Assembly: GCA_973895155.1 (NCBI GenBank)
Contig: OZ316894.1
Location: forward strand, 27,024,340 to 27,088,339
Source of the DNA: Marsupella aquatica
Taxonomy: Eukaryota; Plantae; Marchantiophyta
Length of the DNA stretch: 64,000 bases
Direction: 5' to 3'
In this document: positions 1 to 64,000 of the stretch, piece by piece
How the letters are laid out: each line of letters begins with the position of its first letter
Position numbering within the stretch: the first letter of the stretch is position 1
Notes under the pieces: generated by a model
The model's input: only the letters and a program-made list of their open reading frames with translations
Databases searched by the model: none
What the model was told of the DNA's origin: nothing
Program-made: the position numbers and the translations under genes

Positions 1-29
1 TTTTTTGCCAGCGCCTGGCGCTGGCAAAA

Positions 30-2500
30 TCATGGATAGCAATACTTACTCTTCTTTCCAGATTTAGTAGACTCGTTCGGTGCTGCTAGCTCCGCTTTGG
101 CTTTCGCGCGAGGTTTGCGACTCCGGTCCACATGCACAACAGTTGTTTCACAGATAGTTTGCAAGTTTGTGGCAGACTTGTCTACATCGTCAAGTAGACC
201 CTGCTTCATGTCGGACACAAGTTTTGCTGGCATCTGAGACTTTGAAAGCTTATGGAAGGCATCTTTTTCCCTTTGATCAAAAGGAGAATCCCACTATCTG
301 TATCTAGATACCAGGGGCAGTGAGTTCTCTCCCATTCTGTCATTGGTCTCGGAGGAAATATGCCCTCCGTGGGGTACATAGAGTACAAATCAGCCAAGGC
401 ATCATCTTCACTTATTGAAATCCACTTCATAAAAGCTGCAGGATATGCCCAGAAGTAATCAGGTTTGTTTACCTCCATGTGCATGTAGAACCTATACACA
501 AACCTCTTCGCTCGCTTCTGGTTTCTCCGGGTGTAATCTTCTTTGTCAGGGTACTTTGAAGGCCACATAGTGTGAAAGAACTTATTCTTCACGGAATCAC
601 CAAATCTCTTGAATTCATTTGTAACAAACTGAACTAGATCATCAAACGAACTACAATTCCACTCTTCCAATCTATTCGCGGGCATGGTTTGCTCAACTTC
701 ACATAGACATGAATGTAACATGCCAGCAGCAATTCCCTCCACACTATTCCAAGTGATCCAAGTGTGGCACCACTGTTTGACTGGATCATCGTTAACACTT
801 GCTGGGTGAAAAAACTGTCTCCGCAGCTCAGGATTGCAATGTGCCACAAGTAAAGTGCTTCGTAACTTTGGGTCTAGAGCAGAAACAGCGGTGAACAATC
901 GTGCGCGGTCCATCGTACATACAACGGTGTCAGGCTTCTTCTCTCTCTTGTTTCTCTCTGTGATAGCATACATTTCTGCACATGTACTGAGGAAATCTTC
1001 AAATTCAGGACTTAATAAGGGCGTAATTTTTGAAGACTTCACTGCCCAATCTTTGGTTGCGTCTTTCATCATGGCCGCATGCCGTTTTGAAATCTCGTCC
1101 GCCGACCATGGACTCCCTTGAGCCTCCGCTGCCTCCATGTCGAGTTTGAATTGATGCGAGTACGACTTTATCTTATTCTCACAAAGAATGTAAACAAGTG
1201 CTTCTTGTGGCATCTTCTTTGTATACCATGACCCCTTCCGAGTTTTCAGCGGAATGCTTTCAAACTTCTTGAAATTACCCGGGTCAATCAGTTTACTGTA
1301 ATACTCAAGGTCATGTGCCAGAATTCGTTTGATTCTGTCCGCATCCAGGATCCAGGAAGGCTCTACAACTGCTTGGCCAAGCCTACACGAACAAACGTTG
1401 AGAGTACAAGTCAATGAAAAACAATTCATGTATAAGCAGCGCCAAGCGCAAGTAAATACAGCACTCGCAAGATTTAAGGAAAGAATTGGAAATCATGAGA
1501 ACTTACTGATTCACGGTGTGCATAGCTGCCTCAATTTCAATGAGAGATCCCTTGTCTCCTTTAAATATTGTACAGAGCACACGAGGATGATATTTTGGAT
1601 TGTCCGGGTTCTCCTCTGTTACAAACTCCAGGAGTACAGCCTGTGATTTCCATCAAATACAGAGAACATCTTATCCTTCAAGACGAGAAAATCCGGGTCA
1701 GCCTCGCATTCAGCCTCAAACTTCTCGTTCTCCAATTGCCATATTCCTTGGAATGGTTTTTTTAATAAATTTTAATACCGTGAAAGACCCCACGGATAGG
1801 GGGAACAACAGCCCTTAATACAGGGACAGCAACAGCACACTAGTGAGCCACAAAGAGAGCCCAAAAGCACAAAAGAGAGCATCAAAGCCCCAGGAAGAGC
1901 CCCCCCTCAAAGAAGGGAAATAACACCGATCAAGAGAGCATATTGCCATATTGGATCCCATGAATCACGAATGTCCTGGGTACAGGTCAGAACAATTCCG
2001 TTCTCAACTGTTGGCTGCACATAGAAATGCATCCCTATCGAAGAGTTGTAACCCATACTACAAAAAGAGTCTTTCAGCTTCTCGATGGAAGAGCTATCTT
2101 TCTGCAGAGTACGAACCACCTCCATGTGAACCAATCGACACAGAGGGATTTGAGGCGGCTCCTTGTCAAATCCACGAGAATCCTTTCCAAAAGACATGAC
2201 ATGTTTCGAAATGAGATCAGTCTCAGCAAGCGCGCAATCCGCAACATCCTGGATCGCAATTGTGTCTACGTTGTCCATCTTTCTTTGCAAAGGATTTGGA
2301 CCCAAAACACCGCTGACAGAAATGAGCGGCAACAACTTTGAGGAACGAGTTACACGACATGTATAGACTGAACCAGTAAATGAAGACTGCAAAGATTCAG
2401 AATAAGCTCGCTCCTGGTCAGGAACCGCACTATACCCTCTGGAAGAAGAGGGGAATACCTCCATCGTCTTCCTTCTAGAAGCGTGCGAACTATCGTACAA
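30..2500 (-). pseudogene. Spliced ParB/Sulfiredoxin-like domain gene, disrupted by a LINE fragment and a frameshift
   Basis: Removing the 1746-1941 insert and one TSD joins ORF 1907..2500 (IPLCRLVHMEVVR...LKDSFCSMGY...WDPIWQ) in frame to LENEKFEAECEADPDFLVLKDKMFSVFDGNHRLYSW. DGNHRL fits the ParB/Srx GxxR box. After a 1-nt frameshift near 1625 it reads ...HPRVLCTIF...AAMHTVNQ; a GT(1506)-AG(1383) intron joins it in frame to ORF 206..1429. The tail ORF 30..233 is in another frame. Confidence 0.7.
1746..1941 (-). mobile_element. 5'-truncated 196-bp copy of the 3' end of the LINE at 38411-61131
   Basis: Reverse complement nearly identical to 60937-61131; 11-bp TSD ATTGCCATATT at 1735-1745 and 1942-1952. 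Confidence 0.95.
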
Positions 2501-3373
2501 TGAAATTATGGAACTATAATCATCTCTGAACGTGTAATATATTCTAGCAGGAGGATGACATAACCTAGAGGAAAGCCATTAGCTCTGATGTTTGGCGGTC
2601 CCAACGTCTGTATACGGAAGGTTTAATTACCAAAATCAAACGGTAGAAGATGCGTAACACACACAGAAGTCATAAGTTACCGTTGAATGTTACCGTTAAA
2701 GACATTTCCTAACATCATATCAATACTAGCGCCGGGCGCTAGCATTAATGATGACCATCAAGGTGAACAATTTAGAGTATGCTTATAATAGCGCCCGACG
2801 CTAGTATAAACTGGAAGAAATTTAGAGGTCTTTTTTTAAGGAGCTATGACATAAATTTCGGCCTTTCCACCCCCATATTTTATTAAAGTATCCTTCAGTA
2901 CATCGTTTACGGAGAAATATTTCTCAAATGTAATACTAGCGCCCAACACTAGTATAAATGTTCATTTATCATCCATAATCCATCAAAACCATCCTTTGAA
3001 GGCACCATTTATTCCCAATTACCACCTGGTATGTGGTCATAATGTTCATTTTCAGGGAATTTATTCTATACTAGCGCCGGGCGCTAGTTTGGAATGTCGA
3101 GATTTCAGACACATTTTTAGTGGCGTATTTTAGTTAGCGCCAGGCGCTACTAAAATTTGACAATACCTTGTCATATCTTATGGTCTGTTTAAATAAGGTT
3201 GGTGATCTTTTTAGCAATATGTTTGTGTCTGACATCCGGACTTCTCGGGGAAAAAACGACAAAAATCATTTATGGTGCCAACGGATCCTCCATCGTCAAT
3301 GTTTTATGTCGTATACAAACGGATCGGTTAACGTCAAATTCCCAGGTTTGACAGATATAAGCTGAACAATACC

Positions 3374-6300
3374 ATGAACTTTTCTTCTTTCAAACGCTAT
3401 AGCCCTCGGTTTTTGTTTTTGTTCACCATGTCTCGGTCTATCGTTCTTTCTCGATTCGGTTCTGAAGATATTGTGACTATCCCCGTCCCCATGGAAGATA
3501 CGTACAAGCAGGTCCGGGAGAGGTATCTCTGCGGGAGATTTGATTTGAAGATGAATGACATTGAGGCCATTGTTCGAGAGCTCGAATCCATTGATGATAT
3601 CGAGGATGCTGCAACGTTCAATGTCGATGACGGTGAACGGTTTTGGTATCTCGACGCAGGGATCTCGTACTCGGTTCGTTTAAGACAGCATGCAAGACTG
3701 TCCAGTTTCTCGCCGGTTCCATGTGATGTGGTTGAGATTTCTTCAAGTGAGGATGGAGATCGTACTCTAAGTCCACCATCGAAGAAGAAAAGCCCGCTCC
3801 CTGCTGTCGTGAAAGTTGAGACTCCGGGAAGCTCTAAGCAGTTGGAGGTCGTGTACCGGTGCAGTGCGATGGATACGTTACTCAAATCAACTGGTCATAG
3901 TGAGTTGTCACGGTTCATATCAGCGGGTGATTTCAGGCATGAACAAGTGTCTTGTCTGCCAACTAAGTAGAATGGTAACGTCGTGTTTGAGTTGCCGCCC
4001 ATTGATAAGATGCTCTCTAAAGGCTCTAGGCTTAGGGACATGGATCGTGCCAAAGATTGTTACATTTGGACACGCATATTTCCAACAACTGCAACTGTTC
4101 ATCCTAAAAACCTTTGGCAGTTTGGGAAGGTTACCTGTACGGGATTCATTGAATGCAGGAACAAGTCCTGCGACTATTTCCAAAGGAAGAAGAAGGCAAA
4201 TGCTAAGGCATGGCAGGGTACTCCAAAGCTCAGTGGTCAGTATGCTGTGGGATCTTTCATCGAAGAGGGAGGTGTTGTTTGTCATTACTGCGAACAAATT
4301 CCTTTTTGTGTGAAGTACTGCCCTGCCCGTTTGTTTTACATGTACCCCCAAGTATTACTTGATGCGGAAACATGTAGTCATATGTCCCGCCTGGCAATTC
4401 ATATAGGTGAGCACAACCATCCAGGTAGAAAAACCTTCTGTAGGAGTGCGGAGAAGATAGCTGAGGATCTAATTAAAAAAAAAACATGAAGCCAATCCTT
4501 TGTCAAAACCGGCAGGGATCTTGAATTCTGCTACAGGGTACTTAGTGAAATCTCTCTGCAAACATGTTGACGACATGGTCGATATCGAAGAAACTGAAAT
4601 ATGGAAGTCTCTGATGGTCCTTTCCACTCCGCAGAAGTTTGCATCTCTTTGTCGGAGCGTTAGGATAGACCAAAAAGGTCGGGGTGAATTAGATTTTCTC
4701 TTGCAAATGCAGAGGAGGATTCATGTGTCGTTTCTCCAGAGGTATTTGCTTCCAGGTCAGGGATGTCAGAACGATAGGCCTCACATCTTTAAAATGACCG
4801 TGAAAGGTCACGGTTCCGGTGTGGATCTCTTGAGGCAGATGCAACCGGGTGGAAGACTCGAAGGAGCCTGGGTAAGTTTCGATGTGATGCAGCGTGTCAC
4901 CACGGATTGGTTTACTTTCAGTGCACACGTCTACGACCACAATTTCCGTGCACTGTGTACAATTTTCACATGCGAGTTGAAAGGTGAAGACACTGAGTCT
5001 TTTGAAAAGGCATGGAGAGTGATGATTGAGGTTTGCAAAGAAAATGAACTTCACGAGGTTGTCATCCAAGGATTTATGGCCGACAATGCACAAGCTGGAT
5101 GGAATGCAGTGCAAAATGTTTTTTTTGGTGGACACCCGGACCCGGAGAGGGAGCGCTCTGATGCATTTCACTTTTATCAATCTTTTCATCGTCATTCCAA
5201 GGAAGGAGTACTGGAAGAATGTCAATCGGAGCATCGGAGACTTTGGGAGAAACTGAGAAATGCTCCATCATTTGTGGCAGCATACCGGGTGTCCCGAGAG
5301 ATTGTTGTGTGGTGGCAATCAGGAAATTGTGTCCCCGGAAAGCTGAAGATGCTGCAAAGCTGGATATCTTGGTGGGTTGTTCGCTGGCGCCAGTGGGGCA
5401 ATTTTATTCGAGTGGTAAGGCATCCATCTATTTAGACTGTAATGTTCATCAACTTCATATTAGCGCCAGGCGCTGGTTATTTTCTCCATACACGTCAAAA
5501 CAAGTAGTACAAGAAATTGAAGCCAATATGTAGTTAGAATTCAGTATTAAACATTGAAATTGTATTTTAGGCCTGTTCTACATATTTATGTTGCCAGCGC
5601 CGGGCGCTGGTAATAGAATACTACTTACGGTTGACATTTTCGTATGGCAGAGCAAAAGCGCTGAGGAAGGTTTAGGCTTGAAACGGGGGAAGGGGCCAAC
5701 TATATGGGAATTGGCGTTCCGTTCCGCCGATCAAGCAGGTTTGCCAAGATTGTTTGAAGAAGCGACTAATATGCTTCTATCTAACGCAGCAGAATTCGAT
5801 TTGGAAAGAAGTACTCCCCTGAATGGAGATTATAATGAAGAAGTCAATGAAGAGGAAGGGACATGCAACTGGGACTGTCTCTCCACAAGATTCCCATCGG
5901 CATGACACCGTTCTAATAACCACACCAAATACTCGTGGTTTGAAAAGGAAGAACCTGAACATAACTGACTTTTCTTCTATTCCCTCAAGTTCTGATCATC
6001 CTGTCACAAAGGCGGTGAATCTCTCAGGTATGGTCACATCAGAGAGTGATACTGATTCACTAGACTATACTCCTCAAACAACCCGAACAACAAGATCCTC
6101 AAAACCTCCGCTCAGTGCCCCAGCAGCACTTCAGAATCAACTTCCACGCACGATTGTGCTAGAGAAGGATGTCCCTCCGGGGCAGTGGCAGTTGCGACGG
6201 ACATCAAAGTATGGAGCAGGTTCGCAATGCAATGGTACACTGAATGGGAGTTCGGATCGCGATGAGTGTCGAAATCGTATCAAGAAGGTTGGCTTCCATT

Positions 6301-7034
6301 CGTCTGAAGGTGTTGTCGGAATTGTCGTGAAGGGCCATCGTCTCTTCAGGGGCGAACCCATCTCCGAAATGATTTGGTTTTGCCCGAACCAAGCGTGTTA
6401 CAAGAGTCATCCGCGTCGTGGTGTTCAGAAGCTTCCTCCTTTTCCTGACATTTTGCCTGTTCTGAAGGGTACGAGCCTGTCTCCTTCTGAAATTACATTC
6501 CTGGAAGAGCAAGGACTTGTCTTAGCGCAAACAACAGGATTGAGTCGATCTGTGCCATCTGCTTTTGACCTCAGGATAAATGTTAACGTGTTCCCAGAAA
6601 CAATAAGGTTTTTGGAGCCGAATCTCCGACTTGGTAGTCGGAATGGGAGGAACTCAAGGCCTCGGTCTAATCTCACTATGGGTCACACGAAGCGAATGGA
6701 GTCTGCACGACAAGAAGTGATGAGTTTGGATGGGGAATGGAATGTTCAGACCGGAAATGCTTTTGGAAAGCAATTTCGAATTCGAACCCATGAGAACCAT
6801 CGATCACCAAGCACATACTTCGTCCAAATCTGTATCTTCCCCGCTTGCTCTTGTGAAGACTTCTTCCTCCGACATTCGCGTGGCAAGTCATACATGCCTT
6901 GCAAACATCTATACTGGGTGTACATAAATGTTTTCAAACTTGAGATTGAGGAGTCGACTCTTTGTAGCCAACCTATTTTGACTTTAGGCGAAGTCAAGCT
7001 TGTGCTGGAGAGGCAGAACTTGAATGGCTTATGA
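3374..7034 (+). pseudogene. MULE-like DDE transposase with an N-terminal Cys/His zinc domain (WRKY/GCM-like) and a C-terminal SWIM finger
   Basis: CTGFIECRNKSC...CHYC...CPARL...HIGEHNHP; core WVSFDVMQRV, GFMADNAQAGWNAV, DAFHFYQS; SWIM PACSCEDF...PCKHLYWV. Lesions: TAG at 3968, frameshift at the A-run near 4480, frameshift near 5830. Probable intron 5415-5650. Confidence 0.75.
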
Positions 7035-8056
7035 GAGAGATCAAAACTGCCCAATAGGTCGTCGTTCAATATAACGGTTATTCCCTATTTTGTCTTTTTC
7101 CAACGGATATTTAAGTTGTTTTATTGAGACTTTGTTGGTTAGCGCCGGGCGCTGGTTCTAGGAAACTGGATATTCATTGCTTCATTATGTACGTGCATTG
7201 TGGAAGAATGACCTCTTGTTTTATTTAAAATGTGTAAGTTGATTAAATTGTCTATTGTCTTCAAAGCCTCGAGGATGTGATTTGTCATTTGTTTGTGACG
7301 TTACAAGGTCCATTTAATCAACTCCTTTAGATTGGGTTGATTTGGACTCCACGATTGACATGTGCTATGGTGGGTCCCACTCTAAGGGTCACTATTTGGC
7401 GATGAAAATAGATTGATTTGCATGAATGTTTCTTTAGGCACACTCCTAATACCATGTTTTTTATCTTCTACAATAAATTGTTGTGTCAATGGAGGATTGA
7501 TAGTACACTTCATCCATCGGATGGCACAAAATAATTGTTTGTTTTAAACTTTATTGCCCCCCAAAAAATTATGCCATTAGAGTGGTGGATATGCACCTTA
7601 GAGTGGTGGATATGCACGTTATGGTTCAGGCAAAACTGGTAACAGGGACAAGCTTACTGGTAACAGGTACAATTTCCCTGTTAACAGAAAATAAACCCCT
7701 GGTAACAGGTTTTCTGTTTTCTGTCATGGCTATCATACCCGCAGAGCTTGAACAGGTGCATTGTAGATTGGGCGAGAATGTAGACTTGCAACAAATAGTT
7801 TCGACTCAGAAAGTAGAATTAAAATTCAAGGATGACCAATTGCACATAGCTCTTGCAAAGGTTGAAGAGTTGGAATGTACAGTGAGGAATTTGAAGAGAA
7901 AGAAAGTGTCGAACGTTGAACCAGTTATACATCACGGAACCAAAGAGGCAAGCTCATGGACGTCCATTACTTGGTTCAACCTCCAACAATGAAATGACAA
8001 CAGTGCCAGTGCCATTTAAAAATCGCGTATAGAGGGATGAGATTGCAAGTTGTTCT

Positions 8057-10934
8057 TTGTCTGTGGTCTCGCAATTGACTCGTATTAATTTGGAGGACCC
8101 CCCAAAAAGGCGACGACTGTTGTGGTCTTTTGATAATGAAGGGGATAGCTTGGATCATGTTGACATTGACGCTACCTCCGTGCGTCGTACAATCACAGAT
8201 TCCTGTTCAGATTCAGATTCAGATTCAGAGATGGACTTTCCCCGAGTCCGAGTCCAACCTTTTTCGCAAACAGAGGAACGAGTGAGTAAACTAACCATGT
8301 CGCAGCGTCTTGTCCAAATACTCAGTTTGGACGAGTAGAGCCGGTTAAGAAGGCTGACTGTTATTCCATGACCATTGCAGGAATACATCGATGATAGGGA
8401 CTTCACAGGAGAAGCAAGCCCACCAGATGGGCTTATGCAAAATATGACAGTTTACCAACATCAACGGAAAGGTCTATTCTGGATGTTGTCGAGGGAGAGT
8501 GGTGATTCCGAATGTTTTGGGGGTATTTTGGCAGATGACCAGGTAAAACCCTAAAGCTCACATCATTTCCTAATGTTGAGTGGGCTGCGCATTGACTTCG
8601 GGGTCATCATGTGTTTTGTGGTGTGAACTTGGAATTTTCTTCCCCATTGCATGAAATGAACTAACTATATTTGTTGGTAGGGAATGGGGAAGACAATTCA
8701 ACTGATTACACTCTTAGTCACCAATCGACCACCCAGAAGCAAGACCCTTATCGTTTGTCCTAGAAGTGTTATGACTCAATGGAAACGTGAGATTACCACT
8801 AAAACTACTGCAAGGGCAAATGTAAAGGTGTTAATATTTCACGGGTCGGACAGATGTATGGATCCAAAGCAGTTGGCCTTATATGATGTTATAATTACCA
8901 CTTACGGCACTCTCGCCCAACATTCCACTGCAGACCCACCTACACTGAGAAGAAAAGGGAAATTAAGTCAAAAAATTCCTGTGGAGCCAACACCCAAGAA
9001 AACGAAGGATCCATTGCCTCTTTGCCTGGAGCAGGTACAATGGTACAGGGTGATTCTAGACGAGTGTCAGGCAATCTCAAACCATAGGAGTGGCAGAGCA
9101 TTAGCTGCTTGCAACCTACATGCAAGAAGCAGATGGTGTGTAAGTGGAACTCATGTGTCAAATTCTACTTGGGAGGCATACAGTTATTTCAAATTTCTTG
9201 GATACCCCCCTTACTGTGACATAGACCGGTTCAAGATTTTGAGGTAGCATATTGCAAAAAGTAGGAAAGCTGGACACGCAATACTACACAAGGAGCTGAG
9301 GGCCATTACATTGAGAAGAGATAAGAGTAAGACAACTACAACTACAATGTTCACATGTGTTGGAATTGGACTTTTCCATTATTTGGAATTGGTTGAATTT
9401 CATATGGATTTCAATGTGTTGTATGTTTGTATGCAATCTTATAGTTGGACATATTTTGTTTGCAGGTATCCTGAATCTACCTAAGAAGCATGTAAGAGTA
9501 GCTCATCTCGACTTTTTAGTTGAAGGCGATGCCATAGTGTATAAGAAATTAGAGGCAAGGAGTGCAGCGGAAGACTCGGTATGTCCAAAGTTTGGCCCAC
9601 CCTATGTGGGTGTACTTTGTCATTCTTCAATTGTGCACAGATACCGTGGTTGCCCTGTTGTTTTGTACAATTACTCAATCGGGTCGATTTGTGGGCTTCA
9701 CAGAAGGGAAATAAGAAAGAGAAAGCTAAATTGCTGTCGTTGATGCTGAGAATGAGACGCCACTGTGGGCATCGTGACCTTGTCTTTCACAATGAAAAAG
9801 AAGATAGTGTGAATACTCCCAAGATCCAACCTGATGGAGTCCGTTCAGGCGAATTGGTAAACAAGTTGTTGGATGCTCCAGAAGGGGTGACTTGTAACAA
9901 GTGCCAGGTGATTTTTTGCACATAGTAAATCCTATTTGTAAATCCAGTACCCCGTGGGAGTGTTGTTCAACCGGTAGCGATTGGTGAAACATTTAACATT
10001 GCACACTAACTTTGAAGTCCATTTTTGTAATATTTGCAGGGTGAGCTTTTTGATGACCCCATGATTTCCATCTGTGGTCACTATTACTGTTCCAGTTCAG
10101 CTTGTTATTTTGATCCGCTGGAAGAGGACATAATATGCGGAGCACCACACTGTAAGCAGCAAATTTCATGGAGTACGGTGTACAGAGTATGTGATATATG
10201 TACGTCGTCTGGCACTGAATTGGCAGAGGAGGACTTGGAAATTCCCGGTTTTCATACTTCTGGGCCATCACCCAAAATTGATGGTGTCATGTCTTACTTG
10301 AACAAGCTGCGAGAGTCTGGAAGTGACGATAAGACCATTGTGTTTTCTCAATGGACCGGCTTAATTGACTTGTTATAAGGAACTCTTGAAAGTGCAAACA
10401 TCCAGTTCACAAGGGTGGACGGGAGCATGAGTTTGGAGAAGCGTGACCAAAATCTGAGAGACTTTGCCGAATCTCGCCAGGTATGCATAAAGCACCCCAT
10501 ATAGGTTGTTTTGGTGCATGTTTTTGAGAAATTGTACATGGGTCACTCACTAAGCATTTCACTACACTGGATTGATTCAGATACAAGTCGCCCTACCGTC
10601 ATTAAAGGCTGCCAATACGGGATTAAATATCACGGCTGCCAATCATGTACTCTTTACAGATATATGGTGGAATCCAACAGCAGAAGATCAAGCAATGGAC
10701 AGAACTCATCATCTAGGGCAGACAAAAGAAGTGTTTGTTACACATTTCCTAATGAGGAATACTATTGAGGAGACATTGTGGCATGTACAACAGAGAAAGA
10801 GGACACTGATTGATGAATGCGTACACGGAAGTTTGAGTAGCGGAAAAAAGGATAACGCAATATTGCAGGAAGTACTGAAAGAGGAGCGACTCAGGTTGTC
10901 TAGGCAACAGGCAGTAGGAAGGCCGAGACGATAG
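8057..10934 (+). pseudogene. SNF2-family helicase with internal RING finger (RAD5/16-like, resembling plant CHR27/CHR28)
   Basis: GGILADDQ|GMGKT across intron 8543-8680, TLIVCP, TTYG, ILDECQ, SGT, RING (CNKC..CGHYYC..CGAPHC), IVFSQW, RVDGSM, SLKAANTGLNITAAN, WWNP..DQAMDRTHHLGQ. Stops at 9245 and 10376. Confidence 0.9.
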
Positions 10935-11702
10935 AGCATTCACAAATTAAGGCACATTGCTCGCCATCTAGAGGCTTTTGAGGCAGGCTTTGAGACTCTT
11001 ACAGTTATGACGAGTGATTGGAGGCCACTTGAGCTGAGCTAATGACATCCTCTACCACCATGTTGCCCAAGCATTTGCAAAACCTCCAGTTGGTGGTGTG
11101 CAAAGAGGTGCGTATGTGCCGTACATGTTTTAGAGGGTCACTCTATAAAATTGTATTTGAAGTAGGCTAAGGTTTACTCCCATTGGATATGAGATGCAGG
11201 TGACGAGAATGCTGATAGTGTATGCACCACACAGGGCCTAAAAAAGGATGCATCTATGGGCACATAACAAGTGGGTGAGATATGGCTTTGCATAGCACAA
11301 GTTCTGACACGAGTATGTGGGCAGAAGAGAGAAAGGAAGTTCGGAAATTGACCATATTGTGATTGCAGCGGTGTATATCCTCCTCTGCATATAATGTCCA
11401 GCTTCCTCTAACAATATGTGGCCTTTTCTTTCACCAGGTTATGTTTGTGATGCTTCATGATGTGTTGGATGTTGGTGTCAGACATCTAGCCATAGAGTAT
11501 CATGGTATGGATGCGTCCTTGCAATTGATTTCCCGGTTATTGTCCAAGATTGTGCTGCAAGTGAACAGTAAGCTCTTCGGGCTAGCTGCCTAGTTTTTGA
11601 GCAATATGGCTGGTTGTGGTGGGCCAATTGGATATGTAGATTCAGCCCCGACTGAGGGGAAAAAGCAGTGAAAAGTTGGAAGATGTCATTCCTGAGTTGC
11701 TG

Positions 11703-11815
11703 AAGAACAAGTTGCTATCATGCACAAAGAAGGAGTCCTTGTGCAACGGAGTAGTATAAGAACAAGTTGCTATCATGCACAAAGAAGGAGTCCTTGTGCA
11801 ACGGAGTAGTATAAG
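11703..11815. repeat. Perfect 55-bp tandem duplication
   Basis: aagaacaagttgctatcatgcac...gtagtat starts at 11703 and 11758. Confidence 0.9.
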
Positions 11816-13263
11816 TGGGTATAGTTTATGGGAGGTGACTTGGCATGAGGTCAAGGGTATAGCACCCAACCTTGAAGTTGAGCTTTTCCCATAACCCCAA
11901 CTCGAGCCGGAACAAGAGTCAGCTGTTGTTTTGGACTCCTCCAATGAGACGGTGGACTAGAGTGAACATCCTGTATGAACTGGTGAAGGGGATACAACTG
12001 TTGAACCCGAAAACAACAGTCAAAGAGGAGGAAGCTAAGGTGCATTTGGCAAAATTTACCAAAAGCACAATGACAGGCAGGGTACGGTCTCGCCATTTCA
12101 TGATTGCAAGCAGAATTGCTGTGGATGGATGCAAAAGTGTGACCTCATTGATTGCATATTCAGTACCACTCGGGATGTGTGGTATTCCCACAATAAGCTG
12201 GAACTGTTGTCTTCTCTTGTGTGTATGGTGAAATTAATTGGATTTGTCATCAATTCATGGTGTAGGTGGTGAATTTTGTGGGTGCAACACTAAAAACTTG
12301 CGCTTTGGGTATAATGTGGTCCACAAATATCCCCTGTAGATGGTGAGCAGCTCAAAGTCTGGTGCTCTTATTTCTGTTATAGTTCATTGGCAGATTTTAC
12401 ACATCCTCGTACACAAAATTGAAGCGTAACTAAGCTGAACTTTTGTATAGATGATTGTAGGTGATGCAACATATGGCCATTTAAGATGTAGCTGAATATG
12501 GTTGCTACCTTGACATTGCCCTTGCTTGTAGTGATCGGATGAGGATACATGAGTTCAATTAAAACCTACCTCTGACTGCAGATGCACGGGAGCTGAACGT
12601 TGGATCCCTTGGGGAGTAGAAACCAGCAGCAAGTTTATCACCAGGACTCTTCACGCTGAGCACATGATGTGATGTTGCTCAGAGAAGTCTTCGTTCAACA
12701 TTGAAGAACTATTTCCTTACATGAATAGAAACTTTTGTGTAGTGGATGACATTTTTGGCTTGAGCAAGAATTCACCATTTTGAATTCAACTGAACTTTTT
12801 TTCCCCTCTTCAAAAAGTGAATTAACATTGTGGCGGATGTTGATTGATATAGAATCAATGTTGATTTCTGTTCAGCCTGCTACTGTAAGGAGGTTGAATG
12901 GGCAACCTTCTAGTAGGGGTTAGGGGTGAAGGTTTGTTTGGGAACAAACAGGCACAACAGGGTAGTATGGTTGCCTAATCTATCTTGTTGTGGGCATTGT
13001 ATTGCACCTCGTGCTAACCCTTGGTACACTCTTAATCTTAATAGGTGTTCATCTGTAAAGGAACAAGGCCAAGTATTCTGATAAACCCACACAACACTGT
13101 TCAAAGAAAAAGAACAAGGCTGAGTATTTTGAGAAAACCACACACTCTTGACTCTATTTACATGATAAGCGGCCATTGTCAATAAGAGATACAAAAGTTG
13201 AGGTCATGTAATGCGGTATTATGGTTCATATTAGGAAATTGGGCCATATACGTGTACAATTCA

Positions 13264-13670
13264 GGGTAATCTAATAATCGAGTAATGTACAACTAAGGTT
13301 AATGTTAGGAATACATCTGAACCTCGGGGTAATCCAATCACGAAGCAATGTACTAGACAGGTTAATCTTAGGATATTGTGCCATACACACGGATACGAAA
13401 GTTGGGGTAATCTTATCCATCAATAAATGTACATTAATTAATGTTCAAGATTTGTGCCATACACATGGATACAAAAGCTGGGGTAGTCCTACACAAGGAT
13501 ACGAAACGCAAGTCGGGGTAATCTTATAATTAATAAAGTACTAGTAACGTTAATGTCCGGAAATTGGCCACACCCATGGATACAAAAGCTGGGGTAATCC
13601 TACACATAGATACAAAGCAAATGCCGGGGTATCCTACGCATAGATACGAAGCAAATGCTGGGGTAATCCA
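13264..13670. repeat. Cluster of about 8 GGGGTAATC motifs in degenerate ~35-bp units
   Basis: Recurring gatac(a/g)aa...ggggtaatc(c/t) blocks. Confidence 0.75.
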
Positions 13671-14807
13671 ATAATTAATTAAAGTATGAATGAATGTATT
13701 CAGGAATGTACTAAGCCGGGCTGTAAAAATGTGGGGTTTTACATACATGGACACAAAGACTATAAACGCGACGACATGATGTAATCATGCAGGTTAGGTA
13801 AAGTAGGAAGGCTGTTTGTTACACCAACAGTCTTCGGCCACAAATGAGGTGTTGTACAACACATTTGTTATGTTGTACAACCATCTATTTGAGTAGTGTT
13901 TTTTATCTAAATGCCAATGTCCAATGCAAGGGAAAATTGGCAGGTCATGTGGGACTGGGGAAAAATATATTTTGTTTATGTGAAGTGTGCCTCACATGTC
14001 GCTTCTAGGTTCCAAAAATCTAGGGTTGACGGTAAAAATAAACGACGACACCAGAATGGGGTAGGGGGAGTTTAGGGTCCATTTATATTGAATGTAATGA
14101 GAGAATTGTTTACTAGAATAAATGGTACCCCATATTTTAATAATGTGTCTATTGGTCAATACCCAGGAAAGAAAATACCGTCCTATCTTCTTTGCATTTC
14201 AACCGACGCACTGTAATGCTTGCCTTTCTGGGGAACAAGGTAGCCAAAATAAATTCACTGAAGAGAATAGATACGTTCAAAACTCCCGACTTTAATTTAC
14301 AAATACTACAAAAAAATATTTGACTCTTACCTGAAGTTTTCCTATTGTCTAAAATCTTAAAGTTTCCCTTTCTTGAAGCTCAAATTGTTTTTCCTTCCCT
14401 GCCCTCCCTCAGGTTTAATTTTTTCCCTAGCGCCTGAAGTTGGAGTTTTTTTCCTTCCCTCCTGGAGGTGAAGTTTTTTTTTCTTCCTGGAAAAAGCTGA
14501 ATTTTTTTTGCTTGCTTTGGTTTTTGCTATTTTTCTTCTCTCCCACTTTCACATTATGTAGGTTTACATCATGTGTGAAAAAAACTAGGATACAACGTAT
14601 GGATTTGATAAAAAAAATCACCCCTGGTTTAGGGAACTAAAACAGAGCAGGTAAATTTAGGCATGTACTTCGGCCAGTATTTGTCCATGCAATACCCAAA
14701 ATGTTGGTCTCGTGAGGTTTAGGGTCTTTTCAGTACGTTCGGAGTCCTTCTGCCGGCGCGGGGCGCCTTCATGGGGTTCCCTGCCCGCTTTGTTGCTTGC
14801 TATGACT

Positions 14808-15361
14808 AATAAAAGTACCCTCATTAATAAGAGTACCCTCATGCACAAGGCCCAACACAAGGGTACCCTTAGGAGTCAGATAAGAGTACCCTCACTGATA
14901 AGGGTACCCTCATTATCAAAGTACCATTGTTGATAAGCGTACCCAATTATAAGAGTACTCTTGTTGATATAAGAGTACCCTCATTGATAAGAGTACCCTC
15001 ATACGCAAGGGTACCCTCAGGAAATAAGAGTATCCTCATTGATAAGGGTACCCTCAGGAAATAAGAGTATCCTCATTGATAAGGGTACCCTCGTTGATCA
15101 AAGTACCATTATTGATAAGCGTACCCATTGATAAGAGTACTCTTGCTGATATAAGAGTACCCTCATTGATAAGAGTACCCTCATATGCAAGGGTACCCTC
15201 AGGAAATAAGAGTATCCTCATTGATAAGGGTACCCTCGTTGATCAAAGTACCATTATTGATAAGCGTACCCATTGATAAGAGTACCCTCGCTGATAAGAG
15301 TACCCTCACTGATAAGAGTACCCTCAAGCACAAGGGTACCCTCAGGAGATAAGAGTACCCC
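14808..15361. repeat. Minisatellite of ~18-bp GATAAGAGTACCCTC units with a ~145-bp higher-order repeat
   Basis: About 30 monomers; the block gataagggtaccctcgttgatcaaagtacc recurs at 15078 and 15223, with a variant near 14897. Confidence 0.9.
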
Positions 15362-16979
15362 CATTCACACGGGGAGCAATGAAAATAGGGATAATTGTAA
15401 CCACGTCCAAAAAGTGACATCTTTGATAGCCATTCAAAAACACTGTCCTTCAAAACCTCGAGGACTTTAGTTTAAGAACTTTTCTAACTAAAAGTTCAAC
15501 TTGAATGTTTTCATAACAAAGAATCCAATAAAGTGTAAACTTCAATTTTATGGTGTCAATTTTTTTAGATCTTCCCACACTGTAGCAAACAAATCCACAT
15601 AAATTTTTTCAAGATTTTAATTCTAATTCAGTAAAAATTATAATTCCGGTCAAATAGTACACGAACCATTTCAGATCTGAGTACCGAAATGCAGCTGTAA
15701 GTTGTAATTTTTATCATTAGATTTATGAATATTTTAACATGTACTAGGTGGGAAGAAAGGGGGAATTTTGATGTTAAGGTACTCACCTTCATAAATCTAC
15801 TATTGATTTGTCCCAAGGAGTGTACAGTTCTTTCCTTGGTCTTGCCTCAATATTTGTACATGGTGAATTAGGATGATCCTGTCTGCTGGAATTTTATTTG
15901 TTTGCCTTATACTAAAGGTACATACCATGAAGTTAGCCCACCTAAGTTCAAGCTCTGAGGTGCATGATTACGTACATAGTTCCAAGATTCCATTAAGGAA
16001 TGTTAAAGCTGCATAGATGTAACTCAATTATTGCTCAGGTCATAAAACACTATTACAGTCAAGACAAAATCACTATGGGCTACCAAAATACAAATCCCAT
16101 AACACTTTGATTAATTTTTTTGGACTGTAACACTTTGACACGCCCTATTCATCCTTTTGGATTGCTCTACGCTAAAGGTGCACTAAAAGAACTGAAAGAT
16201 TGGGAAAGGCAAAAAATTCATTTTCCTTTGGGCCTTTGTATGCCCGTTTGTATGTCATTCCGGAAGTACTAGGGTTAGGGAGGGGTTTTCTAACTAAGGA
16301 ATCTTAATTACCTGCATCTTGTGGGCTGAGATTTTAGCTTTTTGTCATATCCCAATCCGACACACTATGAAATTAGTCTGCCTGAGTTCAAGCTTAGAGG
16401 TGTGCAGGATTACACAGTTCCAATATTTGGCTCCTGCTCTACACCAAAGGCACACTGAAAGAATGGGAAAGGGTGGAGCCGTGGCTCCTCGTGTGGCTCC
16501 CACTCTATGCTAGAAAGGAAAATGTCGCAATAGGAATTTATGTCATACAGAGGTGTACTGAAAGAAAGGGAATGGGCAAAAAATTCCTTCTCCCTGGGCT
16601 TGTGTATAACATTCTAGACACACTGGATGGGTCTCCTCAAGAATGTAAGTACCTAGGCTGGTGCAAGGGGAGAGAGCATTGGTGGTAGATTAAGAGCTTC
16701 GAATATATGTATTCATGAAGACACAAAAAGTATTGTTAATTTGGTCTTGCTTCCTATTGGCTAAGACCAATTCAAGCATGGAAGCCTTAATTAGGGACAC
16801 TTGTACTTAGTTAGTGCCCGCTTCTTGTTAGGTGATTCATAGGAATCCACATTATTATCCCTCTAGAGCAAATCTTTGGTGACGGCTTGGATCATAGAAT
16901 GAGCGTGAATATTATACTGTAGTTAAACATAATTGTACAGATTGAATAGTTAAACATAATTGTACGGATTGAATCACAC

Positions 16980-17465
16980 TAGATTTATTACAAAACATAG
17001 CTACGTGTCTCTAGATCTAGTTCCCCTACAATTGTTTCTAGTTGAACCAAGGTTGATGGGTAGGGACAGTACATGGGTTTGTGCGTGCATAGACTTTGTG
17101 GATCTTCCTCGAAGTGGTGGATTTCATTTGTGCCTATCACCATAGTAACCGGATATCTGGACTCAAATGCATTTTAGCATGTTGAGCAATGGATGTTAAT
17201 TACTTGGTGTTATTGACACTGTACACCAGATTTATTACTGTACATGTCTATGTGCCTCTGGATCTAGTTCCCTACAATTCTTTCTAGTTGAACCCAAGGT
17301 TGACAAGTAGGGACAGTGGGTTCATGTGTGCATAGACATTGTGAATTTTCCCGAGGAAGTGGCGGATTTCATTCGCGCCAATCACCATAGCACCCGAATA
17401 TCCGGACTCAAATGCATTTTAGCATTCTTGGTGATGAATGTTAATTACTTGGTGTTATTGACACT
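16980..17465. repeat. Diverged ~245-bp tandem duplication
   Basis: Two copies of agatttatta...gatctagttccc...ggactcaaatgcattttagcat...ttattgacact; a 27-bp tandem pair lies just upstream. Confidence 0.8.
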
Positions 17466-17632
17466 ATTGTAATGGGCTCGTAGACTATTGTAAGAACCTG
17501 GGGAGCACGACCATTCCATTGTCACCACAGTCTAGCATGACATTTGTCTACATATCAAACTGATATCAAACCAAGATAGTGTGCCACCAGAGGTTTGGTG
17601 TACATGCCTACTAGTGGGAAGAAGGGACAACG

Positions 17633-20600
17633 ATGTCTTCCAAGCCTATGGCGATGCCAACATTCTATTTTATCCCACCACTTGTGGTGACGACATTGTG
17701 TCAAGCGCGACATTCAGAATATCTTCAGCACAATGGGCTTGCAGATTTTGTTTTGGGAGTTCGTTGGGACACTAAGAGTCATTCTAAGTCTGACATGATA
17801 GATTTCATCCGGAACTTTGACAGTGAACAATCTGAAACATGGGTTTGTGGGGGAAGAATAGACTTGAGTTTGGATTCTATCAAGAAGACATTCAAGTTGC
17901 AAGGGTCAGGGGAGCCATTTGAGCAAAAAGCAGTTTGATATAATCCAAGGTCATTCGCAAGGATTAAAAGGAACATCAATGGTTCTTACTCATTGCAATA
18001 TTGCAAAGATTCCCTAATCAGAGAGAGGCTAGAGTTTCAATTGGGGGCTCTTCACTTTAAGGGGAGCAGGGCCGATGTGTCTTTGTGCCAGATAAAGCAA
18101 GTTGAAGAACAAGTAGTAGGAAGAATTGGGGAGAATATCTTGGCGGGAGACTGATTGACCTCCTCTGCAGAGCCCGGAAACAAATCTCCGAAGGTAACAT
18201 GACTTGCACTTACAATTTTGGATCCCATCTGCAAATTCTGTTGAGTGAGAAGTCCCCTTCAATTGTGTCTTTGCCAAGGCCACAAGTATTCCATTGGAAA
18301 ACATCTACTCAAGTGGGTGTGGAGCATCATGGAGTGGAAAACCACGGGATGGAGGAGAACTGCACAGGACAAAAACATCTCACAATGCATCTGCAAATTG
18401 TGAACGACGATGATGCAATGTCAGGACATGCCAAAGGAACTATTGTTTCTAGTGTGCATGAGGGTGATCCATGTAGCAGTGGAGGACTTCTCGGGCTATT
18501 CTCAACTAGTGGAGCAGAGCCGCAAGGTCAACAAGATGGTTCTTTTGTGAACGGACACCAAGATGGTTCTTTGTTCAATCGAGCTTGTGACAATGAGATG
18601 GTGACAAAGGTTAGGATAATCCATGAAGATCATGCAACGTCCATGAAGACATTGAGTCTTCAAGAGACAGAACCTTTGTCGGGGGGTAAAGAACATGAAA
18701 TATCAGGGAAGACATTGGGCAAAGCGGAAGCAACGCCTGGAACAGAGGATAGAGAACAGGAAAAATTGAAGACAAAATTTGGTATCGAGTTGACAACAAC
18801 TGGTACAGAGTTGCTGGAGCACTCCGACATATTTACACTAAAGAATGTATTCCCCTTGAGCATTTGAGAAGCTTCAAAAATAGTCAGATCTTGTTGTACA
18901 TCATGCCTGTGCTTGATGGAGGTTGTAGGTGAGTTGAAAATAGAGAAAGAGCGCCAGAAAGACTGGAATGAGAAGATGACAACCACCTTGGAGTTACAGA
19001 CAGAGAGGAACGAAACAATACTGACCAACTTGAGGATGCAAGTAGAGGCAAACAACACAATAGGTGTCAAGTTGGAGCTACTCCTACAGAGGAATGAAAT
19101 GATGGTGACCACCTTGGCCGCAGTTCGTAGGGATGTGGATACTTTGAAAGACAAGTATGAAAGTGTTGTCGAGGAAGTCCGAGTTGAGCTTCAGGTATTT
19201 ATTTGGATCAACCTTGGGTAACTTAGCTCATGATTCTCTCCCTTCCCCTCCTCCTCCAAAGGATTGTTTTCTTAAATGTCTTATTAAATAGTTGGTTTAA
19301 TTTGCACCGCTCGATGGAGTGGTGCACAAAATTTTTGGGATTTTTCCATTGGTTTTGTCCCGCACTCACAGGCTAGGAGACAGATGCATTGTTTTAACAA
19401 TGTTTGGGCCTTGTCTTCTCTCACTAGCTATCAGATTTGGTAAAAGGTGGGACTGATTTGTTGTTTGCTGCAAGTCATTGTGAATATACATATTGTGGTG
19501 GAGAAATATCATTTCCGTTAATTGGATGGTTGTATTTGCAGTCTAAATTGGATCACTATAGAAAAAGGCGGGTGGAGATTGGAACAGGTAAAGAGAATTT
19601 GATAGATGAGAATGAAGGAGCTCCTGTGGAGGTGGCCAACCAGCAGATCATGGCGCCTGTATTGTTGCCAAAGCAGGCATCCTCCCAACCAGTGTATGGT
19701 ATGTAGTGCTCACCAATGTCATAGTTCAACTCATATGTAGTCTTACAGTTTGACCAAAATTGCACTAGAACTAGCATTGATTAGTTCAGATTGATAGTGT
19801 ATAGAGTAGTTTCAGACTCCTAGGTCTTTGTATGTGCTGTTGATGGAGAATTGAAGTCTCTAATGTGGTGTTTTTTTGTGACAAAGGTGAGCACAGAGGT
19901 TAATATGCTCAACAGAGGAATTACTACTAGCAAAATGCAACAATCATCAAATGAAGTCCAACACCTAATTCATCCGGAAGAACAGAGATTAGTTGAGCTT
20001 CCAGCCCCACAGAGTGAGAATTACAAAGGCATTTGTGATATGGGGAAGAACTTAGGGAGAAAATGAATTATAGATTTGCTAAATCCTCCTTCTCGGTCCC
20101 TAATCACCCCGTTCCAATCCAAAGACAAAGCAGAGGAGGGCAATCTAGCAACTTCGAGTGCCAAGGTGAGGTGGTCCGCAGGAAACTTCATTGTTTTTAA
20201 TCATTGGTGACAACAACATCTATCTTGTACAGTATGGAAGATGTACTGTATTTTGTAATGTTTGCAATCCTTGCTGGAGTATTACAAATTGGATGTCTTT
20301 GCAGGGCACAGGGAAGGAGGATACGTCCAGCCCGTCATCTAAGAGGTTGAGGCTGCATCAAGATTGTATTGGAATACAAAATTCCAAATTGATCACCCAG
20401 GCAGTCATGAAAGAAGGCCCCAATGGTCTAATACGTGTTCGTAGGGCAACTAAAAGGTGGTCTAAAGAGGAAACAAATTGTCTCAAACAGGCAGTCCGCA
20501 GGCAAGTAGAGAACCTATGACTTATCAATCAAAATGCATTGACGTAATATCTTACCTAGCTGGTATTAATTGGTGTTTTTCTCTAAGAACAAGAGGTTTT

Positions 20601-20847
20601 CTAAGCCAAGGTTAATTTCAGGTTTGGACCAGGCAAGTGGAGTCGAATTCTTGCTGCCGAGGGTGCACACTTCATTGACCGGTCTGAAGTAAGTCTTCTA
20701 TGGTTATATCCTGCTTTTTGTATTACTGTATTTACCCTTGCACACAAGACAAATTGCATGCTCATCTATCATGTTTTATTGACTTTGACACAGATTGATC
20801 TGAAAGACAAGTGGCGAAACCTTCAAACAAAAGATTTAAAGGATTAA
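17633..20847 (+). pseudogene. Spliced gene: N-terminal transposon-related domain, coiled coil, C-terminal telobox (TRF-like) Myb domain
   Basis: Introns 20502-20621 (GC-AG) and 20689-20793 give RRATKRWSKEETNCLKQAVRR-FGPGKWSRILAAEGAHFIDRSE-IDLKDKWRNL. LKDKWRN is the telobox signature. Coiled coil at 18913-19194; several stops and frameshifts in exon 1. Confidence 0.8.
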
Positions 20848-22153
20848 AGGACCATAGGGCGGGACCATACCCTGTGTCAAGCCTCGAATGAGTGAATGCC
20901 ACCAAGGAATGAAATTTCTCATGGTCGTGCAAGTACGGATGGATGAGGGAGATGAGGGAGAGCTATTGAACTACATTTTGGAGATTAATTACATTCATTT
21001 GAAGATTTTTGGCTGATCTTTGAGAGAACTTAGTGTTATAAGTTGGTCTGGACACACATTCTTGGTTGTGTGCTTGTGCATAATTATTGTAAATAATGTG
21101 TTCCATGTCCTGATGTTCAATTAAGTTGAATACACAGTTTAAATTGAATGATGCAAGTCAGAGCAATGAACAAATTTGATCGGGAAGTGACATAGAAAGC
21201 CATAAACTTTTGTACTAGATCTCTTCGGATGAGAGTACCAAACAAGAGTGCCAATAGGGCGTGTCAAAACACAGCCATAAGCCCTGTCCACTGTCAGTCC
21301 CTCTTTCAAATAGCCGTAAAACAAAGTTACGGGAATTTTAAGGGCAGAAGTTGATCAGGTACTTTGACACGTCCTGTAAGAACTAGTTATGGGGTAGAAA
21401 AGAATCTTAAGGATGGTGACAAAGTTGCAGGTGTTATCACCATCGCAGGCTGTCAATGAGTCTTCAAGAGAAATTTTTGGTCTTAGCAACAAAGTAAATG
21501 TAGTGGCAATCAAATCCAGAATAGAAAGCGTTGGCCAGAATCAGAACAGCAGAAATTTGGACGGCGCATCGTCGTAACTTTTGCCACTGTGTTGAACCTA
21601 GGAATTTAATAACTTCTGAGACAATTGAGCGCCTCAAAACTATTTCGACAGGCGTAGTCACAATTCTGCACTCAAAGCTAAGAGAGACTCTGAAATTAAG
21701 CACTCAAAGCTAATAGAGACACCAACATTGAAGTAGAGATGAGTAAAAAACAATAGTTGTTCAATTGCGCTTGCACAGAGATTAGCATTTTAGTTTCATG
21801 TGATGTGCAATAGATTGTTACATGTGGGGATTTGTCACCAACATACTTCTAAAATCAAATCCATTGTTTGAAAGTCTGTTAAAATGAGCAAAGGACATCC
21901 AAGAGCAAGCAATTTCTATTCCCCGTAGAATCTCGGTTTCAGAACTGTTTGTTCTTTGTCAAAACTAAATTCATGTAATATGGAAGAACAAGTAGCAAAC
22001 AATTAGAAGAATTCCTTGCTCGAGAGTGTCTGTAGAACAATTTTGGGAGACAACCATCCATCACCACAATTCACAACTCGACGTAGCAGCCATGTCGGTG
22101 AGCTCGCTCACCGTCACCTATGCGGCTCTCATCATTAAATAAGAACCGCAAAC

Positions 22154-24029
22154 AGGAGCTTTAGGCTGCTTTCCCTCGGCTTCGGGACTCGAGGCTCCTA
22201 CATACATTCAAACCCCCGGCTCGTGTTCCGGCCTCCTTCTTTCCTTGGCTCTGATAAAAGGGTTTTCCCTTGTAAGTCGGCTTGGGCCGACTTCTGGAGC
22301 AGTGTTCAGTACCGGTGCCGTTGCCGTTGCTATTCTCTTTTCCTTCTCCAACAATTTCAGCAGATTCTGCATGCTTGGTTGCTGCATCGGCAAGTCTTCC
22401 GTCCTTGGCCTAAACACCTGGTCGATTGTAGGACTGTCGGGCTGGTTGGGTTTCTCTGTTGCCGGCCTTTGTTTCGGAACCTCCTCTGGTGCCCTTGCCT
22501 GCAGGGGAAGTACCGGGGCAAAGATCTGACTTCGGGCATACCGGCACAACAGCGGCATGTGATAACCAAGCCAAGACACGCTTCCCTTGCCAATAACCTG
22601 TTGTTCCTCCTTCAAGATCTTCTTTAGTTGGGTGAGGAGGTACCCGTTGTAGTCCCGGCTTGGGTCTGGTCTCTCCGCCAGGTAGACTTGTGCCTTGCCA
22701 ATCTCTAGCCTCGGCAAGTTGCAGTGCATGGTTACCCACAAGAAATCGATTATCTCTCCTATGTGCGGGTTGGTGCAGGTGTTCCGAAAGAAGCCATTCT
22801 TCATTGATGGCCCTGGGAACGATCGGAACTCCTTGTCTGGCAAGGTCTTCCGGGTATCTACTTTGGTCTTATTGCCCATCGGTAAGCCAAACACTTTGGC
22901 AATCACTCGGGGAGTGAGATAGAAATCCTTCCCATACACCCTTGTGGAATTGGTCTCGGGCTCCCAAGATCCCACAAATTCTAATAAGTCTGAATCCGAC
23001 ACCTCCGGCTTCAGCCATGGTAATTTCATGAAGGCTTCCAAGTCGGATCCGGCCATGAAGCCTTGGTACTTCCAAGTCTGCATAGCCGTAAAGCATGCAT
23101 CCTCTTCACGTGCAAAGTGTAATTGCACTTCCTCGGGGAGGGTCGCAGCCCAGCCTTTCCAGGTGTCATCTCTTGTCGGAACGACATTGATGGGATCGAC
23201 CTCCTCTTCTTTGGCTTCTTCCTGCCTCCTGCTCCCTTGCTTGGCTGGCTTCCTTCGTGCCGCTGACCTCGTTCTCTTCGCAGGGGTGGTCTCTTCGTTG
23301 GCATTCCCTTTCCTTTTCATAGCTGCTGCCGTGGATATTTCTCCGAGGACGGTTGCCTTCGTCCACCCCTCCGTGCTACCCTTCAACTCCCAGTGTATGT
23401 CGTTGCAGCGGTTGATGGCTTCCCGGATGCCGACTATTCTGTTCTCACAAAATAGAAGGTCATCAAGTTTGTCGCCAGTAGGTGTCCACAGGAATTCAAC
23501 CGTGATGAGTTCTCCTCCTAAGAAGGCAGACTTCTACAGCTCCCACAGTCGAGCGAGCTCCTACTGTTCTCGAGCGGCTCTTTCCGATTCTTCATCCTCG
23601 TAGGTCCCAATGTACTCAGTTGCCCGTTCTAATAGGCATCCCCAAAAATGAGCAGCTTGATTGACGTTGCTCATACCCTTCTTTGAATTGATAGTTGGTA
23701 TCTGCTCCCGCCCCAAGTGCTTGCCTAAGCAGCTGATAGTAGTTGGCTTCACGTAGTTGTATGCTTAGTTCGTGCTTGCAAATGAGCACCCCCCTCCTGC
23801 CTGGTCTTCCTTCCCGTTAGTTACCCATAGCCGCCGGTACTTAGCGCGCCCTAACCCTAATCGTGTTCCCTCTCCCGACGTCCTTACTTCCGGCCTCGGC
23901 TCGGGTTCCATAGTTACCCTCAATTGTTTATATTTTTCTTGTTTTTTGTTACTATACTAATGTGTTTCTAGGGTACACTCTTGTTTTTACCATTTAAACT
24001 GGCCTAGTGATTCCTGGCTAGGCATCACA
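22154..24029 (-). mobile_element. Truncated, diverged LTR of the same gypsy family (first ~1.9 kb including part of the LTR ORF)
   Basis: Begins TGTGATGCCTAG at 24029 on the minus strand, like 42210. ORFs 23561..23752 and 22208..23386 align with the 1220-aa LTR protein; homology stops near 22154. Confidence 0.93.
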
Positions 24030-24272
24030 CCTTCCACCTCCCCGTTGCACGACTATCGTGTAGAGCCTCTTGCTGCGCTGCGGCGATTGCCTCCCTTCTG
24101 CCTCTCCTAGAACTTCACTCATGGGTTTCACCTCTTTCTGGCTATCCTTGGAATCCAATTGCGACACCCGATTCCTGGCTTTACAGCAATCAGGACGTGT
24201 GACCCTAAACCCTAAAGTTTTGTGGCCATGGAGTGTAAACTACAACAAGAAATGAAGAAGATAATCAACAGG

Positions 24273-24473
24273 AATTACCACTAACACCAACTTATAAGTT
24301 GGAAAAGACAATATTAGCTGATAAGGGAGAAATGGTACAAATTACCACTAACACCAACTTATAAGTCAGAAAAGACAATATTAGCTGATAAGGGAGCAAT
24401 GGTTTAAATATAAAAGGAACCAAGATTAAGAATGTATTATTGGATGGTAGTTCAGCAATTAATTTAATGAGCT
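24273..24473 (+). mobile_element. 67-bp tandem duplication followed by a retroelement aspartic-protease remnant
   Basis: Repeat starts at 24273 and 24340; then LNIKGTKIKNVLLDGSSAINLMS*. Confidence 0.55.
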
Positions 24474-26176
24474 AACAATCCTTGTAGAATTCACAATCTG
24501 CTAAGAATTACTTGTCGTAGTGGCTTAGGATTGCTGAATTGCTCTAGTTGCATTTCGGGGAGTTGGTATCGAGCTGTGCGTCGTAGCTACATGTTGACGA
24601 ATCCAGTGATCCCTGTTAGGTTCACGTTACCACTTTTACACGGCCTCTCGTCATGTCCTTTGGGCAGAGAATTCCTAGTAAGGCCCTAGCTGTACTGGAT
24701 GTTCTTCTGCGTTTCGACCTTAGATTGCTGGGCAACTATACTTCTCACCTCTGAGCGCCCAAGGAAGCGGGACATAATCTCTTTTTCAGCCCGAGATACT
24801 GTCCATCCTGGTTCAAGTCATGCTCATTTCTTGCATGACGTCTCCTGCTGCCCGTCTCCTGATTTCCTGTCACAATCTGGATCAATTTTGTTTCCACTTG
24901 CTTCAACTTGTTGTTCTGAATGAATTGTCAAGCCTGCCCAATTTGCTACGTACACGGTCTGCATAACACTTGTTCACAAGTTCTTCTTTGAAAAAATGTC
25001 TTCAATTCTTCGTTTGGTATGCAGGACACTTCAGTTGGAAAGGGTTCTTTCTTGGAGGGCGATAAATAAGAGCACTCGCGCCATAGTTTTTCAAAGGGCA
25101 ATGTGCAGGTATGACGATGGGTTGCTTTGGGGTTTGGATGGAAGATCTTCTCATACTTTTTCTTCTCAAAACTTGTAGTTTTGATTCTCGAGTTTTGATG
25201 GCAAAGCTGGGATGATTTGTAAAAGAGTCCAGCAGGAGGAATTGATTCTGGAGAAGATACCGCTACTGCTATGCTTCTAGGGCTTCCTCCAACTGTTACG
25301 CTGAGCTGAGATTCCTCTGCCCGGGCAAGGTTTCCCCAACAGAGCCTTTGTGTAATGAATATTCTTTCCTTAGTCAATGGGAAGGAAAGATGAGACTTGA
25401 AATTTGACGGCTCTGCAAGATTGCACTACTTAGACTGATTTGAACCTTTGTCAAACAGGTAAGATCATATTTCTCAAAACTATACCATTGAGCTCCGTAT
25501 TCCCGGCACGGGAACAAAGCTGACTCGATGGAACTTTTGGATATGGACCGCTTTAGGCAACAGTCCTCAGCCAGGTATGATTAATTTTGTATGCATGTCA
25601 TTTTGTTGGATTTGATGTGACCAAACGACCTTGAATACATTCTCAACAAAGACGTTTGATTTGCAGAGTTTATCCTTCATCTTCCGGTTTGATTGGTATT
25701 GGCATTCGCCATTGTTCTTGTACACGGCCTTCAGGTAATGAGACTGAAGAGCAATTTCAACGTTATGCGTACCTACTTTTAAACAGAAACTCTTGTTCGA
25801 GCACCACGGTGTGACATTTATAGTTGCGGGAATTTCCTGCTATGAGGCTTATGTGATCAAGACTTGAGTTGAACTTGAAGTTTGATTCCTTTTTCGTGTT
25901 AAGAAGCACAGGGTGGGCTGGGGGGAGGGGAGGGGAGGCTGTTACATTCATGTCGTATGTGTCTTTTCACGGATTTTATAAGAGCCAAGTTCAAGAATGA
26001 TGGATAGCCTTTATTTCTGAATTGTAGGAGAGGGAGGGAAGCGCTTTCACGTTCATGTCATCTGTGTCTAATCACGATGGATTCTACAGATGAAGGCTAG
26101 GCTTTATTTCTAAGTAGTCTCTTTTCATAAACCTGAGGTTCTGGTTTGTGTATAGCGCAGAAAGGACAGTGTAGGC

Positions 26177-27392
26177 AACTTACAAATGAACGCCTGTCAA
26201 GATGCCCTAAGATCCTGTACACAACCCAAGGATAACATGTGACTTCTGGCTGAAGTATTTTAGTACCAATTCGATAGGCTCTTGACTCTGTCCTTTCTGT
26301 GGGTACAGTGAAATACGGGAGAAGGAACGAGCTTGTTGATACCTGGATAAGCCTTTCACAATTATTTCAATATTCTATTCTAAGATCATTGCATTCTTCA
26401 CAGATACCCGTTACTCTCAGTTGGAAAGGAGTCATGTAACTTTTGCAAGTTATCAGTACCAAACATCACAGCAGAGCAAGGGAGACAAGAAAATACATCT
26501 TTGGACGGAGGTAGGAATGCACCCTAGAACTCGAGAGGCTTACCGGTCTGCTATCCATTTCTGAACACTCATTGTAAAAAGATCACTGGGAACATAGCCG
26601 TCAAGAAATAACCACAAATTCATTGCACCTCGTGGAATCTCCTGGATTTTATCCTGGTAGCAGATCTGATCGTGGGTTGTGGTGCTGACAGAGGAAGCCC
26701 AGAGCACCTGAGTTCAATCAGAAGTTGACAAGACTAGCACTTTGGGTGGATGGATGGTCAACCCCAGCGTGGGTTAAGGCAAGGGCGAATTTGGTTACTC
26801 ACTGCAGATTTCCATCTAATGTTAGTTATTGCACGAGAGATCGGTCTCAAGTCACTGCAAAAGGGATTGGCAGTAGGCATATGCATCCTGGTAGCACGGG
26901 TCAAACAATTGCTATGTTGAAAGATCGTCTACAGCGAGGCATTGCTATAGACTCGTACACATATGTTAAAGTTCTGCAAATGTGCTTGCAACAGAAAGAC
27001 CTTCCAGGAGCCAAGCAAATTCATGATTGCATCATCGAGAGTGGAATTCACGAAAATCCATATGTGGCAATCACGCTTTTGAATGTGTATATAAAATGCG
27101 GAGGATTATCGGATGCACGTAGAGTTTTTGATCAAATTCAGAAGAAATGTGTTATTACTTGGACCAGCATGATTGCGGGATACGCTAGGAGTGATCATGC
27201 TGAATCTGCACTCGAAATTTTCAATCTAATGCGCCAAGAAGGCGTGAAGCCGAATGAGATCACGTATCTGAGCATCTTGAATGCATGTTCAAGCCCATTA
27301 GCTCTCAATTGCGGAAAAGAAATTCATCAGCATATTCGACAGGCCGGCTTTGAATCGGACGTGCGTGTAGGGACTGCTCTCGTACTGATGTA
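26177..27392 (+). pseudogene. Tandem duplicate of the upstream region and 5' part of the PPR gene
   Basis: Nearly identical to 27404-28624 (offset 1227-1232); ORF 26725..27474 is truncated after the first PPR motifs. Confidence 0.95.
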
Positions 27393-27956
27393 TTTACAAA
27401 TGAAACTTACAAATGAACACCTGTCAAGATGCCCTAAGAGTCTGTCCTGTACACAACCCAACGATAACATGTGACTTTTGGCTGAAGTATTTTAGTACCA
27501 ATTCGATATGCTCTTGACTCTGTGCTTTCTGTGGGTACAGTGAAATACGGGAGAAGGAACGAGCTTGTTGATACCTGGATATGCCTTTCACAATTATTTC
27601 AATATTCTATTCTAAGATCATTGCATTCTTGACAGATAGCCGTTACTCTCAGTTGGAAAGGAGTCATTTAACTTTTGCAAGGTATCTGTACCAAAGATCA
27701 CAGTAGAGCAAGGGAGACAAGAAAATACATCTTTGGACGGAGGTAGGAATGCACCCTAGAACTCGAGAGGCTTACCGGTCTGCTATCCATTTCTGAACAC
27801 TCATTGTAGAAAGATCACTGGAAACATAGTCGTCAAGAAATAACTACAAATTCATTGCACCTCGTGGAATCTCCTGGATTTTATCCTGGTAGCAGATCTG
27901 ATCGTGGGTTGTGGTGCTGACAGAGGAACCCCAGAGCACCTGAGTTCAATCAGAAG

Positions 27957-30900
27957 TTGACAAGACTAGCATTTTGGGTGGATGGATGGTCAACCCCAGC
28001 GTGGGTTAAGGCAAGGGCAAATTTGGGTACTCACTGCAGATTTCCATCTAATGTTAGTTATTGCACGAGAGATCGGTCTCAAGTCACTGCAAAAGGGATT
28101 GGCAGTAGGCATATGCATCCTGGTAGCACGGGTCAAACAATTGCTATGTTGAAAGATCGTCTACAGCGAGGCATTGCTATAGACTCGTACACATATGTTA
28201 AAGTTTTGCAAATGTGCTTGCAACAGAAAGACCTTCCAGGAGCCAAGCAAATTCATGATTGCATCATCGAGAGTGGAATTCACGAAAATCCATATGTGGC
28301 AATCAAGCTTTTGAATGTGTATATCAAATGCGGAGGTTTATCGGATGCATGTAGAGTTTTTGATCAAATTCAGAACAAGAGTGTTATTACTTGGACCAGC
28401 ATGATTGCGGGATACGCTAGGAGTGATCATGCTGAATCTGCACTCAAAATTTTCAATCTAATGCGCCAAGCAGGAGTGAAGCCGAATGAGATCACGTATC
28501 TGAGCATCCTGAATGCATGTTCAAGCCCATTAGCTCTCAATTGGGGAAAAGAAATTCATCAGGGTATTCGACATGCCGGCTTTGAATCGGACGTGCGTGT
28601 AGGGTCTGCTCTCGTACTGATGTACGCTAAATGTGGGCGCATCACCGAGGCAAGGAAAGTTTTTGAAAAGTTGACTAATCGAAATGTCATTACATGGAAT
28701 GTTATGATTGGAGCATGTGCAGAACGTGGTGATGGTGTGGAAGCATATCGACTATTCCTCCAAATGAGACGGGATGGCTTTGAACCAAATGCATTCACCT
28801 ATACGAGCATCCTGAATGCATCCGCATGTGATGGGGGTTTGGCATGGGTGAAGGACGTTCATGGCCACGCTAGGAAAGCGGGACTGGAGTCAAATTTGCG
28901 CGTGGGCTCTGCGCTGGTTCACATGTATGCAGAGAGTGGCAGGATAGGTGACGCCCGACTGGTTTTTGACAGAATGGAGAAACGCGATGTAGTCACATGG
29001 AATGTAATGATCGGTGGACTTGCACAACACAGAAGTGGGCATGAAGCTTATCAATTGTTTCTCCAGATGCGACGGGAAGGCTTCAAACCAAACGCAGTCA
29101 CTTATGTGAGCATCTTGAATGCGTCTGCATGTGCGGGGTCTTTGGAGTGGGTGAGGGAGGTTCATGGGCATGCTAGCAAAGTGGGACTGGAATCAGACTT
29201 GCGTGTGGGCACTGCACTGGTCCACATGTATGCAAAGAGTGGCAGTATAGATGACGCCCGACTTGTTTTTGAGAGAATGGAGAAACGCGATATAGTCACA
29301 TGGACTGTAATGATCGGTGGACTTGCACAACACAGAAGTGGGCATGAAGCTTATCGATTGTTTCTCCAGATGCGACGGGAAGGCTTTGAACCAAACGCAG
29401 TCACTTATGTGAGCATCCTAAATGCGTCTGCAAGTGCGGGGTCTTTGGAGTGGGTGAAGGAGGTTCATGGCCACGCTAGCAAAGCCGGAATGGAATCGGA
29501 TTTGTGTGTGGGTAGTGCACTCCTTCAAATGTATGCAGAGAGTGGCAGTATAGCCGACGCCCGACTTGTTTTTAACAGAATGGAGAAACGCAATGTAATC
29601 ACATGGAATGTAATGATAGGAGAGCTTGCACAACACGGATCTGGGCATGAAGCATATCGGTTGTTTCTCCAAATGAGACGGGAAGGCTTTGAACCAGATG
29701 CATTCACTTATGCAAGTATTCTGAATGCATCTGCAACTGCGGGGGCTTTGGAGTGGGTAAAGGAGGTTCATGGCCACGCTAGCAAAGCCGGACCGGAGTC
29801 GAATTTGCGTGTGGGTAGTGCACTCGTTCACATGTATGCAGAGAGTGGCAGTATAGCTGACGCCCGACTTGTTTTTAATAGAATGGAGAAACGCAATGTA
29901 ATCACATGGAATGTAATGATAGGAGGGCTTGCACAACATGGATTTGGGCATGAAGCATATCGGTTGTTTCTCCAAATGAGACGGGAAGGCTTTGAACCAG
30001 ATGCATTCACTTATGCGAGTATTCTGAATGCATCTACAAGTGCAGGGGCTTTAGAGTGGGTGAAGGAGGTTCATGGCCACGCTAGCAAAGTCAGACTGGA
30101 GTCGGATTTGCGTGTGGGTAGTGCACATGGAACGTAATGATCGGGGGACTTGCACAACATGGATGTGGGCACAAAGCCCTGGAACTTTTCAGACAAATGA
30201 GTGCAGACGATGTGAAGCCCACCGAGACGTCATTCACAGCTGTGTTGTCAACCTGTTCTCATGGAGGCCTTGTTGATGATGGCCGTAGAATCTTTTTTGC
30301 TATGACGCAAGATTATGGTATCGAGCGTACTGTTTTTCACTATAACCTCATGGTGGATATTCTTGGGCGGGCAGGACACGTGGAAGAAGCAAAGCAGTTG
30401 ATCAGTGAGATGCCGATCGAACCAGATGATGTAACTTGGACAGCCTTGCTTGGGGCTTGTAGAACTTACGGTAACGTGGAGCTAGGTGAACTGGCCGCTA
30501 ACGAGCTTTTCAAGTTGGAACCCGGTAAGGCCTCTACATATGTGTTGCTCTCCAATATCTATGCTACAGTTGGGAAGTGGGAGAAGGTGTCATCTGTGCG
30601 CACTATGATGCAAGAGAGAGGTGTTTGGAAGGAGCCAGGACGTAGCTGGATGAAAGTTCATGACAAGATCCATGAATTTGTGGTGGGGGATACATCTCAC
30701 CCAGAAGCGGAGGCGATCTATACTGAGCTGAATAAATTGACTGAAAAACTGGAGGCAAAAGGCTACATTCCGGATACCCAGCTTGTATTGCATGATATCA
30801 ATGAAGAGGATAAAGAGCTAGGCCTTTGCTCTCATAGTGAGAAGTTGGCTATTGCTTACGGACTTATGCACCTACCTTGGGGAGAACCTATTCGTGTAAG

Positions 30901-31042
30901 TAAGAACCTTTGGGTGTGTTTAGATTGCCACTCAGCAACCAAGTATATCTCTAAGGTGAGCGGACGCGAGATTATTGCAAGGGATGCAAATCGGTTCCAC
31001 CATTTTAAAGATGGAATGTGTTCTTGTGGTGATTACTGGTGA
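27957..31042 (+). pseudogene. PLS-class PPR protein with E and DYW deaminase domains (organellar C-to-U editing factor), frameshifted
   Basis: Repeated 101-aa PLS triplets, PG box (PGRSW), HSEKLA, CxDCH, terminal CSCGDYW. An 82-bp deletion near 30126 splits it into ORFs 27957..30137 and 30137..31042. Confidence 0.95.
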
Positions 31043-31666
31043 ACCCAGATTGAAATCTGTGTTGGGTTGGCTGGAAAGTGACTTCAAATCAGTAGTCACT
31101 GGCAGCGCAGATACAGTCAGGTTTAATTTTGGGTGGTCGCAATTATGTAACATTAATTTTTTAGATTCTGCAATTGGGGATTGTACCTAGCCCTCTTCTG
31201 GCTGAAAGACCATTTCATGTAAGAGAAATGTCACGCAAGTTTCGTTTTGAGTGTCCAAATTATAGGTGCGTGAAATCAAGCTATTGGCTTGATATGTAGA
31301 AACCTCTTTTGACATCTTAGTTGAGTATTGTCCTTAGATCAAAAGAAGAGTTTGCATACAGTAGCTGCCTTGCTGTGAACAGGGTACTGGAACAGGAGAT
31401 GAAAATCAAGGGCATAAAGATCAAATGCGCGGATGGTGACCTCCACCAACAGAAAGCTTCAAGCAATGAGTCTTCGAGTTCATCGACTTGCAGGAAGCCT
31501 TTGGCCGAGACTGATGGATGTATTCAGATCTTCGAATACATCCATGTCCAAGATTAGATAATTCAATTCTAGTAAAGTGGCCATGTTCTTATTTTGCCCC
31601 AGGGTCCCCACTTTTCTCCCCAATAACTTTCATTTATTTGGATTTCATGACAACTCACCCTACTCA

Positions 31667-31689
31667 CCCTAAACCCTAAACCCTAAACC
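31667..31689 (-). repeat. Interstitial plant telomere repeat (CCCTAAA)3
   Basis: ccctaaaccctaaaccctaaacc. Confidence 0.85.
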
Positions 31690-32188
31690 TCTTTCTACGA
31701 GCAAGAGTAAAGGATTCAGCAATTACTTTTCCTTGTTTGCAACTTAAAATACATACAAAGCTTATTAAACTCATTCTAACTCCAAGTCGTTCTGTATTTC
31801 TCCTCTGCTTATGTCACTTCATTCTAAAATGTTTGAAAAAATGGTATACACTGAAAGGTTACTTAGATATTGTTAAATTTATAAGACAAAACTAGTTTCA
31901 CAAGTATCCCAAAACATTTTGTTAGGTTGGCCCAAAATTTTATCTATTGGGCCAACCAAAATGGCCCTAAGGATTGCACAAGAAAGCTACAGAATACATA
32001 GTTACTTTGCAGGAGAGATGCAAGGCAGAGTGGAAGCAGGACTATGTCATTCTACAACCCCTTGTGCACTTTATTTTATATTTCTATGGATAGTTATGAA
32101 ACACAAGCCCTATGCCAGTGTGTTTGCACTGTGCAAGGAGGGCCGATACCTGTGCCTGGTCTGGTCTTTGTTTCCGGGGGTAGCGAGG

Positions 32189-32383
32189 ATCATCAGTTAT
32201 CAGTTTGGCGTAAGGATCTCAGCTGGGGCAGCTGAGATTGAGTCAATCTCGGCTGCCCCAGCTGAGATGCGCAAAAGTTTTTTTTTTCGCATTTTTTTTC
32301 GGCGCCCCAACTTGGCGGCCTCTCTAAGATGACGTGGCGACTGATATCAGGTCGACTGATGGAAAACACTGATAACTGATGAT
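32189..32383. mobile_element. MITE-like element with 16-bp terminal inverted repeats and an internal nested palindrome
   Basis: ATCATCAGTTATCAGT (32189-32204) and ACTGATAACTGATGAT (32368-32383); 53-bp palindrome at 32216-32268. Confidence 0.65.
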
Positions 32384-32823
32384 GTAACTTTACTCTTGTT
32401 TCCGTGGCCCTATAATTAGTGCTGCAAGGCCAGGCCAGGCGAGGGGAGGGCATCAGCAGCCCTATAATGAGTGCACGAACTCCACAGAGGGGAGGAGTAT
32501 TAATTGCGAGGAGGGCTCAAAGCCCTATGCACGAGGCATCAACCCTCTTGCCGGCTTGCCTTCATGATGCCCTCGATGCCACGCGCCCTCGCGTCCTTGA
32601 TGGCAGGCATAATGAGTGCACGGAGGGGAGGAGTGTGAGGGAGCATTCGCACGGGACTACGCCTGCCTGCTTGCCTCGTTTGAAGATGGTATTAAAAGAT
32701 CGGATGGATACAAAAAAAATCAGATGCTTGTATCTGACGGTCAAGTTTGATTCCTGCTGAAGTTCAAATTTGTAACGGGACGACGGACAAAATTGGCAAA
32801 ATGGGCGGCATTGCCTATTATAG

Positions 32824-33170
32824 TGTTAGATTAGCCTGGTTTGGGGGTTATGAGATTTTTGTTAGGATTTACTCTTAAGTCTATAGTTACGACTGTACTG
32901 TAGTTAAGGCTAACCTTAGTTGCAGACTTGGTTAGGTTAGTCATGTTATGCACACTCTATAACCAAATGGTGTTTGCTTGGAGAGATGGAACTCGGGCTC
33001 GTTGTTACGGAGCTAGTTGAGAGATAGAGAGAGCTTGCGCTGTGGATGCTTGGTATGGCCGGTCGGCCTAGAGTGCAGTAAAGCTCTTGTGTGTTCCAGT
33101 GGACGTAGCCTCATGTAGAGGTGAACCACGTATCTCTCTGTGTTGACTCTTGTGCGTTGGATGGTTCATG
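32824..33170 (+). mobile_element. Copia-like LTR fragment
   Basis: Starts TGTTAG; contains GTGGACGTAGCC...GGTGAACCACGTA, a motif I recognise from plant copia LTRs. End not defined. Confidence 0.5.
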
Positions 33171-33196
33171 GGCTTGCCGTTGCGATTGTTGTCTAT

Positions 33197-34335
33197 GATC
33201 AGCAATTACAAGCCAATTCGACTGGGCCATGATTACTTGAAGACCACTCTCAGGTTGGAGTTTCCTAACACCAGAGAGGTTGCAACTTTGGCAAATCAGC
33301 AGCGGAGGGATAGGGAGGAACGCACGCAAGAGCTGTTGAAGAGGAAATTCCGGACGTTGATACAGGAATTTCCGAATTTTAAAGCTGATATCCAATCTAC
33401 ACTCAACGAATTGACCAATGTCTTAAGATTCTTGTTCCTCCAGCTGCTGCCTTGGAAGATGCTGCAGAGGGCACTCCAATTGGTGTTGACATTGGGGACG
33501 AAGATGATGAATCTGAAACATACAAAGTGGAAAGCCTTTGACACCTTCAGGAGGTAGTAGAAGAGCAGGATGTAGTACCACAGGAATCAACAGACAACTC
33601 AACAGTTTTTGACACACTTTGGGATCTTTACAATCTTCTAACGACTTGACACATCTTGAATTCTTAGGAGTGGCTAACAACGCTGATGAGAGTAGAACCT
33701 GAAGAAGACAGGCACTCCAGAGACTCCTTTCTCAGGGACATAATTGATCTCCGAAACCACCTGCTGCAAGTTTGAGCCAAATGCGAGGGGCTGGGCATTC
33801 AGAGAATTGAGGGGAGTGGTGCAGGAGATACTGGGGAGGAATTCGTTGTCGAAATTTGGGAACAGGGAGATCTATTGACCGACATAGGAGTTGTTCCACA
33901 TAGTCCTCCAGTTGAAAGCAGCCGGTCTGTTGACGCCCCCAGCTCCAGCTATACGACTACAGTGGAGAGTGAAGAAATCAAAAGCAATTCGGAGAAAATG
34001 GATGTAGTGGGTATCAAGCAAGATCTGCTAAAGGAAGCCCCGGTGTTGCCATGGGGCTCATTCCTGGACACTTGGGGCAGTCAGAGTGCGTCCCTGCCAA
34101 CTCACGGGGGATGGAATATGAGAATCACTGGGGGAAGGTTGACTATGATGTCATGATCCCTACTGAGAAGATTGCGGAAATCAACGTAAGGGCATCGTAC
34201 TACAAAGCCCCAAAGGTTGAAATTTGCCCTTGTTGAGCTCCTCTGAGGAGTGGAGGGTTGTGCCAACGGAGAGATCTTTGAAAATTCCCACTCCATGGGC
34301 CTATAAGAGCGCAAGACGAGGAAGGAGATATTATT
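33197..34335 (+). pseudogene. UVSSA: Decayed fragment of UV-stimulated scaffold protein A
   Basis: IRLGHDYLKTTLRLEFP...RTQELLKRKF; LLKEAPVLPWGSFLDTWG; ENHWGKVDYD; C*APLRSGGLCQRRDL..PLHGPI (C-terminal zinc motif). Multiple stops and frameshifts; no introns seen. Confidence 0.8.
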
Positions 34336-35703
34336 CCTGAACATTCTCCCCCATGCGATGCATGGTCAGCTTGGCCACCGCAACCGTGGCCAAAGGCAGC
34401 CCGGATATAGCTGCGGGTTCCTTTCTCTTCCTACCCCGAGACTGATTCTCGGGGTGGCTAGAAGAGGGGGACATCTCCCCATCCTCCCGGTTGGGTGGCG
34501 GTAGCGCTACCGCTGTGAGTATTGGTGTCGGGGCTGCTAAAGTCACCGTGTTATCCCCTTGCGCTTGCTGGAGTGGCACCGGGTTGCTTGGCGCATGTTG
34601 ATTTGTACCTTGCGGCCGTCAGTTCAGGGGAGGGTGAGCCTCTTTGTCTTCGGAGCTAATATTCATTGCATTTACCATGGATTGCACTCGAAGAGGTGGT
34701 GCGACCGGTGGTGGAGGTCGGCTTGACTGAGGCCGAGGCGGTGTTGGCGCGGACACGGATGAGTTGGTGCTAGTTGCAGCTGGAGGAGGCACCATGAGAT
34801 TCAGGAAGTCCCTGGGGAAGTGGAGTGATGTTAAGATAGGAGTCTCACTTGTTTGGGCAGGGCCAAACTGACAGTCTATGGAGGCTTGAACCCGGGCGGG
34901 GATATGGTCGTAATGGTGCGGCTACAAGTCTATCGTGCCCAAGAGATGGTAAACCTTGTCCGGAAGCCAAAGAAGTGCTTCCTGGAACCTGACGTACTTC
35001 TCGTCGACAAAGAAGTATTCACTGATTTTGTCAACTCGGCAAAGTTCACTCTGAAAAGGGAGGTCAAAGTTGCCGTTATAGTGATTACGGCCGGCTAAGC
35101 GGGAATGGCTCTCTCGTAAGCTCGTTCGGTCTCGTACCGGCGCGGGTTGACTTTGGCTAAGGACTAGGCTAAGTGGCTTCCCACGGATAGGAATTGCAGC
35201 CAAAATTGAAGGGCCAAACTGGACAATATTGTGACAGACATCCAGGAGTGACGGTGGGCGACTAAGGAGGGACAAAGAGGCTGAGATTGAAGTTGGCGCG
35301 CGGAATGGAGTGTGAGTGTAATGCAAGAGAATGGCCCTCCTTTTATACTCTGAGAGCTCATCGTCCGACTCATCCCTCCTCCCTTCCTATAGGCCGAGCT
35401 TTTCACGCTCATAGTGTACTGGCCACTCGCGAGTCCAATTCAGAGCGTGTCAGTAGCCGCCTCCGAGAATTTGTTATACGGACCCGAAGTGTCCCCTTAC
35501 ACGCTCGTAACCTGGGAGTACGAATGGTGCTCTGCCGCCATCCCGAACGTAAATGCTCCTTATTAACTAATGATTCCCTAGTCATAGGTACTACCTACTT
35601 AGTGTCATTATGCTAATAACTACGGCCTATGATACCCCTAATGAGTGTGCTAAGCACGGGCTAGGCCAAATCAATCATTAACCACCGTGCTGGCGGCGTC
35701 ACA
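34336..35703 (-). mobile_element. Probable LTR-retrotransposon 5' remnant (LTR plus Pro-rich leader)
   Basis: Minus strand begins TGTGACGCC near 35703, has TATAAAAGG near 35345 and Pro-rich reading frames downstream; no diagnostic domain. Confidence 0.35.
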
Positions 35704-35899
35704 CACCGACAACATTCATGTATATTTGCGACTTGGTTAGAGAAGATATGACCACACATCCCCCACCTGGCCTTCGCGATTTGACAAATAGAACATTGTC
35801 TGTTGAGCGTCAGGTTGCCATAGCCCTCTGTCGCTTTCCAGTGGTTGTTTGTTGTTGACGCTTTCAGAGATGTTTGGGGTTTCCGTGCCATGCATATCG

Positions 35900-36755
35900 G
35901 ATACTGTTTGGCAATTTGTTAGGGCTTTAATTATGCGAGCAAGGAGAACACATTTGAGTTAACCACAAGGAGAAGCCATGGCAAGAGTGAAAGAAGAATT
36001 TTGCCAACTACAAGGATTACCAAATTGTTGTGGTGCAATAGACGACACTCATTTTCAAGTGGAGCTACCGCCTAGATTACCGTGATTCCAATGATTACCG
36101 TGATTACAAGAATGGTCAGAGCATTTCTATGCAAGCTATCTGTGATAGTCGTCTTTGATTTTTGGATGTCTTTTCAGGATGGCCCGGTAGCATACAAGAC
36201 TCTCGCCTTCTATGGGTGTCCGGATTTTTTGACGATGTTACAGTACACCACACAAAACTCTCACGTCCCATGTTTACATCACATACACAATTTTGTACAA
36301 GGGAGTACATTATTGGTGATGCAGGTTATCCTGCATATCCTTGGTTGCTAAACCCTTTCCCCGGTGCAAGAGAGCATAGCCGTAAGAGAGAATTTAACTA
36401 CATGCTTAGCTCAACTAGGATGTGCGTAGAGCGTGCTTTTGGTCAGTTGGAAAATAGCTGGAGATTTATTTCATGCAAAATGTATCGTCCCTCTCCTTAT
36501 CGATTGCCGCATTATGTTACTTGTGCATGCATTCTACACAATATTCGTATTGATCGTGGAGATGTGTATGATCCAGCTTGGGGATTAGATGCAGACCCTC
36601 CTTATGAACCTGGAGGCCCTCCAACTGGAGATCATAGTTTTGGTAATGGACGTAGACATCGTGTTGCAATGATGAACTATTTGTTGCCTGAGAGAGAATG
36701 GGAGCAGGAACGACAAAGACGTCGTACTACCCCAAGGGATAATTATACATTGTGA
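35900..36755 (+). pseudogene. PIF/Harbinger DDE transposase, 5'-truncated
   Basis: GLPNCCGAIDDTH, DVFSGWPGSIQDSR, IGDAGYP, FNYMLSSTRMCVERAFGQL, ACILHN. Stop and frameshift between 36075 and 36160. Confidence 0.92.
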
Positions 36756-36936
36756 CTATTTATGTTTTCAAATGCAAATGTTGTAGGCAAGTTGAAATAA
36801 AATTTTCAATTGAAAAGTGCATGAATGTGTCATCATAGTTTTTTTGCAATTCCATGCAACTGTTAATTGAAGTACTAGACCCTAAGTACTACACTTGATA
36901 AATACAAACTAGCCAAGTGCTACTCTACTCGGGACT

Positions 36937-38144
36937 CTACTGTAAAGGTCGTGAAGAACTTGCAAGCTTCTCCATAAGGGCATTAGTCAAACATGTCATC
37001 TGCTTGGATGTTGTCTTCATTGTTGTACTCAAAGTTCTCTCTAGTCGCTCTCGGATTTCATACTCACGTTCTCGCATGCGAGAATCATGTTCTTGGATAT
37101 GAACATCACGCTTGGCCGTAGAAGCCATCTCAACACAACTGTTTGCCATGGTTCTCAAATGCGCTTGTTTATCACTACCAGACTTGGTTGTCTTTCGCTT
37201 CACACCTCTCTTGCTTGGGCCAGAAAAGTCCTGAGGGGTTGATGGTTCTCTCACTCCACCGGTATTCTCAACATTGTGTGACTGCATACCCTCGTGTGTT
37301 GGTCCTGGGCAGTATTCTTGGCTGGTAGGGATAGACATGAACCTCAACATCATCATCACCTGCAAATGACATAATGTACTTGTTGTACTATTTAATAAAG
37401 GAAAGATATAGGTGTTGAAAAGGGGACAATAATTTCAGCGCAAAATAAAATCTGTGATAAAATATCACAGAATCACTTGCATAAAAAAATACCAAAATAT
37501 AGCTACACCATGCAAAAATAACCAATGTAGAGGCAAAAGTAAGTAAGTTCTTACTCTCTGATGATAAATCAAATGGATTCTCCTGTGCATTTAGGTCCAT
37601 AGAAGAAATGTCAGAGATGAACTTTTTAGGTGGAGTGCCCGATGGAGTGACGCGTGGAATATTTGCATACCACTCCAACAATTGCTCATACAGATCAACA
37701 GAAAAATTAGTGGGGAATCGATGGTCGCATCGGTCCTTGTCACCCATGTTAAAGTAAGAAACCTGCCCAGTTTTCTCCTTCTTTTCATAGTCATAAATTG
37801 TTTTAACTTGTTCTCAATAAGCTGCCACTTCTTCTTACAAGAGTTTGGATCTCGAGTAGGATTAGGATCCACCATAAACTTTGCCACTGCTTTCCATTTC
37901 AACTTGCTACTAGTCATTTTTTTCTGTGTTGAGCCTTCCATAATGACAGTGTGATATTCATTATGTTTTGCTGCAATGAGAACCGTCATCTCCTCGTCAG
38001 ACCAATCAGGCAACTTATTCCTTCCTTGACGTTGTGGTGTAGTAGACTTGGGATCTGCAGCAATGTTCAGATCCAAATCACGCAATGGCACACCTTGTGA
38101 AGCAAACTTTGGCCTGGAACCTGTCTTTGATTCTGGCTTGTCAT
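36937..38144 (-). pseudogene. Harbinger accessory Myb/SANT (trihelix-type) DNA-binding protein, spliced
   Basis: WSDEEMTVLI...KWKAVA...RDPNSCKKKW; convergent with the transposase; acceptor tttcag at 38145-38146; last exon 36937-37360. Confidence 0.85.
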
Positions 38145-39545
38145 CTGAAAGGGACACAAATAAGTCAGTGGTGATTTTGCACATCAATATGTTTTAAACA
38201 TATTCAATGCACAAAACACATCAAGTTCATAGAAAGCATATAAAAACAAATTTAAAAAAATTTAAACCACAAGAGTTCTTCAAAAACCAATTGAAATTAT
38301 TGCAGCATGTTAAACCATGTCCTCTTGAGGCTTTCAATATTTTCAACAAAATGATGAAGCAAAGTTTTATCATATTCATATATAATGATCCACAATATAA
38401 TCATGGTCTGATGGAGGGGGGGAACTGACAGTGGACTTGCGAAGAAGGGCGGAGGGACTTGTGCTCATCCATGAGCGTTTCGACCTTCCAGAAGGAGATT
38501 GAGAGGGGCAAAAAGCTTCTTGAGAGGGGTGGAATCGATACGAGGGTGACCCCTGCTTCTGCACGAAGCTTTTTCTGCTCTCTCTCGCCATCGCTACGAT
38601 CGGGATCCGCTTTAGAGCCGGTTCTGCTGTTTTAGGGTGGAATACTAGTCTGGATTGCGGGAGCACAATTGTGGAGATCCGGTCATGAGAGTTGGAGCCA
38701 GGGGTGGCGGATGAGCCGATGCGTTAGTCTAGCGGGAGCACCTTTCCCGCTGCCACTTTTGGAGGCGAGGATTAAAAGGTAGACACATTGGAACAGGGGT
38801 TCGCATCGATCTGGTGGGGTGCTACAGTGGGTGACTGAAACAAACGGTGTGGATTACGGCAACGGACCTTGGTGTCTGCAAGCTCGGATTGGACAGCGAG
38901 TGGCGGCACTCAGATTCCTAAAAGTGTTTGGAGCTGACATTGCCAAAGAGGATGGCGGAACATGCAGAGAAGAGTTAAGGCGGCACAAAGTGTGCCTGAG
39001 TGGTTCTATTCTGACGGGAGAATTATGGAATAGTTCGGGAAGGACATCTTGGTTAATGAGATTGGACCCAGTGGACTCGAGAGGAGCCTGGAGCCCTCTT
39101 TGATTACAAGGTAAGCACTGCCCCGAACATCTTATTAACGCCGTCTGACTGTCATTGCATACATTAATTTAATGTCGGGCGAAGGTGAAAAGGGATTGGA
39201 CTACTACGGGCGCTCAGAAACCACATCTCGTGGAAGAAGCGATCGGAATGGACGTCTTTCTGAATCAAGGAACATCCGAGTGGCTACACCGATGGCTGTC
39301 CAGACTAGAACGGGGACGCTTCAGGGGGTGAGAGGGCGCGAGACCAATCTGGTTGGTTTGGCCTCTCAGAATAAAGGAAAACTCGGAGAGGAGGGAGTGG
39401 GGAGGTGCAACCAATTCTCAGCGCAAGATGCGCGGAATGATGGGGACGGACCACGGCGGGAGAGAAAGGGAGGAGGCAATCCTGGCCTACAGGGAGAGAG
39501 TAGGGGGGCTCAGCCGGCTCACAACGGGAGATACAGGACGATCTG

Positions 39546-41096
39546 ATGGACATGGAAGAGGATGAGAATGGCGGCGGCTCAGCTCGGGACAAGGTCCCAG
39601 CCTTGGATGGAGAGACACGACGTAGCCTGAGAGGTGCAGAGCTCAGGGGAGAGGGTCCTGGAATCTGTGGAATCTCAAATGGTACCCGGAATCCTGATAC
39701 ATGGGGCCGCGAAGGAGCTGAAGAGGAGGAAACATCGGAGGAATGTATCAGAATTCTGAGAGCTGTAGCACACCGCTCTAAGGGTGACCTTGACAAAAAG
39801 CTGTTTGCCACAGTTGAATGGAACATGACGGAAGCAGCTATGAATGTGAGGCAATTATATAACTGTGCCTTGCTATGCTACTTCACAGACAGAACCCCAT
39901 TGCTTCCAGCCTTCAGAGACTGGGTAGAAGACGAAATGACTAGCCAAGGGCGCTGGCCGGTGCTACAAGTCAAGTTTGTGGGGAAAAATTTTTACATGGT
40001 AATCTTTGAAGAACCTGATCATCGGGATCTGGCACTGAATGGGGCGCCATGGTTTATGGAAAATAGATTTGTATACACCTTCCCATGGGATCCAACCTTT
40101 GACATAAAAAATGAGTCTTACACCAAACTGCCAGTATGGATTGAGCTACCATTTAGAGCCTTGGAGCTGGAAGGATGCAGAAGGAAAATTGCAAGCGCGC
40201 TTGGCACCCTACTATACTACATTCAAGGAGACCAATTCAGTTCCTACCCACATGACCGTGCGTGCATACTATGGGACACTGACAAGGAGATACCGGCAAG
40301 TGTTCGAGTGAAAATTCAGAAGGATATAGTAATTTGGCAACCGGAGACCTTCCGCAATATTCCTTACCACTGCTACAAATGCCATAAGAAAGGGCATCTA
40401 GCCCGCAGCTGTCGAGAAGGAGATGAAGGGCAGAGGCCGACGAGTGTGCTGGAAATACCTGATGAAAAAGACGATGAACGACACTCGGAGGCTGACCCAG
40501 AAGAGATACAAAAGGCCCAAGAGAATGCTATGGTCCGGGTTAAATTCAGGGAGAACCAAGAGCGGCAGGCGAACACGATCCGGAAAAACTCAGTTGAGGA
40601 GGAAATTGCCCATGTGGAGCTGATCATTGCGACAGATGTTAGAGAACCGGACAAAGGAACTCCAGCTAACCCACAACGGCCGAATGTGGGTGCTATTGGG
40701 ATGGAATTGCTGGAGCCCACTCGTGGACCCTTGGACGCCATGGTGAGATGGGAACCGACTAGGACTAAGGGGAATTCGCGAGACTTCCCACCTGGGAGTG
40801 GACTGGCCCGGGATCCTGGAGGTAACACAGACCGCAGAGGCTCTGTTCTAAATGCCAGTGCACCAAGCTTTGGGCCGGAATTCAGCACGAAGGCCAGAAC
40901 AGACACACTCGGGCTTCCAGGATCGCTCTTAGAGGTAGAAGCCGAAGGGAATTTCTCGTACCATGGGGACACCGATGCAGAGATGTCAGAATATGAAGCT
41001 TACATATCGAATAGCAAACTCAAAGCACGAACCAGGAAACAAGAATTGAGAACCCCCCCAACTGAAGATAAAGATAAGCCGAAGTTTAGGGTTTAG
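39546..41096 (+). CDS. LINE ORF1 (DUF4283-like region plus CCHC zinc knuckle)
   Basis: LNGAPWFM, LPVWIELP, CYKCHKKGHLARSC. The stop lies inside a TTTAGGG tract; 39172..39546 may be a frameshifted 5' part. Confidence 0.8.
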   Translation: MDMEEDENGGGSARDKVPALDGETRRSLRGAELRGEGPGICGISNGTRNPDTWGREGAEEEETSEECIRILRAVAHRSKGDLDKKLFATVEWNMTEAAMNVRQLYNCALLCYFTDRTPLLPAFRDWVEDEMTSQGRWPVLQVKFVGKNFYMVIFEEPDHRDLALNGAPWFMENRFVYTFPWDPTFDIKNESYTKLPVWIELPFRALELEGCRRKIASALGTLLYYIQGDQFSSYPHDRACILWDTDKEIPASVRVKIQKDIVIWQPETFRNIPYHCYKCHKKGHLARSCREGDEGQRPTSVLEIPDEKDDERHSEADPEEIQKAQENAMVRVKFRENQERQANTIRKNSVEEEIAHVELIIATDVREPDKGTPANPQRPNVGAIGMELLEPTRGPLDAMVRWEPTRTKGNSRDFPPGSGLARDPGGNTDRRGSVLNASAPSFGPEFSTKARTDTLGLPGSLLEVEAEGNFSYHGDTDAEMSEYEAYISNSKLKARTRKQELRTPPTEDKDKPKFRV

Positions 41097-41359
41097 GGTT
41101 TAGGACAAAAAAACAACGTTCGCTGTACTTCTCATGAGGATCCATGTCTGATGCAGGTGCGGGCGAAAGCTCAACAAGGACAAACAGATTGCTCAGCCCT
41201 GAAACGAGGAGTCCGAGAAGTGAACAAAGAGGCGCAGCACAAACTAAGATGAGAGACGACTACTCCCTGATAGGGGGACTGACTGAGCAGCAAACGGGGA
41301 GCGGCTCTCAGGGCTGGATGCTATCCCCTGGAGGACGGAATCGTATCTAGGGTGACGGT

Positions 41360-42209
41360 GTGCTGACCAAGTGCACCACTCAACTTGGGGAGCAGCGGGG
41401 GGGGGAGGGGATGGAGAACATAATGCGGATTGCCACATGGAACGTCTGTGGGCTGTGTGAGACAAACCGCAAACATGTCGTCAAAAACTGGGTACAGGCA
41501 CTGCGATTTCCGCTGGGATGCCTAGCTCTACAAGAAGTGAAGACGGATCAATTCCATTTGGACATGGCTCTGAGAACAATTCTCTCAAACTATCAACACT
41601 TCTCATCGGCACCAGAGGAAGGCAGGGGAGGAACGGCACTTCTGGTCCACCCGTCTTTGAAGGTGGTAGCATCAGGCAAACTGGACCTTGGCAGAGCTGT
41701 GTGGATAATCATTGAGAACGAAGGAGGCAATTATGGAGTGGCATCTATCTATGCACCAAACTCGGCTGACTTAAGGGCTTTGCTATGGAACGAGCTTAAG
41801 GATGAGCTTCCGCAGGTAAACTGGATCATCTGTGGCGACTTCAACATGACAGAAAGAAGAGCGGACTCAACCGGGAGATCACCTCTGATCGGCGGAAGAG
41901 AAGCGGAATTCTGGCGCTTCTTAAAAACGCGCTTTGACCTGGTAGATGCGTGGGAGATCACCGGGGGCGCTACGGGTGCCCAATTCACATGGAGAAGGAT
42001 GAGAAGGGGATTAATGGTACAATCCCGATTAGATAGGTTCTACATTAGCGAGAAGGGATGGTGGTTAGAGGAGAGAGTAGAGCTGGTGCATGAAGGAGGA
42101 TCAGCGTTATCAGACCATGACCCGGTGATACTGAAAGGGAGGTTCAGAGATGCAGGTCAGAAGGTGGAGCGAGGTAAGGTGAGACTATTCATGGCCAATC
42201 CAGCGCTTC
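41360..42209 (+). pseudogene. LINE ORF2, APE endonuclease part
   Basis: ATWNVCG, LQEVK, SIYAP, GDFN, SRLDRFY, SDHDP; interrupted by the gypsy element at 42210. Confidence 0.93.
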
Positions 42210-45200
42210 TGTGATGCCTAGACAGGAATCACTCGGCCGGTTAAGTGGGTAAAGCAGGAAGGCACCCTAGGAACACCTTAGTATAGTGACAAAACAAGGA
42301 AAATATAAACAATTAGGGGCAACCATGGAACCCGGGCAGAGGCCGGAGGTAAGGCTGAGGGTGAAAAACCGATTAGGGTTAGGACGCGTTAAGCGTCGGC
42401 GGCTAGGAAGGATCAACGGGAAGAAGGACCGGCAGAGGAGAGGGGTAAGGAGCGCTTGCAGGAGATGGTGGCTCATTTGCGAGCACGAACTAGGCAGACG
42501 ACTACGGGAGGCCAACTACTGTCAGCTGCTTAGGCAAGCACTCAGGGAGAGAGTAGATACCGACGATCAACCTAAGGAGGGTATGAGCAACGTCAATCAA
42601 GCGGCACATTTCTGGGGATGCCTGTTCGAACGGGCAACTGAGTACATCAAGACTTACGAGGACGAGGAGTCAGAAAGGGCAGCTCGAGAACGGCAGGAGC
42701 TCGCTCGATTGTGGGAGCTGCAGAAGACGGCTTTCTTAGGAGGCGAACTCATCAAGGACGAGTTCCTGTGGACGCCTACTTCCAATCAACTCGACGATCT
42801 TCTGTTTTGCAAAGACAGCGTCGTCGGCATCCGAGAGGCCATCAAGAACTGCAACGACATACACTGGGAATTAAAGGGTAGCACGGAAAGGTGGACCCAG
42901 GCAACGGTGCTAGGAGAAACCTCCACGGCAGCAGAGATGAAGAGGAAGGGAGCCGTCAACGATGAAGCCACCCCGGCAAAAAGAACGAGGTCGGCGGCAC
43001 CAAAGAAGCCAGCCGAGCAGCATAGCAGGAGGCAGGGAGAAGCCGAAGAGGAGGAGGTCGATCCCATCAAGGCCATTCCAACCAGGGATGACACCTGGAA
43101 GGGCTGGGCGGCAACCCTACCGGTGGAGGTGCAACTACATTTTGCACGGGAGGAGGATGCATGCTTTACGGCCATGCAGACCAAGAAGTACCAAGGCTTC
43201 ATGGCCGGATCCGGCTTGGAGGCCTTTGTAAGATTACCATGGCTGAAGCCGGAGGTACCGGAGTCAGACCTATTAGAATTCGTGGGGTCATGGGAACCCG
43301 AGACCAATTGCACGAGGATATATGGGAAGGATTTCTATCTTACTCCCAAGGTGATTGCCGAAGTGTTTGGCTTGCCGATGGGCAATAAGACCAAAGTTGA
43401 TACCAGGAAGACCTTGCCTGACAAGGAGTTCCGGTCGTTCCCCGGGCCATCAACGAAGAATGGCTTCTTCCGGAACACCTGCACCAACCCGCACATAGGA
43501 GAGATGATCGACTTCTTGCGGGTGACCATGCATTGTAACTTGCCGAGGGCAGAGATCGGCAAGGCACAGGTCTATCTGGCAGAAAGGCCAGACCCAAGCC
43601 GGGACTACAACGGGTACCTCCTCAACCAATTGAAGAAGATCTTAAAGGAGGAGCAGCAGGTAATCGGCATGGGGAGCGTGTCGCGGCTTGGCTATCACAT
43701 GCCGCTGTTGTGCCGGTATGCCAGAGGTCAGACTTTTGCCCCGGTACTTCCCCTGCAGGTAAGGGCACCCGAGGAAGCTCCAACGCCGAGGCCGTTGGCT
43801 GAGAAGCCTCAACCACCTGTTAGTCCTACGATCGAGCAGGTGTTTAGGCCCAGGAAGGAAGACTTGCCGATGCAGCAACCAGGCATGCAGAGTCTGCTGA
43901 AACTACTGGAGAAAGAAAAGAGATCGGCATCGGCAAAAACAACGGCAACGGCAACAATGCAGGACACTACTACAGAGGTAGGCCTACACTGGCTCACAAG
44001 AGAAAACCCCTTTGCTGGAGACAAGGAGAGAATCAGGCCGGAATCCAAGCCAGGTGTTCGAATGTACGTGGGAACCTCAAGCTCCGAATCTGAGGCAGAA
44101 TTGCCTGAAGCTCCTACCAACAAAGAGGAGAGGGAGAAGCCGGACGTCCAAGAGGTAGAGGAGGCAGTGGAGGACTGCAGCCATGATAATTCCGGCTATG
44201 GGTCGGACCATCACGTTCCAGGAGTAAGGACCTGTGGCCGGTTTGTCCCCACACTTCCAAGGGTAGTGCGAGGGGACCCCAACCAGCAGAGTAGCCCTGA
44301 GTCTCCCCCACCAGATGTTGCTCCCCCGAGCTTCGACGGCATAAAACAGACGGTGCAGGAATTTCAGGAGCGAATCAAGCAGGAGGAAGAGGCCGCCCTG
44401 GCTAAGGAAAAGGATTTACCAGGAGGAGATTGGCCGGAGGACATCAGGCGGCTAGCCGAAAAAGGAAGCAAACCTCTAGCCACGATTGAAGAGATCCGCA
44501 GGACGGCTTGGGAGCAGAGGCCACGATGGGCAATGCCGATCACTTCTACTTACTCCACCTACGCTAAGAATAGAGCCATGGAGTATGGTGAGATGTGTGG
44601 GGAACTTGCGCTCGGCATCTTTGGAGAGGAGTTGGAGGTAGGACCCTTTTTCCATAGGGAGCAGTTGGAGAAGCACCAATTAGAAGAAGCGGTGGCTTTA
44701 GAGAGAAGCAAGAAGGACGAGGTCATTCGGCGGCTTAGGAGGATGGAAGCCGAGATTGAAGATCTAAGGGCGGCCAAGAAAGCCCAAGATGAACTGCGGA
44801 TTAAACGACATGAGCTGAACATCATGCAGGGGCAGTTGGACGCCGCGCAGGCTGATAATCAGAATATCAAGGATAAACTGACTCAGACGCAGGAAGAGTT
44901 GGCCGACACGATCAAAGAAAGGGAAAAGTGGAAGCAAGAGCTGAAGAATACAGAGGAGGCCCACATAACAGCCAACAGCCGGGCCATGGCGGAGACCCAA
45001 AGAAAGGAATGGGCGTTGAAAGGGGAGCTCGAGAAAATCCGCGGAGCCCTTGAGCAGAAGGAGGTCGAGTTAGGGAAATCCTATCAAGGGATTATGGCGC
45101 TGCAGCAGGAGCTTGCGTCCCTGACGACCAGCTTCAAGGCCGACCTAAGGGAGAAGGACGAGATGCTCGAACAGACTTACACCAAGATGAACCAGATGGA

Positions 45201-46869
45201 GTCTATCATCATTGCAGAGCTCGACAAGGAGCTAAGAGCAACCCAGGAGGAGAAGGCTACCTTAAAGAAGGAATTGGAGGAAGCCCACAGGGAGCAGGAG
45301 GAGGCCAAAAACGAGCTGGAGGGGGCACGTAAGGACCTGGATGAAACCCAAGAGGAGTTGGAGGAAATCACGAGGAAGATGGAGAACCTACAGCGGCGGG
45401 CCGACAACCAAACAGAGCGGCTGAAGAAACAAGCCGCAGTATTTAAATGCTTAGCTGCAGCAGGTCCATCTCCTGTTGGGACAAACCAGTTACCAGGGGT
45501 GGTAATTGCCGAAGGACAAGCAGCGCCACCTGCACCAGTGCCGGAAGCAAGTGGGAAGGGGAAGGGACCAGCTGCCGAGCCACCAACGAAGAAGAAGCGG
45601 AAACCTTCAGGGTCAAGGAGTAATACGACTTCACAGGCCGTGGTGATCAAGGAGGTAGACCCAGCACCGACCCCAGACAGGGTCACGGCTAAGGATCCAA
45701 CTACCCTAGGGGAAGGGGAAGCTGAAGCCGTGGGAGTGGCTGAAGCCGAAGCCGTGGGAGTGGTTGAGGCCAAAGCCGTGGGTATTGCCGAGGCCGGTGT
45801 CGAGGCTGAAGCCGAAGGTGGACCCAGTCAGGCCGATGGAGAGTTGACTCGGTCAAGGGCAGGTAATCTGTCAGTAGGCGGGCCAACGGCAGTGGCTGAG
45901 GAGGAAGTGTTGGGGGCGTCCATTGAGGATCCACCACCGGTGTCGTGACGGTGCAAGGGCGCCGTTCCTTTTAGGGAGGGCGGACGTGGAGGGAGGAGGC
46001 GTGAGTGGGCAGGGCGGGCACGGATCTCCACGTTTAGGATTAGGATCCGAACCAGGAGCGGCCCTGACACTTAGCTTAGTGGGATTGCGGTCCCACTGGT
46101 AGGAGCAACACTTGTGCTCCTGCCTTGCTGTACATAGGTAGATCCGGGCAAGTAGATTACTGTTAAGTAGATTAGGCTTACGATGCAAAGAATGGCGGAT
46201 CCACTACCAGGATAAGTACCTGGGCAGCGGGGAGCTCAGGGCCTCTTCTTTAGCAAGTTTTTAGTTTGCACCAGCCGGGCTGGGATCAAGTAGTACGAGA
46301 AGCTCTCGGTTAGTCATACAGTGACCCTTGTGTATATTCATGTTTCCTCATGCCTAAGAGCTGAATAGAGTTGGCCTCACGGCTTAGTTCGCAGAACTTG
46401 TGTATGAGATGTACTGTTTGTATGGCAAGTGCATGGTATGACTCAGTCAGAATGAGTCATTTTGCTATTTGTGTGTCGCATTAACTTGTGTGAAGAGTGC
46501 CCACATCAACAGAAGGAAGGAAAGTAAGCAGGGGAGTGAGAGTTGGATGTGTCGAGCTGAGAGAGGTCTTAGCGGCTTAACCAAGCCTATTGGGGATCAT
46601 TCCGGCGGCGGAATCCAAACATACCTAACAAGACGGAGGGGAAGACAGGGGAAGACAGGGGAAGGCCTATATTAGGCCGGCTACGTATCTCATGACCCGA
46701 TGAAGGATCTGTCCAGTATATGTGTGTAAAATGTTAATAGTAGTAGTAGAAGGTTAGCAGCGTCCCATGCCGCTAAGCCGCGGAAACGGCCTCGCCAAGC
46801 ACGAAACCTGCGGGAATCGGCTTGAGCTGGGGGGTTTCTTGGGTTTAGGGAGCCATGGGACGCACCACA
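42210..46869 (+). repeat. 5' LTR (4,660 bp)
   Basis: TGTGATGCC...GCACCACA; direct repeat of 53094-57746. Confidence 0.97.
42286..45948 (+). CDS. LTR-resident ORF, up to 1220 aa: globular transposon-related domain, long coiled coil, acidic/basic tail
   Basis: Uninterrupted ORF wholly inside the 5' LTR. In-frame ATGs at 42325 (ACCATGG) and 42583. NLS-like PPTKKKRK; no hydrophobic transmembrane stretch seen. Confidence 0.85.
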   Translation: MTKQGKYKQLGATMEPGQRPEVRLRVKNRLGLGRVKRRRLGRINGKKDRQRRGVRSACRRWWLICEHELGRRLREANYCQLLRQALRERVDTDDQPKEGMSNVNQAAHFWGCLFERATEYIKTYEDEESERAARERQELARLWELQKTAFLGGELIKDEFLWTPTSNQLDDLLFCKDSVVGIREAIKNCNDIHWELKGSTERWTQATVLGETSTAAEMKRKGAVNDEATPAKRTRSAAPKKPAEQHSRRQGEAEEEEVDPIKAIPTRDDTWKGWAATLPVEVQLHFAREEDACFTAMQTKKYQGFMAGSGLEAFVRLPWLKPEVPESDLLEFVGSWEPETNCTRIYGKDFYLTPKVIAEVFGLPMGNKTKVDTRKTLPDKEFRSFPGPSTKNGFFRNTCTNPHIGEMIDFLRVTMHCNLPRAEIGKAQVYLAERPDPSRDYNGYLLNQLKKILKEEQQVIGMGSVSRLGYHMPLLCRYARGQTFAPVLPLQVRAPEEAPTPRPLAEKPQPPVSPTIEQVFRPRKEDLPMQQPGMQSLLKLLEKEKRSASAKTTATATMQDTTTEVGLHWLTRENPFAGDKERIRPESKPGVRMYVGTSSSESEAELPEAPTNKEEREKPDVQEVEEAVEDCSHDNSGYGSDHHVPGVRTCGRFVPTLPRVVRGDPNQQSSPESPPPDVAPPSFDGIKQTVQEFQERIKQEEEAALAKEKDLPGGDWPEDIRRLAEKGSKPLATIEEIRRTAWEQRPRWAMPITSTYSTYAKNRAMEYGEMCGELALGIFGEELEVGPFFHREQLEKHQLEEAVALERSKKDEVIRRLRRMEAEIEDLRAAKKAQDELRIKRHELNIMQGQLDAAQADNQNIKDKLTQTQEELADTIKEREKWKQELKNTEEAHITANSRAMAETQRKEWALKGELEKIRGALEQKEVELGKSYQGIMALQQELASLTTSFKADLREKDEMLEQTYTKMNQMESIIIAELDKELRATQEEKATLKKELEEAHREQEEAKNELEGARKDLDETQEELEEITRKMENLQRRADNQTERLKKQAAVFKCLAAAGPSPVGTNQLPGVVIAEGQAAPPAPVPEASGKGKGPAAEPPTKKKRKPSGSRSNTTSQAVVIKEVDPAPTPDRVTAKDPTTLGEGEAEAVGVAEAEAVGVVEAKAVGIAEAGVEAEAEGGPSQADGELTRSRAGNLSVGGPTAVAEEEVLGASIEDPPPVS

Positions 46870-46873
46870 TTTT

Positions 46874-46891
46874 TGGCGCTAGATGGAGGGG
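46874..46891 (+). promoter_or_regulatory. Primer-binding site
   Basis: TGGCGCTAGATGGAGGGG, 4 nt after the LTR end; the cognate tRNA was not determined. Confidence 0.75.
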
Positions 46892-46938
46892 GCATTTCTT
46901 AAGCCGTGAGATATGAAGTTAGAACGGAAGCGTAGGTA

Positions 46939-49932
46939 ATGACTGACCTTACGCCGAGGGAAGAAAGAGTGATTCAACGGGAGAGAGCTCGACTGCAGCA
47001 GCTCGCCGGGTGGCATGATACACAGCGACTGAGAGGGGCAGAAAGAGCTGGTAGCTCCGAAACTGGAAGTGGCGTCGAAGAAGACATACCAGAAGAAGAG
47101 TCGGTAAGGAGAAGTGAGTCTCCAACCGACATGGGGGAACCAGAGGCACGGCCAGACGAGAGGCCAGGGACCAGATTGAGCCAGTGGTCGCGCATACATT
47201 ACAAGGCATTTCATGGGAGAGGAGATGAGGATCCGGACGAATGGTTGGATGATTTCGAGGGAACCGCTGCAGCAAATGGAGAATCGGCCATCAAGATGCA
47301 GATTCTTCCCGGCCTGTTCAAGGGTGAGGCTAGGCCTTGGTACAGAGCATTAGATGTGGAAGATCAAGCCATCTGGGATATCTTCAAAACACTCTTTGTT
47401 AAGGAGTTTCGACCCATTGGAACTTCAGAACTAGCAGTGCTGAAGTTGGGACAACTTCGGTTCAAGGAGAACAAATCCTTCAGGAAGTTCTTGCAACGCT
47501 TTCAGAAACTGGTAAGACGTACAAAGACCAATGCATCTGAAGGTATGCAACTTCAATGGTTGGTGAATGCTTTGCCACAGAAGATGAGTTTTGCAATTAG
47601 GAAGGAGAACCCGGAGACCTTAGCCGAAGCAATTAAGGATATTCAATTATACATTAATGCAGATATCACAAGCCGGAAGAAACAGCTTAAGTCTGAGAGT
47701 TCCTCATCAGAGGAGGGATCACCCCATAAGAAAAAAGATAAGAAGAAGAAACATTCCAAGAAGTCTAGAAGTGATAAGTCAAGCTCGGATAGTGGGAGTA
47801 GCAAGAGTGAGTCATCTTCTAGTTCTGAAGAAGAAAAAACTAGGAAAAGGAAGGGCAGAAGGAGAGGGAAGACGAAAGTCAAGATGGAGGCTAAGCCACC
47901 AGATAACATCGTAGCCCTTACCGAGCAACTTAAGGCTATCATTGCAGAGGTAAAACCAAAGAAGAAGGTAGTACAGGAGGATAGCTCTGTATGGTGTGCC
48001 TTATGTTATAAAACCGGACACCATAAAGATGCTTGTCCTAAGCTTAATACTAATCATGTTCGGCATGTGGCCGAGATCAGACCATGTCAGGGAGAAGTAG
48101 AGTACTTTTTGGGAGATGCCGCTGATAGTGTTTTCGGCATCAGTGAGACTGGAGCACGAGACCTATCCAACAGACCTGCATCTCTGTGGTCAGGGTTAAG
48201 GAACAATCCAGGAGAGATGTATCCTCGGATTATTCAGAACCCGTCAGTACCTCCTAGGCCGAATGTGCAAAGATTTGCGGCGTGCTATAATTGTGGTCAA
48301 CCTGGCCATTTTGCTAGAGAATGCCCGAATGCACGCAAACAGGGTGATGGACAACCAGCTCAGCTATGTATGGGATGCCGACAGGAAGGTCATATGCTAG
48401 GGCAATGTCCTACTTGGTTGGCAGGCCTGGCCGCAAATCATAAGCTTTTGCCGATCAAGATCTTACCACCAGGTACTACCCCTGGAGGAGTTCAAATCAA
48501 CCACATCGAACTAGGATGGCAAGAGGATGCCGAGGCAGAGTTCGTACCATCTGATGATGAGGCCGAAGCCCTATCAACCTTCTCAGAGGAGGATTTAGAT
48601 CATGATTGCTACCGGGTCTCTACTCGATCTACCAGAAGGAAGGAAAGGTGGGATGGGCTAGCCAAAAATAAAGGGAAGGTTACGGAGGAAAAGATCGACT
48701 CTTCGTCAACATCAACAGAAGGAGAAGGGAGGGCTCCGGCAATACAGGTAAGCCATGAGCCCACCAGTGAAACCAATCCTTCACAAGATAGCGACTTCAA
48801 TCGAGATCATCCTAAGTTGTTCTACCCCTCTGTTACGGCTAGTGTTAAGGAACAACTAAGAGAATTAGAAACCCTGGAGAATACCGAAGCCATTGCCAAG
48901 GATGTAAAACGAGCAAAAGCATTGTTTGCTTCGGAAGACCCAACAGCTGTGGAGACTAGCGTGGCAAAACTGGCCGAATCCAAGACGGAAACACCACCAG
49001 AAGAGAAGCCGATTGTTCCCTATGACCTGGCTAAAGATGTACTAGAATCTAGAGTCTCGGCAACAGTAGGTCAACTATTGAAAAATAGCCCGTACTTCCG
49101 GAAGCAATTAAGGAAGGCTATTCTCGGCAAGCCGAGATTACCCAAGGTAGCAACCAGATCCGACGTACTAATGATAGAAGAAGATCAAGGAGCCCCAGCA
49201 TTACCATTAATGATTCAAGGAGAATTATTACTACGGGTACCCATCGATGGAGGATCAGGGGTATGTATTATGATTGATTCAACAGCAAAAGGGTGGGGTC
49301 TAACACCGGAGATGACTGGAAGAGTGTTGAACATGGCCAATGGATATCAGGTCATTCCGACGGGAGTGTTAACCGGCATCAAGACAGAGATAGGAGGTAT
49401 CTTCTTTAGCATTAACTATGTAGTAATGAAGCCGGTAAATCCTACGTCATTCCGGCTATTGATTGGTAGGCCATGGCTGTACCTAGCCGAGGTAATAGAA
49501 GATTGGGGTAAAAAGCAGTTCACTTTCGGGACCCCCTCTATCACGGTATCCTGGGACACTAAGGATGACCGTAGGAAAAGCATAAGGGAAGTAGATGGGT
49601 ACGATAGTGGACTGGAGTCAGCCGATGAAGTACGTTGGTTAGAATGCTTCACTAACCTAACCGAAGAAGGTGTCTTTGGACCAGAGGTACCCCCCAGCGG
49701 ATTATGGCAAGAACCAATGGAAGGTGACTTGGAAGAAGAAGACAAAGAGGTCGAGGACTGCTTTACAATAGAATCCACCTTTTTAGCTGCAATTCCGGAG
49801 GAAGTTAAGGATGTAGACCAATTGGATGAAACGGCTAAGTGGGGAGCAGTAGCAGGGACAGTGGATTTTCTGCAGGCGTTGTGGCAGAGCCGACGGGGTC
49901 CACAACGCCATCGATCATCGGCAAGGAATTAA
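46939..49932 (+). CDS. gag: Gag (three CCHC knuckles) plus aspartic protease
   Basis: FHGRGDEDPDEWL, GEARPWY; CALCYKTGHHKDAC, CYNCGQPGHFAREC, CMGCRQEGHMLGQC; PIDGGSG and LLIGRPWL. Confidence 0.93.
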   Translation: MTDLTPREERVIQRERARLQQLAGWHDTQRLRGAERAGSSETGSGVEEDIPEEESVRRSESPTDMGEPEARPDERPGTRLSQWSRIHYKAFHGRGDEDPDEWLDDFEGTAAANGESAIKMQILPGLFKGEARPWYRALDVEDQAIWDIFKTLFVKEFRPIGTSELAVLKLGQLRFKENKSFRKFLQRFQKLVRRTKTNASEGMQLQWLVNALPQKMSFAIRKENPETLAEAIKDIQLYINADITSRKKQLKSESSSSEEGSPHKKKDKKKKHSKKSRSDKSSSDSGSSKSESSSSSEEEKTRKRKGRRRGKTKVKMEAKPPDNIVALTEQLKAIIAEVKPKKKVVQEDSSVWCALCYKTGHHKDACPKLNTNHVRHVAEIRPCQGEVEYFLGDAADSVFGISETGARDLSNRPASLWSGLRNNPGEMYPRIIQNPSVPPRPNVQRFAACYNCGQPGHFARECPNARKQGDGQPAQLCMGCRQEGHMLGQCPTWLAGLAANHKLLPIKILPPGTTPGGVQINHIELGWQEDAEAEFVPSDDEAEALSTFSEEDLDHDCYRVSTRSTRRKERWDGLAKNKGKVTEEKIDSSSTSTEGEGRAPAIQVSHEPTSETNPSQDSDFNRDHPKLFYPSVTASVKEQLRELETLENTEAIAKDVKRAKALFASEDPTAVETSVAKLAESKTETPPEEKPIVPYDLAKDVLESRVSATVGQLLKNSPYFRKQLRKAILGKPRLPKVATRSDVLMIEEDQGAPALPLMIQGELLLRVPIDGGSGVCIMIDSTAKGWGLTPEMTGRVLNMANGYQVIPTGVLTGIKTEIGGIFFSINYVVMKPVNPTSFRLLIGRPWLYLAEVIEDWGKKQFTFGTPSITVSWDTKDDRRKSIREVDGYDSGLESADEVRWLECFTNLTEEGVFGPEVPPSGLWQEPMEGDLEEEDKEVEDCFTIESTFLAAIPEEVKDVDQLDETAKWGAVAGTVDFLQALWQSRRGPQRHRSSARN

Positions 49933-52900
49933 ATACCAAGGGATCGGCATACAAGCCGATTACGAGGGCAGAACAAATTGAGGCCCTATTAGAAGCCGAG
50001 AGAGCACAGCGGCCTAACTCGCAGGAGCAAGAGGTGGATGAGATGGATAGACACGATCCAGAGCCAAGGCAGGAAGGGGAGCCAGCCACTAATTCAAGAC
50101 TGAATAGACCGGTAAGGGGACAATCTATGGACACCAAGGAAGGGACCGACTCGGCTAGTCCAGCCGAGATCCCAGTTTATGGAGGTATGAGATTAGAGAG
50201 ACTGGAAGCCGAACTGGACCCGAATTTGAAGAAGCAGATTAATATGATCCAAGCACGGCAATATCGGAAGCTCGACTTAGGAGAGGGAAGAGAACTGAAC
50301 TTAGGGAGAAACCTAGCACCTGAGCTCGAGAAAGAGATCAGTGACTTATTGATTGAATTTCAGGATGTGTTTGCATGGAGTCACCAAGATCTAAAGGGCG
50401 TAGATCCAACACTAGGGGAACATCGAATTGATCTCATGTTAGGAGCCAAATCATTTCGACAACCAATTCGAAGGATGAACCCGAAGTATTCCCTGCTGGT
50501 CAAAACAGAAATCGACAAACTAGTGGAAGCTGGATTCATCACTCCAGTCCTGCATTCAGACTGGGTGTCTCCAATTGTGATAGTTCCCAAAAAAGCTGGA
50601 CCCGATGGTAAACCCAAGATCCGGGTTTGTCAGGATTACAGGAAGCTGAATGAAGCAACATTAAAAGACCATTTTCCTTTACCGTTTACTGATATGGTAC
50701 TAGACATGGTAGCCAGTCATGAACTATATTCATTCATGGATGGATACTCTGGTTATAACCAAATCAGGATTCGGCAGGAAGACCAAATCAAGACGGCCTT
50801 CATCACGGAATGGGGGATCTATGTCTTCAATCGTATGCCGTTTGGACTCTGCAACGCACCAGCTATGTTCCAACGATTAATGGTGAACATTTTTCATGAT
50901 TACTTGAGAAAGTTCATGGAAATCTTCATTGATGACTTTGCAGTATTCGGGAAGGCATCGAAACATGCTAAATACCTCAGGAAAACCTTCATGAGATGTA
51001 GGGAGGTGGGTCTCAAGTTACACCCAGATAAATGTTTTTTTGCAGTAACCGAGGGGGTGCTACTAGGTCACAAGGTATCAAGGAAGGGCATTGAGATTGA
51101 CAAAGGTAAGCTAGCAGTATGGCTAGATATCATGCAACCTAAGAACATAAAAGATGTAAGATCCTTCTTGGGATGCATTGGTTACTATCGCCGGTTTATC
51201 AAGGATTTTGCCAAGCTGGCTTTACCATTAACCAATATGCTCAAGGCAGGAGCAGACTTCGAACCCACACCCGAACGAGTCACAGCGGTGGTAGAATTGA
51301 AGCAGATGTTAGTAGAGGCCCCAGTCATGATAGCACCGGACTGGAACAAAGATTTTCATGTTTTTGTAGATGTCTCGGGCTTCTGTATTGGCTCAGTACT
51401 AAGTCAGTTGGATGAGAAAGGAAGGGACCATCCCATATACTTCGCAAGCCGTCAGCTTGCCGATGCCGAACGGAACTACTCTACCACGGAAAGAGAAGCA
51501 TTAGGAGTCATTTATTCTTGTAAAAAGTTTAGGCATTATTTACTAGGGTACAAGGTAATCTTTCATACTGATCATGAAAGTTTGAAGTACCTAGTCAATA
51601 AGCCGGACCTTACAGGCAGAGTAGCAAGATGGATTTTGCTATTACAAGAGTTTGACTATGAGCTGAGGATCAAGCCGGGAAAGTTACATGCCAATGCCGA
51701 CTTCTTTTCAAGGATCACAGGTAAACCTGCCACGGATTGCATCGATGATCGATTCCCCGACGAGGAGCTATTCGTTGTGGAAATAGCTGGTACATGGTAC
51801 CCTGAGATTTTACAATTTCTCAGCACTTCCAGATTACAGCCAGGATTAAGCCGAGAGCAAGCCGCAGTCTTTGTGCGGAAGGTCAGACAGTATCAGTGCA
51901 TTAAAGGCATACTGCACAAGCATGGAATCAACGGCACAATTCAAAGGTGTTTGGAAAAGAGAGAGGTAAAACGAGTCCTACGGGCCATGCATGGAGAGGA
52001 GGCCAGAGGACATTTTGCCCCAGTAACCACGTCTAAGAAAATATTAAATGCCGGTTACTGGTGGCCCACCTTGCACAAGGATGTCTATCAGTTTATCAAA
52101 CAATGCGATCCTTGTCAACGAGCGGGAGGACCAAGGGCGTCCACCAGGCATCCACTGCACCCTATTCTACCTCTGGCACCATTCGAGAAGTGGGGTATTG
52201 ATTACATTGGACCTCTGAAACCATTGACCCACCCTCGACGGAACAAGTACATAATCCTGGCTACGGATTATGCAACTAAATGGGTAGAGGCCAGACCAAC
52301 AACGAAGGATGATGCAATTACTACGGCTAGATTCATGTATGAGCAGATCTTCACCAGGTATGGAGCACCCCTAGAATTAGTTAGTGATAGAGGAACCCAT
52401 TTTTTGAATGATATAATTAGTCGTTTAAATGAGCAGTATTTAGTTAAACATAGGCCTACTACTCCCTACCATCCAAAGGCAAACGGGTTGACAGAACGAG
52501 CAAACGGAATCATAGGAAATATATTGAACAAGACAGTAGCTCAGAACAAACTCGATTGGGATGATAAATTGTTTGCTGCTGTTTTTGCTTACAATCTGGC
52601 CTATAAATCCACTACCGGTCATACACCCTTCTTCTTAACCTTTGGACAAGAAGCCCTGGTACCCATGCAACTTGAGATACCGACATTTCAAGTTACAATT
52701 GAGGAAAGAGCCTCAGCGGAGGAGACCCTAAAGGAGCGAGAATATAGGTTAGAAGCTTTAGAGGAAGCGAGAATGATTTCAGCCGAGAGAGTAGAATATA
52801 GACAGAATATCATGAAGCAGCAGTATGATAAAAGGTTAAAAGTAGTTAGTATTCATACCGGTGATCTTGTGTTACTTTATGACAGTAGGTATAGTAGGTT

Positions 52901-53105
52901 TCCAGGGAAGCTTTACACTCGCTGGTTAGGACCCTTTAGAGTAACCATGATGTTCCCCAATGGCTCCGTACAATTGGCCAACATTACGGGAGAGGTATAT
53001 CCAGTTCGCATCCATTATGACCGCCTCAAGAAATACTATATGGACGAAGATGAAGTTGTTCGCGAGGACGCTTCACAATTAAGTGGGGAGCTATGTGATG
53101 CCTAG
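49839..53105 (+). CDS. pol: Pol: reverse transcriptase, RNase H, integrase (-1 frame relative to gag-PR)
   Basis: RVCQDYRKLN, DGYSGYNQI, RMPFGLCNAP, FIDD, FVDVS...EREAL...TDH, HHCC zinc motif, GIDYIGP, SDRG, NGLTER, WLGPF. The stop falls just inside the 3' LTR. Confidence 0.97.
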   Translation: MGSSSRDSGFSAGVVAEPTGSTTPSIIGKELNTKGSAYKPITRAEQIEALLEAERAQRPNSQEQEVDEMDRHDPEPRQEGEPATNSRLNRPVRGQSMDTKEGTDSASPAEIPVYGGMRLERLEAELDPNLKKQINMIQARQYRKLDLGEGRELNLGRNLAPELEKEISDLLIEFQDVFAWSHQDLKGVDPTLGEHRIDLMLGAKSFRQPIRRMNPKYSLLVKTEIDKLVEAGFITPVLHSDWVSPIVIVPKKAGPDGKPKIRVCQDYRKLNEATLKDHFPLPFTDMVLDMVASHELYSFMDGYSGYNQIRIRQEDQIKTAFITEWGIYVFNRMPFGLCNAPAMFQRLMVNIFHDYLRKFMEIFIDDFAVFGKASKHAKYLRKTFMRCREVGLKLHPDKCFFAVTEGVLLGHKVSRKGIEIDKGKLAVWLDIMQPKNIKDVRSFLGCIGYYRRFIKDFAKLALPLTNMLKAGADFEPTPERVTAVVELKQMLVEAPVMIAPDWNKDFHVFVDVSGFCIGSVLSQLDEKGRDHPIYFASRQLADAERNYSTTEREALGVIYSCKKFRHYLLGYKVIFHTDHESLKYLVNKPDLTGRVARWILLLQEFDYELRIKPGKLHANADFFSRITGKPATDCIDDRFPDEELFVVEIAGTWYPEILQFLSTSRLQPGLSREQAAVFVRKVRQYQCIKGILHKHGINGTIQRCLEKREVKRVLRAMHGEEARGHFAPVTTSKKILNAGYWWPTLHKDVYQFIKQCDPCQRAGGPRASTRHPLHPILPLAPFEKWGIDYIGPLKPLTHPRRNKYIILATDYATKWVEARPTTKDDAITTARFMYEQIFTRYGAPLELVSDRGTHFLNDIISRLNEQYLVKHRPTTPYHPKANGLTERANGIIGNILNKTVAQNKLDWDDKLFAAVFAYNLAYKSTTGHTPFFLTFGQEALVPMQLEIPTFQVTIEERASAEETLKEREYRLEALEEARMISAERVEYRQNIMKQQYDKRLKVVSIHTGDLVLLYDSRYSRFPGKLYTRWLGPFRVTMMFPNGSVQLANITGEVYPVRIHYDRLKKYYMDEDEVVREDASQLSGELCDA
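49863..49922 (+). promoter_or_regulatory. Putative -1 ribosomal frameshift signal (G_GAT_TTT plus stem-loop/pseudoknot)
   Basis: Heptamer at 49863-49869 in the gag frame, 5-nt spacer, 10-bp stem GGCGTTGTGG/CCACAACGCC (49875-49884/49900-49909). Loop GCCGA can pair with TCGGC at 49918-49922. Confidence 0.75.
53081..53090 (+). promoter_or_regulatory. Polypurine tract
   Basis: AAGTGGGGAG, 3 nt before the 3' LTR. Confidence 0.75.
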
Positions 53106-56100
53106 ACAGGAATCACTCGGCCGGTTAAGTGGGTAAAGCAGGAAGGCACCCTAGGAACACCTTAGTATAGTGACAAAACAAGGAAAATATAAACAATTAG
53201 GGGCAACCATGGAACCCGGGCAGAGGCCGGAGGTAAGGCTGAGGGTGAAAAACCGATTAGGGTTAGGACGCGTTAAGCGTCGGCGGCTAGGAAGGATCAA
53301 CGGGAAGAAGGACCGGCAGAGGAGAGGGGTAAGGAGCGCTTGCAGGAGATGGTGGCTCATTTGCGAGCACGAACTAGGCAGACGACTACGGGAGGCCAAC
53401 TACTGTCAGCTGCTTAGGCAAGCACTCGGGGAGAGAGTAGATACCGACGATCAACCTAAGGAGGGTATGAGCAACGTCAATCAAGCGGCACATTTCTGGG
53501 GATGCCTGTTCGAACGGGCAACTGAGTACATCAAGACTTACGAGGACGAGGAGTCAGAAAGGGCAGCTCGAGAACGGCAGGAGCTCGCTCGATTGTGGGA
53601 GCTGCAGAAGATGGCTTTCTTAGGAGGCGAACTCATCAAGGACGAGTTCCTGTGGACGCCTACTTCCAATCAACTCGACGATCTTCTGTTTTGCAAAGAC
53701 AGCGTCGTCGGCATCCGAGAGGCCATCAAGAACTGCAACGACATACACTGGGAATTAAAGGGTAGCACGGAAAGGTGGACCCGGGCAACGGTGCTAGGAG
53801 AAACCTCCACGGCAGCAGAGATGAAGAGGAAGGGAGCCGTCAACGATGAAGCCACCCCTGCAAAAAGAACGAGGTAGGCGGCACCAAAGAAGCCAGCCGA
53901 GCAGCATAGCAGGAGGCAGGGAGAAGCCGAAGAGGAGGAGGTCGATCCCATCAAGGCCATTCCAACCAGGGATGACACCTGGAAGGGCTGGGCGGCAACC
54001 CTACCGGTGGAGGTGCAACTACATTTTGCACGGGAGGAGGATGAATGCTTTACGGCCATGCAGACCAAGAAGTACCAAGGCTTCATGGCCGGATCCGGCT
54101 TGGAGGCCTTTGTAAGATTACCATGGCTGAAGCCGGAGGTACCGGAGTCAGACCTATTAGAATTCGTGGGGTCATGGGAACCCGAGACCAATTGCACGAG
54201 GATATATGGGAAGGATTTCTATCTTACTCCCAAGGTGATTGCCGAAGTGTTTGGCTTGCCGATGGGCAATAAGACCAAAGTTGATACCAGGAAGACCTTG
54301 CCTGACAAGGAGTTCCGGTCGTTCCCCGGGCCATCAACGAAGAATGGCTTCTTCCGGAACACCTGCACCAACCCGCACATAGGAGAGATGATCGACTTCT
54401 TGCGGGTGACCATGCATTGTAACTTGCCGAGGGCAGAGATCGGCAAGGCACAGGTCTATCTGGCAGAAAGGCCAGACCCAAGCCGGGACTACAACGGGTA
54501 CCTCCTCAACCAATTGAAGAAGATCTTAAAGGAGGAGCAGCAGGTAATCGGCATGGGGAGCGTGTCGCGGCTTGGCTATCACATGCCGCTGTTGTGCCGG
54601 TATGCCAGAGGTCAGACTTTTGCCCCGGTACTTCCCCTGCAGGTAAGGGCACCCGAGGAAGCTCCAACGCCGAGGCCGTTGGCTAAGAAGCCTCAACCAC
54701 CTGTTAGTCCTACGATCGAGCAGGTGTTTAGGCCCAGGAAGGAAGACTTGCCGATGCAGCAACCAGGCATGCAGAGTCTGCTGAAACTACTGGAGAAAGA
54801 AAAGAGATCGGCATCGGCAAAAACAACGGCAACGGCAACAATGCAGGACACTACTACAGAGGTAGGCCTACACCGGCTCACAAGAGAAAACCCCTTTGCT
54901 GGAGACAAGGAGAGAATCAGGCCGGAATCCAAGCCAGGTGTTCGAATGTACGTGGGAACCTCAAGCTCCGAATCTGAGGCAGAATTGCCTGAAGCTCCTA
55001 CCAACGAAGAGGAGAGGGAGAAGCCGGACGTCCAAGAGGTAGAGGAGGCAGTGGAGGACTGCAGCCATGATAATTCCGGCTATGGGTCGGACCATCACGT
55101 TCCAGGAGTAAGGACCTGTGGCCGGTTTTTCCCCACACTTCCAAGGGTAGTGCGAGGGGACCCCAACCAGCAGAGTAGCCCTGAGTCTCCCCCACCAGAT
55201 GTTGCTCCCCCGAGCTTCGACGGCATAAAACAGACGGTGCAGGAATTTCAGGAGCGAATCAAGCAGGAGGAAGAGGCCGCCCTGGCTAAGGAAAAGGATT
55301 TACCAGGAGGAGATTGGCGGGAGGACATCAGGCGGCTAGCCGAAAAAGGAAGCAAACCTCTAGCCACGATTGAAGAGATCCGCAGGACGGCTTGGGAGCA
55401 GAGGCCACGATGGGCAATGCCGATCACTTCTACTTACTCCACCTACGCTAAGAATAGAGCCATGGAGTATGGTGAGATGTGTGGGGAACTTGCGCTCGGC
55501 ATCTTTGGAGAGGAGTTGGAGGTAGGACCCTTTTTCCATAGGGAGCAGTTGGAGAAGCACCAATTAGAAGAAGCGGTGGCTTTAGAGAGAAGCAAGAAGG
55601 ACGAGGTCATTCGGCGGCTTAGGAGGATGGAAGCCGAGATTGAAGATCTAAGGGCGGCCAAGAAAGCCCAAGATGAACTGCGGATTAAACGACATGAGCT
55701 GAACATCATGCAGGGGCAGTTGGACGCCGCGCAGGTTGATAATCAGAATATCAAGGATAAACTGACTCAGACGCAGGAAGAGTTGGCCGACACGATCAAA
55801 GAAAGGGAAAAGTGGAAGCAAGAGCTGAAGAATACAGAGGAGGCCCACATAACAGCCAACAGCCGGGCCATGGCGGAGACCCAAAGAAAGGAATGGGCGT
55901 TGAAAGGGGAGCTCGAGAAAATCCGCGGAGCCCTTGAGCAGAAGGAGGTCGAGTTAGGGAAATCCTATCAAGGGATTATGGCGCTGCAGCAGGAGCTTGC
56001 GTCCCTGACGACCAGCTTCAAGGCCGACCTAAGGGAGAAGGACGAGATGCTCGAACAGACTTACGCCAAGATGAACCAGATGGAGTCTGTCATCATTGCA

Positions 56101-57746
56101 GAGCTCGACAAGGAGCTAAGAGCAACCCAGGAGGAGAAGGCTACCTTAAAGAAGGAATTGGAGGAAGCCCACAGGGAGCAGGAGGAGGCCAAAAACGAGC
56201 TGGAGGGGGCACGTAAGGACCTGGATGAAACCCAAGAGGAGTTGGAGGAAATCACGAGGAAGATGGAGAACCTACAGCGGCGGGCCGACAACCAAACAGA
56301 GCGGCTGAAGAAACAAGCCGCAGTATTTAAATGCTTAGCTGCAGCAGGTCCATCTCCTGTTGGGACAAACCAGTTACCAGGGGTGGTAATTGCCGAAGGA
56401 CAAGCCGCGCCACCTGCACCAGTGCCGGAAGTAAGTGGGAAGGGGAAGGGACCAGCTGCCAAGCCACCAACGAAGAAGAAGCGGAAACCTTCAGGGTCAA
56501 GGAGTAATACGACTTCACAGGCCGTGGTGATCAAGGAGGTAGACCCAGCACCGACCCCAGACAGGGTCACGGCTAAGGATCCAACTACCCTAGGGGAAGG
56601 GGAAGCCGAAGCCGTGGGAGTGGCTGAGGCCGAAGCCGTGGGAGTGGCTGAGGCCGAAGCCGTGGGTATTGCCGAGGCCGGTGTCGAGGCTGAAGCCGAA
56701 GGTGGACCCAGTCAGGCCGATGGAGAGTTGACTCGGTCAAGGGCAGGTAATCTGTCAGTAGGCGGGCCAACGGCAGTGGCTGAGGAGGAAGTGTTGGGGG
56801 CGTCCATTGAGGATCCACCACCGGTGTCGTGACGGTGCAAGGGCGCCGTTCCTTTTAGGGAGGGCGGACGTGGAGGGAGGAGGCGTGAGTGGGCAGGGCG
56901 GGCACGGATCTCCACGTTTAGGATTAGGATCCGAACCAGGAGCGGCCCTGACACTTAGCTTAGTGGGATTGCGGTCCCACTGGTAGGAGCAACACTTGTG
57001 CTCCTGCCTTGCTGTACATAGGTAGATTCGGGCAAGTAGATTACTGTTAAGTAGATTAGGCTTACGATGCAAAGAATGGCGGATCCACTACCAGGATAAG
57101 TACCTGGGCAGCGGGGAGCTCAGGGCCTCTTCTTTAGCAAGTTTTTAGTTTGCACCAGCCGGGCTGGGATCAAGTAGTACGAGAAGCTCTCGGTTAGTCA
57201 TACAGTGACCCTTGTGTATATTCATGTTTCCTCATGCCTAAGAGCTGAATAGAGTTGGCCTCACGGCTTAGTTCGCAGAACTTGTGTATGAGATGTACTG
57301 TTTGTATGGCAAGTGCATGGTATGACTCAGTCAGAATGAGTCATTTTGCTATTTGTGTGTCGCATTAACTTGTGTGAAGAGTGCCCACATCAACAGAAGG
57401 AAGGAAAGTAAGCAGGGGAGTGAGAGTTGGATGTGTCGAGCTGAGAGAGGTCTTAGCGGCTTAACCAAAGGATCATTCCGGCAGTGGGAATCCAAACATA
57501 CCTAACAAGACGGAGGGGAAGACAGGGGAAGACAGGGGAAGGCCTATATTAGGCCGGCTACGTATCTCATGACCCGATGAAGGATCTGTCCAGTATATGT
57601 GTGTAAAATGTTAATAGTAGTAGTAGAAGGTTAGCAGCGTCCCATGCCGCTAAGCCGCGGAAACGGCCTCGCCAAGCACGAAACCTGCGGGAATCGGCTT
57701 GAGCTGGGGGGTTTCTTGGGTTTAGGGAGCCATGGGACGCACCACA
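53094..57746 (+). repeat. 3' LTR (4,653 bp)
   Basis: Copy of 42210-46869 at offset 10,884, with about two dozen differences counted by eye. Confidence 0.97.
53170..56832 (+). pseudogene. 3'-LTR copy of the LTR ORF with one nonsense mutation
   Basis: TCG>TAG at 53875-53877; otherwise colinear with 42286..45948. Confidence 0.9.
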
Positions 57747-57751
57747 GCTTC

Positions 57752-60700
57752 TAAGCAACAAGGAGGACCTGGCGCTTCTAGAAGGAGCCTAGAGGGAAGG
57801 AAGGAGGGAATTTGCAAACCCTGTGCTGCGATTTTCAAAAGCGTGCTCCAATTTTAGGCAAAAATACATGGAGTTACAAGCAAGACCAAGGCTGGCAGAG
57901 GTTGAGATGGAGTTTCTTAGAGCGAGAATGAGAGCACTGAAAGCATCCATTCTGGAGGAACACACAGAGGATGAAATCAAGGAATACACGGAAACAGAAG
58001 ACACACTGCATGCAACCGAGTTGGAAGTGGCTAATAAGGGACGGAGACTTGCAAGGATTAAATGGCTGGGAGAAGGAGACGAATCAACAAAGTTCTTCTA
58101 TGCGATAGTAAAGGCTAAACGCGCCCGAGAAACCATGAACCTGATTCTCAAAGAGGATGGGACGGAGATAACAGAGGCGGCAAGCATTGTGCTTGAAGTG
58201 GAGAAAATGTGTCAAGCACTTTATGCACCGCAGGAACCCTCACAAAGGGAGACACAAGAACGACGGCAAGAGAGGAGACGTCTACTGCAACACACAAAAT
58301 TTGCGCTTACAGCGGCAGAGAGAATGAAATTGGAAGCTCTCCCGACAACTAAAGAGGTGAAGGAAGTGCTTTGGATGCTACCAGGAGACAAATCGCCTGG
58401 CCCAGACGGCTTAACGGCATAAGTACTGCGCGCATGCTGGGAGTTTCTGGGACAGGACTTGGTGGAAATGATACAAGAATTCTGGATGACAGGAGAGATT
58501 GATAGTGCGTTAAAAGAAGGGATAATAAAGCTCATTCCGAAGAAGCCTGATAAGAGATCACTGAAGGACTGGCGTCCCCTTACAATGTTGAACACAACGT
58601 ACAAAGTCATTGCTAAGATCCTGGCATTGCGGTTACAAGAAATCATGAACAAGATAATCAGCCCCCAACAGACCGGATTTATACAGGGGCGCCACATTCT
58701 GGAAAACATCTCACTGGCCTGGCTCGCATGTGACTGGATACTGCACAAGAAGACGGAGGCACTTTTCTTGAAGTTGGATTTCGAAAAGGCCTTTGACAGG
58801 GTGAATCACGAATACATATGGGACACAATGCACTTACTGGGAATAAGTGGCCACTTTATCACACTGGTACGGGCTCTGTTGGCTGGATCTTTCTCGAAGG
58901 CAATGGTCAATGGTTTTGCGACGGGTATGATTGAGCTTAAGAGGGGGGTGAGACAGGGCTGCCCCTTGTCACCCCTACTTTTTGTCATCTCGACACAACC
59001 GCTGATGGACTTCTTAGCTACGGAGATGGAGGCTGGGAGACTTAGTGGACTGTCAATCATGGACACACTCACAATATGCTACAGATTATTCGCAGATGAT
59101 GTTGGAATGTTCATTCCTGCCACGGAGGAAGCTTTCACCCAGGCACAAACTGCACTTGCATGTTATGAAATGGGTTCTGGAGCAAAGCTGAACCTACGAA
59201 AATCTGTGGTGATTCCCTTGGCAATTGAGGTCATCCCGGATTGGCTGCTGTACTCTGGCTGTCAAGTGAGTGCAATGGGGGAGGTTCAGAAATATCTGGG
59301 CGCTCCCTTGGGGGCCGGTCTGAAGACTGAGCAACTGCACAGATTCTGCCTAGATAAAATCAGCTCACGACTGTCATCCTGGACAAATAAGCTCCTCTCT
59401 TTCACAGGTCGAACCTTATTGGTCAAACACGTGCTCCAGGCCATCCCAATCTACCATGTGATGCACCTCAAGGCTTCAGCGGGTCTGGCCAAGAAACTCA
59501 TTGCCCTCAGTAGAGATTTTCTGTGGGGATATAATCCTGCAGGTGGGAAGAAAATTCCGCTGGTGGCATGGGACAAGATGACACTTCCAAAAATAGAGGG
59601 CGGCCTGGGATTCAAGGACTTCAGAAGCCACTCCAATGCATTATTATCACAATGGTTCACTAAGGCCCTAGAGTATCCAGACAGGGAATGGTCGAAGATG
59701 CTGGCAGCCAACTTATCTTTAATGGGATGGTTGAATTACAAGGTGATCAGAAGAAACAATTACACGTTCAAGGATAGGCTTCTGCTCTACTCCTAGGGCA
59801 GGCGGTGGTCTCAGGTATACAAGTGGTCTATGGAAGGCTTGGGAGGAGTTGCGTGCCCATCTGGCTTTTTGTCCTGGGAGATATGGTGCCCCTGGACGCT
59901 GGAGCATTAACGATGCAATTAGATGTATGGTAGATTTCAATTCATTGCCAAATGTGGACATTGTAGGAGTCACTGCTATTTGTGGACGCTTGGGAATGAG
60001 ATCAATTCAGGACGGATGGTCGGTGGAGACAGGGGGCTGGAAAGACCTTCCGCTTAGGGGGCAGGTGCTGCGAGGATTCACTGGGGAGCACAGAGGGCTG
60101 GCTAGAGCGTTCCTAGGGAGAATTTGGGAGTCAACTGCCTGCAGGTGGGACAGGGATCCTCCGGCCAGACAGTGGCGCTGGTCTGACAGGGCAGAACCTC
60201 TCAAGGACTTTCAGATCACCAACTGCAGGGTCTACCAGTTCTTGAGACCCAAGATGAGCCTTCATGTGCTGCTTAATAGGTGTTGGTCCTCACACCGGTC
60301 GGAAATTGAATGGTGCATTGGATGGAAGAAGCTGTGGATTTCTGACCTCTCCTGCAGGGCAAAAACCTTTATCTGGCGGATCCTGGTTGGTGGATTGTTT
60401 ACTGGTCAACGGGCCCTCCGTATCCAGGCTGGTACTGGGAATTGCAAGCTTTGCTGTGGGGTCTTGGAGATGATGCAACATTTGTTCATTGAATGTTCCC
60501 ATGCCTCATGTTGCTGGAGGATGTGTGATAGGATTTTGACAGAGCTTCGCTTACCCATTGGAGGTGGTCTGCTGGCTATTCTTGATGCATCGACAGGACC
60601 GGAGCCTATTCACACTGCTAGGATCTTTTGTGTATATCAGACTCTCTGGATGATTTGGCTGGGAAGAAATGAACATATGTTCTCTGACAAGGTGGGACGT

Positions 60701-60895
60701 TCATTTGACTTGGGCCTGATGCTTGCTGAGACTGCCAATCACATCCATGCGGTTGGGGCTGGTTTACGCTTTGGGCGGCGTCGCTCTCGGTTGAACCGGG
60801 CTCAGGAATGGTTGCGAGGAACGAGGCAAATCTGGCTTAGACGGAGTGGGGACAGGATTCTCTTGGTGCCCTCTAGCGGCGGCGTTGCTGATTGA
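57752..60895 (+). pseudogene. LINE ORF2, RT and zf-RVT part
   Basis: Rejoins the endonuclease in frame (ANPAL-LSNK). KSPGPDG, WRPLTM, LDFEKAFD, GVRQGCPLSP, FADD, YLG, CKLC..HLFIEC. Stops near 57790, 58420 and 59794, plus a frameshift. Confidence 0.93.
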
Positions 60896-61234
60896 GGGGT
60901 CTGCTTTTTGGAGGGCTGCTGTGGGGAGGGCATGGGTGCTCTCTTGATCGGTGTTATTTCCCTTCTTTGAGGGGGGGCTCTCCCTGGGGCTTTGATGCTC
61001 TCTTTTGTGCTTTTGGGCTCTCTTTGTGGCTCGCTAGTGTGCTGTTGCTGTCCCTGTATTAAGGGCTGTTGTTCCCCCTATCCGTGGGGTCTTTCACGGT
61101 ATTAAAATTTATAAAAAAAACCATTCCAATGAATATAATCATGGTCTGGATAAGACAGTGCCAATAGTAGGTCAAATAAGTATGACCTTAGAATTACATA
61201 TCTATCTCTATCTTATGAAGGTAGTTTCATATGT

Positions 61235-61831
61235 TCAGGGCCCAAGGCCAACAGAATCACTCTCCAAGCAGATTTTCTTCCCAGCTCTTGCAGAAATAGC
61301 ATCATGCTGATGAGTGGATGGAACTCTTGTACTATTCGACACGTAGGGTGTGTCAGAGACCAAAGAATCTACTACGCGAAGTGGAAGTTTGCCTTTCAAA
61401 GCATGTGTATGTCCTGGATCTATTCTGTGCATAGTAATCTCCCGAGTAATCTTGGACAGGTTGGGAGAAATTGGGACCAAAGGTTCCCGTGCTTCTACTA
61501 CAAGTTTTCTCTCAGTTGCAGTCTTTGTAGAGATTGTTTTATTCTTATGTCCTCTCCGCTGCAACATCTGAACAACCTCTGATTGCAGGACTTCCAATGT
61601 CTTGTTCTCGCTGAGAAGCCGATGGTTTTCTGCTTTCAACCTCTCAACCTCGTGTTTCAATTCCTGGGTCTCTCTATCACGAATTTTGGCATTTAACATG
61701 TCCGTCTGCAACGCAGGCCAAAGGTCTTCACAAAGCATTGACTGCACATGAGTCAAGTACTCTTTTGCCTCTTTTATCTTCCCCAAATAATTAGTAGCAA
61801 GGCCCTTCAGATTATCTTTGCTAGGCTCCAT
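61235..61831 (-). CDS. Coiled-coil ORF, candidate upstream exon of the Harbinger Myb gene separated by the LINE
   Basis: Same strand as 36937-38144 and adjacent to it once the LINE is excised; the splice donor was not identified. Confidence 0.45.
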   Translation of the reverse strand: MEPSKDNLKGLATNYLGKIKEAKEYLTHVQSMLCEDLWPALQTDMLNAKIRDRETQELKHEVERLKAENHRLLSENKTLEVLQSEVVQMLQRRGHKNKTISTKTATERKLVVEAREPLVPISPNLSKITREITMHRIDPGHTHALKGKLPLRVVDSLVSDTPYVSNSTRVPSTHQHDAISARAGKKICLESDSVGLGP

Positions 61832-63344
61832 TGTGTCAAAACCTGACCCTGAAAGGAATTTTCACAACAAATTTGACATAGCAAAGTTGTTGTACTTCAT
61901 GAATAGTTTATGTGCCTTTCTAAGTATGTATTGGGCGGTATGTTTGGGTACTATTTAATGCACAAGTCTACCGCAACCACTACAAAGGAAGCAAGTAGTC
62001 ACGACCTACAATTGTGCACTCCCTTCCAAGCTCCCTTCATGATCAGGTATACTACATTGGTGCACTCCAAACTACCCTATGTATAGAGTTTGTTGTACAG
62101 TATGAGCTTGAGTATATGAAACAATCGAGCATCATCATTCAAACCAAACTATACTGACGTTGGGCATACAAAAGCTATAAAACTGAATCCAAAATTTGAA
62201 TTGCACTTGACATGACTTCAAAACATTCCACAGTTCAATTGAAAGTGATCCATCCAGGTTAATTACACAAAATGTGAGACGCATCCACTCGCTCGGCAGG
62301 GCAGCATCCTGCCCCAGCCCTACTCTTCGCATTCCACCACAGCAATGTAGAGCCTGGTCTAGCCACTATTGCCGATCGATCCAGAAAGTGAGAAGGAGCC
62401 TCCTCTCTCACATTTGTTACACTCTTTGGGCAAGGCAGCATCCTGCGCCTAGCCCCAGTCTTCCGTGTTCCACCACAGCCATGTATAGTAGAACCTGTCT
62501 AGCCTGGTTGGATCACAGCTGCTCTAGCCACCTACCTAGTTTCAACAACCGATGGGGAGTACAGAGAAGACGGCTGGCTGATTGATTGACTTTCAGTAGA
62601 GGTCGGTGGTGATTTTGCACATGTTGAAGAGAGAGGCAGGCGGGAGATGAAGGAGTCATTCTCACAAATTATCGACAATTGAAATGCAGCATAGAATGTG
62701 AGACTTCAACTTACTTGTGAGCTTGATTGGAATCGGTAAGGTTAGTCGGGCAGTGTTTTTCAATTGTTGTCGCGTGTTGATGCTGTGGTTGCTGTTTCAA
62801 CGCTTACAAATTGAAAGAATCTGGAGGCATGATCAAAAGTGACTGCTATTGAATGCATGTACAATCCTTATCTATTTCTACACTCTCAATGTCGTCTCAA
62901 TGCTGAAAGCTTACCATATGCTGACTTCAATTTCTACACTCTCACGAGCACTCTCATGATGCTCTCAAGTTCAAATACGTCGCAGTGACGGGAACACATG
63001 CGAAGTGTTCAGGTGAAGCGCACAGTGAATTGTTGAAGCATTTCATATGTAGGGCAATTTGTAGGGTCTCCTACGTGTACGAGCAGGTGAGAGTTGATAA
63101 CCAGGACCGGATCAGGCGCACGGCAAAATCATAGGCAGCCCAGTTCAGTGACATGTGGAAAGCAAATGCCATTGTCTTCTGTGCCATGCAAAGGTCGGGA
63201 CTGTGAAGGGTTGCAAGGTTTGCGTGCCTTGCCCTTCCAGGTCCTAGTTTAGTGCCGTCAAGACGGCCTCGTTCAGGGGATAATTTTGTTCACTCAGGGG
63301 CTGCCACCGTTTGTATGAAAGGCCATTTTTTGAAGGACCGTCTA

Positions 63345-63366
63345 CATATATGCAAGACGGCCCTAA
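63345..63366 (-). mobile_element. Candidate right terminus of the PIF/Harbinger element
   Basis: ...GCAAGACGGCCC ends at 63363 followed by TAA (GGGC-type TIR, TAA target); similar GCCGTC/GACGGC motifs near 63255-63270. Left TIR not found. Confidence 0.45.
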
Positions 63367-64000
63367 GAGTCCGAGCCTTCGGTATACTGGTCTGTTATGC
63401 ATAGACTGAAGTGTGTGGCGGATTCACGAGCAGTCTGGTTTGGAAATTTTGAGGTGGTGAATCGTTGCATGTTTAATTGATTGTCATGATAGACTGCGGA
63501 TCAGAAGGCCTTACATCGCGCGGTTGCAGGATTTTGACTGGGATTTTGGTGATCTAGGGTTTGGTGGATGGTGAGTTTGAAAGCCTCATACCGTAGTTTT
63601 CACCCTTGTGGTGTGCTCTTTCCTCTATCACTTCCTCTGTTGCTACGATTTTTGTCACCTTGAGGGGTTTCATTTCTGCCTGTCATTTGTATGTGCTTTC
63701 TTTTGTTATAACTTGCATCTGTGGTTGTCTTGTCTCTGCCTGGTTTCATAGCATATATCTTAAGAAGTAAGCAGTATATTGCTCAGCCTGCAAGATCCAA
63801 TGGCGAGTGGTGAAGAAGAAAATATTATGAACCTGCTTCGGGGAACTATTCATGACGAAACACAACTGCGAGACGTTGCTGTGAAACTATGCCTTGGCTG
63901 GGTCGGAGTACCTCTGTTGCTAGAGTCGTCAGAATTGGAGCTCGAAGCCATAATCCGGCGCGTGTTCTTAGTGGCACTTGACAGATTGGAAATGGCAATT

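Follow-up and report, generated by a model that had tools for sequence, protein, structure and literature searches.

At the start of the 64-kb window, the whole stretch of DNA that was analysed, lies a decayed Mutator-like element that belongs to a multi-copy family. It carries a transposase gene, an accessory gene facing away from it and ten copies of one palindrome, all in non-coding DNA; diverged copies of the element keep the palindrome in their introns. Because the motif is confined in this way and kept in diverged introns, and the N-terminus of related proteins is predicted to be ParB/Srx-like, the best reading is that the accessory protein is a VANC-like factor that targets the palindromes of its own element, a view that we hold tentatively and at somewhat less than an even chance. 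The protein would bind the palindromes as a dimer and, once bound, would keep the shared promoter and the introns open against host cytosine methylation.

A palindrome confined to non-coding DNA

The palindrome AGCGCCNGGCGCT occurs exactly seven times in the 64-kb window, with starts at 10, 2728, 3073, 3136, 5462, 5596 and 7141, and none of 100 dinucleotide shuffles gave any match. Three decayed sites, at 1438..1450 (two mismatches), 2790 (one mismatch) and 2938 (three mismatches), bring the total to ten. A sequence-only reading of this DNA had recognized the motif but counted nine, missing the site at 1438. Using a profile with leave-one-out scoring, we found that each of the ten sites, at 20.7-32.0 bits, scored above every position in 7801-64000; the sole other match in the window with two mismatches, at 57764, reached 1.8 bits. 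As had been noted, the rest of the window holds no site.

It is likewise absent from exons, as first claimed: all ten sites are non-coding, and each of the three introns has at least one. The first (10..22, exact, its symmetry perfect over 3-29) lies in the accessory gene's likely intron 2 and the second (1438..1450) in intron 1 of the same gene; five follow in the spacer between the two genes (2728, 2790, 2938, 3073, 3136), two in the transposase intron (5462 and 5596), and the tenth (7141..7153, exact) is found 107 nt past the transposase stop. One site had been placed past the stop of each gene, which holds for the transposase. For the accessory gene it is rejected, as 27 nt separate the 10-22 site from the start of the likely intron, which has its GTAAGT donor at 49 on the minus strand. 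Non-coding DNA makes up 22% of 1-7300 in the gene model drawn in this analysis, and confinement to it by chance has P ~3e-5 if the seven exact sites are counted and ~3e-7 if all ten are, figures that are rough because the sites are not independent.

The site is wider than its core. Its half-site reads TRCYAGCGCC, the R and the Y position each holding to their base class in all 20 half-sites, so that the full candidate target is TRCYAGCGCC-N-GGCGCTRGYA; five of the six core deviations are C to T. Pairing within sites shows no excess over the nearest 3 nt of the flanks (18/30, permutation p 0.21), and fixed base classes without such an excess are expected of the site of a dimeric protein. Over 9-nt flanks, 48 of 90 positions are paired, slightly more than in permuted arms (p 0.036), and some sites can form long, site-specific hairpins (-14.9 kcal/mol at site 10, -9.6 at 3136). 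These last results would favor DNA or RNA hairpins, or neutral leftovers of an internal duplication. We regard either origin as very improbable, since the nearest flanks do not co-vary, duplication between the flanks of different sites does not reach past ~29 nt, no Rfam family matches in 1-9000, and the motif persists in diverged introns. The palindromes are dyads that stand outside any tandem array.

The two genes do form the head-to-head pair that had been described, although both are broken, and their shared spacer (2465..3373) measures ~0.9 kb rather than ~870 bp. This gene order was seen in the window copy alone, no contig from the public runs spanning the element. The spacer is AT-rich and not CpG-depleted: with the motifs removed its CpG o/e is 0.97, higher than in any of 62 control windows, whose median is 0.61. 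This would be an indirect sign of the hypomethylation that a VANC-like protein causes, but any active bidirectional promoter may likewise be expected to have a CpG-rich spacer. The clustering of five sites in this shared promoter region, together with the fact that intronic enhancers are common in plants, would also fit a host transcription-factor site gathered by the element as an enhancer, e.g., for germline expression. This seems quite improbable, considering that no site occurs in the remaining 56 kb of the window, where host genes lie, and that a dyad of ~21 bp exceeds the usual length of plant factor sites.

The palindrome is kept in diverged copies of a decayed element

The transposase gene lies on the forward strand. 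Its exon 1 (3374..5414) codes for a Cys/His-rich N-terminal region followed by D..67..D..29..DxxH..75..W, and after the intron (5415..5650) exon 2 (5651..7034) codes for a linker and a C-terminal SWIM-like finger (CSCEDF...PCKHLYW at 6846). An internal stop at 3968-3970 and frame breaks at 4473-4475 and near 5830 interrupt the gene. The reference residues of Muta1 are D214/D283/H307/W401 (PMC5225508); the putative D-67-D-29-H-75-W spacing compares with 69/24/94 in Muta1, with DxxH in place of CxxH. A candidate catalytic Glu ('SAEE') comes 11-12 residues after the W, across the intron, against the ~18 of the Mutator criterion. The finger has the CxC...CxH pattern, but the Pfam SWIM profile reached only E 3.6, below threshold, and Pfam gave no MULE match for the transposase. 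The 'MULE/SWIM' label rests on motifs read by eye. A tblastn search of plasmids with the transposase core gave no match, and scans of metagenome and viral contigs found no related locus.

The element is dispersed and multi-copy. In public run X1, 958 contigs matched it, with 1686 in X2, 1739 in X3 and 236 in X5, and these are distributed across all identity classes; the summed depth in X1 is ~380-1700 over 1-7800 against 115-164 beyond, although depth is not equal to copy number. From the contigs of these four runs we read diverged copies, whose corresponding introns still hold the motif, in agreement with the expectation that other copies would carry it. Specifically, the transposase intron of diverged copies in X1, X2, X3 and X5 opens at the same position with a GTGAGT donor, after which comes a match to the motif: in X1, X2 and X3 a joint from 5407 to 7132 brings the exon end to the match across unalignable intron letters, and in X5 the joint runs from 5408 to 3064, again exon end and then motif. 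In X2, a joint from 1384 to 2727 in a diverged family puts a motif match 22 letters from the intron 1 acceptor. Such exon-to-motif joints across unalignable intron letters indicate that the motif outlasts its flanks.

The ends of the element were not found: self-comparison of the window shows no partner repeat, and the left end lies outside it. The right end can be placed loosely, after 7724, with contig depth falling near 7800. Two 21-bp tandem arrays at 7570..7687, unrelated to the palindrome, may be subterminal repeats. This layout bears on the possibility that the palindromes are bound by the Cys/His-rich N-terminus of the transposase itself, either for self-activation or to assemble the transposition complex, and that the ParB-like gene has another role. 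The transposase of AtMu1c needs no accessory factor to bind its own copies and hypomethylate them (bioRxiv 10.64898/2026.08.24.746577), DNA-binding domains of the WRKY-GCM1 type occur in Mutator transposases (PMC1702500), and every diverged copy that gave a joint at the transposase intron has the motif there. Still, we consider such a role rather unlikely. The motifs described for AtMu1c (bioRxiv 10.64898/2026.08.24.746577) and Muta1 (PMC5225508) are terminal or subterminal, whereas nine of the window palindromes have internal positions and the last is followed by at least 570 nt of shared sequence (X2 contig, 6915-7724); the short tandem repeats of 7570-7687 do not include the palindrome.

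The accessory gene and the predicted folds of its relatives

The accessory gene, on the reverse strand, begins with exon 1 (1507..2464), which codes for a disordered N-terminus and a predicted ParB/Srx-like domain (IPLCRL...FYV...FDGNHR...AMHTVN) and has a frame break near 1626. Intron 1 (1383..1506, GT..AG) joins MHTVNQ to LGQAVV, matching MHNLNx-SHATVQ of homologs in the liverwort Riccia sorocarpa, and exon 1 aligns to the Riccia homologs (tblastn E 1e-12 to 1e-8). Exon 2 (50..1382) codes for a helical domain of unknown fold and a basic linker, with a frame break near 293 where other copies differ by one base. It ends at the GTAAGT donor of likely intron 2 (1..49), and the gene continues beyond the window. 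Nine of 20 long-tailed homolog ORFs finish by reading through the same donor (S/G-K/E, then a hydrophobic run or a stop; judged by eye), and spliced Riccia gene models extend past this point. Exon 1 is also interrupted by a 207-bp insertion (1735..1952) bounded by an 11-bp duplication (1735-1745, 1942-1952). An intron was ruled out here by the duplication, by a second window copy at 60937-61136 (98% identical) and by the absence of the stretch from other copies, being skipped in contigs of X1 and X2.

Pfam gave no at-threshold match for the gene, protein searches by word index found nothing for pieces of the window, PDB sequence searches returned only noise, and a single-sequence structure model of exon 2 was unusable (pLDDT 42), its Atlas search staying below 0.8. 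The 'ParB-like' label rests on homologs and on predicted fold. We found 88 homologs of exon 2, and all 75 matches of a profile search carry names from R. sorocarpa, hypothetical proteins of the same family such as R1sor_024992, R1sor_007218 and R1sor_015790. They form a separate branch of the tree, with ~21-26% identity to the window over the helical exon. One homolog gene model, P0067, has an N-terminus of the window's transposase type fused to an accessory-gene exon that is 93% identical to a Riccia protein, which implies that the two genes are neighbors elsewhere too.

Folds were predicted on a Riccia relative with ~21-46% identity to the window gene over matched stretches. Its residues 89-266 match KorB (Z 6.8, rmsd 2.9, 97 aligned), PadC (Z 5.7) and SerK (Z 5.2), the three matches listed and all ParB/Srx-fold chains, although Z values of 5.2-6.8 on a homolog's model, being below 8, are middling and can reflect a common arrangement. 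The N-terminal ParB/Srx fold of the Riccia relatives is therefore a weak prediction. The sequence-only reading had gone further and proposed a parS/CTP clamp. Its self-targeting part survives as the best reading, with binding predicted, but a CTP clamp is unsupported and in its strict form rejected, because neither ParB CTPase motif is matched. At the GxxRxxA position, 41 of 47 motif-bearing proteins have GxxR; the stretch appears as GNHRxx(T/V/S), with T, V or S at position 7 among the rows listed and S in the window; at the EN(I/L)QRE position all 32 matches read AMH(N/G)LN, and the window AMHTVN. No helix-turn-helix was identified, residues 323-374 of the Riccia model giving generic helical matches alone, nor was any sequence-specific DNA-binding domain in the helical middle.

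The relatives also have a C-terminal DNA-methylase-like domain, which had been missed at first reading. The beta-class N4C/N6A methylase fold is clearly predicted in them: residues 789-1070 of the Riccia model match M.MboIIa (MboIIa Z 16.5, rmsd 3.2, 201 aligned), Foldseek gives E 9.6e-9 to CcrM, and in this relative, the one on which the fold was predicted, motif IV precedes motif I as in the beta class. No such part was found in the window by tblastn, and no member of the window gene's own 13-row clade shows it within the ORF, yet the window gene probably has methylase-like exons beyond the window edge. An active methylase, guided to the palindromes and writing N4-methylcytosine or N6-methyladenine on its own element so as to block or override 5-methylcytosine, would suit the closest folds (CcrM, M.MboIIa, M.PvuII and rotifer N4CMT), the SAM-binding motif DF(A/V)GGWGA kept in several Riccia proteins, the use of 4mC by a liverwort (bioRxiv 10.1101/2021.02.12.428880) and the self-modification already proposed for an Ectocarpus protein (PMC12477816). 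We nevertheless judge it unlikely: the catalytic [DNS]PP[YFW] is found in 0 of 24 methylase-like homologs, a change from SPPY to APPA kills N4CMT (PMC8885841), and the best Pfam score, 25.9 bits, is below the 26.7 cut-off, for a domain that the window copy itself is only predicted to carry. Motif IV, mostly D(M/L/I)P(T/S)G where scored, lacks the aromatic residue, which makes a non-catalytic module for DNA binding more likely here than an active enzyme.

Comparison with known systems

The design is not new in concept, having been proposed in 2025 for red and brown algal transposons (bioRxiv 10.1101/2025.02.11.637652; PMC12477816). According to the Bostrychia preprint (bioRxiv 10.1101/2025.02.11.637652), VANDALs alone among transposons have been shown to use an accessory protein for binding and demethylating their own sequence. 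The algal ParB-plus-modifier accessory genes are so far a proposal from genomes. The locus described here would extend this kind of gene to a land plant and to a Mutator-like element, and it supplies an exact candidate target that is kept in introns of diverged copies. In our literature search, with subscription journals mostly outside its reach, no moss or liverwort element of this type came up. Since one liverwort genome has dozens of annotated relatives, binding and effects on methylation are directly testable in bryophytes.

By predicted fold, the Riccia relatives combine a ParB-like N-terminus with a DNA-modifying-type domain, and the window gene would share the latter. Among the algal systems, Sola1-1_Ec32 of Ectocarpus likewise has its accessory gene on the strand opposite to the transposase, coding for a protein of 1104 aa with ParB-like and N4C/N6A methylase domains, and the proposal there is that this protein binds the element and modifies it (PMC12477816). 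It differs in belonging to a brown alga and a Sola transposase, the likeness drawn between the proteins is one of architecture, and the string 'palindrom' does not occur in the main text of that report. PAG3 and PAG2 are red-algal Plavaka genes, also found on Chondrus Mutator elements (Petroll et al., bioRxiv 10.1101/2025.02.11.637652). In the same preprint PAG3 has a ParB-like N-terminus, likewise weakly detected (HHpred e-value 0.29), inverted repeats nearby and a proposed self-binding role. However, it ends in a 2OG-oxygenase tail, its methylase is a separate gene, PAG2, and its repeats form tandem arrays beside the gene, whereas the window has single palindromes in introns, spacer and 3' region.

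VANDAL elements resemble the locus in being Mutator elements with an accessory gene and a short motif concentrated in non-coding DNA, the targets of VANC21 lying in introns, between genes and in non-coding terminal sequence (PMC5735166). Unlike the dyads of the window, the VANC21 motif (YAGTATTAY) has no palindromic symmetry and is repeated in tandem in one orientation, and the function of VANC is proven (PMC5735166) while that of the window protein is predicted. The two proteins show no sign of homology, in a comparison made without direct alignment.

Bacterial ParB and KorB share with the window family the predicted N-terminal ParB/Srx fold, the GxxR arginine and repeated dyad sites (PMC11229316). 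The window family differs in matching neither CTPase motif, in the long helical middle domain and in its eukaryotic introns, and neither an HTH nor a ParA partner was seen in it. A further lead comes from language-model neighbors, as those nearest to the ParB-like part of the Riccia homolog are DUF3723 clusters (0.96, 188/256 features), although no protein scanned had a Pfam HMM match to PF12520. DUF3723 (PF12520) is conserved cargo of the fungal Starship transposons (bioRxiv 10.1101/2021.12.13.472469), which use tyrosine recombinases. Bryophyte Mutator, algal Plavaka and Sola elements, and perhaps Starships through DUF3723, might have in common one old self-recognition system of prokaryotic derivation, in which a ParB-fold protein would load on element-specific palindromes in each intron and in the promoter, spread along the element, and exclude host 5mC silencing via an active or pseudo-methylase domain. 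This is a rather doubtful proposal; if true, land plants would have in the shared ParB-fold system a second means of anti-silencing, one that is independent of VANC.

The palindrome is confined to non-coding parts of the element

A pattern search of the 64-kb window for AGCGCCNGGCGCT returned seven exact matches, all inside 10–7153, and none of 100 dinucleotide shuffles gave any match to it. Together with two decayed spacer sites, at 2790 (one mismatch) and 2938 (three mismatches), these make up the nine sites counted in the sequence-only reading, which had overlooked one at 1438, so that the real total is ten. When each site was scored with a profile built without it, all ten scored higher than every position in 7801–64000, in agreement with the sequence-only reading, which saw no palindrome elsewhere in the window. 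The half-site reads TRCYAGCGCC, with R and Y each present in 20 of 20 half-sites, and five of the six deviations in the core are C to T, as would be expected from methylcytosine decay. All ten sites are non-coding in our own gene model, in which just 22% of the region is non-coding, and the reported absence from exons therefore holds. The motif observation is real and slightly stronger than first stated.

The accessory, ParB-like gene occupies the minus strand, with exon 1 at 2464–1507, intron 1 at 1506–1383 and exon 2 at 1382–50, followed by a GTAAGT donor at position 49 that starts a likely intron 2. Reading through this donor gives S-K-Y and then a stop. Judged by eye and with a loose pattern, 9 of the 20 long-tailed unnamed homolog ORFs have a like ending near this position; the remaining 11 show no clear read-through ending of this kind. 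The spliced Riccia models extend past the donor point. Because of the donor, the read-through endings and the longer Riccia models, the gene most likely extends beyond the window edge, and the site at 10–22, previously placed past its stop, would instead lie 27 nt inside intron 2. Counting this likely intron, the motif is therefore present in all three introns of the element. Exon 1 also contains a 207-bp stretch, which is an insertion, as indicated by its 11-bp duplication, by a second copy at 98% identity and by contigs of other copies that skip it. The 200-bp non-coding element concerned, found at 1741–1940 and 60937–61136, one copy having an 11-bp target duplication, is small and was mobile recently.

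The element belongs to a multi-copy family

The plus-strand gene shows the spacing D-67-D-29-DxxH-75-W, close to that of the Muta1 residues D214, D283, H307 and W401 reported in PMC5225508, and ends in a CxC...CxH finger. Since it has no Pfam match at threshold and its third catalytic residue is uncertain, we label it Mutator-like at most. We matched contigs of four of seven listed public sequencing runs (X1, X2, X3 and X5) to window positions 1–9000 and obtained 958, 1686, 1739 and 236 matching contigs, respectively, with all identity classes represented. In X1, summed depth, which is no copy number, is about 380–1700 across 1–7800 vs 115–164 further right. At each of the frame breaks (293, 1626, 4473–4475 and 5830), other copies differ by single-base indels. 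The element is thus a multi-copy family whose copy in the window is dead. No contig among those matching in the four runs spans the whole element; its right end lies after 7724, probably near 7800, and on the left it reaches past the window edge.

A broken and diverged SNF2-family helicase gene (7726–10935, plus strand; PF00176, E 2.6e-32) begins where element depth drops. At about 105–125, its depth in X1 exceeds that of the lowest contigs (about 17–27) several-fold. This gene, too, may therefore be multi-copy, and it could be cargo carried by a longer form of the element. A separate homolog gene model, P0067, fuses the N-terminus of this type of transposase with an accessory-gene exon on one strand, which suggests that in a Riccia-like genome the two genes can stand in tandem or in a rearranged order.

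The motif is kept in diverged copies

Evidence on diverged copies comes from 15 of 35 joints, that is, contigs linking two window places, and 8 rows of inter-joint letters; several of these 15 joints lead from an exon edge to a match with the motif at another window position. In X1, X2 and X3, a contig matches up to 5407 and continues through seven different letters to a GTGAGT donor, exactly where the window has its own donor (5415). After 11 further letters comes a 22-letter match that stops where the motif does, at 7153. The X5 run bears the label of a different organism; there, too, the donor is in register, and a motif match lies 27 letters on. In one family in X2, 22 letters separate the motif from the acceptor of accessory-gene intron 1. 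Diverged copies in all four runs, represented by a handful of contigs, thus carry the motif in their introns. The sequence-only reading had named a lack of the motif in other copies as a refuting outcome, and for these few contigs the result goes in favour of its finding. Because these introns do not otherwise align with those of the window, the motif appears to be kept while its surroundings change.

A dimeric protein that the element itself encodes fits the dyad symmetry, the degeneracy of the half-sites and the presence of sites in every non-coding compartment. Our favoured reading, at slightly less than even odds, is that the accessory protein binds these palindromes and so shields the element. 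Binding by the transposase instead is unlikely; AtMu1c is reported to do so unaided, although it acts at its ends (bioRxiv 10.64898/2026.08.24.746577). We think it quite improbable that the palindrome is the site of a host factor, and very improbable that sites so placed reflect structure or drift. Once the motifs are taken out, the spacer (2465–3373) has a CpG o/e of 0.97, higher than in any of 62 control windows (median 0.61). This level would fit long-term methylation protection, and it would fit any active promoter as well.

Relatives of the accessory protein are predicted to combine ParB-like and methylase-like folds

A search with exon 2 found 88 homologs, and a profile from the long homologs gave 75 matches, all named Riccia sorocarpa hypothetical proteins; exon 1 of the window aligns with the N-terminal domain of Riccia homologs. 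We modelled the Riccia homolog P0094 with AlphaFold2 (70-row alignment, mean pLDDT 71.4). At its C-terminus the model folds like a beta-class N4C/N6A methylase (MboIIa, Z 16.5, rmsd 3.2, 201 aligned; CcrM, Foldseek E 9.6e-9). Its N-terminal region matches, at middling Z, KorB (Z 6.8, rmsd 2.9, 97 aligned), PadC (5.7) and SerK (5.2), all of them ParB/Srx-fold proteins. PF01555 matched 5 of 27 long proteins, all under the curated cut-off, and with our own HMM 24 of 151 stored proteins proved to have the methylase-like region. Not one of these 24 contains [DNS]PP[YFW], a type of motif reported as essential in rotifer N4CMT (PMC8885841), which makes it rather unlikely, in spite of the fold, that the accessory protein actively writes 4mC or 6mA.

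In a tree of 26 rows of our choosing (midpoint root), the window protein groups with unnamed ORFs (13 rows, 100/99), seven Riccia rows form a separate group (97/99), and the branch uniting both is weak (86/81). Two unnamed ORFs with the methylase-like region lie outside both groups. Since methylase-like members are placed in Riccia and outside both groups, beyond the 13-row group of the window, the methylase-like tail is likely ancestral, and its presence in the window's own group is putative.

The sequence-only reading had also raised a self-targeting clamp of the ParB type as a candidate. Where ParB CTPases carry GxxRxxA and EN(I/L)QRE (PMC11229316), the homologs read GNHRxx(T/V/S) and AMHNLN. 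The self-targeting interpretation is retained in part: motif placement and the kept copies fit it, CTP dependence has no support in the data, and clamp-like spreading is possible. An Atlas neighbour of the ParB-like part is DUF3723 (0.96), reported as a conserved Starship cargo gene (bioRxiv 10.1101/2021.12.13.472469); no HMM match to it was found in the proteins scanned. A cnidarian protein cluster also matched the ParB-like domain (score 0.95), hinting at animal relatives of this domain.

Other features of the window

Tandem arrays with periods of 111, 34, 18, 182, 27 and 245 lie at 13395–13665, 14807–15365 and 16920–17465, and include an 18-bp unit, repeated 27 times, whose core is near-palindromic. 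The frame of a PPR-E-DYW gene (27921–31042, plus strand) is broken near 30130, and directly upstream (26689–27474, plus strand) lies a partial duplicate that is nearly identical. A PPR-DYW gene of this kind points to a land plant, probably a bryophyte to judge from how the gene looks and from the liverwort homologs. Convergent DDE_Tnp_4 and Myb/SANT genes at 36159–38193 have the PIF/Harbinger layout. An LTR retrotransposon (42271–56832), classed by eye as Gypsy-type, has very long repeats, each with a large coiled-coil ORF of about 1000–1200 aa; it sits inside a LINE (39504–42214, continuing at 57793–60895), and has a related minus-strand fragment at 22208–23533.

Comparison with known systems

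The locus belongs to a kind of system so far known from proposals. In red-algal Plavaka elements, PAG3 is reported to be ParB-like and to have arrays of inverted repeats next to it, and PAG2 to be a PF01555 methylase, with PAG homologs on Chondrus Mutator elements (bioRxiv 10.1101/2025.02.11.637652). In Ectocarpus, a gene lying opposite the transposase of Sola1-1_Ec32 joins a ParB-like part to an N4C/N6A methylase, and binding and modification of its own element were proposed for it (PMC12477816). VANDAL elements, with their anti-silencing protein VANC, are the proven functional analogue (PMC5735166). Our literature search, which took in few subscription journals, found no report of such an element in bryophytes. 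What appears new here is the land-plant, Mutator-like example; the single palindromes in each intron instead of arrays as in Plavaka, with a placement seemingly kept across copies; and, in relatives, a methylase-like domain with a putatively non-standard active site.

Follow-up and report, generated by a model that had tools for sequence, protein, structure and literature searches.

VANC in Arabidopsis, which binds short motifs in its element and removes DNA methylation, is the main established case of sequence-specific anti-silencing by a transposon. The role of the extra ORFs of gypsy lineages, whose positions as listed in the literature are the 5' or 3' parts of the element (PMC6317226), is largely open. 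VANC is a protein of VANDAL Mu-like transposons (DUF1985, PF09331) that binds motifs within tandem repeats (PMC5735166), possesses coiled coils, is structurally homologous to MAIN and has been called dicot-specific (PMC13547354). The related PMD (PF10536) occurs in gypsy elements (PMD-A), in fusions of MULE elements (PMD-C) and in host genes, and was reported to move both ways between hosts and elements (PMC5418596). The PMD of MAIL1 resembles the DUF1985 domain of VANC, and the host proteins MAIN/MAIL (MAIN, MAIL1, MAIL2) counter H3K27me3 at promoters with telobox motifs bound by TRB proteins (10.1101/2024.09.27.615353), which recruit PRC2 at telobox sites (PMC12616469). In bryophytes H3K27me3 also marks transposons (10.1101/2022.10.24.513474). 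The telobox motif of Myb domains, LKDKWR(N/T), has been described along with the TRFL families (PMC4924339, PMC7037163). The Myb of TRFL family 2, which is devoid of the Myb-extension, showed no specific binding of telomeric DNA in vitro (PMC4924339); TRFL7 does associate with telomeric DNA, and an iDDR motif precedes its Myb (10.64898/2026.01.29.702503).

Here the window, meaning the whole stretch of 64,000 nucleotides of Marsupella aquatica DNA that was analysed, is compared with these systems. The locus offers two proteins: a VANC-like protein encoded in the LTRs of a young retroelement, under strong selection, and a predicted fusion of a related domain with a telobox Myb. Given the reported opposition of PMD proteins and Polycomb at TRB/telobox promoters (10.1101/2024.09.27.615353), a single protein carrying the two modules would connect these pathways directly, and the locus bears on the host or element origin of the VANC/PMD fold. 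Among the titles and abstract openings covered, few of them from subscription journals, none described a PMD- or VANC-like domain fused to a telobox Myb.

Predicted Myb gene and LTR-encoded protein

A six-exon ab initio model (Table 1) predicts a protein of 772 aa composed of the shared domain, a low-complexity linker, a coiled coil, a second linker and a Myb with the LKDKWRN motif. The five predicted introns all have canonical, in-phase ends in a single frame, one of them being GC-AG; this intron (20502-20621) interrupts the Myb domain and could help to identify the TRFL subgroup that donated it. The frame of exon 1 meets a stop seven codons past its donor, and no start of their own is evident for the Myb exons. 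The preliminary description had proposed that a TRF-like Myb domain is spliced onto the front part, and it had read through a TGA at 17936. Both this codon and the peptides it quoted are present in the sequence, and the predicted Myb exons have canonical junctions and end in LKDKWRN at 20847, the splicing itself being a prediction.

The telobox motif is located in the single C-terminal Myb of the model and is followed by a stop eight codons downstream, so that the model has no Myb-extension. In these traits the predicted protein is like TRFL family 2 (TRFL3/6/8, TRFL10 and TRFL7 groups); it differs by its transposon-type front domain, by the lack of an iDDR motif (Trp among acidic residues) before the Myb, as no Trp occurs in the 60 preceding residues, and by a probable existence in several copies. 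Taken alone, the exon-4 piece matched Pfam Myb_DNA-binding below the cut-off (E=0.015), and the single Myb exon pieces, which are too short, had no match among solved TRF structures.

Table 1. Features of the two genes and lesions of the Myb-gene copy (positions in the window; X1-X4, contigs of four public runs)
Feature	Position	Strand	Remarks
Exon 1, intronless	17633..19194	+	Shared domain, low-complexity linker, coiled coil; about 520 codons; donor CAG/GTATTT at 19194
Shared domain of Myb gene, about 185 aa	17684..18244	+	Putatively VANC/DUF1985/PMD-like; 118.5 and 107 bits with two profiles
Predicted coiled coil, model residues 471-523	19042..19194	+	Heptad heuristic
Predicted exon 2	19542..19698	+	In-phase AG/GT junctions
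Predicted exon 3	19885..20165	+	Ab initio model
Predicted exon 4, ends in Myb helix 1	20305..20501	+	GC donor
Predicted exon 5, Myb helix 2	20622..20688	+	Gene model
Predicted exon 6, telobox helix with LKDKWRN, then stop	20794..20847	+	Gene model; without Myb-extension
Young Ty3/gypsy element	42210..57746	+	TG...CA LTRs of 4.66 kb, 5-bp TSD GCTTC, gag and pol between
1003-aa ORF within 5' LTR, ATG at 42937	42937..45948	+	Shared domain, acidic linker, long coiled coil
Shared domain, 5' LTR ORF	43135..43740	+	Purifying selection (dN/dS 0.10 vs the older copy)
Shared domain, 3' LTR copy	54019..54624	+	
Older truncated LTR copy	22154..24029	-	Covers the first 1.9 kb at 82% identity; domain frame, at about 22517-23122, remains open
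Premature TGA	17936..17938	+	Sense codon in X1, X3, X4 contigs (X4 500.6/538.1 depth); X2 without cover
One-base frameshift	about 18107	+	Extra base in X1-X4 contigs; X3 2200/6524 depth; X2 via paralog contig only
Premature TGA	18865..18867	+	Sense codon in contigs of 4/4 runs
Exon-3 acceptor lost; TGA in exon 3	19884; 20064	+	Both intact in contigs of 4/4 runs

The second protein belongs to a Ty3/gypsy element whose LTRs (42210-46869 and 53094-57746) show 25 mismatches in 4652 positions and enclose gag, RT, RNase H and integrase in gypsy order. Its 1003-codon ORF occupies most of each LTR; the 5' LTR ORF is open, and that of the 3' LTR is interrupted by a stop (53875-53877) some 18 codons past the matching ATG. 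As a Ty3/gypsy extra ORF with a coiled coil, for which a weak Pfam match of coiled-coil type was obtained, it is reminiscent of Athila ORF-1 (PF03078) and Transposase_32 (PF20167), from which it differs by lying inside both LTRs while gag-pol fills the internal part. Comparison of the LTR domain with the older copy gave a dN/dS of 0.10 over 202 codons, indicating that the LTR-encoded shared domain is under purifying selection. The order of parts in exon 1 is that of the LTR ORF (domain, linker, coiled coil) and, as already stated in the preliminary description, linker and coiled coil follow the domain in both proteins, the latter according to a simple heptad score.

Kinship and fold of the shared domain

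That description had aligned the two front domains by eye over some 130 aa. The homology was confirmed but not this length, since the similarity continues past an overlooked frameshift at about 18107 and comprises about 185 aa. A pairwise alignment of the original frame with the LTR ORF gave a weak score of 63, exceeding all of 1000 shuffles (mean 35.9, max 59), and reading through the frameshift raised the score to 89 with 40/178 identical residues (22%; max 46 in 300 shuffles). Profiles were built with relatives from a HMMER search with the LTR domain, which found 20 proteins at E<=0.001, P0007, P0020 and P0022 being dropped as repeat-driven and 17 kept. The profile of the LTR domain and the 17 relatives, excluding the Myb gene, gave the Myb-gene domain 118.5 bits (best of 2000 shuffles, 8.5), and 92.7 bits in the original frame alone. 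A profile of six distant relatives, built without either window protein, gave 107 bits to the Myb-gene domain and 106 to the LTR protein (shuffles <=8.5). With a profile combining the LTR domain and nine closer relatives, the Myb-gene domain still obtained 40 bits (shuffle max 5.6). On these comparisons, the front domain of the Myb gene and the LTR-encoded protein are members of one family. None of the 17 database relatives, many of which are fragments, has a Myb match or motif. Word-index protein searches with the LTR domain or the alignment, which are weak searches, found no match among long proteins and one among shorter ones, and no related locus was detected in metagenome or viral contigs.

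A direct transfer of the module between this LTR family and the telobox factor, with the TTAGGG motifs of the LTRs as targets, is a different matter; the preliminary description had proposed the exchange of one module between a retroelement and a telobox-binding factor and had pointed to TTAGGG-like motifs in the LTRs. Both proteins occur in one window and have domain, linker and coiled coil in common, but their domains are only 22% identical and closer relatives exist elsewhere: six database proteins scored 172, 147, 132, 120, 120 and 117 against the Myb-gene domain, vs 89 for the LTR protein (14 rows). In two trees the Myb-gene domain fell outside the LTR clade, and a topology that forced it together with the LTR copies of the window was worse by 43.5 log units and rejected (AU p=1e-6; a quick tree of 14 rows with long branches). 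TTAGGG at 42373 and TTTAGGG at 46844 do exist as described; over the whole LTR, however, TTAGGG occurs at chance level (5 vs 2.83 expected; 79/500 shuffles reach 5), and an excess in the non-coding LTR parts (4 vs 1.24 expected; 19/500 shuffles) concerns a region picked afterwards. A direct exchange between the retroelement and the Myb gene is therefore very improbable.

At the family level, Pfam returned nothing at E<=1 for the Myb-gene or LTR domain and nothing at E<=0.1 for the 17 relatives, and by the Pfam tests the domain stays outside DUF1985 (PF09331), PMD (PF10536), Athila ORF-1 (PF03078) and Transposase_32 (PF20167). For the LTR domain, the Atlas neighbours, which serve as leads only, were DUF1985 at 0.90 and PMD at 0.88, the latter from a cluster in which 14% of the members are PMD; those of relative P0016 were Athila ORF-1 at 0.89 and Transposase_32 at 0.87. 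These matches shared 138-149 features, and every neighbour named is an accessory domain of plant transposons.

Predicted models of the LTR domain (pLDDT 55) and of relative P0021 (pLDDT 73), which share alignment rows, display the same order of helices and a hairpin. VANC had been named in advance as a candidate from the Atlas neighbours and the literature, and VIA-align ranked the VANC21-DNA structure (9lnk_A) first of 48,161 chains for both models, with modest Z-scores (<8): Z 5.5, rmsd 4.5 and 174/200 residues aligned for P0021, with rank 2 within 1 Z, and Z 4.2, rmsd 5.2 and 156/202 residues for the LTR domain. All other rows listed aligned <=87 residues. Foldseek searches of PDB and BFVD gave no match at E<=0.001, and a profile search of PDB sequences gave none below E 0.46. 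As judged from these models, the shared domain likely has the VANC/PMD fold, and the family looks like the plant transposon accessory domains PMD, DUF1985, Athila ORF-1 and Transposase_32, and structurally like VANC21. The PMD/plant-transposon likeness noted earlier from the sequence is thus upheld by the Atlas leads and the VANC21 match, Pfam membership in PMD being the part that did not hold.

VANC21 (PDB 9lnk) is the best whole-domain structural match of two family members, and VANC also has in common with the proteins described here a coiled coil (predicted here) after the domain and what is probably a transposon setting, with tandem repeats nearby. On the other hand, identity in the structural alignments is 8-12%, the 185 aa or so match only VANC21 residues ~300-529, a C-terminal telobox Myb has not been ascribed to VANC in the literature consulted, one member lies here inside a retrotransposon LTR, and VANC was called dicot-specific (PMC13547354). 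The likeness to PMD proteins extends to the kinds of carrier, PMD occurring in extra ORFs of gypsy elements, in DNA transposons and in host genes (PMC5418596), and to a helix-hairpin-helix core with the LT/S...I...F.L motif, but the PMD fusions described in the sources consulted go to transposase or phosphatase and not to Myb.

Lesions, copies and origin of the Myb gene

The window copy of the Myb gene is a pseudogene with five lesions (TGA 17936, frameshift 18107, TGA 18865, acceptor 19884, TGA 20064). It was compared with contigs of four public runs (X1-X4) from two organisms and two studies, none of them on record as RNA. The ab initio model appears well supported because each of its breaks is open in other runs; as rare variants are lost from contigs, X1-X4 may contain broken copies too. 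Both reading frames, those of the Myb gene and of the LTR ORF, are kept by selection or intact in other samples. Among 12 listed indels (66 more exist), those in exon 1 are a frame-restoring +1 and in-frame changes of +3 and -12; the remaining nine, mostly of lengths not divisible by three, fall in predicted introns or precede the ATG. Fifteen of the 20 best-supported differences listed between the window and X1 are of the C-to-T type in the window copy, 11 of these being at CG or CHG (background 22%; p=3e-5), as in silenced repeats, a pattern indicating that the window copy was methylated while it decayed.

In X1 the main contigs over the Myb gene have a depth of 110-134 vs 18-20 for a diverged paralog (e.g., 35 differences in 358 bases), and a similar gap was observed in X2-X4. 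This suggests several collapsed near-identical copies and one diverged paralog, although contig depth is not a copy number. In addition, contigs of X3 and X4 match only 17738-17773 and then continue with a similar peptide, as a more distant paralog of the domain would.

Altogether, we lean towards the reading that the window holds a dead copy of a probably multi-copy gene combining a transposon domain of VANC/PMD-like fold, a coiled coil and a telobox-type Myb, the product of which would be, by analogy, a sequence-targeted chromatin (anti-silencing) factor. Exon 1 would derive from an intronless transposon accessory ORF of another family branch than the LTR ORF, and this ORF would have become linked, within the DNA itself, to the 3' part of a host TRFL-family-2 gene together with its introns. 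A DNA-level joining is proposed because exon 1 lacks introns and is laid out like the LTR ORF, whereas the Myb is distributed on short, intron-separated exons; the route would be insertion upstream of a host gene or capture by a DNA transposon rather than retroposition. By analogy with VANC, the VANC-like domain may grip DNA, the coiled coil may oligomerise and the Myb may add or change sequence specificity. The product would thereby protect from silencing either telobox-bearing loci or the repeated block to which it belongs, with its transposase-like gene, SNF2 helicase and tandem repeats; the LTR-encoded relative, which has no Myb, would serve its retroelement in the same way. It would work like a VANC/PMD-type factor, yet it falls outside those families by the Pfam tests.

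Alternatively, the plant might have domesticated this fusion, as with MAIN/MAIL, for a role of its own at telomeres or at promoters with teloboxes; the extra copies would then stem from segmental duplication, and that of the window would be a decayed one. This is possible, though we hold it doubtful. The diverged low-depth paralog, found in 4/4 runs and in both organisms over the domain and the Myb exons, fits a host gene equally well; a host gene would also agree with the five introns, with element ends not having been found, with the reported opposition of PMD host proteins to Polycomb at telobox/TRB-bound promoters (10.1101/2024.09.27.615353) and with the two-way movement of PMDs (PMC5418596). 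Against it, the depth suggests several near-identical copies and is shared with the SNF2 gene between high-depth repeats (SNF2 gene 110-138 in X1, the same as the Myb gene; higher values at 2.3-7.6 kb and 13.6-15.6 kb), the window copy decayed at CG/CHG, and the paralog is represented by pieces on different contigs, which need not be fused.

It is also conceivable, albeit improbable, that the Myb exons are a gene fragment lying downstream of an independent transposon ORF, exon 1, the two never having been co-translated. The junctions rest on prediction, exon 1 alone has the entire LTR-ORF layout, and word-index protein searches, which are weak, found no long database protein with both the shared domain and a Myb. 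Against this, the five introns all have canonical, in-phase ends and give one frame, and the X1 depth is uniform between 17.3 and 21.6 kb; the codon at 20064 and the acceptor of exon 3 are intact in 4/4 runs, like the lesion sites of exon 1, the frame of which ends just past its donor, and the Myb exons are without an evident start.

A wider and quite tentative proposal is that the VANC fold is far older and more widespread than the dicot VANDAL elements, being present here in the LTRs of an active Ty3 element and fused by a second mobile element to a captured telobox reader, the resulting transposon-encoded factor opposing silencing at the telobox sites of TRB/PRC2.

Surroundings of the locus

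The window is transposon-rich land-plant DNA with a PPR-DYW gene, a SNF2/RING helicase gene and Harbinger, LINE and Ty3/gypsy elements. A divergent pair with high contig depth in three runs consists of minus-strand ORFs (206-2578) and a plus-strand transposase-like gene (3332-7031); the 3.3-7.0 kb ORFs gave no Pfam match and presumably resemble a Mutator-type transposase, having GCM-like, DDE-like and SWIM-like motifs. The broken SNF2/RING/helicase-C gene (8681-10931) is possibly cargo of the same repeated block as the Myb gene. Tandem arrays at 13395-15365 and 16976-17465, with units of 111, 34 and 18/182 bp and the 18-bp repeats at 14.8-15.4 kb, are candidate binding sites for a VANC-like protein, and a 245-bp doublet of the second array adjoins the Myb gene on its upstream side. 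Around the Myb-gene block no terminal repeats or target duplication were found, nor convincing inverted repeats within 1.5-40 kb. A giant Mutator element with 200-bp TIRs (1741-1940 and 60937-61136) was considered and discarded, as this 98% identical inverted pair corresponds to the 3' end of a LINE and a truncated LINE copy with its own 11-bp target duplication.

The LINE itself (39504-61136; DUF4283, endonuclease, RT) is split by the Ty3 insertion. The PPR-DYW gene (26177-31042) has a tandemly duplicated 5' part (1.2-kb) and a frame break near 30130, and a Harbinger-type pair (36159-38193) comprises DDE_Tnp_4 (+) and a Myb/SANT gene (-) whose Myb type differs from the telobox Myb. TTTAGGG is enriched over the whole window (17 vs 9.55 expected; 0/100 shuffles), with short runs of it (24203-24216, 31667-31687, 41085-41098) flanking the PPR gene and, in one case, lying at the end of LINE ORF1.

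Follow-up and report, generated by a model that had tools for sequence, protein, structure and literature searches.

Protein genes that lie in or overlap U3 have been mapped in vertebrate retroviruses, as with MMTV sag, HIV nef and foamy-virus bel. In Ogre, Retand and Athila elements, the commonest extra-ORF domains are described as PMD, Transposase_28 and Athila ORF-1 (survey in PMC6317226). VANC anti-silencing proteins are reported to resemble MAIN/PMD structurally, and an Athila domain has been modelled as a coiled-coil pentamer (PMC13547354; 10.1101/2024.09.27.615353). A literature search found no plant retrotransposon precedent for an LTR-resident gene.

The window analyzed here is a stretch of 64,000 nucleotides from Marsupella aquatica (contig OZ316894.1) and includes a young Ty3/gypsy element inserted within L1. 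Comparative analysis confirms that each LTR of this element carries a protein gene under purifying selection, located wholly inside the true LTR. This combination, a selected coding sequence contained entirely in the LTR, is that of an MMTV sag-type gene.

Structure and Classification of the Element

Self-alignment of the window reveals a direct repeat (42210-46869 and 53094-57746; 99.27% identity over 4,661 columns), corresponding to a 5' LTR of 4,660 bp (42210..46869, +) and a 3' LTR of 4,653 bp (53094..57746, +), both with TG...CA ends. The 5-bp TSD GCTTC (+) flanks the element within L1 ORF2 (left copy, 42205-42209; right copy, 57747-57751). A PBS-like sequence with its TGG start 4 bases past the 5' LTR (46874..46891, +) precedes a gag(-protease) ORF (46936..49932, +) containing Retrotrans_gag and a zinc knuckle, the protease being recognized from its motif alone, and a pol ORF in the -1 frame (49839..53105, +) containing RT, RNase H and integrase (Pfam). 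The polypurine tract (PPT; 53081..53090, +) is located 3 nt before the 3' LTR, within the final pol codons; the last pol codons and the stop form the first 12 nt of the 3' LTR, leaving no spacer between them.

An older truncated LTR copy (22154..24029, -; 81.6% identical), which retains the first ~510 gene codons with three stops, starts at the identical TGTGATG boundary, and its upstream flank is unrelated and non-integrase, indicating that the LTR boundary is old. In the contig runs X1 and X2, family-wide depth steps coincide with both LTR ends: depth across LTR bins is 156k-921k (X1) and 261k-1,536k (X2), with 78k-174k in three gag-side bins and ~1.3k-1.5k in the flank bin. Summed contig depth in these runs is not equal to copy number, but LTR copies appear to far outnumber gag copies by this measure.

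The order of gag followed by PR-RT-RH-IN, together with the TG...CA LTRs, TSD, PBS and PPT, assigns the element to Ty3/gypsy. A Pfam scan of gag and pol found no additional RNase H, the mark of Tat (OTA) in the REXdb sense; Tat Z1/Z2 are the Tat elements of non-flowering plants without aRH (PMC10508981). The element is not a chromovirus, as no chromodomain was matched and pol stops shortly past the integrase tail. The 5-bp TSD and large extra ORF also separate it from Phygy/Selgy, which are listed with a 4-bp TSD and without an extra ORF (PMC6317226 supplement MOESM5). In an RT-RH tree, which was midpoint-rooted and built without Tat, Phygy or chromovirus references, eight angiosperm Athila-like rows form their own clade (100/100), and the window element groups with two Calypogeia and two further rows (100/100). 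The nearest named pol relatives are from Calypogeia (68-69%), Riccia (53-59%) and Marchantia (52%). With no additional RNase H detected and its place among liverwort elements, the element departs from typical Athila/Tat/Ogre.

A Gene under Purifying Selection within the LTR

The preliminary description had reported one sense ORF covering 79% of each LTR, intact in the 5' LTR and with one stop in the 3' LTR, and this is the case: the 5' LTR frame (42271-45948) is open stop to stop for 1,225 codons, and the corresponding 3' LTR frame (53155-56832) has a single stop at 53875-53877 and zero frameshifts. The proposed gene size of ~1,200 codons holds for the open frame but probably not for the coding sequence, which most likely starts at the conserved ATG at 42583 and encodes 1,121 aa (42583..45948, +; 72% of the LTR), because purifying selection relative to the older copy begins only from that ATG and the region upstream is frameshifted. 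In the stop-to-stop frame, six frameshifting indels fall within the initial ~104 codons, where dN/dS is 0.64 (interval 0.35-1.3); this basic N-terminal stretch is not conserved as protein and was rejected as part of the product. The gene copy in the 3' LTR (53467..56832, +) has its stop at codon 137. Downstream of the gene is a non-coding LTR tail of 921 bp (45949..46869, +), in which a T/TGTG-rich patch (~46310-46490, +) provides candidate 3'-end signals.

Purifying selection is seen in the gene frame only. Between the 5' LTR and the older in-window copy, dN/dS is 0.15 in this frame (bootstrap 95% 0.11-0.21, 502 codons), compared with 0.97 and 1.43 in the other two; by amino-acid block of the stop-to-stop frame, it is 0.11 (105-240), 0.09 (271-490) and 0.28 (491-615). 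Among the 12 indels listed of 23 detected in family contig depth, none falls between 42583 and 45874. As selection is confined to one frame, this analysis indicates that the gene is real and not a chance ORF.

The two LTRs of the present element tell of more recent change. Within the frame, the LTRs differ by 21 substitutions, with 9/8/4 on codon positions 1/2/3, a neutral pattern; the open frame in the 5' LTR is therefore not in itself a sign of selection. Five of six recent changes private to the 5' LTR and four of five common to both LTRs are non-synonymous, suggesting that the element copy at 42210-57746 may be a passenger.

Position of Homologous Genes in Related Elements

Related elements were represented by 61 metagenome loci selected by integrase. 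The family profile matches 16 of these loci at E<0.05; the domain is in sense orientation and downstream of the integrase in every one of them, with a domain-integrase distance of 0.75-1.73 kb in 15. Judged by shared offsets, the 16 loci correspond to about eight distinct elements; they are mostly degenerate and distant, with clear LTR limits in L012 only. Whereas the family profile was built from an alignment that included L012, a profile of the 22 (of 34) window-side sequences alone still detects L012 at E 7e-8, and the other loci drop to E 0.04-16.

L012 is a metagenome gypsy element with a 0.6-kb LTR and a PPT 3' of the gene, whose domain and coiled-coil-like tail are in frame with Gag-Pol, C-terminal to integrase, in one ORF of 2,992 aa. 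The window core and the L012 core align with a score of 67, reached by none of 2,000 shuffles; the two elements share 49% RT-RH identity, with L012 on a long branch. These comparisons support the view that related elements carry their homologs of this gene after integrase and ahead of the 3' LTR, clearly internal in L012; the preliminary description had noted that extra ORFs of Athila/Tat/Ogre elements normally lie between the LTRs. It had also placed the present gene inside the LTR, which agrees with the TSD, PBS and PPT at the repeat ends and the start shared with the older copy. Since the domain is sense and 3' of integrase in the relatives and internal in L012, the LTR has likely taken up what was formerly an accessory gene at the 3' side.

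The downstream ORFs of L005, L006 and L053 were rejected as homologs. L039-L042 have an upstream repeat of part of the domain region, but it interrupts RT and has the look of an independent insertion. At 45988-46003, a run of purines precedes TG and was considered as a vestigial PPT/LTR start; it was given no weight, the region being 68% purine.

Features of the Encoded Protein

The protein contains a conserved globular core of ~200 aa (43090..43740, +; dN/dS 0.09). With 35 database clusters at E<=0.001 (best 3.7e-39), the LTR gene is by similarity a member of a wider unnamed family and not an orphan; its nearest homologs are P0122-P0125. Zero matches were obtained in word-index protein searches with the ORF, in core scans of metagenome and viral contigs and in an integrase scan of viral contigs.

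The core shows a weak, sub-threshold likeness to Transposase_32/ATHILA ORF-1. Pfam Transposase_32 (PF20167; cut-off 45) matches L012 at E 0.011 (16.1 bits) and only one of the 35 database homologs, P0137, at E 0.006 (16.9 bits). The window protein has no Pfam match to Transposase_32, ATHILA (PF03078) or PMD; PMD (PF10536) matches 0 of 7 and 0 of 35 sequences, and no DUF1985 match was found. ESM Atlas scores, which are leads only when below 0.9, are identical for the window and L012 cores (Transposase_32, 0.89; ATHILA, 0.88), and the top match of both is an unnamed 72-member cluster of 279 aa. Profile-profile probabilities (hhalign) for Transposase_32/ATHILA are only 16% and 33%. The scores of the window core against three Transposase_32 stretches are equalled by 200, 366 and 163 of 500 shuffles each; against P0083, the L012 score is reached by 0 of 500 shuffles and the window score by 200 of 500. 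A further step, from Transposase_32 to PMD/VANC, is presumed.

A proline-free, highly charged segment at aa 691-950 (44653..45432, +; 43% charged) is coiled-coil-like. A coiled coil is plausible here; a heptad-periodicity test gave no clear peak, and an ATG16 Pfam match in this region (E 0.0077) is below the cut-off. Two basic NLS-like motifs are present at aa 131 and aa 1003. No TM segment is found, the peak 19-residue hydropathy being 1.22, and the earlier view that the product is not Env is thus upheld. Its suggested nuclear character is retained as regards the NLS-like motifs and the lack of a TM segment, the coiled coil being plausible without a clear heptad signal. Structure prediction, which had been proposed as a check, yielded no usable fold: AlphaFold2 models from one-sequence and three-sequence inputs have mean pLDDT of 36 and 35, and PDB sequence, profile and fold searches, the last with these low-pLDDT models as the query, gave zero matches.

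Promoter Layout and Possible Roles of the Gene

The sole TATA(A/T)A in the LTR (42304..42309, +; LTR +95) is conserved in the older copy and is a candidate promoter of the gene; the LTR tail has no canonical TATA. A TATA-like site at 46668 was rejected as a conserved promoter, being altered (place 46670) in ~60% of the family depth. A donor-like GTAAG motif at ~42348 is present in both the 5' LTR and the older copy. No interpretable splice joint was seen among the 15 listed of 26 in runs X3, X6, X7 and X12 (contigs) or the 15 listed of 114 in contig runs X1 and X2.

We propose that the PPT shifted upstream into the terminal part of pol, so that the 3' gene would have been captured into the LTR and hence into U3, a step we consider probable. 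Transcription of the gene would begin at its own TATA close to the start of the LTR. TATA, gene and 3'-end signals would rather likely form a self-contained cassette in each LTR, solo LTRs among them; dispersal of the gene by solo LTRs is consistent with the contig read depth. The product would be a nuclear, oligomeric chromatin-binding protein that helps family copies evade silencing in trans. By analogy with PMD/VANC-type accessory proteins, nuclear DNA or chromatin binding with an anti-silencing effect is suggested tentatively, and the entire scheme, from capture into U3 through the own TATA to silencing escape in trans, has about an even chance of being correct.

That the repeat is a local duplication instead of an LTR, or the ORF an unselected purine-rich by-product, is very improbable. 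The ORF + strand is A/G-skewed (AT skew up to 0.33), for which fewer stops are expected, and the substitutions between the two LTRs look neutral; however, the low dN/dS confined to the gene frame and the 35 homolog clusters oppose a by-product, and a duplication is opposed by the TSD, TG...CA, PBS and PPT exactly at the repeat ends, the family-wide depth steps there and the start shared with the 82% copy. These readings are largely refuted. The protein of this real, LTR-resident gene could instead serve replication, in nuclear import, as a particle scaffold or in integration targeting (e.g., as an integrase-chromatin tether). Targeting domains of other gypsy elements sit at the integrase C-terminus, which is where the domain and coiled-coil-like tail of L012 are fused in frame. 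For extra ORFs, nuclear or PIC-related functions have been suggested (PMC7264820). In the window element, the gene stands apart from pol, has a candidate promoter to itself and occurs in LTRs that apparently far outnumber gag, which suits a trans factor better, and a replication role seems rather unlikely.

The layout of U3, R and U5 bears on inheritance. In an arrangement that we regard as possible, but less likely than capture into U3, the TATA at +95 is the main promoter, U3 is ~125 nt and the gene occupies an R/U5 of great length; transcripts polyadenylated in the 5' LTR tail would serve as the gene mRNA, and read-through, with splicing for gag-pol, would yield the genomic RNA. The conserved sole TATA(A/T)A, the GTAAG motif downstream of it in both copies and the alteration of the 46668 site are consistent with this arrangement, and for rice Retrosat2 a motif-based annotation gives U3 as 244 nt and R as 2 kb (PMC3485330). 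It would require ~4.5 kb of minus-strand strong-stop DNA and escape from 5' LTR polyadenylation, whereas the homologs 3' of integrase in all 16 matching loci and the abutment of pol on the LTR point to a 3' origin. The preliminary description had held that, if the ORF is in U3, progeny of this copy inherit the 3' LTR nonsense allele; this could be reversed, because the only TATA(A/T)A is at +95. Were it the main promoter, the gene would be part of R/U5, and the allele passed on would mostly be that of the 5' LTR.

A selected 3.4-kb LTR gene redefines the solo LTR, gives two gene copies per insertion and makes their inheritance depend on how reverse transcription treats U3, R and U5. A more far-reaching and doubtful extension is that the LTR is a self-contained counter-silencing cassette, that solo-LTR recombination, the host's usual route of disarming, leaves a working trans-acting gene, that solo LTRs, outnumbering full elements, are helpers of the family, that this is the first plant retrotransposon with an LTR protein gene, and that a continuum leads from the integrase fusion of L012 through an internal gene to the LTR-resident gene. 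Compact and present in many copies, the family would lend itself to asking what Athila/Tat-type extra ORFs do, in a non-seed plant lineage for which transformation models are available.

Comparison with Known Systems

Like MMTV sag, HIV nef and foamy-virus bel, the window gene is a terminal-repeat protein gene with two copies per provirus, but the retroviral ORFs are much smaller and mapped to U3, which is the probable location of the window gene, and no homology to them is expected. As described for non-chromovirus extra ORFs (Athila ORF-1/Transposase_32, Retand Transposase_28 plus SMC-like and Ogre PMD; PMC6317226, PMC7264820, PMC11963269, PMC11728184), it is a plant accessory gene with a globular core, a coiled-coil-like segment and nuclear-type features. 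Unlike the Athila, Retand and Ogre ORFs, which are located in the internal region, it lies wholly in the LTR and is duplicated with it, encodes 1,121 aa and falls below every Pfam cut-off. VANC of VANDAL transposons and the PMD proteins MAIN/MAIL, as characterized in the accounts cited, offer a possible functional model, that of a transposon-encoded nuclear factor countering silencing in trans (PMC13547354, PMC5418596, 10.1101/2024.09.27.615353), although the window family lacks a PMD or DUF1985 match. Rice Retrosat2, FRetro3 and RIRE3 are likewise plant gypsy elements that have an additional sense ORF and LTRs >3 kb; by their description, with which the comparison was made, this ORF0 is upstream of gag-pol and not part of the LTR (PMC3485330). 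L012 shares with the window gene the core domain, the coiled-coil-like tail, the sense strand and the location 3' of integrase, but its gene is internal, fused to Gag-Pol and upstream of the PPT and the 0.6-kb LTR.

Structure and boundaries of the element

Self-comparison of the window reveals a direct repeat, 42210-46869 and 53094-57746, of 99.27% identity. Both copies start with TG and end with CA, and a GCTTC target-site duplication (TSD) of 5 bp lies on either side of the whole element. Between these LTRs, all on the forward strand, are a PBS-like sequence starting TGG (from 46874), a gag ORF (46936-49932), a pol ORF in the -1 frame (49839-53105) for RT, RNase H and integrase, and a purine tract (PPT; 53081-53090) ahead of the 3' LTR. 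The PPT is located inside the last codons of pol, whose stop falls 12 nt into the 3' LTR, leaving zero spacer. The insertion splits an L1, whose left part matches DUF4283 ORF1 and endonuclease in Pfam and whose right part matches RT and zf-RVT; this L1 (39504-42209 and 57747-60895, forward) is near-intact. With 22 substitutions (0.47%), spread over the sequence, and a single short indel patch separating the two LTRs, the gypsy insertion is recent.

When contigs of four sequencing runs were aligned to 42000-47400, depth rose at the LTR start and fell past the LTR end: LTR bins reached 156k-921k in run X1 and 261k-1,536k in run X2, three gag-side bins 78k-174k, and the flank about 1.3k-1.5k. The LTR limits hold family-wide. 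Since contig depths, when summed, do not measure copy number, LTR depth above gag-side depth is just a hint of excess solo LTRs. Independent boundary evidence comes from an older copy (24029->22154), an inverted, truncated LTR fragment of 81.6% identity that begins at the same LTR base and is flanked by sequence without integrase coding.

Among named pol relatives, proteins of liverworts come closest. An RT-RH tree built on 35 rows places the element in a group (100/100) that also contains two rows from Calypogeia and two unnamed ones; eight angiosperm rows fall elsewhere. Neither an additional RNase H nor a chromodomain was detected by Pfam. PMC10508981 places Tat Z1/Z2 clades lacking aRH in liverworts. 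The 5-bp TSD distinguishes the element from Phygy/Selgy (PMC6317226, supplement MOESM5). PMC12885004 serves as a source for lineage names only.

Reading frame and selection

The preliminary description of a single sense ORF inside the LTR, open in the 5' copy and with one stop in the 3' copy, is borne out: in the 5' LTR, frame 42271-45948 is open over 1,225 codons, and the 3' copy has a single stop at 53875-53877. The proposed size of ~1,200 codons fits this stop-to-stop frame, but the gene itself is most likely 42583-45948, encoding 1,121 aa and occupying 72% of the LTR. Against the older copy (502 codons, 3 stop-bearing codons set aside, 95% bootstrap), dN/dS is 0.15 (0.11-0.21) for the frame from ATG 42583, and 0.97 and 1.43 for the other two frames; successive blocks give 0.11, 0.62 (30 codons, interval 0.15-3.6), 0.09 and 0.28. 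The start was moved to ATG 42583 because the stretch 5' of it carries six frameshifting indels relative to the older copy and has a dN/dS of 0.64 (0.35-1.3).

Selection is measurable over the first ~510 codons only, where the older copy ends. In the rest of the gene the frame is open; among the 12 indels listed of 23, none lies within 42583-45874 and three lie in the last 25 codons of the frame. On sequence evidence, the ORF is a real, selected, LTR-resident gene.

Within the frame, 21 substitutions separate the two LTRs, split 9/8/4 over codon positions 1/2/3. Among 40 family variants listed of 782, 32 are coding; non-synonymous changes make up 5/6 of those private to the 5' LTR, 4/5 of those common to both LTRs and 11/21 of those segregating in the family. 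This codon-position split and the mostly non-synonymous private and shared changes speak against reading this copy as active.

The product and its family

The product comprises a helical N-terminal part, a basic motif at aa 131, a globular core at about aa 166-390, a linker rich in proline, a segment at aa 691-950 that lacks proline and is 43% charged, a second basic motif at aa 1003 and a low-complexity tail. The basic motifs agree with the NLS-like motif noticed earlier, and, also as described, no transmembrane segment was found. The coiled coil suggested earlier may correspond to the charged segment, but its Pfam support is one sub-threshold coiled-coil family, beyond which the scan of the product found nothing.

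Word-index searches with the LTR ORF returned zero relatives. A search of 1.84 billion proteins with a three-sequence profile of the core gave 35 clusters, the best at E 3.7e-39. ESM Atlas neighbours of the cores from the window and from the metagenome locus L012 include Transposase_32 and ATHILA ORF-1 clusters at 0.88-0.89, short of the tool's line of 0.9. Pfam Transposase_32 is sub-threshold in L012 (E 0.011), in locus L046 and in homolog cluster P0137 (E 0.006); the window protein has no match, not even sub-threshold. Over a short hairpin-helix motif, hhalign probability was 16% and 33%, and the window core was no closer than shuffles to three Transposase_32 stretches. Two fold predictions gave no usable model, PDB searches no match, and Pfam no PMD match in any family sequence scanned. 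The core represents an unnamed family, probably related to Transposase_32/ATHILA ORF-1 without being placed as a member. A further connection to PMD and VANC may exist.

Position of the gene in relatives

An integrase-relative scan yielded 61 metagenome loci. One of these, L012, a circular contig of 10.3 kb, carries PPT, PBS and an LTR of 0.6 kb and forms a distant long branch on the RT-RH tree. Its single 2,992-aa ORF (L012:765-9743) consists of Gag-Pol and about 930 aa past integrase; this extension carries the LTR-gene core (score 67, reached by 0/2,000 shuffles) and a coiled-coil-like tail. In L012, a probably Athila-type accessory domain is thereby fused to integrase, next to the 0.6-kb LTR.

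At E<0.05, a family profile built from the LTR-gene core and 33 of the 35 clusters (P0142 and P0155 left out) has hits in 16 of the 61 loci: 13 are among the 34 loci that extend at least 2.5 kb past integrase, and three are shorter (best E in the reversed-sequence control, 7.7). The 16 loci represent about 8 distinct elements, mostly degenerate. In all 16 loci the domain lies in sense and 3' of integrase, at 0.75-1.73 kb in 15. Because the alignment from which this profile descends contained L012, it was rebuilt from the 22 of 34 sequences nearer the window, giving E 7e-8 for L012, 0.043 for locus L023 and 0.07-16 for the remaining loci. In relatives, the accessory gene is located between integrase and PPT. 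In the single degenerate element represented by loci L039-L042, a 0.9-kb repeat has inserted into both RT and the accessory-domain gene (in L039, at about 7631-8539 and 12383-13292).

Other features of the window

A second, distant and broken core homolog (17657-19200, forward; score 63, 0/2,000 shuffles; profile E 1.4e-24) continues into a linker and then a coiled-coil-like stretch, with no gag/pol match nearby; it may be what is left of a gene from another family, or a gene of the host or of a DNA transposon. Region 26177-31042 (forward) holds a DYW-type PPR gene (27921-31042) with a frame change near 30130; a 1.2-kb stretch at its 5' end is tandemly duplicated (26177-27392 and 27404-28624, 96.5%), and 303-bp internal repeats are present as well. 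Three ORFs scanned in a cluster of long ORFs at 206-9247 (206-1492, 4473-5435 and 5823-7034) had no Pfam match; by eye, 3971-5435 looks like a DNA-transposon transposase, 8681-9247 like a SNF2-type helicase fragment, and the ORF at 36159-36755 (forward) like a Harbinger/PIF-type transposase fragment. A 200-bp inverted repeat pair, 98% identical and 59 kb apart, lies at 1741-1940 and 60937-61136, the right copy past the L1 end, and a degenerate tandem-repeat patch at 14808-15373.

Proposed history and function

From these comparisons we infer that the LTR gene began as a 3' accessory gene and was taken up by the LTR. As relatives keep the gene between integrase and PPT, and the PPT here lies in the pol end without spacer, the simplest history would be that plus-strand priming moved upstream, so that the former 3' internal region became U3. 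The LTR would then form a cassette: a TATA at +95, conserved in the older copy, then 250 nt of leader, the gene and, in the LTR tail at about 46310-46490, a patch rich in T/TGTG. Because this tail has no canonical TATA, the +95 TATA may instead be the main promoter, as the Retrosat2 annotation (short U3, long R) in PMC3485330 permits; the gene would then lie in R/U5, and the LTR allele inherited by progeny would be reversed.

The product would likely oligomerise via its coiled-coil-like segment, go to the nucleus and bind chromatin with its core. By analogy, counter-silencing in trans would be its most likely action, at somewhat less than an even chance. Next in likelihood is a part in replication or in targeting, for which the fusion to integrase in L012 speaks.

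Comparison with known systems

MMTV sag, nef and bel serve as comparison cases. No plant case of an ORF inside a retrotransposon LTR, or of such a gene in liverworts, appeared in literature listings that covered few subscription papers; cases that went unremarked could be present in the element table and the FASTA supplements of PMC6317226. Functional analogies are drawn from PMC13547354, PMC5418596 and 10.1101/2024.09.27.615353. In the extra-ORF literature, as far as its text is accessible, LTRs of up to about 5 kb are mentioned without a gene inside, and extra ORFs of plant gypsy elements are well known and described as internal (PMC7264820, PMC6317226, PMC11963269, PMC11728184), in agreement with the preliminary description for Athila/Tat/Ogre elements.
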